A stretch of DNA of 62,377 nucleotides, filler included, from Sphacelaria rigidula (lineage: Eukaryota), in NCBI GenBank assembly GCA_964200075.2. It is 5 parts of 5 records of this genome, joined end to end, with 100 filler letters (N's around TTAATTAATTAA, not from the genome) between each part and the next. Parts side by side here need not be neighbours in the genome. Positions count along the whole stretch, not along the records: positions 24,994 to 37,388 come from CAXNAA020003817.1; 4 more parts are not named here. The stretch is one strand, 5' to 3'. The notes under the pieces are model-generated. The model saw nothing but the letters and a program-made list of their open reading frames with translations, made no database searches and was not told the DNA's origin. Below, piece by piece: positions 1-62,377 of this stretch. A program made the position numbers and the translations under genes. Position 1 is the stretch's first letter. Each line of letters begins with the position of its first letter.

Positions 1-419
1 GGCGGGGGCGTGGGGGGGCGGGGGGCGGTGGGGGTGGGGGGGGGGGGGTGGGGTTGGTGGGGGGGGGGGGGGGGGGGGGGGAGAGTTCCAAGTCCTAGTG
101 TTATCGTTGGTTGCGGCAACCACAAGAAGGACCCATCTCCGCAATCATAGGCAAGGCGGTGGATATCTTGAATGGACAGATCACAGTTGGACTATGTTTC
201 ACCAAACGCACCTCATTGGCCCCCGATGTTTTTGATATTTTGTGATCATGAGCACGGCGCTTTACAGTGCCGACAGGAAATAGGTGATGTACCGCTAAAC
301 GTCCCGTTTTTGTGCTGTGAAAATTCTACGTTGCCTGGCTACCCCGCCCGTTCTCACACTGTGCCAAACGTTATCTTGAGGAGTTTCGGGGTTCTTTCTT
401 GCTCGGCTTCCTGCGACAG

Positions 420-1838
420 ACTTTACTACGTGCACCCCTCCGTTCACAAGACACTACCACCGCCGCCTCCACCACCTCCGCTAGTCCGCAAGCGACATCG
501 TCTACCGCTGCAAATGGATCAAAGCTGGCGACGGAACCAGCTACAACCACTCCCTCAACCATCGACTCGGCAACATCCCCGTTCTGCGATCCGTCTGTGG
601 TCGCTGGGTGGGCGGCCGTAAGATATGCTTTGCGAACTGCGTGCGGGGGCGGCATTGCGGCGCAGCTCATTCAGGAGCTCTTACTGTGTTGCAAGGGGGG
701 AGGTACCGGAGGTGGAGGCGAGAACCATGGACGAGGAAGGGGGGGTGGGGTGGGGCTTGGAGCTGCTCGTGCCGCGGCAGCATGTCTAAACGCCCTCAGT
801 GACTTTCTCCCCGACCGTGACACTTGGACGCGGTTTCTTCCGGGAACCTTCAGCGGGATTTTTCTAGCCGTGAGGGGAGTGGGACGAAATTCTGCTACTT
901 CTACCAATGCGCCCCCCTTACCCGGTTCTATGGCATTACCACCTTTAAACGCTGTCGCGGCAGCGTATGGTCGCGCTGCAAACGGATATGTTGGCAGCAG
1001 GAGCGGTGGCAGCGGCGGCGCGTCGGATTCTGCACTCGCCGAGAGCTGCCTCGCCACGCTTGCAAAGGTACTGCTGATATGTGCGGGGGCGGTAGAAACT
1101 GCGCCATCATCCAACGGCACGCACGCGGAGGCCCGACCGCCAGATCAAGCAGAGGAGACGGCGGTTGGGCCAAAGCTCCTACCAGGGACTACAGCGACCG
1201 GCGGAGGTGTGTCCGGAACAAGTCGCGACTCCATAAAGGATGCATCGAACGACGACGGTAACCCCCTAGCAGTTCTCAAGCGTCTAGCTCGGACGGCGAA
1301 CTCGGTGGCAGGTGGCGCTGAGTCATCGTCACCGCTAGGATCCGCCGCCGACGCGAGCCCAAGCAACGCGAAGAACACGATGTCGGCGAGAGCAACAACG
1401 ACCGCGGGGACCACCTCTACCACCACGTGTGGTGGTGGTACAAGGGAAAGGGAGACGAGCGATCGACTCCGCCTGTTACTCCCGGAACTTCTAGCCTTCT
1501 GCCGACTGCACCCTGGGTGGCGTGTGCGTCGAGCGGCCGCTACATTCACCTCCTCTCTACTTGGCGCCATTAATGGGGCGGAGTTTTGGGGAAGTGATGG
1601 CGAGAGTTCGTACGCTGGTTGGGCTGAGGATGGTACCGCCAGGCTGAGACTGTCGGGGGATCGCAGGGGCGACCGTGTGAATTCGGCTGCTGTTGCTGGT
1701 CCGGCGGCGGGTGACGACGCCGGAGAGATGGGCGGTGGGGCGCGGAGGAGGGGCGCGACAAACGGCGGACTACTGGAGCCGTTGATGCCAGTGTTGATGG
1801 AGACGATGGTGGGGTTGACTTTAGACAACATGCCGCAG
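420..1838 (+). CDS. TTI1: TTI1 (TELO2-interacting protein 1) internal exon A, with large low-complexity insertions; acceptor uncertain (420 or 451)
   Basis: ORF 399-1865 contains RFLPGTFSGIF and LLPELLAFCRLHPGWRVRRAAATF, matching the TTI1 motifs FLPGI and HPHWKVR. It ends LTLDNMPQ at CAG|GCGAGT (GC donor, phase 0). Confidence 0.85.
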
Positions 1839-2557
1839 GCGAGTTTGCAAATCACGGACAGCTAGAGGGCGGCCTGTGTTGCCAGTCGTCAGCTATGCTA
1901 CCGTTTTATCACGGAAGCGCTCGCGTAGAAGTACGTTCAAATGAATAGTATCACGTACTTCAGTTATACGCACTTGCTTCCAGCTGAAATCGTGTCACAG
2001 TAGCAGTTGGAATGCGCATTGGGAATAGTTTGAAAAGGAATATTCACCTACCTCGGCGATGGTTTATTTGATCGAGTGTCTCACTGTGACTGGGTCCCCT
2101 CCGAATCTAACCATGGTCTCTGGGCGCAGTAGCTAAAGGTAGTGGATAATGATGATAACCGTGTTAACTGGATGAAAGTTTGGCCTCGAGCCCAAGCCGT
2201 TCGGGAATACGTACTGCCGATTGGGTCCAGCTTTTCCGTGTTTCTGCTTCGATGATGATTGCAGCATAATGCTCCATAACTTCCCCGCCCTTCGTGAAAG
2301 TGTCCCGACAGCCCTTGTAGCCATTTGTGGAGAACATAGACGACGTTCCTCACGGATGGCCCTGCACGCTGATCTATTGGCCATCGTGTTGGACGACCTG
2401 ATGAGATTTTTCGTGTATCATTTGAGCACGAACGTTTTCCAACAAATGAAGCGCGTACCGTTACAACTCTAGATTGTGAGGAGGGCATCTTCGAAATGGA
2501 TGAAGCAGAGACCAATGCTCACAACTGACCGTGTCGGGTTGTCGCCGATTTACACAG

Positions 2558-2703
2558 GTGTCGGCAGCGGCACGAGAGGGCTTGGATTCCTTCCGCACTT
2601 CTCTTTCGCCGCTCCGATGGCTTGCGCTGCGAGGATGGCTGTCGCACAGGCTTTGTGTGATCGCGGAAGGGTTACCTTCTCTGGCCAAATCTGCAGACGA
2701 GAA
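2558..2703 (+). CDS. TTI1: TTI1 exon B (VSAAAREGLDSF...IAEGLPSLAKSADE)
   Basis: Acceptor TTTACACAG and donor AA|GTGGGT; phase 0 in, phase 2 out. Resembles the TTI1 segment LATSLPRLMNSQDD. Confidence 0.85.
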
Positions 2704-3504
2704 GTGGGTTACGTTGTACTAGTACACACATAAGTCGTCATCTATTTTGCGTCGTGACTGTAAGGGCTAACGTAAACGCACGAGGTCCTCTGTGAGCCGA
2801 AATCGCTACCCTGGTGGCTGTCGTGAGCATGTGTGTCTAATTTGGTTATTTTGCGTTTTGATTTACCTCACACCCAAGACAACAGGTGGTATTTTCGACG
2901 AGATTACTGCGTGTTGTTGTGTGTTGTTATCCCATCTATTCTGGACGCCAGTCTACACCTTTCGGTATTTGCGGGCGCACCAGCCGGGGTCACTCGGGAG
3001 GAAGGCCAACACAGGAGTTTTTTTCTTCTTCGATTGTTTTAGTTCTCCGCCTTCCTTCTGCGGTGTTTGCCTTCTATCTTTTATCGCGAGAGGGGTGCAG
3101 CAGTCCCTTTCCCTCGTCGACCATTAAATCGAGTTTTATGCGCCCACGATACGGTCGATCTCCACTAATGGGCATTGTGTGAGATACAATCCCAGATCGC
3201 TCCGAGATTGGAACCCAAGACCCAACCGTTTTGAGGTTACTGACTGAGCGCCCGGGGCGGTCGGCTCTGCGTACAGTGCGACATTTACTGTCTTATTGCA
3301 ACAGACGCAATAGTCGATACTGTATGCAGTACACGTTTTGACAATGTTATCTGTTGCCATTATCCAGCGTGTGGATTATCTAGTGGAACATTTGGAAGTG
3401 ATGGATTGCGTGAGGGGGAACACGTGACTTGCATTTGTCGTCAACGTTGCCCAAATAAATCATTTGCCCACGGTACCTCGATGCCCCTCCACGCTTTCGG
3501 GCAG

Positions 3505-3649
3505 ACGACTGCAGGGAGCTTTCGATTTGCTGGCGGGTTACGTGTCGCTGCTCGGATTTGACGCGCGGGCGGCTCTTGACGCTCGCCTTTCCACGGTGTT
3601 ATCTTGCCTCTGTGAGGCTCTCGATTTCGACGAAGACTTCAATGTACAG
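3505..3649 (+). CDS. TTI1: TTI1 exon C (KRLQGAFDLLAGYVSLLG...EALDFDEDFNVQ)
   Basis: Phase-2 acceptor completes AAA (K) with exon B. LLAGYVSLLG matches TTI1 LLLGYLKLLG. Donor is either the GC at 3650 or the GT at 3656 (both phase 0). Confidence 0.85.
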
Positions 3650-6520
3650 GCGAGAGTATGTGACGTCGCTCAGAAGTTTTGCGGAAGAGCGCAACAAGGT
3701 CGTGTTTTTTTTCGTTGCTTGCCCTAGTCGTTTGACCGTTGACCCTGCGTCCCTTTCGAGACGGAACATCATACCCTCGGGCGAGGGGGGTGCAAAGGAT
3801 GCTCTAGGCAAAGTGTGCGGTTTTAGATCTCAAATCGGCACCGATGTTGACGAAAAACGCGTTCTGCGTACGCTGCCGTTGGAGCACGCGGGACTGTCCG
3901 CCCTTCCGAAGATCCAAATATCGGTGTTCACTCTGAAATCAAGCCAGCAACTGTTCTCATGACGAATGCGAAAGCTCTACAGTGTGGCACCCCCGAGAGC
4001 AAGGAACAAATCTTCAGAGGGCCAGGCATGACTAGTACAGCTTGGTGTGTGCCCATTTGCCTACGCAGCAATGTGGCTACTTTAGCACAGAACACGTTCC
4101 GTTTGGAAACCCTGGAAAAAGACACAACATCTGACTGGCATTTTTTCCCCCTCGCCGTTCGCATGATAGGGGGGCCAGAAGTTGATGATTATGAAATATG
4201 ACTGCTGTAACAGCATGCTGCAACTGTCAATAGTAGCTAGACATGAGTCGAGGCGCACTGTTTCTATTCAAATTATGAAGTACGGCAGTGTGGTTTCCTA
4301 GTCACTTCAAAATATACGGCGCCCCGTTATTCGCCGAAATATTCGTGAAACTAATAAAATTATGGCATTTCCCCCCTCTAAAACATTGGAGAATCTTCTC
4401 CGAAAACATGGTGCAGACGATGCAAACAACGAGTGCGTGGACGTGGCTTAACCCCAAAACACGTTTCTTCACTTTTTTTTTCATTATAATCGTCGGTTTG
4501 TTTTATCAAGTCCTTTATTTATTGAATATCTGTTTTGCTTGTTTTTGCGGTCGTGCCCCACCACTGTTTGTTGCATGGGCTTCGTTACGGGGGTTATAAC
4601 GGATCTCCCGAAACCGCACGACGCCAATGGATGTGGATATTGAATTTACTTCTTTTTTTTCGGGCACACGTTGAACCCCTCCCCTTTCTCGGGATGAGTC
4701 CCTAGTCTCAAGGGATCGACCCATCTCTCCCCGGCGGTACTGTAGGACGGATATTAACTATTATTATTACTTTCAGCGATCAATCTCACCTTCACTCTCA
4801 CTTTGCGCCCATTGTTCATTGGAGAGGTCCAAAGAGTGGATGGAGCATGAATAAGCTGTACGAATGTTCGGTATCATTTAGGTATACTTAATGAGTATGT
4901 CAACAATCCGTTCACGCCAGATGCCGTCGGAAATTGATACATCATCATAAAGGCGCTCGACCGTAATCAGCTTTTGTTCGAACAAGAACTCGATTCGTGG
5001 GATTGGCAGTACACTTGTAGGAAAACATTGTTCGGCATCGTCAAGCCAACGAACAGTGGAATCAAGATCGAGGGTTCACCCTGCTGGAACCAATAGCTGT
5101 TGCCGTGCTATCTACGCGGCGCGTTTACGTTGTACCCGTTTGTAGCGTGTATCCCTGCTATTGATATCATGGGTAAGGACGGTGAGCAGTCCGCCACGCA
5201 GGAAAAGCTCGCGTTTCCCATATCATCGGGAAGCAAAGATACTGCGTATCGACGACTAGATTCAGAAGACCCCGCCGTGTTCAATGTTCGCAGCCCCGGT
5301 TCCTGGAAGAGCTAGCGCGCAAGTACTATCTCGTTCGCATGGGAAGTCCGACCCGCTACCTTTCAACTTTTTTTCGTGAGATTGAGAGTAGAGCGCTGAT
5401 TGAGAGAGGATTTATCATTCGCTCACACTGGCCATCTTTTCATTCCGTGTGTGCTTTTATTTGCCTGTATCACTGGCGTGTGCTTCCAGCTACACGTAGA
5501 TATCCTACTCAGGGATATCAAGGGGCTTCAGCGGCAAGCTATTACGGAAAGCGTATCGGGCGTCGTGGAGGGGCATTTCGGAACTGAAACGATTCATTCA
5601 ATATTTGACCGTTTATCACTCTCAATCGTATCATCTACTCTCGATCTCACGGAAATATTGTTATGGTGACGTACAAATTTTTCCCGACGAGACGCGCAGG
5701 ATTCCTCTAACTTTACTTTTCTTGTGTCGTACACGGAGTAGGTGCAGGATATCGCACATCAGCTTGACCCTGCGATCCAGGCGAAGACAGTACCTTAGCT
5801 CGAATCGCGCAACGATGCTATTTTTTGAATAAATAGCCATATGTTTCCATAAAAAACCCGTGAAATACGGGCGGACCTTGTCCACAGTATTTGTAGTCCG
5901 CTAGGTGTACCAAGGAATACTAGGAAGACTTCGAAACGGGTTTGGGGATTCATGCGAATCCCGAGCTGTACCTTACCGTGCAGTTTTCCGTTCGGTGCTC
6001 CTGATGGTGTGTATACTGTTCCGAAGTGAAGCTTTATGTTCAAATAGTCATTTTCCCCCCTCTAATTCCGTAGTTCTGGAATGAAGAGCCTGTGAGCACA
6101 TGTTAGTACGCGTGGTACCAGTAGCCAACCGCAGAGAATTTTTGTTTCTATTCCTTGGCTCGAGTTTTCAACACACTGAAAACCGGATTACCTCCGCTTC
6201 AGGAGCGAAATTATGAAAAAAAATTGATGGGATCGTTCCTAGAATGCGTGTGAAATATGAGCCTATTTTTTTTCGTTTTTTAGATCATGACTTCAAAGCG
6301 GGAGGTGACAATGTTTCCGCCGCTATGGTTCATGAGCGCGACAAAAGCGGTCGACTTGTTGGCGAATGTACCACCACATGCGAAGCAGAGGGCTTCACGT
6401 CTCCAGAGCATTTATTGGTGTTCGTTGGCAACACAATTTGATAGTGGAGGTGGATGATTTGACTAATATCTTGATGATTCGACTCATTGTCAATGCTCCT
6501 GTGTCAACTGTTTCCGTCAG

Positions 6521-6637
6521 GTTCTGGAGGGGTCGCGTGACGGAAGAACACCATTGGGTCAGGCTGGGGTGGCCGGCGGAGGCGACGGCGGCAGCACCAC
6601 TCTACCCCGAGAGGCGCCTCCAAAGTACTTCCGGCAG
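6521..6637 (+). CDS. TTI1: TTI1 exon D (VLEGSRDG...PPKYFRQ)
   Basis: Acceptor TTTCCGTCAG and donor CAG|GTGACC; 117 nt, phase 0/0. KYFR resembles TTI1 YFRFF. Confidence 0.75.
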
Positions 6638-6802
6638 GTGACCATGAATCCTGAGCCCCGATTCACGACCTAGCTGTGTTGCGACATGTTCGGGTCGACA
6701 GAACGGGGTAGTAGACTTGAAGCGGCCCGCTCGAAGGTTCAAAACGAAGACAGACGCACGCGTAGTTACCAAACCCTGCCAACGTTTCGTGTTTTCCTCC
6801 AG

Positions 6803-6933
6803 GTCATGGCCAACGTCCGTGCGGATTCAACCTTAGCGTCCGCCCGCCGCGCGATTCGCTTGCTGGGAAAATTCTGCGATATCCCTTCTCTGGCCGACGC
6901 CGCGCTCTCCCCTCTGGAAGATCCATATCCAAG
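6803..6933 (+). CDS. TTI1: TTI1 exon E (VMANVRADSTLASARRAIRLLGKFCDIPSLAD); 3' end uncertain (6933 or 6969)
   Basis: Acceptor TTTTCCTCCAG, phase 0. IRLLGKF matches TTI1 CQLLGYY. At least one further exon is needed before 8842 to restore phase. Confidence 0.75.
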
Positions 6934-7058
6934 GTCTAGGCGTACTCGCCGTCGACCTTCCACGACAAGGTGGGGACCGGAGGGGGGTGTACTCATGATC
7001 ATGCATGCCGTAGTCATCAGACCATTGGCCTCGCATCCCTACAAAGCCGGGGATCGGA

Positions 7059-7149
7059 GGGGGGGCGTTCTCATGTGTTGCTTGCCTTAGTCGTTTGACC
7101 ATTGACCACGCATCCCTTTCGAGACGGAGCACCGTTCCTACTCCTAATA
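7059..7149 (+). repeat. Dispersed ~70-90 nt repeat, best-preserved copy; others at 3711-3768, 6982-7039, 12128-12213, 37041-37120, 37489-37527, 38261-38330, 50062-50138 (+) and 61627-61730 (-)
   Basis: Consensus (G)n-CGTACTCATTTGTTGCTTGCCTTAGTCRTTTGACCATTGACCACGCATCCCTTTCGAGACGGAGCA(CCGTTCCTACTCCTAAT), read directly in nine places. Confidence 0.9.
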
Positions 7150-8841
7150 ATGCCACCTCCAACATTCCGGCGCTCATTACGTTTCTTCCATAGCTCATTT
7201 CGTTTCTTCCATACATTACACAAAAACCTATTACATATATCATCCCCGTCCTGTGTCGCCGTATCTGGAGGGGGTCGGAGAGGGATTGCCTTATTCATGC
7301 TCGAGGTGTACTTTCACAGCAGCAGGAATATGCCTAGTACGGCAATGTAACGGTCATTTGCGCCTCTTTGTTGTTCTCAACAGCCGATGTAGTGCAAATT
7401 TTTCTACGAAGAATTCCCCGTGCTCTGCCGTCGGCAGTCCCTTGCCAACATCCCCCTTGTGTCGATTCTCGCGGGATGCATGAATCAAGCAGTCAGTCTA
7501 TATCTCTCGAGAGCAGCGCGATGTAGCCTCCTTGCCTCCCTGGGTACTCCTTTGCTATATCGCTCGCACTATTGTGTCGGGTTCACGAGGGCAAAGATGT
7601 GGGCGAGGGGCAGGCAGGTCGTACGATAGCCATGTTTTTTTTTTCACGCTCCCTGTTTGTCTTCTTCACCCGTGTTTCACTTCCTGTCTTCAATCGGACG
7701 GCTTTCCCCTCCCAGAGTTTCCATGGTCGCCTCATTCGACCAAAGTGTACCCATTGCATTTCTCGCGTTCCCTTGCTTCGACGATCGTAGCCTGCGTTTC
7801 ATGCTAGTGATCATGATCCACGATGCCTCCTGAGGTATAAAACTTATGCCTCCATTTCCCCCTGTGCGTGACACCGCGTTGATCTCGCGGGCACCAACAC
7901 CAACACCGCCACAGCACCGACGACAGCTCCGACGAACGATTATACCGGCGACGGTGCTTGGGGTGGCTCCGACCTCGTTTGCCCATGGTTTGGGTGCTGA
8001 ATCAGGCATTCCTAGGACGGTTGCCGTCCCAAACCACTACGGTTCCAACTGTGAAACTTGTCGACGGAGGGGATAGCGTGAGCCAGAGCGTGGGGCGCGG
8101 GTTTGCAATGGCTTATGTGAGAATCATAGGGTGAACCGGTCTGTTTTCCGCCGTAAGGGCGAGGGGAGGGGCGGAAGGTTGTGTTCTTACCGAAAAGCAT
8201 ACTGTCTGCATTACTTGCTTTACTTTACGGTGGTACTACTGGAGCGACTATGGGCATGACAGTTCATGGTGGGAGATGGAAGATATGGCCACGTTCATCG
8301 GACGAGGAGCCCGCACACCGCGTAGGCCTCGCATTGGCGTAACTACCGCTATTTGGTGGCGGTCACACGGGACGTCCTCCATTCTCTCTTTTGCAGAATA
8401 AGGGGTAGGTACAGCAGTAGTGAAAGAGTCGGGGTCCAGATATCCGAAGTGCCGCTTTCACGAATTTCTCACCTATCACAGAATACGGGCGAGGCACACG
8501 GTGGAATAAAGCATCCCCCAAAAGGTCATACCGCGTGGGATATACGAGGCTAGAGCAAAATGATGATCCCGTCTTTGCCGCACGTCAATATTGAAACGTA
8601 GACGAGGAAGACGAAACGACCATATGGTGCAGTGCACCACCATACAAAGGTACGGTACGGTCCGATGGAGTGTGGGAGCTGCTCCGCGTATGTTTTGACC
8701 GACGGACATGATAGAAGAGGGCAGTAACAGAGTACTGTGAAGTGGGGGCGACGTGGCAACGGATGTACAGTGCAACCGTCAGCTGAGCAAGCGTGTGACG
8801 TGCCCCTTGCCCTGTACTTCCCACATCCGCCGCTTTCTCAG

Positions 8842-9063
8842 CTGGATCGGCTGCTCGGCTCCCAGGCGTTCAGTCTGCCTGTATCGAGACTGGATGCGAT
8901 TGCAAACGGGTACATCAGCGGGGGGCTCGGGGAGCAGGACTATGGAGCACAGACCGGGACAGACTTGACGGTTGCAGGTAGACCAGGAGCTATCGAGTAC
9001 ACGCGGTCGGGAGAGATACTAGGCGCGGCAAGTGCTTCGCGCATCCGTGGAGTTTCGGGGCAG
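8842..9063 (+). CDS. TTI1: TTI1 exon F (LDRLLGSQAFSLPVS...GVSGQ)
   Basis: Acceptor GCTTTCTCAG and donor CAG|GTGGGC; 222 nt, phase 0/0; directly precedes exon G. Confidence 0.65.
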
Positions 9064-9528
9064 GTGGGCATATTCGTAGTGTATCGAGGGTAGTGTTGGC
9101 CTACCAGCGAGCAGCACAAAAAATCGCGACATCACGTCTTCCTTCGCGAGGCGCTACTTACCGGATCGTGTCTCCTCTTCTTCGCTAGTGCTGCAGCGCG
9201 GAGTCTTACCGCAAGTCTTCAAGTGCAAAGCCCTCTGAGCTCTTGCAGAGCCCTCTAGTTGCCAAAGCCACGTTCATATATGTCCAGCTGGGCACAAAAA
9301 ACGTGCTCTCTACAACATTATGCAGGGGTGGGCCCGTGATGAGTACTTCTCCTGCGCTGGCAATTGGTGAATCCTGATGATGCCGGCAAATGCAGTGAGC
9401 TGGTGTCTCGGAGGCCGCAGATGGACGAAATTAGTCACAGCCCATGATGCTGTCGCTGCACCCGTGTCTCTGCACCCGTTGTGAATCGTGAGAATCCGCT
9501 TCAGTACGTGTATTCTTTGCTCTAGCAG

Positions 9529-9654
9529 GTTCTGGATGCCAACGCTACGATGGTCGGCCTGGTTATTGAGGCCGTGGCATCTCTCGCAGAGGCGTGCGAC
9601 CCTGGCTTCGAGGAGATCTTCCTCCGCAAGGCGTTGTACCCGTTGCTCGAGAAG
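9529..9654 (+). CDS. TTI1: TTI1 exon G (VLDANATMVGLVIEAVASLAEAC...LRKALYPLLEK)
   Basis: Contains the diagnostic ALYPLLEK motif (TTI1 ALYPVLEK). Canonical AG/GT sites, 126 nt. Confidence 0.9.
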
Positions 9655-9712
9655 GTGATTTGCTGTTTCTCTCGGCTCGGGAACCCGTGACGAAGCATAG
9701 GACCCCGAGTGT

Positions 9713-9949
9713 GACACATTCTACGATAGCACCACTCCCCCCCCCAAAAGAAAAACAGCCCAAAAGTGTCGAGAAAAAAATGTTCATACAGCTCCTGATG
9801 CCTGGGTTTAGGCTGCATGAAGCGCCTCACATGGGTGACATCGGCGAGAACGAACTCAATCATGGGACGGCTTTTTCCACTTCGATTTACGTGAAGATTT
9901 TGCCTCCCCAAATCAGGCACTTTTTTACGGGGCTATCGTAGAAAGCGTC
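9713..9949. mobile_element. MITE with ~18-bp TIR and 4-bp TSD (GTGT)
   Basis: Termini are GACACATTCTACGATAGC and GCTATCGTAGAAAGCGTC, with GTGT on both flanks. Another end of the same family lies at 12499-12566. Confidence 0.8.
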
Positions 9950-10661
9950 GTGTGTGCTGCATTTTTCAATGAAAAGCCAACTGGAAGGTTTGGTGTTTTT
10001 GCTTCGGCTCATGACGGAGCTTGGTGCCTCACACCCATGGCCAGGAACAGGGGACGTGTTGGGAATGGAGTCGGCGAAGCTACATATAGTTCGGGGGGAA
10101 TCTCAGCAGCATACGTGCAAGTCTCCAGTAGGTGTTGCGAGCTTTCTTCTAAGTATCATCTTTGATCACCGAGTAAGTAAGACCTTTCCTTGCATACGGC
10201 GGCTACTTGTAGCCGTCCTGTTCGTGCCCCGTGGTGAAAACGCATTGTTCTGCGGTGTTTTTATTTCCGACATGTCGTATGCTGTCTTGAATTGAAGGCA
10301 TGCTTGCTGCAAAGTGGAAAATGGCGGATAGCAAGCGGCATGCCGGTTTGTTTCGCCCTCGGTCTATTATTCTTTGCCGTAAAAATATGTCCATAGGTTT
10401 GAAAGATACTCCGCATGACGGTTTCTATGCAAGGGTGCTGCTACACGGTTTGCTGGGACATCACCTCTGCACCAGTATTTCTACGGAGATCGCGGGCGGT
10501 GTATTGAAAAACTCAGAAATTATGATTCAGATATTACCAACGATTTTCGGGGGAATACCCACATCTTGAGGTAATCGCGTTGATTTTCGTAAAAATGATT
10601 CCACGGTCAACGATGGCATCTGTTACATATGCTATAATTGTGGACATATGTTGTGATTCAG

Positions 10662-10764
10662 GCTGCGTCTGCGCATTCGGTAGTTGCTCAAGCGGCGATG
10701 GCCAGCTTATCGAGAATCCGCTCAGCGTGTGGGGGTTTCAAGAGCATACCGGAGCTCCTAGCAG
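10662..10764 (+). CDS. TTI1: TTI1 exon H (AASAHSVVAQAAMASLSRIRSACGGFKSIPELLA); gene truncated by contig end
   Basis: Continues exon G in phase and matches TTI1 [25 protein letters not shown]. Donor G|GTGCCG. Confidence 0.88.
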
Positions 10765-10882
10765 GTGCCGTCGGTGTCCCGGTTGATACTACAGAAATAT
10801 CGGAAATGCTCTTGGGCGTCCGTCTGTGGAGTCGTTGCCAGTCAGAGATCGACCTTCATCATATTTTGGTCAATGTCCTGGG

Positions 10883-12075
10883 GGGTATACCCTCATGTTT
10901 TTGGAACAAAAATGGGTAGCTTACTTCTCGGGTTGGGGTGCGGCGCTGCGCGCGGGCTAAATCCCTCGAAATCACGGTCCAGCGCCTCAGCCCCACCAAC
11001 AAGGTGTCTGGGCAGCATGCCCGACCATTTTTTCTCTTTTTCACACGTGGTATTGGGCTTAACTGCGACGCGAAAAAGGAGAGTCTGTGAGCGTACCCTA
11101 TTTTGTATACATACCGGGAATGTACACCCTACTCTCTGCTCAGAATAAATCTCTAACCCTTTCTCGTTAACGTGTGTACCCCTTGATGCTCAATTTCATA
11201 CCCTTCTTGGCCCTTCTGTGTGAAGCGGTCACCGTACCGTCTGCTCCACAGGAGATACGCCGAATAGTGACAAACTTACCCATTTCTTGTGAAATTGCAC
11301 CCCGCGAAAAAGGCTGAAACCCAACGACCAAGAAATTGTAGCCCCCTGCTGGTTGGCCCTCAGACTCGGAAGATCCGATGATGCACCCAGGGCGTGAACT
11401 CTTGTGTGCCGGAGATCACGGAGATGTAACGAACATGCGTACAACATCTGGCCGACACACACGCGCCCGAACGGCATCATGTGGCGTCATCATGTGGAAC
11501 ACCAGTCCGTTGCGGGATCTGCAATCTGCAGCTTGATCTTCGTGATCTCCGGCACACAAGCGTTCACGCCCTGGATGCGTCGTCGGACCTTCCGAGTCTG
11601 AGGGTCAACCAGCAGGAGGGTACAATTTCTCGGTCGTTGGGTTTCGGCCTTTTTGGCGGGCTGTAATTTCACAAGAAATGGGTATGTTTGTGAGTATTCG
11701 CCGTATCTCCTGTGGAGCCGGCGGTACGATGATCACTTCACAACTATTGGTCAGGAAGGGTATCCACTTGAACACTAGAGGGTACACACGTTGGCGAAAA
11801 AGGGCAAGATGAAATTTCAGCAGAGTGGGGTGTGCCCTCCCGGTTTACATACATTAAAGGGTACTCTCGCAGTCTCTCCTTTTCCGCGTCGTAGTTAGGC
11901 CCAATCCCATGTATGAAGAAGGGAAAAAAATGTTCGGGCGTGCTACCCGGGCACCTTGTTCGTGGGGCTGAGGCGCTGCAATGTGTTTTCGAGGAGTTCA
12001 GCCCACGTGCAGCGTCGTGACCCAATCTTAAAAATGCGTTATCCTTTTTTGTTTCAAAAACATGAGGGTATACCC
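10883..12075. mobile_element. ~1.2-kb foldback (palindromic) element in a TTI1 intron; start of a further arm at 12301-12398
   Basis: The arms are reverse complements over ~550 nt (GGGTATACCCTCATGTTTTTG ... CAAAAACATGAGGGTATACCC) around a ~100-nt spacer. Confidence 0.85.
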
Positions 12076-12398
12076 TTTTTTGCATTGCCCGACTTTTTTT
12101 CAGCCCTCGTTGTCTTTGGGGGCGGGGAGGGGCGTACTCATGTGTTACTCGCCGTAGTCATCTGACCACTGACCACGCATCCCTTTTGAGACGGAGCACC
12201 GTTCTGACTCCTTGCAGAGATACCTCGACATTTGGGCTCCCATTATGCTTCTCCCGTATATTACACGAAAACCTTCTACATATCTTATTGGGCAATATAC
12301 AAAAAAGGGTACACCCTTATGCATGTGGAGCAAAAAAGGGTGGCGCATTTTTCGCTTTGGGGCGCGGCGCTGCACGCCGGCCGAACACCTCGAAAACA

Positions 12399-12498
12399 NN
12401 NNNNNNNNNNNNNNNNNNNNNNNNNNNNNNNNNNNNNNNNNNTTAATTAATTAANNNNNNNNNNNNNNNNNNNNNNNNNNNNNNNNNNNNNNNNNNNN
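12399..12498. other. Artificial contig linker
   Basis: N44-TTAATTAATTAA-N44, a six-frame stop linker. Confidence 0.97.
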
Positions 12499-13146
12499 GC
12501 TGTATGACCATTTTTTTCGTGACACTTTTAGCTGGTTTTGGGGGGGGGGCTATCGTAGAAAGTGTCACCAAATTTCGTAACCTTTGTGAAAACAAGACAG
12601 TTCGGTTTGCCCAACTACATAAACATGATTTAAAGGACTCTTGTGATCGGGGGGAAAGTGGCCGCTTTGGGTCCGTCCACACGTGCGAAGATACTGTAAA
12701 ACAGCGATACCAAACTTTCCTGACATGGGGATACTGCAATCAGTACAGAATGGAACAAGAATTGACGGTTTAACGTTCTTATTAGAAAGCAACGGGCATT
12801 CAACAGTTTGCAGGTTGGAAAACGCGGAATTTCATTTGTAGATCCTCCTCTTTCAAGATCGGCACCCTGCACAGACTTGGATGGCGTGGGTGTCAAATGC
12901 AACGACAGGTGGTTGATCATAGAGCACCCTTGTTCTTCGTGGGTTTATATCTCGTCCCAGGTGGTAATGCGTGATCTCGTCACATCGGAATCAATTCTTG
13001 AAAGCTACTGTACGGAGGTGTTCACGCAGCCAGCGCGTGCTCCAGATTGCAGCATGGACGCACCCCTCTGCACCACGTTGGCAACGATTAGATCACTACC
13101 ATAGGTATCTTTTTTTCACTCCGCATGCCAAGAAGGTCTCCACAAG

Positions 13147-13838
13147 TGTTTGATGTCTCATATACCCCCCTTTCATTTGGCGTCTCGCACGCTCTTCTTG
13201 TCGTTGGGCACCCAGAGGGTCGCTCACATATATGCCGGGTAAATGTCGTAGTAAGCACTATCAAGCAAGCCACACCCCAAGGTGGATGAGATTGTGACAA
13301 GCCAGTCCTGTATTCAACTCTTATGATCAGACTGAGGGTTCTTTCTCTTTCAATCAACCAGCTGTTTGAGGGAGAATCACGCAGCCCAAAGCATGAATAC
13401 AAATAAGAACAGTGGATAAGGGTGATAGTACAGCACAACAAGAGACTCACGTCAATGCTGTGGGCTCGCGACACTGTAGGTAGGGAGACCGGTGGTGGTA
13501 GGTGATCGTAAAAAGTTTTTGTATCCAATAGATGCCTGCAGACTGGTCGGTGTGTCGAGTGAGGAAGGGGGGTAGAACAGCTGAGGGCAGCTGTTCTATC
13601 GGTACGTCCTCCTGACCCGCTTACAACCTCGTCATAATACAAAATCACCGTGATGCGCGGTGCCTTTAGCCAATCAAAGCTGTAGTAGCAGCAGGTACAC
13701 GCGGCTAATCGGGTACAATCTTGTATCTAGCTTCAAGCAGCTGCGTCAGCAATAAAACAATGCAATTTCTATCGTACCCAAGCACACATGCGACTAGAGT
13801 CTTTTCACACCCGCCGTCATTTCTGGGGACCATCGACA
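13147..13838 (-). mobile_element. Putative 3' LTR of the Gypsy element (left boundary 13147 or 13151)
   Basis: The minus strand reads TGTCGATGG...GACATCAAACA (TG...CA with imperfect inverted termini) downstream of integrase. There is no second LTR in the contig to confirm it. Confidence 0.55.
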
Positions 13839-16376
13839 ATTCTCAAAGAACTCGATTAATTCACGCACTCGGTCATAAACCATCACATTAGCTCACCCTG
13901 GATCGTTCAAGTGCAGTTCCTTTCCAGAAGGGACGAACTTGCATCAAGCCACACCTTTCCCACACCACAGAAAATTGAGACTCATTCCGAAGATCGAGTC
14001 TTTCTTGGGACGGGGGACGGGAAGGGGTGACCAACAAAAAAAATAAAGGAGAAAAAAAACACAAATAACAAAGCAAAAGAAAAAAATCGAACCCATACAA
14101 TAATGCAGTGTCCTCATGCTCCGTATTTCAGCCGAAGTCATAGGGAATCTGAAAAAAAAATGATAAATAAAAAAAAGAAAAAATCATCAATCAAAACCAT
14201 ATACCAAAAAAAATGCATTGTCCTGAAAATGTCGTGAGCATTCCCGGGATAGCCACAGGAAATCAGAGACCTATCATTGAAACGATCATCCCACTCTGCG
14301 ATAAATATATCATGAACATAATAGTTCACTCTCTTGTGAATGTCCGAATTGTTTGAGGTCATTGGTAGATAAACAAGCAAGCCCGCCAAGGCATTATATC
14401 ACTCCGATAACCAAGTTCATGCTAATCACTCGTCCCAGTCAATCAGTAAAAGCCAGCAACGTACAGCCGATTTCGTCGCCAAAAAAGTAGTTTCCCGCGA
14501 AAACCATACGTTGAAAAAAAAAACATGATACGGACAAATCAACCCGTTTGACGTGAGTTAATTGTCGGTACATGTTTGTGAGAGCAACGACTTGGTTGGG
14601 ACGCCTGGTTGATGATCCAGCCGTACAGCATTTTTTTTCTCACACGACGATACGAAAACAACCGACCGGTTTGTGAGATCAGGTGTCCGTACACGTCAAC
14701 CGAAACGTGGTGGAGTGAATAAACATCGTTCGGGTCTGCTATGTAGTTCCGAGGCGGATCGCCCACCACATTTTTGAACCACGACAAATACACAGGGCAG
14801 AGAGGACCAACGCAGCCCATTCCTCACAGTATTTTCCCGTTCGGACTAAAACGAGACTGGCCCGAACACAAACTGGAGTAAAACCCACAGCCGGTCGTAC
14901 CGTCATGTTACTTCATCCAATATTCCCTGATAACAACAGAACACCACCGACCGATTTCAGGGGCGAGTAATGGTACGCAAAAAGCTGGTGAAAGTGACAG
15001 AAAAAAATAGCGAGTGGCGGACTCTGAGCCTGTGGGCTGTATCAACGGTCGAATATCGACATGGCGGAACCGACAGTTCCGGAAGAGCAATCTACTTGAT
15101 CATGATACGTAATGGTCCTGTATGAGGAGACGTTTGCAACCGATTATACCGCGACTTTTCATGACATTTCTCAACACCGATATGTACGACGCCGTCAGTG
15201 GTGATCTCGTTGTAACTTACCAATCACCAAGTATAAATCATCGCGTCGCATCACCCGTGACCCTCCTATAAACGAGGTTGGTCACACGCGGCAGGATTCG
15301 CAAAAAAAAGTAGGCCAAGCGTTCTAGACTCGATGGTCAGGAACGTTGGAGCACTCATGGCGAAATTCCCGACATAGACGCAGAAACCAAAAACAAAAAC
15401 AAAATAAATACAAAACCAGGGGCACGCTGGGCAACAGCGAAAACGAAATATCAGCAACATGAAGCAGAAAACAACACGTGGCAACCATTCTCGTAAACGA
15501 GAGCGGTTATCGTGTGTACGAAGCAAGTAGGGCCAAACGTTTCAGCCGAAAGATCAAAACATTTCGGACACTCGGCTTCGGTTACTATCGCCCATGTGAA
15601 TATAAAACTCAACGTCGTACGCACACAACAAAGGGACACGTCATGACCGATCCCGAAGAGGGACGCGGTATGCGTGTACAGAGCGATTGGGCAAGAGCGC
15701 CACTATCCTAGACGGGGGGGTCAGGTATATCTAGCGTTCACTCCTAAAACTCTCGACCGAAAATACAGATAAAATGAAAATAAAAACCATATAATGAACA
15801 AAGCAAGACAAAAGGTGCGTACAAAACAAATGACGAAAGGAATAAATATGGCAACTGTTCCAGTATTCGGAATGGTCGTGAATGTACGGCGTGGAGGACG
15901 GAGGTTCAAGGTTCCAGGCTCGGGGGTCAGGAATGGAACGGTCGTCACTTGTACGTTGCCAGATGAACCCAGAAATGACCAAGAAAATTACCCATTGAAC
16001 ACAAAAAAAATCGAACACAAAGCACGAGGCGAAAAGAGAAGAAAAGAAGAGAAGAAAAACAAAAACAAAACAAAGACAAAAACAAATCAAAACAAAATGG
16101 CGCAAAGGCAAAGAAAACCAGAACACAAAATCAGGGTCCAAAGCAACAAAAAACAAAACACAGCACAACAAAAATACGAAATACAAGAACAAAAGACGAA
16201 ATACCAAATACAAAACACAACATCAACCATTAGAAGTACGGGGCTAATGAGTACGAAAACAAAATGAAGGGGGGGGGGAGGGGACATGGTTTTCCAACGA
16301 CGCTACAATGCAAGACAAGCGACTCGAACGCGGTACACTAAGCAAGGTGAATGGGGAAGCAGACTCGGATGCGGCA

Positions 16377-16637
16377 TCATGAGTCATCGGTGTCCGTGTG
16401 CCGTAGAACGGCTGTGTCGAGATCGCCTTGGTCGTGTCGTTGGAGGCACCAGGATCCCCTCCGAGCGGTCGGCACGTCCGTGTAGTACGCATCATCCACG
16501 TGAATCTTAAGGGGGCTCGGGTCATCAAGGAAACGGATAAAGTAGAGATGGTCAGATGCAGGGTCGACCAAATGAATTTTACCCGACCACCACAGTGAAT
16601 CCAAGTCCTTATACCAAAAGTACGCCCCCTTCGGCAA
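16377..16637 (-). pseudogene. Tudor/SH3-barrel-like C-terminal module of pol
   Basis: KGAYFWYKDLDSLWWSGKIHLVDPASDHLYFIRFLDD resembles the Tudor pattern W-x4/5-W[WY]-x-G-x-I...Y-x-[IV]-x-F-x-D. Confidence 0.5.
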
Positions 16638-16802
16638 TCGTTTTCCGTGAAAAGACTACATGTATTGTGAACGCGAAAGAAGGCTATAGCCTGTCACAAC
16701 AAACCGCGCTGAGTGTTCACGTGCCAGTTCCCGAGCGGCAGCTCCCTTGCGCATCGACCGATATCTCTTATTCAACGGGCGGTGTTGGACGGTATCTCTT
16801 AC

Positions 16803-16960
16803 CTAGTACAGCAATATTTTCCGACGAAAAGTACGCAAATCAACTTCACGCTCCCATGTAACACGCATGATACCCTTCCAATGTGTTTGATACATTACCT
16901 CTATCTTACCTCCACGACCACGAACCAGTTGATGGCCCGAAATCCTATCTACCTCAACGC
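16803..16960 (-). pseudogene. Chromodomain-like region after integrase
   Basis: VEVDRISGHQLVRGRGGKIEVMYQTHWKGIMRVTWEREVDL matches the chromodomain pattern VExIxxH...Y-x-x-x-WKG...TWE. Confidence 0.75.
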
Positions 16961-17225
16961 GTTCCAGGGGTGCGTCCGCATCCTCGACCGCCATATGATA
17001 CGGCGGAGCTTTGATTGCATACTTGGTCAACACATACTGGCTAAGCCCTAGCGGCAGTTGTTTGGGCATCTCAGAGGAGTCATGAGAGGGGATACACGGT
17101 TTGCATCGTAGCATCAAGACGCGATTCTTCGGTTTCAAACCAGGTTCATCTGTGGGAAAATGTGAATACAGAAGATTCGCCCCCACCGGACTCTTGTCGG
17201 GTGCGGTAGCGCTTGGGCCAAGAGC

Positions 17226-18452
17226 TCAACTTTCCCAAGGGCCAGTCCAGTTCAAGGATAATTTCGCCTTCAACACTTTGTCCAAAGATGATGATTTCGA
17301 GCTAGCCCCTTGATTGATGGTCTTCAAATCGTTATACACCCATGCCCATTGGCCTACCGTCCACACCGGGCGGTTATGTACCACATCATCCAACATCGAG
17401 TTCGCCCTGGCCACCTTGGCCAAATTGATTCGGTTCTGTTCTCGTACTACTTCATATGCAAGACGAAGGCGATTGCTAACCGACACATGATACTCTACAA
17501 CATCACGACCCAGACTCTGATGTCCTCCTGTATTTTTGCGTTCGAATACCGTTAAAGTTAACCTAGGCATGCATCCAATATGAATTTCATTCGGCGACAA
17601 TCCCGTAGCGGCATTGACTGAATTGTTGTAGTTCATTCGGACAAGGGGAAGGTGCAGATCCCAGTCCATCTGTCTCTCATTTGCTACAGCAGCAAGCATC
17701 TGTGTCATTGTATGTTTCACTCGTTCCGTTCCACCATTGATGGAAGGGAGATATGAACTAGTAAAAATGCGATGGGCACCCAAAAGGTCAATGACGGCGG
17801 CTGAAAGTTTGCCTGAAAAATGCGGGCCGTTGTCAGACAGTAAGCGTTTGGGCACACCCCACTGTGGGATGTACATGTATACAAGAATGTTGGCCGTACC
17901 ATCCGCGGTATAACTACTGGGGGGGACGGCGTGCATCACCGCATGTCGACTAAATCTATCCGTAAACAACAGAATATACTTGTTCCCACCATCCGTCAGG
18001 GGCAAAGGGCCAGAATAGTCCCACGAAACTACTTCACCAGGCCCCTTTGGGAGTGGCATGGAAACAATTGGCCAACGAACTGTTTGACGGTAAGTGGTTC
18101 GCGCCTGACACAATAGACAACGCTTCACCCACCAACGACAACACTGATCCATACACATCCACCAATAACAACATTCCAACGTCTGGGAGGTCCTCCTAAT
18201 GGCGCCTAAATGAGTCGATACCTGTGAATGGCATTCGTGTAGAACCCATGGGCGCAGGAGCATCGGGACATAGATGCGGACGGGTTCATCACCTAGCAAG
18301 CGAGCATGTCGACTTGTAGGCTTCGCCCTGGGGAGGGCTGCTGTGGGCCGGCGAACTAACAGAACTATACCATCATCCGTATGCAGCATACCTTTCCTTG
18401 AAAGTTCAGTAACTTCATCCTGTGTGGGCGCTTTGAGAGTCCCGGCTGGCAA
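17226..18452 (-). pseudogene. Retroviral-type integrase
   Basis: HHCC zinc finger (H..HLG...CLLCQ); DDE core (WDYSGP, SDNGPHF, GGTERV); GPY/F-like WTGPW. Confidence 0.95.
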
Positions 18453-19299
18453 AAGGAATTGGGTTTCTGAAAATGGACATGGGCAACCTTTAGATAGATA
18501 TTGGATAGCTGATTTATAAGCAGGCCCGGGCCCAATCGGCGTGGGAGAAGAGAATTAAACGTTCGTTGAATACGCCATCTGTTGAGGCGTCTACTTCGTG
18601 TTGGGTCGGTTCGAGGCGGGGTTGGCACGAAGCGGTGATTTCGGAATCAAGGGTGAGCCTACCAGTTGGTGTACTGTCAGACGGAACGTTACTCCTGCGT
18701 CGATTAGCGTGGAGGGTATTGTGGTGGTGTTTGCAATATCATCACCAAGGAAGGGGGGCACAGCCGTGGTTTCGGCTATGGTTGGCAGGGGCGGTACGGT
18801 CAAGGTCGATTTTCTGGGGGCCTTGTGTCGTGGAGGTTGAGAAGACGCAAGGAAAGTATCGGGGACCGGGGTGGGGGCAGGGAGGGGAAGGTCCGGACCA
18901 GATACGGCTATTTTGGTGGCCATTTCGGCGGTCCGCCGTCCACGAGTCCTACTCGAAATCAAATCTCGAACTTGAACTGGTGAGACGGAGTCAGCAAAGG
19001 ACGGTTCTACACCTGCTGCGAAAACCATGCGCTGGCCAGTTGCACGAAAATGATCATAGCCAACAGTATTCGTAGACAGTCCATTCCAAACTGAGTACAA
19101 CGATTCAGGTTGCAAGCTGCCTAGGACTGATGCGTGGGCTATGGTCATCAGCCCACCCATACCTAAAGCCGGCGTTTCTTTCGGTGAAAGTGGTGTGTAG
19201 AGACCTCTGTGTCCATTCCTGCCAATGAAATATACAATGTCTTCGGTGGTATCGGTGATACGTCCCATGGGGGATTTGTCGATAGGTTGAGCTGGTGTG

Positions 19300-20755
19300 G
19301 GCAAGCGTGACAAGAAGTCGGCGTTTGCGTTCTGGGGACCTGTGCGGTACTTCAGTTGAAAGTTGTAAGACGACAGGATTTCGAACCAGCGTTGTACCCT
19401 AGCGTTGTGTTCCGCCATTTTGGCAAGGCTTTCCAAAGACTTATAATCGGTATAAATCACAAACGGGATGTCATACAAATACTGACGCAGACGTCGCACG
19501 CCCCAAACAACTACGCCGGCCTCTTGTTCCATGACAGACCAATTCTGTTCATTCGTAAAAGTGGTGCGACTCAGATAGACAATGGGACGAACAGTAGCAT
19601 CGACTTGCTCCTGTTCTAATGTGCAGCCAAACCCAATTTGGAAGAATCTGTGTGGAGCCGAAGAGGGCGGGAACCCTGCTCCGCGGCCGACCAGTCGGAG
19701 AAGACGAGAATCGGTGGGCGCGAAAGGGTGTCAAGAATACGGCGGATGGTTTTTTCCATTTCCAATGTGAACACAATTTTCACCCCTTTTTTGAGGAGGG
19801 TGGCGAGGGTTTTTAGTGTTTGGGCAAGGTTTGGCAAGTACTGTCTGTAGTAGCTTAGACCTCCCAACAAGGAACGCAGTTGAGAAATGTCCCGTGGCAT
19901 GGGCGTATCGAAGAGTGCGGCGACCTTGTCGAGGTTTGGGCTACGACCGTCGGGGGTGATGCAATGACCCAAGAACCCAATCTTCGTGGCGCCAATACGA
20001 GATTTGGAGGGGGCGAGTTTCAAGTTGTGTTGTTCAAACCGATTAAAGAATGATACCAACTGTTCGACGTGTTCAGCCGGTGTGGAGCCGTGGCACACCG
20101 CATCATCAAGGTACATATGGCACTTGGGCAATCCATCAGTTATGCGGAACATTACACATTGAAACGCACCTGGAGCTCCGGCGGCACCTTGTGGTGTAAC
20201 CAGCCACTCGTACAAACCTGATGGCGTGCAAAACGCTGTCAGGTCAAAGGGATTTGGATCCATCACGAGCTGGTGGTAGCCGGACTGCATGTCAAAGTTC
20301 GGAAATACCTTACCCCCGCTAAGAGAGTCGACAATTTCATCCATACGTGGAAGTGGCAGCCGGGCGATTTTGGTGACAGCGTTCAATCGTTGATAATTGA
20401 CTGTCAGTCTGATTTTGCCATTCTTCGTACGGACGACTACTCAAGGCAAGGCCCACGGAGACGTCGAGTGCCGAAATAAACCGACGGATAAGTAACCATC
20501 GAGAAGTACCTGAATTTTATCCGCTAAGAGGGGATTCGCACGGTATGGACGCATAGCGATATGCGGAGTGCCATCAGGACTTTTGATCTTGAACGGTGTC
20601 GTGGTGCATCGACCTAGATCCAAGGATGCAGTAGAAAACCTTTCAGAATATCTAATCAAGATGAATCTCAATCTATCGATTATAGTAGGTGTCCAACCAT
20701 TGCCAGATAGATACAAAACAATATGCCGTAAGTGAGGGGGAATGTCATCCCACAA
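19300..20755 (-). pseudogene. Reverse transcriptase and RNase H (frameshifted)
   Basis: RT motifs PLPRMDEI, DMQSGYHQ, PQGAAGAPGAFQ, MYLDD, FLGH; RNase H motifs LHTDSS, EQEAGVVVW, YTDYKSL, NANADFLSR. Confidence 0.95.
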
Positions 20756-21306
20756 CTTTTGAAAACTGGCGCGTTGTTCTGAAGAAAATCTATCCAGAAA
20801 TGCAGATGGGGGTTGAGGTTCAGGCGCATCTGGTGGGTTTCAGTGATGCTGCGATAGGTTCTGCACTTTTGGGGCCGAAACCGGCCTGAGTGCCACGAGA
20901 GTAATGTTCCATCGAGAACATTGTGACCTCCACCCGAACCTCAGTCTGGAATTATCTCATGGGTCATGGATGCATGTTCCACCCTGAGACTCTAAGAGCT
21001 GTGGTGAAAGTCGAAGGTGATTCGACATGCCTGAATCCCGATTTCCTCTCAGGCCTCAAAAGCGCAGACCCTATCGCAGCATCACTCATTTGTCACCACC
21101 ATGAGGTCAGGCATGTATAGCGGAGGGGGGCCCATGGATTTCGGGGGGTCGGTTGACGAGTTCCTGTCCGTAGGGGGGCACACATCTGACAGGGCGGTCC
21201 GTATGACGGCGCTTGAGCACAACCCAACAACTGACCGTTGAGTATTTCGAGACATGCAGGGGACGTGAGGTAAATGGCCTGCCTACCTCCGTGGACAAAG
21301 ACTTCG

Positions 21307-21500
21307 GAGTCATCCTACGATAGCGGGGGAGGTATTTTGGGCCAGTNNNNNNNNNNGGATCAATAACGCTCATCCATGCTGCCTGACACCGTTTGGAATC
21401 AAATGCAAGCGCAACGCAAGTGTGGAAGGACGTCTGACACACTTATGAGCCTTTTTTCCCCTGCAACCGAATACCCTACCCCCCTATCGTACGATGACTC
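21307..21500. mobile_element. MITE nested in pol, TIR GAGTCATCSTACGATAG, TSD TTCG (Sola-like termini); another end at 24829-24893
   Basis: Reads TTCG|GAGTCATCCTACGATAG ... CTATCGTACGATGACTC|TTCG; contains a 10-N gap. Confidence 0.8.
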
Positions 21501-21809
21501 TTCGGTCTGTTCAAACGGACCAACCTGTGCTTGGTGAGGTTAGAGCAATTCGACCAAATAATGTCTTGTGAGGACGGGCGATCCATTGCGTCTCACGAGG
21601 TTCACTTGGATAAGTTGGGGTTCACGAGCAAGCGAGACTACAGGTTCACCAACATAGTACAGACGGGAAGCATTACCTGTTTGCGTGGGGTCATCCTCAT
21701 AAGCATGTGCTCCCGAATCAGTGTCGAAGTGACCCAGTGACAGTTTGCCTGTGACTGGACGGTTCGGGACAGGTGTGTCCGTCGTGTACGTGTGTGTGTG
21801 GAAAAACGA

Positions 21810-22150
21810 AGCCACCTATCTTGACTCAACAAAACGTCAAAAGACATGGAACCGTCGGGCACAATTAGTGCCCATATGGACAACCGAGGAGTGGGAGTAG
21901 TATCCTGGTAGAATTGTACACTTAGTCTCACCGATTGATTGACCGTAAGAGATGTGGAGGAACCAAACCCACCAAAAACACGGGGTGCACGGTCGACAGA
22001 CAGTGCTCGTCTGCCGCGCCCGCGTTGATCATCTTTTGCCAGCAGCTGGCTGTAATGAACGTTCGAGGCGAACCAGAGTCTTGTAGTGCAAGAGCTATCA
22101 AATGACAGTTTGCACGCGCTCCACTATGTAAACCTATCTTGGTAGTAAAA
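21810..22150 (-). pseudogene. Aspartic protease
   Basis: ALQDSGSPRTFI active-site motif, with a downstream DVLLSQD motif. Confidence 0.85.
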
Positions 22151-23108
22151 GAAGCATCATCCATAGTTGCAGTACCACTGACGAGATCGGGCCCGAAATC
22201 GGGTAAGGAATATGACACATTATGCATTGCGTTTTGAACGAAGGTACTAAAATACACCCGTTGATGATCCTGTGGGACAAGCGTTTGGTCGGAAGGATGG
22301 TGCGTGCATGGAGTGTCAGTGTTTGTGCCTAGAATATTTGTCTCATCAGTCGAGGGTTGAATCTCATATACTGCAATGGACGGGCGATGCCGGGGGAGGG
22401 CAGTTGTCGTGGTTGGACCCGACAACTGATCTGCGCGTGGTGTTTCACCCTTATTGGCCAACAGAGGGGGCGAATCGTCGTTGTGCAAAGCGGGATCAAT
22501 TACATTACCCAGTTTGGTCGGAACGGAGGACGATTCATCGGGGCGCGGTGTTGAGTTTGATACGCCTATCATCTCAATACCATCACTACTTAGAGCCAAC
22601 ATGAGGGCTTTGGAGAAACTGCACTACATAACTTCCTCTCCTTCAAAGGGAAGGGGTTCGATCGAATATGATTTGTACCTGGTGGATGTAAAACTGGGTG
22701 ATCAAATCCAGTATTAAAACGTTGGGTTTGGTCACTGCTCAATTGATAGCCATGCAACGGTGCACGGGCATCGACTGTCTTGGAACCCTTCAAGGCAGTG
22801 TCAGCATATCCAGGGAACCCACGCCACATGGTTGAACCCGCGGTGGCCGCTGTTAACTCACTTGGTTGATGTTGGTGACCTGGCCGAGCGAAAGAAAATT
22901 GTTGAGCACTTCTGCGGTGAGTTACCGGCGAGCGTTGATTTCTAAATGTGGGGCTGTGCCAACGATTGGGGAACCAACGGTCGTCAGAAGTATACAATGA
23001 ACGGGCAGGTGGTGGCGCCCAGGTTTTTGGGTCAGCCACACGTCCTGTGTTACCCCACTGTTTGTTGCTCGGAAACGCGGGGGCTTGGTGAACGTCCCCA
23101 GAAACCGG

Positions 23109-24739
23109 TCAAGTTGTGCGGTGAGCATCAGGAGTGGATTGTTGGACGTCTTCCTGGCGTGGGGGATCCGTAGGACTAGGTGCAATCATCAGTGGTCGTC
23201 TTCCGTCTTGTGATTGTACCTGATTCTGCGTTTTGGAGTTTGCTGGGTCAGACTGAGTTAGACGTGGCGCCGAATCAGCGGGCCGCATCTGGTAGTGCAC
23301 TGTTTGGTACTGCGGGGTTTGGTAGCGGGAATTGTTACCATAAAAGCGATTTCCCCGTCTAGGGCGGTTGTTTTGGCCACGCGTGTCGCCAGATTGAGGG
23401 CGGCGGTAAGAACACATACGCGCTTGACAAGTTGTCCAGCACGATGCATATTGCGGATCGTGGAATATGTTATTCAAGACGCCGAATGCGTTTACAAACG
23501 GTGCCTCGCAGGTGCGGATGGAGTGGATGGGAACTCGGCCGTCGGCGGAGTACCCAGTTTGTCCATCGAAGCATATTCCGCAATTGAGGCATTTATCCTT
23601 GCACTCACGGATAAGCTCGTTACGGATGTTGGGTTCAACGTCGCGGGCCCAGAGGGGGGGGGGTCGTGGTTGTGCATGGAGGTGCTCACGTTGAACACCT
23701 CCGGCCAAGTTTCGTTGGCAAAGGGCCAGCTTAGGAATCGACTAGCAGATGCATCTGGTACCTGAACCTGGGCGGTCATCATGATTTCTCCTGTAGAAGT
23801 CATTGACTCGGGTTTCCACGCTGGTTGACTCGATTTCCTGCTGGGTTGCGTTCGTGATGCAGGGGCAACTGGAGTGGGGAGAGGTTCCTGACTAATTACC
23901 TGCGTACCGTGTTGGCTAAGCGCCGAAGTGGTGCCGTCCTGTCTCACTCCTATCGACTCGACAGCCTGTGTGCGGTCTGTACGCCACTCATCGAGTCGAC
24001 TCCATATTTCGTCGGGATTCGCAAATGTTGCTGCTGCAGTAGCTGCATCACCCACAAAAACACTCGGCATTAGACTGGGGTACTGTCGCCGCATACTGGA
24101 ACGAAAGAGAGACATTACCATCTCGTTGGTCGGGGCTAGTTCACGCCCGTCATCCACGGTGACCGATATTAGAGTGCGAAAGTCCTTCAAGTATTGATCG
24201 AAGGGCGTGCTCACGGGAACCTTGAGGGTGAGTAATCTCTCAATAGATTCCCCTTCGTAGCTGGTGTCAAGCGACGAGCTAAGCAACCGTAACAAACGTG
24301 TGAACGCCTCGTTCCCACTGGCGCCTTTGTTGAGGGCCCGCGACACTTGGTCGAAGTGAGCGTCGCACATTGCAGTAATTTTGGAGGATTGCAAGGAGTT
24401 GAGGTCAATCGCCTGCTCTAGTGCCCGATGCAACGGGCGGCTCCACCCATGGACCCACTCGCTGCTTTCGAGACTGACGGAGTTTGGGTCGCAAATGGCG
24501 AGAATACAGCTCAACAAATTCTTGAGCGGTGACCTCAACTGACTGCAGTTGAGACTTGCGTTGGATCCTGCAATGAAAGGCAACCGGGGTTTGACCTTAC
24601 CCACACTCTTGATGTTAAGTTGCAAATAAGCGCGTCGGATGCTGGGGGCGTCGCTGCGGGATGTGTGGGGTGGTGCAGATTGAGTTTGTGCACGTGTCTC
24701 CGTGTTGGGTAGGTCACTCTCCTTCTTTATTTCCACCAA
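23109..24739 (-). pseudogene. gag-like ORFs (frameshifted) with an atypical CCHC knuckle
   Basis: Lies upstream of PR. Capsid-like FDQYLKDFRTL segment and a CLNC...HSIRTC motif. Confidence 0.75.
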
Positions 24740-24893
24740 AGCCTAATTTTTGTCGGTTTTGACTGGCTTACCTTCCTCTTTCTCTTTCAAGAGGGAGTGA
24801 CGTTGCTTGGCATTGGTGGAAGACAGACGAGTCATCCTACGATAGGGGGGGGGGGTATTTGGTTGCACGAAAAACGAGGCTCATAAGTGTAGA

Positions 24894-24993
24894 NNNNNNN
24901 NNNNNNNNNNNNNNNNNNNNNNNNNNNNNNNNNNNNNTTAATTAATTAANNNNNNNNNNNNNNNNNNNNNNNNNNNNNNNNNNNNNNNNNNNN
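24894..24993. other. Artificial contig linker
   Basis: N44-TTAATTAATTAA-N44. Confidence 0.97.
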
Positions 24994-25781
24994 GTGGGGA
25001 AAACACTGCTTCAGGCTTGAACCTCATCTCGGAGTTAAACCTCAATTCGCACAATTTGTCGTTAATTCCAGCCATCGTTTGCAACTCCAGGGTACAACGG
25101 TCCGCAACCTCTCGTGCGTGCGAATGAGGTCCGGGTATGCATCTTTTGCTCTTCGAAGAGGTACGATTGGGTCAATAATTAGATGCAACAGTGCCAGTAA
25201 ATGCGATACAGTGGCCAACAGAAGGTGGCGCCCCAGAACATGAGAGATGAACACATAAATCTTACCTTTTGGGCTTGCTCCGAATGCGGTACACTCTGGT
25301 GGATTGCCCACAACTTTTCTGCGTGGGATGGGAAGTACCATCGGCTTTGCTTACAGCAGTATACGCGTACAAAGAACATAACACGACGATACGTCGTCAA
25401 AACCGAAGTCGGATCACGACCAAATCTTTTTGGCCCCCAGGAAAATCACCTCCTTCACCTCTCAACCCTTAAGCACCCGAAACGACAACGCACACTTTTT
25501 CTAGGGCATTGCCCCTGGGAACGCCTCCCACACATGCTAGGGCTTTGTAGCTGTGGTTACTGCTCATTTCCATCGTTCTCAGGCCTGTTGCCAGTTGTAA
25601 ACAATCGGCCTACTTGAACATGGAATCCGCGCACGGTGTTGGCCCCGCTTGGGCGATGGTGGTGAAAGGGGCTGTGAGTCCGAATTCGCTGAGTGCGTCG
25701 AGAATCGTCCTTCCTAGTAGAACAAAGGCAAACACTCCACCTTCATCGCGATGACCATGCTCGGTTAAAACAAATGCTATG

Positions 25782-26140
25782 AACACAGGATCTTACAAAT
25801 TGGGGATGAGAACCCGGAGGATTAAAATATTTATATCTAGACCAAATCTTCGAAATTCGGTTCCATTTCTTCACCTACTGATAGCCATCGACAACTGCTA
25901 TACGCCATAGAAATTTGTTCGGACGCCAAAATGGTTCCCAAATTGGTTTTTCACCTACGACCCCAACATTTCGGTGATCTAGATCAAAATTTCCATGGCG
26001 TGAGGCAGTTATCAATTACTATCAGTAGATGAAGAAATGGAACCATATTTCGAAGATTTGGTGTGGATACGAAGATTTTACTTCTCCGGGTTTCTCATCC
26101 CCAATAAAACATCCATCCCCAATTTGTAAGATCCCGTGTT
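25782..26140. mobile_element. Palindromic MITE (~360 nt)
   Basis: Ends AACACAGGATCTTACAAATTGGGGATG and CATCCCCAATTTGTAAGATCCCGTGTT; the arms are complementary over >120 nt. Confidence 0.8.
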
Positions 26141-27120
26141 TACAGGAGGTATTGAGGGTCAACTCGGCAGCCTCTGCGGAGCACTATTCTTCTCATGACA
26201 ACATAGGCACGTCAGATCATCGTTACGGCAAACATGAATCGAGGGCAGCTAACCGATCCCCAAAGCTCAGGACGTGCTGAGCACGCCTAATGCCACACAT
26301 GAAAGAAATTGTCCATGTACCAAACTCACAAAGTTTCACCTTTGGGCAGAATGTTCAAATCCGAGCATTAATGATATTCGTATAAACGGCATTCATTTGG
26401 TACGCCACGTGCAGGACTTCTTAGCTGATCTTGGACAGCGCCGATCGTCCTCTTGTCGGAAGCAGCAAGAACAGCGACAACATCGGCTCTTTGGTTGAAT
26501 GTGGAGCAGCGACACACTCAGCCGTCACGACATTCGGCGACCTGTTTCATGTACAAATGGAGCTGATACACCAGCATTTTACGCAGGGTGGATTGCTTCT
26601 CGCGCGACTAATGCACAACCGATCTCAAGGTGACAAGCTCCGCGTACTACTTACGTGTGCACCCAACATCGTACTCAAGTATCAGAGATATTCGCGAGGC
26701 CTTGACGGACAAAGCGCATTGTGAAGACTTCCGTCTGCACGCGCTTGATGAGCGAAACACCTTTCGAATACGAACAAATTCTGCACAAGCAATGAAAATG
26801 TTCTTAGCCGTGGCTTCCATGCTTGACGGATAAGTCTGGAATGTACGCTGTGATGGATTTGCACCCTCGAGGCGTAGGCAGACAGACCCTGGCCATTACT
26901 TGTTCAAGACCGTCCACATCCCCGTACATGATGACGCCACCAACAACCAACAACCGATGAGGAGCAGCTGGAATCGGTCACACCTGAGTGTTAATCGGCC
27001 ATGAATGTTCTCCCGCAAGGCGCCAACAGAATCCGTTTTAGACCACCAGCAGAGTGCTTACACATCGCCACCGGCCTCTGAAGGATGACGACCATCACCT
27101 CTACCAGAGGTAGCAACTAC

Positions 27121-30100
27121 TTATGGCGCCGTGAAATCAGACGAATAGTGCTCTGAAACGGTCACCTCCGACTTGACGTTCGTCCCGTCCTCGGACACCA
27201 GCATGCCTGCGGGAGCCATGCTGCGGGCTGCCTGCGACGGGACTGGTTTACCAATGGTATGGGCTTGTTTGGCTCTTCTTGTAGCGCCACCCTTCAAGGG
27301 AACAGCTTGCTCGGACTGCCGCACATCACCAATACATGGCTGTCTTGAATATCCGCCCTTATCATTCAAGTCTTGCGGAGCTATCTCTAGCTTCACTTTT
27401 TTCGTGCGACTCAATGGTGTCTCAACATGACAAATGGCTGGCCGCGTGTATTTCCCGCAGCGGACGTCCACCATCACATCGTCGGTGTGCTGTGAGCAGA
27501 ACTCCACCTCCCTGCTTCCCGCCAACCCAAACGACGCCTGCTTGAAGCCCTCCCGAGAGCATGTGTTCTGCGTGACATTCACCATCCCGTCCTCGGCGTG
27601 CTGTGAGCAGAGCTCTGCCTTCGTGCTTCCCACCAAACCAAACGACGCCCGCTTCGAGCAATTGTCGCGGGAGCACGTGTTTCTCCAGACGTCCACCATC
27701 CCATCCTCGGCGTGCTGTGAACAGAATTTCGCCTTCTTGCTTCCCGCCAACCCGAACGACGCCAGCTTGAAGCAGTCCTCTCTGGAGCACGAGCTCTGCA
27801 TGACATCCACCATTCCGTCCTCGGCGTACTGTGAGCAGAACTCCGCTTCCTTGCTTCCTGCCAACTCGAACGACGCCTGTTTGGAGCAAGCGTCGCGGCA
27901 GTATGTGTTCTTCCAGACGTTCACCATTCCGTCCTCGGCGTGCTGTGAGCAGAATTTCGCCTTTTTGCTTCCCGCCGACCCATACGAGGCCCGCTTGGAG
28001 CAGCCCTCGCGGGAGCACGTGATTTTCCAGACGTTCACCATCCCGTCCCAGGCGTGCTGTGAGCAGAATTCCCCCTTCTTGCTTCCCGCCAACCCACACG
28101 ACGCCAGCTTGAAGCAGTCCTCTCTGGAGCACGAGCTCTGCATGACATTCATCATTCCGTCCCCGGCGTGCTGTGAGCAGAATTCCGCCTTTTTGCTTCG
28201 CACCAAACCAAACGACGCCCGCTTCGAGCAATTGTCGCGGGAGCACGTGTTTCTCCAGACGTTCACCATCCCGTCCCCGGCGTGCTGTGAGCAGAATTCC
28301 GCCTTTTTGCTTCCCGCCAACCCAAACGACGCCTGCTTGAAGCAGCCCTCGCGGGAGCACGTGTTCTGCCTGACATTCACCATCCCGTCCTCGGCGTGCT
28401 GTGAGCAGAATTCCCCCTTCTTGCTTCCCGCCAACCCGAAAGACGCCCGCTTCGAGCAATTGTCGCGGGAGCACGTGTTTCTCCAGACGTCCACCATCCC
28501 GTCCTCGGCGTGCTGTGAGCAGAATTCCGCCTTTTTGCTTCCCGCCAACCCAAACGACGCCTGCTTGGAGCAGTCCTCTCCGGAGCAGGTGTTCTGCCTG
28601 ACATTCACCATCCCGTTCCCGGCGTGCTGTGAGCAGAATTCCGCCTTTTTGCTTCCCGCCAACCCAAACGACGCCTGCTTGAAGCAGCCCTCGCGGGAGC
28701 ACGTGTTCTGCCTGACATTCACCATCCCGTCCTCGGCGTGCTGTGAGCAGAATTCCGCCTTTTTGCTTCCCGCCGACCCATACGAGGCCCGCTGGGAGCA
28801 GCCCTCGCGGGAGCACGTGTTATTCGGGACATTGATCATCCCGTCTCCGGCGTGCTGTGAGCAGAACACTCGCTTCCTATTACCCGCCAACCCAAACGAC
28901 GCCTGCTTAGAGCAGCTCTCTCTGGAGCACGTGTTTTTCCAGACGTTCACCATTCCGTCCTCGGCGTGCTGGAAGCAAAATATTTGCTTTCTGCTTCTCG
29001 CCAACCCAAACGACGCCTGCTTTGAGCAGTCGTCGCGGGAGCACCTGTTCCGCATGACATACATCATCCCGTCCTCGGCGTGCTGTGAGCAGAACACCGC
29101 CTTTTGGCTTCTCGCCAACCCAAACGACGCCTCCTCAGAGCAGCTCTCTCTGGAGCACGTGTTCTTCTTGACGTTCACCATCCCGTCCTCGGCGTGCTGT
29201 GAGCAGCATTCTGCTTTCTTGCTTCCCGCCGACCCAAACGACGCCTGCTTAGAGCAGCCGTCGCGGGAGCACGTATTCCGACTGACATTCATCATACCGT
29301 CCTCGGCGTGCTGCAAGCAGAATTCCGCTTTCTTGCTTCCCGCCAACCCAAACGACGGCCGCTTGGAGCAGCCTTCACGGAAGCACGTGTTTTTCCTGAC
29401 ATTCAGCATCCCGTCCTCGGCGTGCTGTGAGCAGTATTCCGCCTTCTTGCTTCCTGCAAACCCATACGACGCCTGCTTAGAGCAGCCCTCGCGAGAGCAC
29501 GTGTTCTTCGTGACATTCACCATCCCGTCCTCGGCGTGCTGTGAGCAGCATTCTGCTTTCTTGCTTCCCGCCGACCCAAACGCCGGCTGCTTAGAGCAGC
29601 CCTCGCGGGAGCACGTATTCCGACTGACATTCATCATACCGTCCTCGGCGTGCTGCAAGCAGAATTCCGCTTTCTTGCTTCCCGCCAACCCAAACGACGG
29701 CCGCTTGGAGCAGCCTTCACGGGAGCACGTGTTCTTCCTGACATTCAGCATCCCGTCCTCGGCGTGCTGTGAGCAGTATTCCGCCTTCTTGCTTCCCGCC
29801 AACCCGAAAGACGGTCTCGTAAAGCAGCTGTCGTGAGAGCACGTGTTCTTCATGACATTCGCCATCCCGTCCTCGGCGTGCTGTGAGCAGAATTCCGCCT
29901 TTTTGCTTCCCGCCAACCCAAACGACGCCCGCTTGGAACAACTCTCTCTGGAGCACGTGTTGTTCATGACATTCACCATCCCGTCCTCGGCGTGCCGTGA
30001 GCAGAACACCGCCTTTTTGTTTCCCGTCAACCCAAACGACGCCCGGTTATAGCAGGACTCCCTGGAGCACGTGTTCTTCTTGACGTTCACCATCCCGTTC

Positions 30101-30752
30101 TCGGTATGCTGTGAACAAAACATTCGCTTCTTGCTTCCTGCCAACCCAAATGACGCCTGCTTAGAGCAGCCGTCGCGGGAGCAAGTGTTGCTCCCGACAC
30201 TCACCATTCCGTGCTGGGCGTGCTGTGAGCTCAACACTCGCTCCCTGCTTTCCACAGACCCAAACGACGGCCCCTTGGAGCAGCCCCCTCTGGACAACGT
30301 ACTGTTGGTGACAGTCACCATCTCATGCTCGGCGTGCTGTTCGCAAAACATCCGCTTGTCTCCTGCCAACCCAAGCGACGCCTGCTTGCAGCAACCCTCT
30401 TCGGAACAGGTATACTTCGTCACATGAACCATCCTATCCCCGGCGTGCTGTGAGAAGAATTCCGCCTTCTTGGTTCCCGCTAACCCGTACGGCGTCCGCG
30501 TGGAGCGGCCCTCCGTGGAGCACGTGTTGTTGCTAACATCCACCATCTTGTCCTCTGCGTGCTGTGAGCAAAACTCCGCCTTCTGCTTCCTGCCAACCCA
30601 AACGACGGCCACATGGAGCAGCTCTTTGTGGAGCACTCCTCATCCTTGTCATTCACCATCCTGCCAAACTGGCGGGGTTTCGCAACATTGGCAGCGTAGG
30701 TAGCAGTAAACAAGTCAGCCATTCCGTTGTATGATTTGCCGGATTCGCCCAT
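27121..30752 (-). CDS. EsV-1-7 (C-x4-C-x16-C-x2-H) tandem-repeat protein, ~28 repeats of 38 aa, no introns in the coding region; 1-nt frameshift near 30584
   Basis: ORF 27121-30636 consists of TCSREGCSKQASFGLAGSKKAEFCSQHAEDGMVNVxxN repeats plus a ~110-aa tail. The N-terminus and first half-repeat lie in ORF 30480-30752. Confidence 0.92.
27454..30640. repeat. 114-bp coding minisatellite
   Basis: CATCCCGTCCTCGGCGTGCTGTGAGCAG recurs with a 114-nt period. Confidence 0.97.
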
Positions 30753-33700
30753 ATCAATTACACACCGGGCGGTACTACAGAGTGTGGAAGGTGTTTTTCA
30801 ATGAGTACTGTCGTAGTGCCGTCTCCTACATACCCTAATGCCATGACTGTACAATTTGGTACTGTAGTGTACTGTACTATGAGGGATGCACCACAGCGTT
30901 GTCGAGAGAATCGTGGACTGCCTGTATTTAACTGCTACACATTATCATATTGGCTATGATGTCGGGGTACAAACGGTACTAGAAGCACATCGAGGAGTGC
31001 AGGTGCGGCGAGCTTTACTCGGGCTATACAGGTTTCACGTATGGCAACATGCCGCAGGTCACGTGTGGAACGTGTTAGGTTGATAGCGTATATCTGGTGA
31101 TATCTTCAGGGTATGACACACAATCCCTTGCCCCCGACCCCGCCCCCGGGTCTGAATTATTCGGTAGGCAAGTGGGCATTTGCCAGTGTTCCAGAAGAAG
31201 GTATTTTGCTGCAACGTGCATCACGTATCCTCTTGATCTCAACGCATCATTTCCACGAGTACTGGGACGCACATCCCCCAACATCTTGACCCTCATATCG
31301 ACGGCAATTTCTTGAACATGATACATATGGCAGACTGCATATGAAGTGGGACAGATTCGCTTGGTAACCTACCAATCAGATCGCTCGATTTTGCTTGGGA
31401 CTCCCGAGGGGAGTACTCTTGAACCAAGTGTTCGTGCAGTCTAACTTGTAGCGCGTTTCAGCCGAATACAGTGTCATAGGTAATACATCGTACAGTATTG
31501 TACACTGAACACAATGCAGTAGTACGGTACAGTACAGGCGCCCAACATACGGCACCGGCAGGAGTGTCGCAGCAATGGACAGCGCGTTGTTTGTCTTACC
31601 CAAGACGAAACAGTCAACACACCCATGAAGCTTTCACCAGTGTGCAGCCAGCACTGCGTGCCGACCAACATAGTTTTCTGCAGAGGCGAACACGACGACA
31701 ATGTCGCAGCCCATGCGATCCAAACCGTGTTCACAATTTGTGAACACACCACAACAAAACAGTGGAAGCTCCGACACATGAGAGAGGGCTTGGGTATTTT
31801 TCCTGCGATGCAGTAGTGAACCAGGACATGTCCCATGTTTGAGTCCTCCGTCTGATTGTAAAGAGGTCTTCAATTTTGGGCCAGTGCCGAGTTTGAACAC
31901 TCGGCCATAGTCTCGCTTCTTTCATTTCATTTTGTTACCCTAATCTTAATTAAGCAGACTCTGTCCCGGTACATCTTCATTTTGCCATACATACCACCAT
32001 GTCTTGGGAGACGAGGCAGCCTGGAGAGGTGCAAGTGCTCGTTTAACCCCTGTTGCCGAATTTCATCCTCTTGCACTCTACTTGCTGCCCGTACTATACA
32101 TGCAGAATCTTCCGTGAATGAAAGCGTGTGCCGTGGGCTCGGCATTGTGTTGTATCCGTTTCTTCTCATTATATCGTCAGAGTAACAGTGCAATTCAATG
32201 GGTACTGGGATTTACCTACCTCAACCTCTCGCACAAACCCTCATTTCGGCGAGACCAGCGACACACGTCATGGTCAGTCTGATAGGAATCTTGGTTGAAT
32301 TCCTACTCCGGCAAGTAGCTTGACGTTTTGGGTTTCAAACGCAGGTTCAAGGCGGTCTTCTGATAGAGGACACAGATGCAAGGCGGTAGGTACTACAGAC
32401 AGCAGGAAGCCAACGACCCCAACACAGAATAATACCGTGCAATCAGTGCAAACAACAGTACAGCACCAGCTCAGGGGGGGTGTTCATTGTATCCTACACG
32501 GTCGCACACTGCGTGCAGTAAACGTTGCGTGTCGACAGCAGAGTCGTTACAATCAAATCTACTGCGGCATTGTAGCTTCGCGAGCTTGAGTGCAATTGCG
32601 TTTTCGCGCGACCGCTCAGGGTTCAGGATATGCAGTGGTGATTAACCGACCGTCGTGTACTGTACTGTGCAGTCACGGTACAGTCGTTGCAGCACAATAC
32701 TGTCCACACAACAAAGTAATATGTTAAGTCACTCAACTATATACAGCACAGATGCACCACTCTCTTTAAACCCTACAAACTGTGCTCCCTGGAGGTTGCG
32801 TAAAATGTAAGCCGCATAACACGGTGCACAGCAGTTATCGCGACCTGTACCTCCTGTTATCAGAGTGATGTGGGTGCTCCTGTACATGGAACCTCACGTC
32901 CACCGTCCACCTGCATTCTCAAGGACTAGTATGCCAAAGGCAAGATAGTTTTGTGTCGTACAATGCATACAGTAGTTGCGTCTGAATACCTACGACGGGG
33001 TCAGACAGATTTCCATATTGGTGCCGAGAGTGCCCGAAAACTTGAAAGGGTGCATAGTATCTCCTCAAGCTGAAATTTGGTGGTCACGGAGCATGAGGGG
33101 GGATGGGGGTTCCAGGGAATTCTGTGCGCCCTTCAAGTGAAATATTGTTATCTGGCGTGCATATAGTATGTTCTCATCGTATGATGTCGAACGGTCTCAA
33201 CGTTTTCAACGACTTCTATTGGTTATGCTTGATCCAAGTCATTATCTGGACCATACTGAAGTCGAGTAGTGAACGTCCCCGTGTACTATGTCTACCAAGT
33301 TGGGTATTTTCTGTCTCAAGCCACGCAGTTACCTCTACGTTTTGACTTTAGAATATGCACACTGTACTCAAATGATCATGGCTTTACCTGATCCAAGTAA
33401 AGCAGTTGGCTTATACTGAAACCAATTTTGTCTTCCCCTGGTGTCTTCCCTGGTTTTGGGGGCAGCGAGGAGACAACGCTTCCGGGCGCATCGAAAGTTA
33501 ATCGGTCGTGCCGATCTTTGTGTGGAATTCTACATAACAGCATCCCTGAATAAAACATTATCTGTGCAACAACCGAAAACAGCACGGGGCGTGCTTGTGC
33601 ATACCGAGGGTCTGCCAACTGATTGTGGAATACACCAGATCGTGGCATTCATGGGAGTTAATATTGTGTTTGAGTGCGACGTGTTCAACAGCCTCGGTTG

Positions 33701-34310
33701 CTTGCTACCGATTGAACTAGTGGCACCAGCTACCATGGAGCAGTAATGGAAGCAAAGGGTGGACTGTTCCATCTCTGAACATATACAATGATGAGAGAAA
33801 CAAGTCAGTTGAGATGCCGAACGTACTGTACAACAAGGTGATTGGCGGCCCTCACCGCCTTGGTACGTACATCGATTCCGAGCTCCTCGATGCGCACATT
33901 CCAGTATATCGCCCCGTGTCCAATCTCTGGAACATTTATCGAAGTTGAACCCCAGCCTCGCGTGTCACGGAGGCCTCCTCTGGTTGTTGCATACTCACTG
34001 AACTAAGCACTCAAAACGCGTACAAATGTCGGTGGTGCTCGTACTGCGGTGGAGGGTGGTGCTGTGTTTAGATTGCTGGTAACCTACTGACCGCTACGGT
34101 GGGTGATCAGGGTCTCGAACTCATTCTTCGAGTGAACATGATGCTGATTTGGTAAATGTGGTACAAACCCTCCCAAAGGTTGAACCTTCAGTAGCCAGAG
34201 GGGTCATCCGCTGAATCGGGATCATTTTCATTTGAAATAGATTGCTCTGCTTTGCATCGCGCTTCCAATTTTCTTTTCCTTTGTTATGATGAAAAAGGAG
34301 CATAATCGGC

Positions 34311-34640
34311 CCGTAGCCATCGTTCAAGCCATCGCACGGTGCAAACGACCTCGTAGCGGTCGAGAAACGCGCCTGCTGCACAGTACCAAAAAATACCCCA
34401 AACCGACTGGAGGTGGCCATAAGCTATGTCCAAGTCGCGAGTTAGACATAGCTCATGTCCACCTCCAGGAAGTGGAATACCTGTCCGCGCTTATCACATG
34501 TGCCTTGCATCGACACCACAGCAGGTGCAATACTCTCACACATTCCGTAGCCACCGTTCAAGCCATCGTGGGGTGCAAACGGCCTGGTAGCGTAGGAGAA
34601 ATGCGCCTGCTACACACACGACAAAAAAATACACATATCT
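34311..34640. repeat. Diverged direct duplication (~95-nt unit at ~34311 and ~34545)
   Basis: CCGTAGCCA(T/C)CGTTCAAGCCATCG...GAGAAA(C/T)GCGCCTGCT occurs twice. Confidence 0.7.
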
Positions 34641-34949
34641 GCACCGGACTGGACTTGGACATAGTTTTTGTCAAAAACGCGACTTAGGCAACTTGAGCAT
34701 AATCTATGTTGGCTGGAGGCATGGGAGCGCGTAATCATGGCCTTGCGATTGATGGCGGTCGCGTTGCAGACGAGAACGCCAACGGGTGATTGCCGCTAGT
34801 ACGTTTTACCCGCATTGTTCCGCGATGCACTGAGGGTTCAGCCAACGTGATTAGCATGTATCCAGTGTACAGTGTCCAATAAACTAGAAATGTGCTGCAA
34901 TTAGCACGTTTTATGTGCCTTGCATCGACACTCAACAGGTAGAAGGAGG

Positions 34950-35770
34950 AATAGCAGCAGTATCAGCAGCATCTTTCCTGCCAGAAGATGTACCCGGGTG
35001 GGGGTGGGTCTGAATCAGTCGGTGCCGATATTGCTGCTGCTGCCGTTTTTCCTCATGGGAGAGACGGTCCCCTTTTCGATCGTGCTACAACGCCCACACA
35101 CCTTGCGCGTGATAGCCACAGTGCTGGAAGGCGCTGGTCCGTACTACCCGCTGATGAGTCTATGCGTCCCCACTACGCTAAGTGCTGGGAGATATAGCTG
35201 TGGGCGTCTGTCTGTGCGAGCTGTGCACGTCGGGTGTTTCTCGCACGCGTGGCTACGGGTAGTGATGGGGATGAAGCCAGCGTCCAGTACAGGGGAAAAC
35301 AATTGATACATACTGTACTCGTACTGAAAATGCTATGTGGGTAACAACACGCAAACAGATCACAGTCGCTTTCAAGTAGGGAGGAGGCAATATTGCGCCA
35401 GGTGCATGGGTATTGTGCGTCGAAACGCGGGTCGCCTCCCGCACGAGTAGCAGCAGCAGCAGTAGCAGCAGTACATTTATTGCCAGTAAATGTACGCGGC
35501 TGGGGGTGGGTCTGAATCAGCCGGTGCCGATGCTGCTGCTGCTGCTGCTGCTCTTCATCGTTGACGATCCGCGTTTCGACCGGGCGACAACACGCACGCA
35601 CAATGCGAGTGATAGCCACCGTGCTGGACAGCGCTGGTACGTACTACCCGCCGATGCGTCCATGCTTGCTTACTCGGCGAAGTTCTGGGAGATACAGCTG
35701 TGCGCATCTCTCTGTGGGGGCTGTGCACGTGGAGTGTGTCTCCCACGCGTGGCTACTGCTGGTGATGGCA
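34950..35770. repeat. Diverged tandem duplication (~320-nt units at ~34950 and ~35450)
   Basis: Both units share TGGGGGTGGGTCTGAATCAG, GATAGCCAC, GTACTACCCGC and CACGCGTGGCTAC in the same order. Confidence 0.8.
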
Positions 35771-37119
35771 TTGTTTGGTTTCTGTTTGCCAAAGATAAAA
35801 AACAATGCGGATTCGAGTATGTGGGAGAGGGGTCACGTTTTGAGCAATTGTTGGGCAATATTTGGGCAAGGTTCTTGAAAGGTTCTGGTTGATTCTGAAA
35901 TTATTCTGAAAAACGAAACACTTTTCTGTCACAGAAATCCTGTGAGACTACAACCAATTTCAAAATTGGAATAGGATATCCTGAAACTCAGGCACAGAAA
36001 AACAGGTCGTTACATGCAATAAATGACCTTATGCTTTGTACATTGCGGGAGGAAGTCGAATTGGATATTAGGCATTACGTCGATTAGGGCACAAATCAAA
36101 TCGCACGGCTCCAAACGGAAACATCAAGGCCTACGGCTGACAAGGCTGCGCTCAGCGAGAGTTCTCAGCCGAGGCAACGTAGCTGTGAGCAGAGAAACTT
36201 CAGGACGCGATGGCCATGCTGCCGACACCGCAGCGCCCGGTGAGAACGATCTCAGCCAAGGAAATGTATTTGCCGGCTGTAATATTTGATGACGAAGAAA
36301 TATTGAGGGAACGATCGATGATTCCCAGCAGAAAAAGTTCAGATAATGCAGCACGCGGTGCCGCAATGCGTTTATATTCAAATTGGCGCCGTATAACACA
36401 TTAGCTGCCCGAGTGTTGGTCTGCCTTCGTCAACATGATCAGGGTTGGCGATAGAGAGGAGATGGATGAGTGCTTTCAGATGATTCGGATTTGCGTTTTC
36501 AGGTTCCAGATGGTAAACAGACCTCGGAGGGAACCAACCACTGTATCAATGCTTGCACCACAGGGTCCGAGGGGGGGTGGGGGAAAAAACGTCAACACTG
36601 ACCTCGCACAGCTCCAAGACAACAAAATGTCGGGATTTGAGCGCCAACATGACTCGTTGCTCAATACACATATAATACATGTTGTATGGCAGTTTGTTGG
36701 GGTGTGTGGTGTATTGCGGGGTGTGGATGAGTGCGTAGCGTGTGAAGAGCGAGGCAGAAAGAAGGTAGCACGCGCCACAGGAGCGAGACAAGAAGCGGGG
36801 GCGAGAGAACACAAGTCTTCTACCCCCTGAAGTATCGGAACGGGCGAACAGCTCGGACTGAAAAACCAAACGTACTTGAATTTCGAGTCAATACAATGGT
36901 GACTAATCATGGCAGCGAGAGCGCCCGGAATGCTGCGCTGTGAGACATGGACAAAAACTTCTCCTCGGCTTCGACAAGTGTTGAATGTAAAAAAATGGCT
37001 ATTTGCCAAGGCTTCGCGCCACGTTGACAACATCGCGGGTGGGGGGGCGTACTCATTCGTTGCTTGCCGAAGTCATTTGAGCATTGACCACGCATCGCTA
37101 TCGAGACGGAGCACCATTC

Positions 37120-37312
37120 CAAGGATAGGTCGAATAGAGTATACTCAATACTCAGTATTTTTTGAGAATCATACTTTTAGTACTCGAAGTTTCCGTAGAG
37201 TATTTGAGGTCGTACTCACCCTACTCAATTATCCGAGTAGAGTATTTGAAATCATACCCAGTCTACTCGAAATTCGAGTCGAGTATTGGGTTCATACTCA
37301 AGTGATACTCTA
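37120..37312. repeat. TACTC/GAGTA-rich segment resembling a DNA-transposon subterminal array
   Basis: About ten TACTC/GAGTA motifs in both orientations within ~190 nt. Confidence 0.5.
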
Positions 37313-37388
37313 TAGACTAATGCCGAGATAGCCCCCCCACAAAAAGTGCACCGGAGACCGTCCGACAACCGGCTGCGATCTCACTATT

Positions 37389-37488
37389 NNNNNNNNNNNN
37401 NNNNNNNNNNNNNNNNNNNNNNNNNNNNNNNNTTAATTAATTAANNNNNNNNNNNNNNNNNNNNNNNNNNNNNNNNNNNNNNNNNNNN
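37389..37488. other. Artificial contig linker
   Basis: N44-TTAATTAATTAA-N44. Confidence 0.97.
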
Positions 37489-37805
37489 TTTGACCATTGA
37501 CCACGCATCCCTTTCGAGACGGAGCACGGAGAGGGGAGGGGGGGAGGGGTGCTCCACAGAAACGTCACAACATCTCATGACACATTGAAGGGTGACGCGG
37601 CTTGGCTCATAACATCACGATACACGTATGAGAAACAAAAGCCGTGACTGACGCACTACGAGGGCAGAGGTGATCCAAGAGGCAAAACACATTCAACAAC
37701 GTGCGTTTCGCACGAGTTCTTGGCAGACGAGGATAAAATACGATCGAGATGTATACCACGGTGCATATCCACCACGACAATATTTGTACAGCAGGTAACA
37801 CTCAC

Positions 37806-38168
37806 CCTGTGCCCGCCTGCGGCCGACACAGTGTGGCCTCTTTTGGGGGGAGGCTCTTCGGCATCTTCGGCGCTCAGACAAAAGGTAACCGGAACACCAC
37901 CGGACGCCACCCCCGACCGCCGGGACGGGTTGCCCACCAGTCCCACCGCTGCACCGGCAGCCGTATCATGGGCCATCGACCGCGGTCCGTCGCGTGGGCG
38001 CTTGGAGGGGCTAGCGCTGCTGCACTTGCCACCAGTCGTGGTGCTGCCCCGGCGACTAGCCATGTCCACCATGTGGTCGAACTTATGCGCGGCGCAGAAG
38101 CGGGCGCGCTCGCCCTCCTCGCCGTACCTCGGGCGCTTGATGCAACCGGGCTCTGCGCAGCGGGGATT
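37806..38168 (-). CDS. EsV-1-7 domain gene B, exon 2 (third repeat NPRCAEPGCIKRPRYG...FCAAHKFDHMVDM plus basic PPPKRG)
   Basis: Acceptor ATACAG|AAT and donor AGG|GTGAGT; 363 nt, phase 0/0. Joins exon 1 as VDVK|NPRC. Confidence 0.85.
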
Positions 38169-41100
38169 CTGTATCGTTTCGTGTGTGTACAACGGGGTGG
38201 GGAGAATGGAGGACCGGGTTGCGTGTGGGGCAGGAACACGAGAGAAATGGTCAAGGGCAAGGGGCGTACTCATTTGTTGCTTGCCTTAGTCATTTGACCA
38301 TTGACCACGCATCCCTTTCGAGACGGAGCAAGGGGGGAAACAGACGTTTGCCTCGAGGTTTGCAATCATCAACCTTGTACCCTACTGAGATGGCCTTTAT
38401 TTTGTGACCCAGGGGTTGACTCGTGTGTTGAATCGGCACTATTTTTACGTTTCTACTCGGAATTTGAAATTTGGATGGAAAACCCACTTGACCAATCATG
38501 CATGTCACAGTTGACGCTTCGACCGCCAGGGCGGGTATTATGTCGGGTCGGCATCATCTTCAATTGAAAAACAATTGTGAGACCGAGATGACCCAAGCCG
38601 TCCAGTGAAGTCTTGCTTACGTGCTGGACTGACAAAGGCTGCCTAATTAGTCCTCTCGCTATGCACGGCGCAATTCTAATACATGCGGTATGACAATTTG
38701 ACACCGGATACACAGCACGTTAAACCAACCACTATCTGGAATCAGACGGTGCGTATATTTATATTTCCAACCCCAGCTCCAGCCGATGCATACTTTTGGG
38801 CCGTCTTACCATCCTCAAAATCGCTTCTTGGCGAACAAAAAAAAACTCCAGGACTCGATCATTTGTCTGTTTGAAAGGTTGGCGGGAACTGAAGAGAAAA
38901 ATGCGGCCACCGCGAAACGCAAAGGTGCCCTGGATTCGTCTCATCGAGGCATATCAAGGCATTTCAAGGTGTCAAAACCTGCCTGTAGCGCTTGCAGACA
39001 TCCGCGACATGCATGTGGGGAGAGTTGAGGAGTATACATCGCTCGTTTTCCTCATAGTCCGTCTGCAAATCGGACGTCCGGATATTCGGACATCCGCCAC
39101 TTTTTTCAATGCGCGGATTGATCCGGATCAGGCTGCTCAACCCTTCGACCGCGAAGGTAGGTCACCTACTGAATCGGCATCAATTTCACCTGGGAAAAGT
39201 ATATGATCCAGACGAACTACCCGCATCGCGGTCTACGGGTAAAAATCCGAAATCCGCCCCCCTTTGAAAAAATTTAACGGAGCACATCTCTAGAAATGAG
39301 CGGCCCCTGCAACATGGCTTCGATGGCGAAGATTTTGGGCAACAATCTTACTGATACTAGTAGCTCATGTATAGACCAAGGAGCTATGGGAATAGAATCG
39401 GACTTATCTCTTTCGACCTCAATATTTGAAGTAGTATTTCGGTATACAAGAAAGGAAACTTCCCCAGCACAATCAATTACATTTTGCCACGATCGAGTGC
39501 TAGGATGCTATCGACTAGAGGTGGAACGTAGCCTCAACAGTCACGTGTCTTTCCCCCCATCGTAAAATATGATGCGACAGAAAGTTCTGCCAAGCGTTAT
39601 GAGAAGCAGCTCCAGAACCTATATCGTCAGTTTCGCCCGATAATGAAGTCGTGCGGGTATATTATTTACGCAAGACAAAAGACGCTTTCGTCAGGATGTA
39701 AGCTGCTAGGGCTGGGTATAAAAAGGGATCTCCTGCGATCGGGACTAGATGTTCTTGGCGGATTGCGGCCGTTCTCGAGACATATTCAGTGCAAAGGATT
39801 ATTGAAATTAATGCTAGGTAATATTCCTGTCGGGTATGCTTGATTGCTTGATTGTCGCAAATATTGTAGAGTGATCCCTGAGGAATTCAGCCGTACTCAC
39901 AGAACGGGCATCCACAAGGGGACAACAACAAAAGAGCTCAATACGAGAAACTCGGAGGAAGGCACAAAGAAAGATACCTCAGAACGATACATTTGAGTTG
40001 AAATATTTCGTGAAGGGCTCGGGCGTTGGTGGAAAACGGAGAACAGCAGGAGCCGTGAAAATGCTTTTCCAAAGAGATGTTTGTTCCTTTCGTGTGCTCC
40101 CAAGACTTCAAGTCGCGCTGCATCTCAATGGTGTGATCGGACAGCTGTGGGTGCGATGGTGAATCATTTTCGTCGAGTTTCCTCGAGATGTGAAACTCCG
40201 TCATGATTTGAACTAAGAAGGGTCCGCCGACGTCACGCAATGGAAGATTTTGAAAAAACGTGAGAGAGCTGACAGCTGGAATCATTCCGGAAACGCAACA
40301 CAGACCCCAGACAATCACAACACCTTGTGAGGGTGGGTTCCAGAGCTCTTTGGAAAAAACAAACTGCGAAGACAACCCGAACAAAAAAATGTGAAGCATA
40401 TTTTACCCATGGTTGCTCCACGGAAACAGCCAATATACTACCCCACATCGCAAGCTTCGCGACGGTACCTCAGCCGATGGACCGTATCAACATTGTTTTC
40501 TACGAGAAGAAAAAACGCAATGGCCACGCTATCAGGAGATTGATTGAACTTCGCGGTTTGATCGGGCTCAAATTGTGCAGTGCGCAACACCGCACTACCC
40601 TGTATGTGTCGGTCGCCCTGTGGATTGGGAATGTATGACGATATGTGCTCAAGAACACATCGTATAGACTTAAGGGCGAGACCCCGCAGGGAGGCAAGGG
40701 CTTTGTATTTGTAAAATCACAAATGAGGGTCTCGAAGTTACCCCACACGTGGTTGGTTCGTCAACAGACAAGAAATACACACGTCATTCTATTTCAAACA
40801 ACGTGGACGATGGATGTGGTCATGGACTGGGGAACAGACTAGTTCTTCTCGTGTACTGTTGGGATATGATCAGCACGTTGTGTAGGTGTATGGGATCTTA
40901 CCTTGACATCGAGCATGCCGTCCACCTTGTGTGCGCTACAAAAGCGGGCCTTTTCGCCTTCCCAGCCAAACGTGGGCTGCCTCACACACCCCAACGCCGA
41001 CTCGCAGCGAGGATGCTGCGCGGTCCATCATATCGCATATGATCAGCAGAGGTTGAGGGGGAACAGCAGCAGAGGGAAGGGGTGAAGCCCTGATCAGCGG

Positions 41101-41186
41101 AGGCCGATATATTCCAACATTTTGGGGATGTTTCATTTCGGCAAAAAATGGGAATGAAAATAAATTACACCGGCGCAGGGGGAGGG

Positions 41187-41295
41187 GTTGTTGTTGTTGT
41201 TGTTGTTGTCTCTACATTGAAAACCGTTCCGATATCTGCGCGGTACATTTGTACTACTGTAGGAATCTGATGCGGACGCCTTCCGCGGTCACCGT
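41187..41295 (-). mobile_element. 3' end of a LINE/SINE with (CAA)n tail, same family as 51200-51462
   Basis: The reverse complement reads GATATCGGAACGGTTTTCAATGTAGAGACAACAAC... Confidence 0.75.
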
Positions 41296-42731
41296 GTAGC
41301 TGTCTCGAATAAGGTATGAGGAAATCAACCAAAACTGAAAAAGGAGTTCCTGGGTTAAAAAGGGGGAGATGCAGAAAACAGTTACTGTACAAATGCAAGG
41401 GAGGAAGGCGCAAGAGCTAGGGGTAAAGGTGACAAATTCTGAAATACTCGTTGAACTTACAACCCCGCACCTACGAAAAGGATCTGTTGTTCAGTTGTTC
41501 GCCGATAGTTTTGGCATCAATGCGCAACGTTCATTTTGATCGCCGAAGACGAAATCCTGAAACAACCGTTCTCCCCGAACGCAGGAAATTGTAGCTCTGA
41601 CGCTACGCACGATATGTGTCTTGGATCATCGTGGACAGACAGTATCGCGTCTGGACATTAGTAGATGGTGCTCACTTATTCCAAATCAAGGCAAGGGGTG
41701 TGGAGTTTGGGTATGTGCTTGTACAGAGCGGACCGATGCCGGCAGGGGGAAACAATGAGATAGCTTGGTATGTTCCTATCTGCCCACATCTTAAAGGCGA
41801 ATAATTGTCACCCACAATTACATGAGAGTATTGCGAACACCAGGAACCATCCAAGTGCGTACGCATATGCATGCGTGGCGGAGGCGGAAGGGGATTGAAT
41901 ATACGATAACCATGAGATGGGAAGATACGATACCTCACCTGCCTACTAACCTGCCCCAACCGTTCCACCCCATCCCCTCCCCTCCTGCGCTACAAATACA
42001 AAATTGTACTTTTCCAGTAGTTTGGAGAGAAAATGCTTGTTGAAGAGGGAGGGGAAGGCGAACGCGGCCACAGTCGGAGATAGTTGTATTCCCTGCTTTT
42101 TCGGCCAAGTCTCCGCGGGTGTGCTAGAGTGCTGGATTGAGAAACACGGGGTCTCAAAGAGAGTAAAGAGTGGCTAGTGCCACCAGGGTGGGATCTCCCT
42201 TACACCCTTGCGGCACAGGAGGATAAAGGAAATATGTCACCCACAAACAGCGAGAGCGAAGAGCCATAAACACTCAGTGCGTACGGCCAACCCACATCGG
42301 TCACCCCCCTGATATGAGAGGGGAAAAAAAACAAAGCGAGAGAGAGGGAGAGAGAGAGAGACCAAAAAAAGACGCGAGGATGGAACTGGAAAAGTGAACA
42401 ACACCGTTGTAACGGATTTTCATGCAGCTATACGGTACACTAATCCCTGAATGAAAGCGCGAGACGAAAACTTGAGCCATACAGAGCACCAGATGTACCT
42501 TCACGGATGTACTAGATTTTGTCCTCTCGCGCGCACTGTCAGTCGAGTTCCGCACTGCCGCGTGTTTACTCCTCTACTTCGTTTGCACATGGTCTGACAA
42601 CAAATGTACATTAAGCCGACATTACCACGGGGAGTGTGTACAACAGACAAAATACCATAATATCACCCAAGACACAGCTACGGGAGTGAAAAAAACTCCA
42701 AACAAAACAAACCCGAAACGTGACTACTGAC

Positions 42732-43167
42732 CTTGACATCCACGTAATTGTCTCTCTTGTGCTGGCTGCAATACTCCGCCTTCTCGCCTGGAAGCGCATA
42801 ACGCGGCTGCTTCATGCATCCTTCGCTTTGACACCGATTTCGCTTCACCACGTCCACCATGCCACCGGTGCGATGCTCAGCGCAGCGAGAGGGCTTCTCG
42901 CCGCGACGCTGTGCATGGGTCGGACGTTTGCCGCAGGCCTCGAAACTGCACTTGCTGCTACCCCCTCCCAGGCTGCTGTTCTGGTTCAGAGACATGATTT
43001 CCGTATGAGATCTTGATGACGGTGGCCTGCTTCCCATCGGGTCGTGGTGGTTGCCGCTGTAATTAACCATACCAATCGCAGGTGAGGTAATGGTGGTGGT
43101 GGTTGGTGTCGCGCCGTTGTCATGCCCGCCATGTTTGTTGCTGTGCAGCTGTTGTTCCTCAGAGGGA

Positions 43168-43221
<54 letters not shown>

Positions 43222-44174
43222 GTGGCATGTCGATTGTCGTTTACAGCCAACGTGCCGCTGATGGCGATATGTCTTGTTGAGTTTCCACCGCTATCACCAC
43301 CGCCGCCCCGAGCATTGCCCGTCACCTCGATTACATCACCCCCCCGAGTATGCACCAGCCTACTGCCATAGCGATGGTAGCGCCCGCAGTGATGGTGGCG
43401 ATCGATTGCACCGGCCTGTTCAAAATTCGACACCGACCGCATGGTTGAAGTGTCTGCGGGACCCTGGTGCGTGGGCAGCACATGGTACCCGTCCTCTCGT
43501 CTGCTGCTGCTCTGCCTGCTGGTGTCATGGCGGTAGTACTCGTCGTAGTATAGCTCATCACCACGGGTCGTTGGCGCAACCGTATGATGATGATCGTCGG
43601 GGCCAGGACTAATACCTACAGCGGCTCCAGCAGTGGAAGTCGCAGTAGTAGGAGAATGACACTCGTTGCCGCTGCCTAGCCTCCTGCCGTCTTGCCTCAA
43701 GTGTTGGTGTGGCGGAGAGAACGCCCCTACTCTCGGAGACGGGGAAACGACAAGGTCTGGACGGTGGTTCCTCTCTCTGGATCCCTGGTCTACATCGTAA
43801 AACGACGGCGAAGATCCAACCCCTTCGCCATGGTGGTGTTGGTAACCAATCGGATACACAACCTCTTCATCACCGCCGCCGCCTCCACGACCACCACCAT
43901 TATCACGGCGGTGCATCAGCGCACCGCCCACCCGCTTAGATTGTGGAATGCCCTGTAACAGACTGGAAACAGGCCTGAGCCACGAGCGAGGGTTGCCTCC
44001 ATTGTTGACTGGGTTTCCGAAATTGCGCGAGATGGCCCCGGGGATTTGAGGCGCAGCTACAGCAGCGGACCGCGGTGATGGAAGCATTGCTGTGTAGCCA
44101 CCCGCGATGCAAGTAGAGTGCTGGCTTCCTCCCCAACGGTTTGGTGTCTGCTGCTGCCTCCTCTCTTGAGTCAT
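42732..44174 (-). CDS. EsV-1-7 domain gene B, exon 1: ~410-aa disordered His/Gly/poly-Ala region plus two EsV-1-7 repeats
   Basis: CSFEACGKRPTHAQRRGEKPSRCAEH and CQSEGCMKQPRYALPGEKAEYCSQH; donor AAG|GTCAGT, phase 0. Confidence 0.85.
43172..43216. repeat. (CAG)15 microsatellite encoding poly-Ala
   Basis: Read directly from the sequence. Confidence 0.95.
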
Positions 44175-47100
44175 GGCTCTTTATTTGTAGCCTCCGAGGA
44201 ACTCGCAGAGGAGGTCCCGGTGAGTGATGTGTTGTGCGATAAAAAAAAGTCGGCTCGCGACAGGTGCGGCCCCAGCTTTTCGTGGTTGTTGAATATTCTG
44301 AAGGGGCGTTTTTCCAAAAAGAAAAGGGTGATCGCCACGAATTAATCAACAAATCACTGGTGATTGTGTTGGAACAACGTGATGATAACACACACACAGC
44401 TTGGGACACGTGCCACGGCGTGTATATTACACCCCCCCCTCCAGTTGCGTCTCCAAAGTAACTCCCTTGGCTGAAAACGGTGTGGTGGGTGTGTGTCGTG
44501 TGTCGGTGAAGTTGTGCTTTTTATAAGATGTAGTGTGGCGTGCGAGTGTTTGAGAGCGTCGTGGGTTGTGCTGAGATGTGGTGCAGTGGTGGTTCCTCTT
44601 ATTTTCGAAGACTCTTACACATTTTAGCAATAAATTCTGTTGCGCACCGATGACGGGCCCCTGGCCACACTATTTTCAAGTAATGTTTCACCCCAACGGT
44701 CACTTTTTTTGGCTTTCGTGAAACTTGAGCGAAATTTCGCCGCATTGTGTAACCGTTATGCGCACCAAAGAGTCAGAATGTACCGTTTTATCTTTTCATG
44801 TTATTCTTACTCCTGTTCAAACCTACAAACATCGGGCAAGCAAAGACTTTTCGCACAGGGACGCTCAACGAACACCCACAGAAGCAATACAAAATGTTTC
44901 GTGGACAAACTGTATTGTGGTGCAGCCGGCGATCCGAAGTAGCTCGCGACGGGTGGTGGGCGCGCAGAATGCATGCATATGTGAACTATATGCAAGAGAC
45001 AGACACCAGAGACTTAGTATCTCTCCGCTTACCCATTGCGCCTGCACGTCAAAGAAAGCACGTATTTGACGTAAACAGCCGAATCTGAGGTGCCGGGTTC
45101 ATATCATTTGGCGCATACATAACCCCTTACAAAAATCAAGTGAAAAGGTGGTTTGATCTTCAACTTTGGGGGCGTTCCCTGAAATAGTTGAAAAAAACTG
45201 TCAGAGAAGAAAGTGGATGTCGATTCAAAATGAATACAAATTTCGATATAAAAGTTGAAAGTTTGACCACTGAACTTCACAAGGCGCAAAATCCAAATAA
45301 AATGCACCGCGGGAACGAAGTTGTTGAGAGGTGTGCCCCCACGATCTCCTCAAGACGTAGGGTATGTATGGCATACTGTACCTCACCAAAAGCCCGAACA
45401 GTTATACTCTTGAGAGGACCCCTTGCCCGCCTCTCCGTGTGCTTCCTGATCTCTGGTGTCCAGTCCTAAACATCATGCAAGAAGCCTATGAAGGTACTAT
45501 TGATGGAGGCGATGCTGCTGGTCGAGAAGAAGTGGAAGCTCGCTGGGCATGTGGGTAATTGGTGGAGATATAGTGTGTCCCTCTCGGCGGAACATGGGGG
45601 CTGTGGGTTGTACACACGCAGGATTCTCCAGTTCATTCCTTTACCAGGTTGTACTCATCATCATGATGAGCGTGGGGTGGCCGTGGCTGGTGCAGTATCG
45701 TGGTGGCCAAGCATTTGTATAATTTGGATTCAATATCGGTCGGTTCGCGGGTTCCGCCGTTCGCACAACTCTCTCGATCGATAGTCTCTTGTCAGCGGAT
45801 GTTTCCCAGTTGCTGGAACACAGCAGCAGTAATGATGGCACAATGTACCTGAGAGAAGTAACGGGGGGTTATTTTCAGATGAATCCAACTTCTCTTCCCC
45901 CCTCCCCCTCACAGAGATCACCCATTGTTGACTGGCATCGCTGTGTGTGAGATTTCTTCTGCGCTGACTGAAATCGCCTCTGGACGGAGGGGATAAAGTG
46001 TACTGGTACTGCGTGACTGTCAACATTTCTTTGTATGTCTGGCTATATCTGCAGTGCATACGACACATGGTTAGGCGTTGTTTCAAGCGAACAACAGTAC
46101 AGTATAGCGACAAGCTTGAAGCTTTGTAGTGTCGGTAACAGGCGGCAGCGGGCAGAACGTGGAAAGATCCAGGTATTCAGATAGCAAAAGTCAGACAACA
46201 GTACAAAACCGATATAACCGTCGACTTTACACACCAAGCCGCTCAGCTGATACTGCGATGTCATTACTAAAATTTCGAACGCGCGCGGGGCAAAGATACG
46301 GTTTGGTCTAGTTGTAGGTGTGTCGCCGTCAGTATCGGGAGCTCGTGTGGGCGTCCGCTGTTTCTACTTGGACTGCACTCGAACATGAAATACGCGCAGG
46401 AGTCAGTTGCCAGCTCTAGACATTTTCATTATCCAAATCATGGTTCCTTATTCCTTGCTCCACGAGTACGTATCAGCACGGACTATCGTGTAAGCTCAGA
46501 TGCTCAGAGGACGGTGAACTAGAGCAGATCATCTGACACCCCCAACATCACTGTATCATCTACAAGGAACGGCTACTACCGCTTCTGCTGCTAATGCCCT
46601 GCGTACTTACTTCGCCCTTCAGCCACCAGGTTTTATCATCTCTGTTGAATTGGCATATTATTTTGACTTGAAAATTGCAGGCTGAGCCGTTGGCCGCCAC
46701 GGTTAGCCGTCTGGGGCTCTTCAGTCAGTTGTTTTCGAACTAATTACAGACACAACACACAGTGCCGATTCCCCATGTGACGCCCGTTGACTGCCGTGAT
46801 GCGTCCAGTATTGCATCGACATAATTTCATTTGTGAAATGAGTGGTGAACCCAGATGAGCCACGCTGGCGGTGAAGAGTTGACGGCTGGAGTGGGTCATC
46901 TGGTGGAATGGGCATCATTTATACAACGAACCTCCTTTTTCATAACATCAGTAAAAACATGGCGGCTCCGCCACTCGACATTCTATTGTCAAAAGTATTT
47001 GTGGATACATCACCGAGTACAGGCTACAGATTGTACTGTCGGGATGGGATGGTTTTCTTCAGGACACTTGTGTAGCCCTTAGAGGTGTCATGTCCACCGA

Positions 47101-49593
47101 GCTTCCCGAGTAAAGTCTACAAGTAGCGCGCTGTCTGTGTACAACATTCTGACAGCATAAGACAAAAAAACAAGGATTCAGACTACTCTCATTAGAGGTA
47201 TCTCAAAGTCGAGGTTTCCAGTCTATTCCACAGTAGTGATTGACAATTGATCAAACAGAGAACCTCGAGTCTGAGATACCACTGTTGTACTCGACTCAAG
47301 CTCGAGGGTGTTATGATGGGGTGTCGACCCTTGCAGTCGGATTTGTTATTTTGCTCTTCTGTTCGTAGACACATCGGGGTCTTGCGAGCCCTGGGCGGGT
47401 TTGCGGAAGTTTGGCTCCGGAATCTTGTCCTTGAAAATTTCGTCTTAAACCTTTCAATGCTAACCCTAAATGAAAACCCTTGCCTAGCGCAGACCGAAAG
47501 CCATGGGTCACGGGTGGTTCAGAGGTCATCCGCGCCAAGTGTGCATTACCAGAGCTTCAATCGACGCCTGCCAGGCGCACGCTCGGTGAGTATTTGGGGC
47601 TGTGGGCGCCCTTCGAGGCCAACACCTGAAGTTGAAGCGGCCCTGAAACTTTCACTACAACAGTCAGTGGTTACGATATGAATGTATCTACCAGCCAATG
47701 ATCGATTGAAGCGGTACGCAGCTTGCTGTGGAATGTGTCGTTCCGAGATTTCCCGCAAAGCGCCCCCTTCAACCTCTCGGGTGAAAGTTATTCGCCTTTT
47801 TTCGATACACACGCGTAGACACATACAGGGAGAGAGAGAGAGAGAGACTGATTAAAATATTCGTCCTCTATTGCACACTTGAACAACAGCGTAGATATCA
47901 CGCACACGACACACGACCCATCCAACTCGACCCATCACGGGAAAAAAGCAAACCTTTTCTCTATCGAAATTACGCTTCGCATACATGCCGGGATCTCATC
48001 CATAGGCATCACGCCCACGACCGCGCGCCCAACGGCCTTTCAACAGACACATTTTTTCGAGTATTGGTCTTTCCTGGACGCTGACCAACACTATTGATGG
48101 TATACGGTACACGGCTGCATCTCGCCTGACGTGGATGCCTCTCAACTGCTTTGTGCCGTACTGGCTGTACTGTCTGCCGTACTATAATAGTCAGTACAGA
48201 AAACACAACCTTTATGCCGGCCCGCTAGGACAGGACACTTGAGGTAGAAACTTAGCCCGCTGCCTTCATTCGAGGAAGCGATTCCTCCGAACAGAGTCTT
48301 TTTTCGTTCCAAAAGAGGGCCAAATATCATCTGCCTCGCTGGAATGACGTGCTGCACAACCCGAGATGATCCTTGCAGGCTTCCGCGCTTTCCGGTATAA
48401 CAGGTAATTTGATTTCGGAGCGGATTTTAAGAATTTTCCGCGCCGATGAACAATACCAAATTCGAGGAGGTATAGAAAAAGGCGCAAAAAATTCCGAGCA
48501 TGTTCAAAAACGAAGTTAAAATTAAAAAAATAATAATGACAAAAAAAAAAAACTTGTGTTGACCTTCTCACTGCGTGACCCCGCCCAATGCGCCCACATA
48601 TATATACCGAAAGCTGTAGACTGTGAGCAGAACAGATGGGATGTCAACCCATTTAATTCACCCTTATGACGAAGAAATTAATTGCTTTTACGTTTTCTGA
48701 CCAAAAATTGAGTTGCTGCCGCCGGAAAATGCGATGGTACCCCCAAGTCGTATAAAAACAAAAAGTGTCGTTCCGAGGTCGATGGTCCGAGGTGTGAAAG
48801 ATCCCCCGGACGCCTAACTGTCCTCCCGGGCGCAAAGTGATGACCAGGGGCCACGGAGTCAGCGAGTCTCACTCCCGAGATTTTGTTTCTTGAACTATAC
48901 CCCGGTGTAGGGATCAAACTTCTTTCAAGTTGTTGTTTCTTCCTCTTCTCACACACACCGAGCACTACGCTCCGTCTATGCAGTACGGATTTAAGCCCAG
49001 AAACATGGAGAGGAATGTACCGTGTCCCCACGTAACTTCGACACTACGCATCACTTCGCTGGGGCTTGGCTGATGAGGAGGGCGTTTCTTGTCAACCTTG
49101 TTGGCGAGCAAAATATTAGCGGCGGAATCATCAGATTGCAATCTGATATGTCGGTCGTTTGTGTTCCTACCAATCGCTTTTATTGTACTTCATTTTCCTC
49201 GTTTCTACTCTTCTACAAAGGTCCTCCAAAATTTCGATGTATTGGGACAGAATTTAGTTTGATGAATTAGCGGCCGAAGCCTGCAGCAGAAGACATACCT
49301 CCTACATGAAGGAGTAGAAATTATGGTCGGCTCGGCGATAAGAATAAGATTTGAGCCTCGCCTCGAATTAGAGTTTCTCAAGTAGTGACGTCAGCTGTAC
49401 ATGGGACATGTCCTGTTTCACTTTCTGTAGTGCAGCACAAAGGCAATCACGCCCTCTCTCATGTGCTGTAGCTGTCACTGTTGTACTGTGGTGTGTTTCG
49501 ACGTTGCGAAGACGGTTTGGTCTCCGCTGGGATTGCCTGAGCTGCGATATTCTCCTTTTATTCGTCTCTGTAGAAGATTATGTTAGTCGGCAC

Positions 49594-49800
49594 TAGAGGT
49601 GGGCACCGGCAGACAAAGAACCGGTTATAACTGGTTCTTGGAAACCCCCACAGGCGTTAACCGGTAACGGTAACGAAAAAAAAAACGGAGGTTTTTTGAC
49701 CCGTTTAAACCGGTTAACCGGAAAACCGGTTTAACCGGGGAAAAGAGGCGTTATTACGCCGGTTTTTCCGGTGAACCGGTTTAACCGGTTCAATTCCGAA
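49594..49800 (+). mobile_element. Probable hAT-like transposon terminus with AACCGGTT subterminal repeats
   Basis: TAGAGGTGGGC start followed by a dense array of AACCGG/CCGGTT motifs; truncated by the contig end. Confidence 0.55.
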
Positions 49801-49883
49801 GTCGAAAGTTCGATAGCAAAAGCGTGACACACGAGTCGTCACTCACCACCCCAGCTTTTCCTCTCGAGACGGTGTGTTGGCCC

Positions 49884-49983
49884 NNNNNNNNNNNNNNNNN
49901 NNNNNNNNNNNNNNNNNNNNNNNNNNNTTAATTAATTAANNNNNNNNNNNNNNNNNNNNNNNNNNNNNNNNNNNNNNNNNNNN
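49884..49983. other. Artificial contig linker
   Basis: N44-TTAATTAATTAA-N44. Confidence 0.97.
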
Positions 49984-50399
49984 CCCCCGGGGGGGGGCCC
50001 CCCCCCGAGGGGGGGGGGGGGGGGGCGGGGGGGTCCCGCCGGGGCGGGGGGGGGGGGGGGGGGGGGGGGGGGCGTACTCATTTGCTGCTCGCCTTAGTCG
50101 TTTGACCATTGACCACGCATCACTTTCGAGACAGAGCAATTGGAGGGGGGGGGGGCGAGGGAGTTCTGGGCAAATTCTTGCACAAAAGCCCACGTCAAGT
50201 CGTCGTTGAATGCAGTAACGAGTGTTCAAACGCGCCTGTTACCGATAAATAACGCCCATTCACACTGGTTGGCACCTGTTCTACCTCAACACAAGCGCAC
50301 CGCGAGTATGTGTTAGGTCGCCTGCCACACCTGTTGAAATGAGCCGTTTTTTTCGTGGAATCAAACACGCCTCCCCCCTCCCCCCGTCAGGTAGCATGA

Positions 50400-51463
<1,064 letters not shown>

Positions 51464-51617
51464 TGAATAGGAGGAAGAGTCCCTCCATAGTGCGTCGCAT
51501 GAAGGAAGGGGTAAGAAATCGTGTTTATATCCGAGCAACCTTCACTAGGGCGCACGACTGATGGTACAGACAGCAAAGGACCCAGCTGTCCATGAAGTTG
51601 TACTGTATGCCTCTCAC

Positions 51618-54360
51618 CTTGCCGCAAAACGGACTGCGCGTACGTCAAATCGACTGATTCCCAGCTGTCAGCGAGATCCATGGTTGCTCGTCCTTCCGGC
51701 GTGACGGTTTGGACGGTGTCACGGTCGAAGTCAAAGACAAACTCGCCGGGGGCAACCGGGAGGTTCTGGGCACTGACGTCACGAGGGATTTCGACCATGG
51801 ACACTTGGCCGGTCACAGTCACCACACGATCGTCGGTCACGGCACGCTGCAAGAGAGACGCCGCCATCTTCTCCTGAGCTTTCTCCTAGAGCAGTTGATC
51901 GGGTTGGTAGCACGCGGGCGAGAGGAGAGACGGGGCTTGTTAGCCGCGAACACCAGCACGAACAGCACTCTCTGTGATTTGCGATGTGAAGTAGCGACTA
52001 CAACAATAGGGTACCCGTATACATGACTTGAAAGATTCCGTCGAAGAACAAAACAGGAATCTCTCCTTGCCGCCAAAGGACAAACAGTCGACAACACGGC
52101 ACGACGACGGATAGACGGAGTACCTTCTAGGGGCTAATCTAGCCGGGAGCGATTCTGATCAGGTCATCACACCAAAAAACATTAGCATTAGCTGAACCGA
52201 ACAAGTCGAACAGCGGTTGAAATCGCCCCAGACGATGATGCGAGAGAAAGCACGGGGCATGTGATGAGAGAAAGACCCGACGATCACGCAGGGTATTGAG
52301 GGTCGCCAATAGACGTACTGCACTGTATGCGATGTCTTGGCCTAATGGATTCCTGAAACAGTAACAATAGGTAACGTACTAACGTACCCTTGACGGCGGA
52401 GGTAACGGGGCCAGAAGAGGTGCCCACTCCACTTCTTGCTCTCGCGACGCCTCGGCGGTTTTCTCTCCTTCGACGTTGGTGGACTCCGGTGCATCGTGAA
52501 ACATGGCCAGCTCTGCACCTGTCAGCATGTGCAGCTCAGGCGCGAACCCCGGTCGTAGTCGTGTGTACGCAAGGGGGGCTCTAGGCAGCTGCGGTCTTCC
52601 TCCAAGGGGTGGTGCCTACGTGATGGCATGGACGCAGAGACGGGCGATCGAGAGCCGAGCCGGAAATCAAACATGATCAAATACAGACACAGGGAAGCGC
52701 GGAGAGTTGGATTCTGCGTAATACTGTATCTATTCTTTGAGCGATTCTACTGGTTTACAAGCTAATGGCAGAAAAAGCGACCGGAAAGTGCCCCCGCGAC
52801 AAGCAGAGTGAACAGAAGCAAGACCTATTAATAGCGCAAACAACGGCGTTCTGTAGAGCTTCACGATCGCTGCGGAGTACGCCGCATGCTCTTATCGGCC
52901 ATTCTGGCGCCTTCATCATGTCATACGATGCGAGTACACCAGGTACGGCGTGCAGGCTGCTCGTTAGGGTGCAGTTCGGTGGACGATTGTCAAACAGCAA
53001 TGTTGCATATATTCCCGGACTGGTAATCGATTGCCCTGAACTTCGATGTGTGTGTCGCTGACACCAGGCTCGGAACGGCGGTACCTGTTTTGATCATCAA
53101 CCCTCCACCGTGCAAAATGCTTGGCCGAACCAAGAGCTGAAGAAACAGTCTACGGTAGATGTGTGGGGTTTCTAAGCCCTCAGAACTATCTGTGCATATT
53201 CTAGGCGTGTTGCCGCAGAGAGCAGACGAAGGACTCGGAATATTCAAGCGGGGAGCGGAGCAACCATTCGAAGGCCTGCCTCCCTTGCCGTAGTTTGGCT
53301 TTTTTCTGCTCAAGACGAAAATCTATATTTATTCCGGAAACTCACTCTAGTAGGTGCAGTTGCCATAGAAAAATACAAAAACAATAACGTTACACAAGGC
53401 CTTCATATGGACCCAGGGCTTGTCTTCATAATAGTTACTACTGCTGGCGTCCGACCTCTGAAACCTTGGATTAATAGTGGTCTGATATGTCGTTTAAGGA
53501 TCAGCTTGAGCGTACTGTACGTCTTCGTTCATGCATACGAGTTCTACGATGAAACGATTTCCCTCAAACACGAAGACGAACAATGTTGTCTCCCATTCAA
53601 TTTTATTGGCCCGAGACAAGCGCTCGTCGCCGCTCTGTCCAACCGCTCGACACAAGGAGCACATAAATACTTGGCGGGTTCTGTTTCCTGTAACGATGTC
53701 CCACCTACTGGTTGGCAAGAGTGTTGATTCCTTCCAAAACCGACTTGTGAGTCGGTGATGGTGCTCTCTTTCTCATGAGACGGCGGCGGTTTGTCTCCAA
53801 GGTACATTCTCCAAATACGGCAGGTAGCGAGCGGACGCGCTCACCTTCTGCAGGAACACCACTCGCGCATCGTCGCCGCTATTCTCGGACAGCACGAGGG
53901 CCGGCGCCAGAGGGATGTTTTCCTGGCCGCTCGACGCGGCAAACGCAAACCTGGCCGGTGAATGTGACATGGCACCAGTGGTGTGGCGGTAAATGAAGAC
54001 CCTTACGTCTAAGTACGGCACGGCCATGCTTGAACAACAAGATCGATCGCGCTGGGCGCCTCGGGTTCGAACATTTTTTCGGGACGCTCTCACCGCTTCC
54101 TTGAAGCATCGTCGAACAAGTGACCTTGTCGGTTTACTGGGAACTTTGGCAGTTGTTTCCCAGACGCTGAATACGTCTTATCCATTTTTTTGTACTGTAT
54201 AGCTTCACCTATTGTGCGCGCGTCTCTCACCTGGCCGCTTTCGTCAACTTTGCCGGCTTAGTGTCCGCCGGGTCCCCGGCACGGCAAGTAAAACTCGTGC
54301 CCACCAGATCCACTTCATCGACGCAAAACGTCTTGGGCGTGGAACGAAGCTTGGAGTCCC
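51618..54360 (-). CDS. Unidentified multi-exon gene C: exons 54360-54231, 53950-53845, 52588-52388, 51885-51618
   Basis: All four segments have AG/GT sites, are stop-free, and chain in phase (1>2, 2>0, 0>0, 0>1). Confidence 0.6.
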
Positions 54361-57300
54361 CTATAGCTAGGGGAAGCCGACTCGCTTCGGCCCTAGCATC
54401 CGAGAGTGCCTATAAACAAAGATAGGTCGGCAACATGGGCGGTAGCTCGTCGGACGAACGCCGGTAGCGGGGACGCACAAAATCACAGGCATAGGCGTGA
54501 TATGGTGCACTTTGAGAGAAAACGGACAAGACGCCACCCGGAGGGGGTAAATGGTCAGCTCTGGCATGACCTGCGCCTTCTGCTGTTTTCGGCCACTACG
54601 TTGTACTGCCGTCGGTCCTTGGTCCCAAACGTTCATGCAGGGCCAACATATCCTAGATTGTAGTATGCAGCTGTTGTGAATTAATGTACGTCATGTTTCC
54701 AAACTGCGAACAAGTTCGACGGCTTTTCATTTTTCCCCTCCTTGGGTGTCGACTCTGCGCTGTAGCTCTGGATCGAGTCGGTGCCGGTTGCGCCTGTAGC
54801 GATTCGCCTATTTCGAGTTGTAGGGCTTCCGAAGAATACGCAAGCTACAGACACCGAATGGTCCTGCTTTTGAGCATATATTTTGACGGAGGAATCCAGG
54901 ACGGTCATCAGAAGCAGCCTTTGCAAAAACATGAACTATGCGGTACGATACTTGTCTCCCGCAGATCCAGATCCACTGCGGCACACGGTGTTCGGTAAAG
55001 TGGGTGAAATTAACTCTTTTCTGGGAGATGCTTTGGTTTTTATGCTATTGTGGTGACACTCCACCCGCCAAAATTTACCCCAGGAAAAAACTAGGGCAAC
55101 GGCCTCGAAAATACATACCTTCTTGTTTCTTGCCCAAGAAAGGTACGAAAAATGGCCAGAAACGCCAAGACAGCAAATACGCCATGAAGACCGTTTTCGC
55201 TCCAAATCTTTCACGCACATCATCTCTCGGGAGGGGGGGGGGGCTTGGCACTCGGGCCTCGAAAACAACCCGAAAGAAGCATATTGCTCGCGATATATAG
55301 CCGTGCGGAAGCGGACGTCTCGCCTTCAGAAACCGCCTCCCCTTTCTAGGCCAACGATTCACCAGATATGCCTGGTTCAAGAGTTATCCTTCAATCGAAC
55401 CTCATCAGGGTCACCGATCGGCCGAGACCATATCTGTTCTAGGCCATCGCTTTCTACACTATACCTCATGTGGCTCATCGCGCGTAAGGGAGTCTACGTG
55501 CCAACTTCAACCATGGCGCGCACACTTTCGGCTCTTTTCCCGCTCATTTGCCGTACACGGACGCCACAATGACCACGACCACGCCCCTTCCTCCCCGGAA
55601 ATGGTTCCCGAGTCTCTCCGCATCGATGCAATAACTGGACTCACAACCCACAACGCGCCGGTCTTTTGTGCTGCGGGGGGTTGTGGCAGTACACCCAGAA
55701 AGCTTTGGTCGTATATTTATGGTTGCCATCATGACCAAGTGATTTTAGACTTGAGAAAGTTTTGAGAAAATGTATGGCTTGGGGCAGGTGAGCAGTACAC
55801 CCAGCTCGTCCAGAACGTGTTTTTGTCGAAATCGGCGCCTGCGGTGTCGATTCGAGGTCTGTCAGTGCACTCTTTGCCTTGAGGAACGTATGCATCCTCC
55901 TTGCCCGAGGGTCTCGTATGCCTTGGGTCGGGGTTAGGGTGAGGGTTAGCGTTAGCGTTTGCGTTGGCGTTATTGTTAGTTTGTTGAAAAAAACAAAACA
56001 TGAATATACGACCAAACCTTCAGGACCAAAACTCTAGGACCAAAACTTCGCATGGCACCATAGATATACGACCAGAACCCCATCACTCACAATGGTGGGC
56101 AGGACAACGTTCGGAGCGAATTGTCGCCCGGGAACAGCCACTTGAAGCGGTGCTTGAAGCGGTGCTTGAAGGAGAAACGACGAGTGCGAACAACCGTGTT
56201 GCTGTCGAGAAACAGTCACGTCTGATAAATCAAGGGCTCGACGACGAGGCTATACATGGCCAAACTTCAGGTACAGAATCGTGTCGTGGTACATCGCACC
56301 TATCACCTACTTGTTCCGGGCACCAGTGTATCCGCCGCCTACCATAGGTCAAAGTTATCCTAGAAGCGCAAGGGTGGGCTACAAGCTGGTCCTACCGCCT
56401 GAGAAAGAAAAGCGCGACCCCAGAATTTCCGCCAAAAGAGCGAGAGATAGGATCTGAAATTGTGAGGGAAAGGTACAAATCAATAAATGTCGACTATCAT
56501 TTTCTCTCTCTCTCCCCCTCCCTCTCTCTCTCCCTCCCTCTCTGTGTGTTCAGAGGAACGCCAGTTTGGCTCAACATTCGACAAAAGATCCGCCCATATT
56601 ACGTTTCAAACTTCGAACGGAAATTCCAAGCTATGTAAATTGCCGAGGGCGTGGAAGGTACCATGAATTGTTCACACCCTGGACAGTATTTATTCGGTCA
56701 ACAGCCGCAATAGCAGACGTAGCTGCAACCGGCCTAAACGTTCTATGCTGTACATTGTTCGTCTACTGCAACTACTGAGCATATATTATCTTGTCCCTCG
56801 TTGTGTGAAATTGTTATCGATGTTTTCTTTAATGAATTGCGTCTGTTTGTGCCGGGACATTCGGATGGCGTAGAGTGAGGACCCCAACAGGTGTGTCGCT
56901 ACTCATACCTTGATATCGACTATACGCCCATCAATCTGCGGTACGATCGAGTGAGAATTCGTGCATGTTGCAATATTTGTACCAAGCCACCACCGACGGG
57001 TACCGCCACTATCAACAGGCCGTATTTGGTGTCCGAGGACATGAATAGTTCGACAAGATGAAAGTGCCCGGGTGGCCGATCAGAGCGCACACCCGGTTGG
57101 CTTTACGGTTGCAGGGAACTGCTTGTGTTGCAATTTTTCGCGCTCTTTTTTCTTTTGCGCTGAAGACACCTCTCTGTGTCAAGTAGAGGGACCATTTAGC
57201 TTGTATCCAAGCCCTACGCTCATTTTTGAAGGGAAAACCCATGACTCCAACAGATGATCCCCCCGTGGCGGTCAAAGGGCCAGACATTGTCCTTCTTCGT

Positions 57301-58456
57301 ATGTATGGTATCTGAAAGCGACCCGCGGGCACGTTAATATTTCTTGTGGTTTACAGGTTCCCACGACTTCTTCCGACGGCGCGGTCGCACGTGCACGCAT
57401 GAGCGGTATGACGGTAATCGGAAGTTGACTTGGAAGACGGCACGAAGCAGGCGTCGACCGCGGTATATTTTTCTAATAGTTTCAATACCAAATATATTGT
57501 ACTTCCTGTGTCCCACAAGCTAGGACAGGCAAGTATGTACGGACCCTTAAGCGTGTTTGACTCGTTTTTCATTGCTGCGGAATACATTACTACTCGGCCT
57601 TGTTTTAGTAAAAGCATGCAAGCAACTTCCTGTGCAACAGACATCGCGGACCTCACACGGCCGAACGGCCGAGATCAATCAAGTCGGCCCGAGAAAAGCC
57701 GGATCCCGCCCCTTGTTCGTGGGCAAAGGAAATGTAAACGCGGGGAAAATGGGGGAAGAAAAATACCTCAACCTCTCCGTTTTTATCTTACTTTTATTTT
57801 TTGTGCAGAGGCCAATTTCTCCTCACCCGAAACACTTTGTCGCGGTTACTTTCTTGTCCCCCACGAACATGGCAAAAATCGGTCGAATTTTGAAAATCCG
57901 GATTTGAAGTGACCAAAATTGGGTGAAAGCTTTGTCCCGAATGATAAACCGAGAGATATACGACGGATTTTCCCTCCCATGTTCCCATCGGCCGTCCCTA
58001 CGTTTTCATCTCCCCACGATACGAACTTTGGTTTCGTAGACACACACCGAACTTTCAACCGAATAAACCCGTCGGATTCTCCCGACTTTTTTCCATCGTC
58101 GTCCTTACACACGTTGCCATTACCCCCACGATACTAGCTTTAGTGTCGTACACAATCACACCAGTGAGATGAGGACTCCCTGTCAATTCAAATACCCATG
58201 ATTATGGGACAGAAGAAGTCGATACCTGATAAATTGATCGTCGCACTTTTACTGACCACCCATGGGTCCAGCCGTGGTCGCACAATAGACGTACCCATGA
58301 AAAGCAAAACTGACACACTCGCTAAAGAAAAAAAGGAACAGAAAAAAGGCGAGCAGAACGACATAGCAGACTAAGAAGACGTGAGAACAAAAGGAAAGCA
58401 CAGAAAAAGATGGCCAACCTGAAAAAAGACACAATGATATGTAGGTATGAACTCAC

Positions 58457-58620
58457 CGGGAATGACCGTCGGACCTGCATCACCGCCTGCGTTATGCAGG
58501 TGTAGGCTATCCCGGCAGTCGCAAGCACAGCGGAAGCCACGGAGCCAAAGTCGAGCATGGCGTTGACCTGGTCGAACCTGATGCTGTGATCCCATGGCAC
58601 ATCAGTCATGGCGGATCTAC
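58457..58620 (-). CDS. Probable upstream exon of gene C (MTDVPWDHSIRFDQVNAMLDFGS...VRRSFP)
   Basis: CCGCCATG start context and CCG|GTGAGT donor; same strand and contig as gene C. Confidence 0.4.
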
Positions 58621-59902
58621 TACAGCGACAACGAGTGAGTGCCGTCACAGTCGGGAGGGAAAGCCACACACGCACACACGCACAAAACGCACGACGACCG
58701 GGGGACGGGGCGGCGTACACCCAATGGTATATTTACAGAAATGGGCAAAGGGGTTGATCCTAGCGAAATAGACTGTTGTTAGACTACAACAATTATCGTC
58801 GAGGCCGACTTTGCCGTCGTGTCTTGCTGTCTGCCACAGATATGTACTGTGCACTCACATGCCCGGTTAATCACCGTCATCGCCACACGCTGCGTTGTTT
58901 AGGGCGACACTACTGCCTATGCTGCACTCCTTATTGTTTCTTCGGCAAAAGTATTATGCTCCAGGGGCCGGTTTACGATCTCGACCTATTATTATAATGT
59001 ACTCGTTCATCCGCGAATGTCCACGCCAATTCTCGGAGCTAAACTCTGGAAACATGCCCATATATACCGTGGAACAAGTACGACACTTTCAAGCGATGGT
59101 ACTGTTTTCTTTTCTTGTGTTTTTGCCGGTTATCGGGGGTCCCATGGTCCTGCGGAGTCACAAACATGCCGTCTGAGACTCTCAATAACCGGCAAGAAAA
59201 AGTGAAATCGCAAACCCCCCCTTACTTGAAAGTGTTTCGTGATGCCCCATACAACGTGTGTGCAAAATGTTCAGAGTCTACCTCCAAGAACAGGCGTGAA
59301 AATTTGCACCTTTGTTGCAATAAGGTGGACATGACAGGTCCAAACTCCCAACTACTTGGCTTTTGGTATCGGAACGACTGTTCCGGGTACGATCGACGTC
59401 GAAACGGTCCCACGGCATCAACTTTTCTAGTTAGGCGACGAAACTTTGCACAAATAAATGTTCCTCGGCCTATATTGTAGTGCGTGAGACAACCGCCTGC
59501 TCAGGGAACCGCATCGGAATTCAAACACCCCTACGGTTACGGTTAGTGTTGGGTTCAGGGTCAGGGGCGTGGTCCCTGCAGGGACTGGCCCGATTGGTTT
59601 TGAAAAAAGTCGATCCTGAGGTGTTTCGAACTACGATTCCATCCCCCCAAGCACACGGTCCTCTCACGCATAACATATATACTCAAGAACGTGCAACTTT
59701 CATTTTGAAGCCTTTTGTGCCGGCTTGCGGGGGGTTTCATGGCGGGACCCCCCAAAGCCGGTAAAGGGTAGAGAAACTTTGATATCTTCTTCAGCCGCCA
59801 TACACTTTCTTGTCCAATTCGAGCACGTATCATAGCTATATCTGGATGATTTCGCATCGCAGTTTTGAAAGTTTTGCTTCAAAATTCGGTATGGAGAATC
59901 AA

Positions 59903-60320
59903 CAGTGGATTCTCGAAAATGGGGTTGAAAAAATAAATGAGGTCCAACTCAAAAGCCGTGCTTTCCCTGACCTATTTTCATGACAAATGACTTTCATACG
60001 GACGTCCTCATCCCTCTTGACGTCCCTCAAACTATTTCGTGGGGTTTCTAACCTTCCGTTCCCCCAAAGGGTATATGCAAAAGCACACCTTTGCCTCGAT
60101 TTCGGTGTGAAAAAATGACGTCTTTTTTGCCCGAAAATCGTGCTTTCGCTCATACCCTTTGGGAGAACGGAAGACTAGAAATGCCCCGAAATGGTTTTTG
60201 GCAGGGCGGGACTAATGGGGTCGTCCATATAAAAGTCGTTTGTCATGAATTTAGGTCAGGGAAAGCACGGCTTTTGAGTCGAACGTCATTTTTTTCAACC
60301 CCATTTTCGAGAATCCACTC
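59903..60320. mobile_element. Palindromic MITE, probably inserted at TTAA
   Basis: TCAA|CAGTGGATTCTCGAAAATGGGGTTG ... CAACCCCATTTTCGAGAATCCACTC|TTAA; arms ~190 nt. Confidence 0.8.
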
Positions 60321-60556
60321 TTAATCGCTAGGAGGGTATACTTCTTGAAAAAAAAACTTCAGCTTCCTGATATTTTCTCATTTTCCAATAAAAGCATGTC
60401 TCCGGGGTGTTTCTTTGGTGGAAAATGGCGGTTGTTTTTGGTCATTACCTCAGTTTTTCGCCTCAATTTTCAAAGTTGTGATTTGAAAGTGAGTCTCCAC
60501 ATAACAATGAAAACAACTAAAAGTGGACCTTCGATTTTTGCAATTCGTGAGATAAC

Positions 60557-61021
60557 GCTACTTCTCATGTATGAAAAAGTAAATCTTGTTGAAAAGTGCA
60601 TTTTTGACCCTTCGCAATTGTTTTTTGTCCGAAAAAAAGGCCAGGCGGATGTTGACACCTTGGAATGACTTGCTGCGCTCGTTGAGACGGTTCCAGAGTA
60701 CCTTTGCGTTTTCCGTAGGTCACAGTTTTGTTCTCGACCAAACTTGCATTTTCAACAACGGTCAACCTATCAAAAACGAGGGTGAAAACTGCCATTTTTC
60801 TGATCACTTGACCGTTGGTTACTGAAAATGCAAGTTTGGTCAGGAGCAAAGCTGCGACTTGCGGGAAACGCAAAGGTGCTCTGAAACGGTCTCAACGAGA
60901 CACAGCAAGTCATTCCAAGGTGTCAGCATCCGCCTGGCCCTATTTTCGGACGAAAAACGATGGAGAAGGGTCAAAAATGTACTCTTCAATTAGATGTGTT
61001 TTTTTATACATGAGAAGTAGC
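60557..61021. mobile_element. Palindromic MITE (arms ~210 nt)
   Basis: GCTACTTCTCATGTAT ... ATACATGAGAAGTAGC, with internal blocks complementary throughout. Confidence 0.8.
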
Positions 61022-62377
61022 CTAAGGACGTTCACGTGAAAAATCGTACTTACCGTACAAAAAACGTCCCCAACTCGTGGGAAATAAAAACTCGACGTGT
61101 TCCGTATTGTTTTCATCTACCTCGCGAATTTCCACGCAGAATTTCGAGGCACTTTCTGTACCAAAACTGGGCGGATAAATGGCTTGCAAGGAACTACTAC
61201 TGCTCCGACTTTCGACCGCACCCGGTCCTGAATCGCCCATTTATTCTCACCTCAATTTTGAGAGTCGAACTTTCAAATTTGGTATGGTGTGGAAAATGAA
61301 GAGGGCAAGATTCTGAAAGCAAGTGAATACAGTATATTTGCGGGGACGAGAATACATATATATATACATAAATTATTTCCCCATGACTTTTGGACATACG
61401 GTGAAAAGTTTACCTCGATTGATACCCTCAACTCATGAAATCGAACGAGAGCCTCCTCGTTGTCCCAGTGTGTATATGTACATAATAATTATAGTCATGC
61501 CTTGTTCATTCCCCATACCAATTTTGAGAGTAAGTGCAACTTTCGAAAATCACGTGAGAATGAGACCACAACCTACAGATCCGCTTCTAGGCTGCCCCAA
61601 CTCGTGTGATGGATTACAACGTGATGTATTAGGAGTAGGAACGGTGCTCCGTCACGAAAGGAATGCGTGGTCAACGGTCAAACGACTAAGGCAGGCAACA
61701 AAAAATGAGTACGCCCCTCCCCCCCCTCCCCAAGTCTTAATGGGCCCCCTGCAAATCTGACTTTGAGAGTCACCCCGATTTTGCACAGGTTGGGGTCTCT
61801 GCAGATTCGGGATCACTTGTGTTGCCCCCATAATGAATGTTCCAACTAGATGTTCTACACAGAACAGTCATTAGTAACGCGACCCTACGGCCACATGGTG
61901 TATAGTGCCCGCCCGCTCATGATGAGAAACAACTACTACTACTACTTCGAGTGAGGCTCAAAAGTTTGCGTCGGCAGCCGATATGCACGCCATTATTTCT
62001 TATTTCACCATTTTTCTCATGTCTGGCCAAGAAATTCGCATCATCATCTCTCATTGCCANNNNNNNNNNCCTATTTTGTCACATCTTTTGAGCTCAATTT
62101 CTCACGGCAAATTTCTTACTTTTTCGAGGATCTGAGGCTCGATTTTTTACCCAGACATTTCTTGGTTAGCGGGCCGGTATACGGTACCGCACAAACAATG
62201 CTCCGGATAGTATCAGCATCATCTGTATGTAGCTGCAGTAATTCAACCCTTGAGACGACGAGCGTTGCCTCGGAACAGTTGTACAGGCTGACAGTCCCGA
62301 GACATCCGGGGTTTCACAGAGCTCGGGGGGGGGGGGGGGTTTAGGGGGGGGGGGTCCTCCGCGGAGCAGGGGGGAAG

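What the first reader, a model, noticed from the sequence alone, without database searches (positions are those of the whole stretch)
27454..30640. TALE/PRDM9-like array: ~28 near-identical EsV-1-7 Cys3His repeats varying at a few fixed positions
Seen: the 38-aa scaffold (C2, C7, G14, C24, H27, M32, V35) is nearly invariant, while variation concentrates at positions 5-6 (EG/DG/ES/DN/ED), 8 (S/F/Y), 10 (Q/R/L/E) and 36-37 (KK, MN, RK, SR, TK, WK, PN, RQ, WR, MQ, TQ). Known: EsV-1-7 repeats occur in the Ectocarpus virus EsV-1 and in a brown-algal family that includes IMMEDIATE UPRIGHT; to my knowledge the ligand is not established. Inference: a minisatellite-encoded putative zinc-binding array with localised hypervariability is the architecture of modular nucleic-acid readers such as PRDM9 and TALEs. 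This could be an undescribed repeat-to-base recognition code, for example in antiviral or anti-transposon surveillance.
Basis: partly seen in the sequence, partly recalled or inferred. Interest (0 to 1): 0.8.

Follow-up and report, generated by a model that had tools for sequence, protein, structure and literature searches.

The report
Record-length EsV-1-7 zinc-repeat array gene
A brown-alga-type gene encodes 28 tandem copies of a small cysteine-rich "EsV-1-7" module of unknown function, and a few surface positions change much faster than the rest, which marks candidate binding residues but does not show a DNA-reading code.

Summary
The array is real. A 114-bp unit is repeated 27.7 times at 27469-30622, inside a minus-strand ORF of 1171 codons. 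Pfam EsV_1_7_cys (PF19114) matches it 28 times. "Near-identical" is overstated: units average 79-82% DNA and 67-72% protein identity.

Variation is uneven. Fold-defining residues are under purifying selection. Codons 36-37, 6 and 10 change at or above the synonymous rate. Positive selection is only marginal and not robust: M2a vs M1a gives p=0.037, 0.11 or 0.26 depending on the repeat set.

It is a member of the known, expanded brown-algal EsV-1-7 family, with more repeats than any of 184 fetched relatives (maximum 16).

The two-repeat model is confident, with no solved-structure neighbour. It superposes on viral EsV-1-7 proteins, four of them named endonuclease. This scan earlier noted EsV-1-7 arrays fused to nucleases in giant viruses on other DNA. 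DNA binding is therefore plausible but untested, and a repeat-to-base code is unsupported.

A real 1-bp deletion in repeat 1 cuts the array off from the upstream reading frame.

The parts
27454..30639 (-). Array of 28 EsV-1-7 units of 38 aa (114 bp). Unit 1 is 30639-30526 and unit 28 is 27567-27454. Of the 27 full units 2-28, 23 keep all four Cys/Cys/Cys/His ligands; units 2, 4, 25 and 28 do not.
   Evidence: TRF; Pfam, 28 stretches; unit table; ligand table
30584..30585 (-). Site of a 1-bp deletion in the Lys19 codon of unit 1, relative to the unit consensus. It shifts the frame between the upstream part of the exon and the array ORF.
   Evidence: Alignment of unit 1 to the consensus unit shows a single one-base gap. 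Contigs of X1, X5, X6 and X7 cross the site with no indel (tables 4 and 8).
30640..30668 (-). Start of the large exon, made of a decayed remnant of a further unit ('unit 0').
   Evidence: Alignment to the consensus unit. Contigs of X6 and X7 match only up to 30670.
30669..30670 (-). Putative 3' splice acceptor (AG after a pyrimidine-rich run). Contigs of two runs guessed to be RNA leave the genome sequence here and continue with unlike sequence.
   Evidence: table 7 (loose ends at 30670 in X6 and X7) and table 8 (records 17 and 25); sequence
30544..30546 (-). First ATG in the array frame (Met32 of unit 1). It opens a 1141-codon ORF and has A at -3 and G at +4. Four out-of-frame ATGs precede it in the same exon.
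30480..30659 (-). 59-codon upstream ORF in the ancestral frame of units 0-1. It runs out of frame after the deletion and overlaps the ATG at 30546.
27121..27453 (-). Non-repeat C-terminal tail (110 aa, pI 9.4, no Pfam match) and the stop codon at 27121-27123.

Best explanation
This is a member of the large brown-algal EsV-1-7 domain family (Pfam PF19114), in a cluster with two other family genes. Its one large exon encodes the longest array of the module seen here: 28 units of a Cys-x4-Cys-x16-Cys-x2-His putative zinc-binding mini-domain. Shown: the array grew by duplication of single units and short blocks. Fold-defining residues are under purifying selection. A short stretch across each unit junction (36-37 of one unit, then 5-6, 8 and 10 of the next) is the least constrained part, with site 36 evolving faster than synonymous sites. 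Inferred: these positions lie on the exposed surface around the zinc knuckle and the first beta-strand, and form the ligand-facing patch of each module. Inferred mechanism: the protein is a multivalent binder that lays many slightly different modules along an extended ligand. DNA is the most likely ligand, because viral proteins with the same repeat fold carry nuclease or primase annotations and a transposase has captured the domain. The variation is best read as relaxed constraint, with at most weak diversifying selection, and not as a demonstrated one-repeat-one-base code. This copy carries a fixed 1-bp deletion in unit 1. The array can therefore be translated only from an internal ATG behind upstream ATGs, or not at all.
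For: Family and anatomy: PF19114 at 1283.8 bits with 28 stretches, TRF, unit table. Neighbouring ORFs at 37656-38285 and 42678-44180 also match PF19114.

Coding constraint: nucleotide diversity by codon position is 0.104/0.126/0.222 outside the hot codons. NG86 dN/dS is 0.35 overall and 0.09 at the scaffold. MG94 omega is 0.57 globally, 0.12 at the scaffold and 0.44 at the other 32 sites.

Hot positions: site 36 has beta 2.75, p=0.0007. 16 of 94 differences in close pairs fall in codons 36-37. M2a places sites 36, 6, 10 and 21 in an omega 1.87 class.

Same positions in other arrays: 37 and 10 are among the eight most variable positions in 6 of 7 other homogeneous arrays, 8 in 4 of 7, and 36 in 3 of 7.

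Growth by duplication: units 9/12 are 99.1% identical, 10/13 95.6%, 17/24 and 18/21 94.7%.

Length: the maximum is 16 motifs in 184 fetched relatives. No higher-scoring array appears among 1.84 billion representatives.

Fold: the two-repeat AF2 model has pLDDT 89.3 and consists of short strands. The best BFVD match is EsV-1-7 itself (E 1.6e-8, TMq 0.80, rmsd 1.6 A). Of 23 matches at E<=0.001, four are named endonuclease and one DNA primase.

Other support: the transposase fusion (PMC12477816, passage). The array is mildly basic (pI 8.8, net +35 over units 5-27). Deletion and frames.
Against: No binding data of any kind exist here.

The model coordinates could not be read, so the claim that the variable positions share one surface rests on chain order, DSSP and the alternating 8/10/12 pattern. 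It is not measured.

The six-repeat model has pTM 0.32, so no superhelix can be claimed.

The positive-selection signal is not robust (p=0.114 and 0.263 in two of four data sets). Gene conversion between units can inflate such tests.

Position 6 is hot only in this array (0 of 7 others), while position 12, hot in 6 of 7 others, is conserved here.

None of the 10 closest relatives with long tails that were scanned has a nuclease or any other Pfam domain above cut-off. The nuclease names in BFVD are database labels, not tested here.

Weak PDB neighbours are RING-type protein-binding fingers (Z 2.2-2.5).

The frameshift and four upstream ATGs argue that this copy may not make the array protein.
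Confidence: 0.6

Rival explanations
1. One reading: each unit reads one base or a short word of DNA or RNA through residues 36/37/6/8/10. The array is kept diverse by positive selection, as in PRDM9 or TALEs, possibly to track viruses or transposons.
For: Variability is localised and significantly non-uniform. Site 36 has beta 2.4-3.8 times the synonymous rate. M2a vs M1a gives p=0.037 with all units. Positions 10 and 37 recur as variable in 6 of 7 other arrays. Viral proteins with this fold are named endonuclease (4) and DNA primase (1) among 23 matches. Earlier notes of this scan describe nuclease fusions.
Against: Units are only 79-82% identical in DNA with dS 0.43, so the array is not a homogenised minisatellite. 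Selection tests lose significance with units 5-27 or intact units only (p=0.114, 0.263). With a free local synonymous rate, omega at 36-37 is 0.96. Other positions (21, 22, 29, 33, 34) also vary. There is no effector domain. This copy is frameshifted.
Confidence: 0.12
2. The modules are protein-binding or otherwise non-nucleic-acid zinc knuckles, in the way LIM, RING and PHD fingers are. The array is a scaffold, and its exposed, unconstrained residues simply drift.
For: The only PDB neighbours, all weak, are RING domains (2yhn_A Z 2.5 and 2.3; 4auq_E Z 2.2) and PHD/LIM/nsp13 zinc-binding domains at Foldseek E>0.8. Omega at the hot sites is statistically compatible with 1 in most tests. Variable positions are also the family-wide variable ones (entropy 3.5-3.8 bits at 8, 10, 36 and 37 in 138 family repeats). 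The one genetically studied member, IMM, has no known biochemical function (PMC7457493, passage).
Against: The structural matches are far below any meaningful threshold. Fusions of the repeat to nucleases, a primase and a transposase point to DNA instead.
Confidence: 0.2
3. This copy is a transcribed pseudogene. The array evolved under selection in the past, but the 1-bp deletion in unit 1 now prevents its translation, and the end units are decaying.
For: A one-base gap appears in unit 1 relative to the consensus. Contigs of four runs from three studies cross the site with no indel. All three frames entering the exon stop within 62 codons, and four out-of-frame ATGs precede the first in-frame ATG. 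Units 2, 4, 25 and 28 have lost ligands. A second copy of 30581-30724, about 93% identical, exists in the DNA contigs and in contigs of a run guessed to be RNA, and could be the working gene (records 2, 10 and 18).
Against: The 1141-codon ORF from ATG 30546 is intact, and that ATG has a strong context. However, three of the six frames of the unit are stop-free, so ORF length is weak evidence. All 20 units 5-24 keep their four ligands. Two of the youngest pairs, 17/24 and 18/21, still differ mainly at positions 36-37.
Confidence: 0.3

Closest known systems
EsV-1-7 domain family (Pfam PF19114 / IPR043822): EsV-1 gene 7, Ectocarpus IMMEDIATE UPRIGHT, and the hundreds of brown-algal paralogues
   Same: Same Cys3His motif and 38-aa period. 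Arrays consist of the repeat alone with no other Pfam domain, the genes are clustered, and the distribution is brown-algal or stramenopile. Pfam matches at 1283.8 bits. The model superposes on EsV-1-7 Q8QNQ2 at rmsd 1.6 A with 51% identity. Literature passages describe the family as a possible new class of zinc finger, expanded and tandemly clustered (10.1101/2024.02.19.579948; 10.64898/2026.04.27.720984).
   Different: It has 28 units, against at most 16 in 184 fetched relatives. The best relative is only 48% identical. The units are unusually alike (72% protein identity in the core, compared with 0.34-0.78 in the 30 other arrays listed). The scaffold is conserved beyond the family consensus. 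Unit 1 is frameshifted.
Giant-virus EsV-1-7 arrays fused to Vsr-like or other endonuclease domains
   Same: Same repeat fold: Faunusvirus A0A3G4ZWE6 at TMq 0.88 and rmsd 1.1 A, Brazilian cedratvirus A0A2R8FFX4 at TMq 0.80. Both are tandem arrays with variable residues.
   Different: No nuclease or other catalytic domain is present here, or in the 10 closest relatives scanned. This is a host-type nuclear gene with an intron, not a viral gene. The nuclease identity of the viral proteins was not tested here.
PRDM9 and KRAB-type C2H2 zinc-finger minisatellite arrays
   Same: A tandem array of small zinc modules encoded by a minisatellite-sized unit in one exon, with variability concentrated at a few positions.
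   Different: A different fold and family (no PF00096). There is no KRAB or SET domain. Units are only 79-82% identical in DNA. dN/dS above 1 is not robust. DNA binding is unknown.
TALE repeats (Xanthomonas)
   Same: Many similar tandem units of 33-38 aa, with a di-residue hot spot (here 36-37).
   Different: TALE units are helical hairpins without metal. These units are Cys3His modules with short strands. Variation is not confined to the di-residue, and no code is known.

Membership tests
EsV-1-7 domain family (PF19114) | Match to the Pfam model above its gathering score | tested here: met
   1283.8 bits against a cut-off of 25, with 28 stretches
EsV-1-7 domain family (PF19114) | Cys-x4-Cys-x16-Cys-x2-His ligand pattern in tandem units of about 38 aa | tested here: met
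   23 of 27 full units have all four ligands. Spacing is 38 aa 25 times and 37 aa twice.
EsV-1-7 domain family (PF19114) | Same fold as the founding viral protein EsV-1-7 | tested here: met
   Predicted model against predicted model only: Q8QNQ2 at E 1.6e-8, TMq 0.80, rmsd 1.6 A over 72 columns
EsV-1-7 domain family (PF19114) | Zinc binding by the four ligands | not testable with these tools
   No metal in the AF2 models and coordinates not readable; needs ICP-MS or a solved structure
PRDM9-like zinc-finger minisatellite | Units near-identical in DNA outside the contact codons (concerted evolution) | tested here: not met
   Mean identity 0.79-0.82 and dS 0.43. Only a few young duplicates reach 95-99%.
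PRDM9-like zinc-finger minisatellite | Strong positive selection at fixed contact positions | tested here: inconclusive
   M2a vs M1a p=0.037, 0.114, 0.263 and 0.0002, depending on unit set and tree. Site 36 has beta 2.4-3.8.
PRDM9-like zinc-finger minisatellite | C2H2 fingers plus KRAB/SSXRD/SET domains | tested here: not met
   PF19114 is the only Pfam family above cut-off; the tail has no match
PRDM9-like zinc-finger minisatellite | Allelic variation in unit number and composition | not testable with these tools
   The read-laying tool does not take long repeats, so only the 5' flank was laid
TALE-like repeat code | Helical 33-35-aa repeats with variation essentially confined to one di-residue | tested here: not met
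   DSSP shows short strands with no helical hairpins. Sixteen of 38 positions exceed 1 bit of entropy.
TALE-like repeat code | One repeat specifies one base | not testable with these tools
   Needs binding experiments
EsV-1-7 array nucleases of giant viruses | C-terminal Vsr-like or other nuclease domain | tested here: not met
   No such domain in the ORF or its tail

The most novel reading that the evidence does not exclude
EsV-1-7 units are modular, sequence-specific nucleic-acid readers. Their specificity residues would be the junction patch 36-37 / 5-6 / 8 / 10 (and 12 in other arrays). This 28-unit host array would then be a natural long-site reader diversified by selection, making it a third class of programmable repeat code beside zinc fingers and TALEs.
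Probability: 0.12. Interest if true: 0.85.

Novelty: new member of a known kind. Interest (0 to 1): 0.4.

Why it matters
The EsV-1-7 repeat marks one of the largest gene families in brown algae and includes a developmental regulator, yet passages from two papers read here call its function unknown or uncharacterised. This array has 23 intact, recently related modules in one protein. That makes it a natural mutational scan: it separates the residues the fold needs from a small junction patch that is free, or pushed, to change. The patch gives concrete residues to mutate or swap in binding assays. Together with the viral nuclease fusions, it makes "does EsV-1-7 bind DNA, and through which residues?" directly testable. 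As it stands, this is a large and somewhat damaged member of a known family, not a demonstrated new system.

Tried and rejected
- **Whole genome:** none is held for this window, so paralogues and the second copy could not be searched.
- **Sequencing runs:** no RNA holder is listed. X6-X9 are only guessed to be RNA.
- **Read cover:** X6 and X7 have no cover over 30703-31308 and 32016-33328. I do not use this as evidence.
- **Array reads:** I did not lay reads on the array itself, because the tool turns long repeats away. Unit-number polymorphism is therefore untested.
- **Upstream exon:** a 23-letter piece of the sequence that follows the contigs' break has 0 matches in the window at up to 3 mismatches. 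No joint to another place in 30400-33400 was listed. The 5' exon(s) and the true start remain unknown.
- **Upstream-frame peptide:** a search with the 62-aa peptide of that frame found no homologue among longer proteins.
- **Sequence search of solved structures:** 0 hits at E<=1.
- **Foldseek against PDB:** 0 hits at E<=0.001 for either model.
- **VIA-align against 48,161 chains:** only RING domains, at Z 2.2-2.5.
- **ESM Atlas** without PF19114: no usable hit.
- **Related loci:** none in viral contigs (the alignment query was rejected as too variable). None in metagenome contigs with the tail or with six units.
- **Alternative frames:** the + strand 800-aa ORF and the other minus-frame ORF give only summed fragments of unrelated Pfam models, with 0 stretches passing alone. 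I rejected them as repeat artefacts.
- **Higher-order periodicity:** none is clear (mean identity 0.81-0.84 at all offsets 1-12).
- **CpG decay as the cause of site 36 variation:** rejected. Most of its codons differ by transversions, and 5 of 27 contain CpG. CAG/CGG at site 10 could be CpG-related.
- **Per-site two-rate fits:** these did not converge for about ten sites (rows at 1.00/1.00 with negative LRT). I use only the one-rate fits and the grid fits.
- **Entropy comparison with family repeats:** the correlation is weak (Spearman 0.35, and 0.17 without the ligand columns).
- **Literature:** the Macaisne et al. 2017 paper is not held. Supplements are closed, so Table S17 of 10.1101/2024.02.19.579948, which lists family members, may already hold this gene or longer arrays.
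- **Pfam scan of all of alignment A2:** Ten relatives were scanned instead.
Full report
**1. The observation**

Tandem Repeats Finder reports a single array at 27469-30622, with period 114, 27.7 copies, 79% matches and score 3440. It lies inside a minus-strand ORF at 27121-30636 of 1171 codons.

Pfam EsV_1_7_cys (PF19114) matches this ORF at 1283.8 bits against a cut-off of 25, with 28 separate stretches. Nothing else is above its cut-off. The 28 histidine anchors are 38 residues apart 25 times and 37 apart twice.

The highest entropies are at 36 (2.73 bits), 37 (2.20), 6 (1.88) and 10 (1.68).

Two parts of the wording do not hold.
- The units are not near-identical. Mean pairwise DNA identity is 0.79 (units 2-28) or 0.82 (units 5-27). 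Protein identity is 0.67 or 0.72.
- Positions 22, 34, 33, 21 and 29 vary more than the listed positions 8 and 5.

The open frames on the other strand and in another minus frame give only summed fragments of unrelated Pfam models, with no stretch passing alone. They are by-products of a stop-free repeat unit.

**2. What it is**

The window is eukaryotic nuclear DNA of brown-alga type.
- The named relatives come from Sphacelaria, Scytosiphon and Ectocarpus.
- A Ty3/gypsy-like pol region lies at 17226-20440.
- Two further minus-strand ORFs, at 37656-38285 and 42678-44180, also match PF19114.

This fits published passages that describe the EsV-1-7 family as a possible new class of zinc finger. Those passages report that it is greatly expanded in brown algae, with up to 335 members in one species. 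They also report that its genes tend to sit in tandem clusters and that it has one genetically studied member, IMM (10.1101/2024.02.19.579948; 10.64898/2026.04.27.720984; PMC7457493).

A search of 1.84 billion representative proteins finds 6449 relatives at E<=0.001. The best is only 48% identical. Among the 184 relatives fetched, the largest motif count is 16. This 28-unit array is therefore the longest seen here.

That claim is limited by gene prediction on fragmentary contigs. It is also limited by the closed supplements: Table S17 of the first paper may list longer arrays.

**3. How the array evolved**

Some neighbouring blocks are young duplicates: units 9/12 are 99.1% identical, 10/13 95.6%, and 17/24 and 18/21 94.7%. 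Most units are old, with pooled synonymous divergence of 0.43.

The frame is under coding constraint.
- Nucleotide diversity at codon positions 1/2/3 is 0.104/0.126/0.222 outside the four hot codons.
- NG86 dN/dS is 0.35 overall and 0.09 at the seven scaffold codons.
- An MG94-type fit on an IQ-TREE tree of the units gives omega 0.57 globally, 0.12 at the scaffold and 0.44 at the 32 non-listed sites.

Variation is clearly non-uniform.
- A two-class model beats one omega (lnL -1353.98 against -1368.10).
- In nine close unit pairs, 16 of 94 nucleotide differences fall in codons 36-37, where 5.3% is expected (p=3e-5). Twenty-five of 94 fall in codons 6, 10, 36 and 37 (p=1e-5).

**4. Is it positive selection?**

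Against the array-wide synonymous rate:

| Site | beta | p |
|---|---|---|
| 36 | 2.75 | 0.0007 (about 0.03 after correction for 38 sites) |
| 6 | 1.73 | not significant |
| 10 | 1.75 | not significant |
| 21 | 1.61 | not significant |
| 37 | 1.35 | not significant |

With a free local synonymous rate, omega at 36-37 is 0.96.

M2a against M1a depends on the data set:

| Units and tree | p |
|---|---|
| All 27 units (omega2 1.87 for about 10% of sites) | 0.037 |
| Units 5-27 | 0.114 |
| The 22 units in 5-27 that keep all four ligands | 0.263 |
| All units, tree built without the hot codons (favours the hypothesis) | 0.0002 |

Exchange between units can also inflate such tests. The fair statement is that these sites evolve at or somewhat above the neutral rate. 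Site 36 is a credible single candidate for diversifying selection, and a PRDM9-like signal is absent. Most codons at site 36 differ by transversions, and 5 of 27 contain CpG, so a CpG hot spot does not explain it. CAG/CGG at site 10 might be CpG-related.

**5. Do the same positions vary elsewhere?**

Seven other arrays with fairly homogeneous units were compared, listing the eight most variable positions in each:

| Position | Arrays in which it is among the top eight |
|---|---|
| 37 | 6 of 7 |
| 10 | 6 of 7 |
| 12 | 6 of 7 |
| 8 | 4 of 7 |
| 36 | 3 of 7 |
| 5 | 3 of 7 |
| 6 | 0 of 7 |

Across 138 canonical family repeats, positions 8, 10, 36 and 37 are among the most variable (3.5-3.8 bits). 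So are 1, 3, 4, 25 and 26, which are conserved in this array. The hot patch is thus partly a family property. The alternating positions 8/10/12 suggest one face of a strand, joined by the linker 36-37.

**6. Structure**

A two-unit AlphaFold2 model built on 122 sequences is confident (pLDDT 89.3, pTM 0.59). It shows only short strands near positions 10-15, 23 and 32-34. A six-unit model has pLDDT 73.7 but pTM 0.32, so the relative arrangement of units is not predicted.

Neither model has a meaningful neighbour among solved structures:
- Foldseek: 0 at E<=0.001.
- VIA-align: best RING domains at Z 2.2-2.5.
- Sequence search: none.

Against predicted viral structures the two-unit model has 23 matches at E<=0.001. 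EsV-1-7 itself leads them (E 1.6e-8, TMq 0.80, rmsd 1.6 A). Four matches are named endonuclease and one DNA primase.

Coordinates could not be read. That the variable residues share one surface around the zinc knuckle is therefore an inference from three things: they are contiguous across the unit junction (36, 37, then 5, 6, 8, 10), the DSSP pattern, and the alternation of variable and conserved residues.

**7. Function**

No experiment bears on the ligand. Indirect evidence points to DNA:
- The nuclease and primase names above.
- A Mariner-type transposase with an N-terminal EsV-1-7 domain (PMC12477816, passage).
- Earlier unchecked notes of this scan on giant-virus arrays fused to Vsr-like nucleases, one of which reports no fixed-position code.

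Against over-reading this:
- This ORF and its tail carry no other domain.
- None of the 10 closest long-tailed relatives scanned has another domain above cut-off.
- The array is only mildly basic (pI 8.8).

My best reading, at about 0.6, is a multivalent zinc-module binder whose junction patch faces the ligand. DNA is the leading candidate ligand, and the variation is mostly relaxed constraint. A true repeat-to-base code I put at about 0.12.

**8. Gene integrity**

Unit 1 aligns to the unit consensus with a single one-base gap in the Lys19 codon, between 30585 and 30584. Contigs of four runs from three studies cross this site without any indel: X1 and X5 (DNA-like) and X6 and X7 (guessed RNA) (tables 4 and 8). 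X1 may be the source sample. The deletion is therefore not an assembly error.

Contigs of X6 and X7 match 30400-30670 exactly. They then continue with unlike sequence, right at a pyrimidine-rich CAG motif (table 7). I read this as a 3' splice site. The upstream exon was not found in the window.

From that exon start, all three frames stop within 62 codons. The array frame reopens after two TGA codons, and its first ATG is at 30546 (1141 codons, good context). Four out-of-frame ATGs precede it.

So the array is either translated from this internal ATG, or this copy is a transcribed pseudogene (about 0.3). A second copy of 30581-30724, about 93% identical, is present in the X1 and X5 (DNA-like) contigs and in a contig of X6 (guessed RNA) (records 2, 10 and 18). 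It is not in the window.

**9. Verdict**

This is a real, unusually long and internally structured member of a known family, with a reproducible map of constrained and free positions. The analogy to PRDM9 and TALEs holds for layout only. The defining features that could be tested were either not met (near-identity of units, effector domains, helical units) or inconclusive (positive selection).

Noticed in passing
window 17226-20440 (-): Ty3/gypsy-like retroelement pol region. Three consecutive ORFs match reverse transcriptase (RVT_1), RNase H (RT_RNaseH) and integrase (Integrase_H2C2 + rve), and are split by frame changes.
   Followed up: partly
window 37656-38285 (-) and 42678-44180 (-): Two more EsV-1-7 family ORFs, with one and two units, on the same strand as the array. 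The second follows a long low-complexity region with a poly-Ala run and ends at what looks like a splice donor. Together with the array they form a family gene cluster.
   Followed up: partly
window 31309-32015: A very high-copy repeat just upstream of the gene. Summed contig depth reaches thousands to about 24,000 in the DNA-like runs, against about 70 in flanking bins, with many variant letters and internal joints. It is probably a small transposable element family (tables 2, 3 and 5).
   Followed up: no
window 30581-30724: A second version of the gene's 5' end, with 10 differences in 144 bases. It appears at similar depth in X1 and X5 contigs, and its 30581-30670 part (6 differences) in an X6 contig. 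It is a paralogue or a divergent allele and is not in this window (records 2, 10 and 18).
   Followed up: partly
window 12399-12498, 24894-24993, 37389-37488, 49884-49983 (also 21347-21356, 62060-62069): Pairs of 44-base N runs, 12 bases apart, recur every 12,495 bases. This looks like regular masking and not assembly gaps.
   Followed up: no
window 321-1865 (+) and 23492-24742 (-): Long stop-free frames of 514 and 416 codons with no Pfam match. The second lies next to the retroelement and may be its gag region.
   Followed up: no
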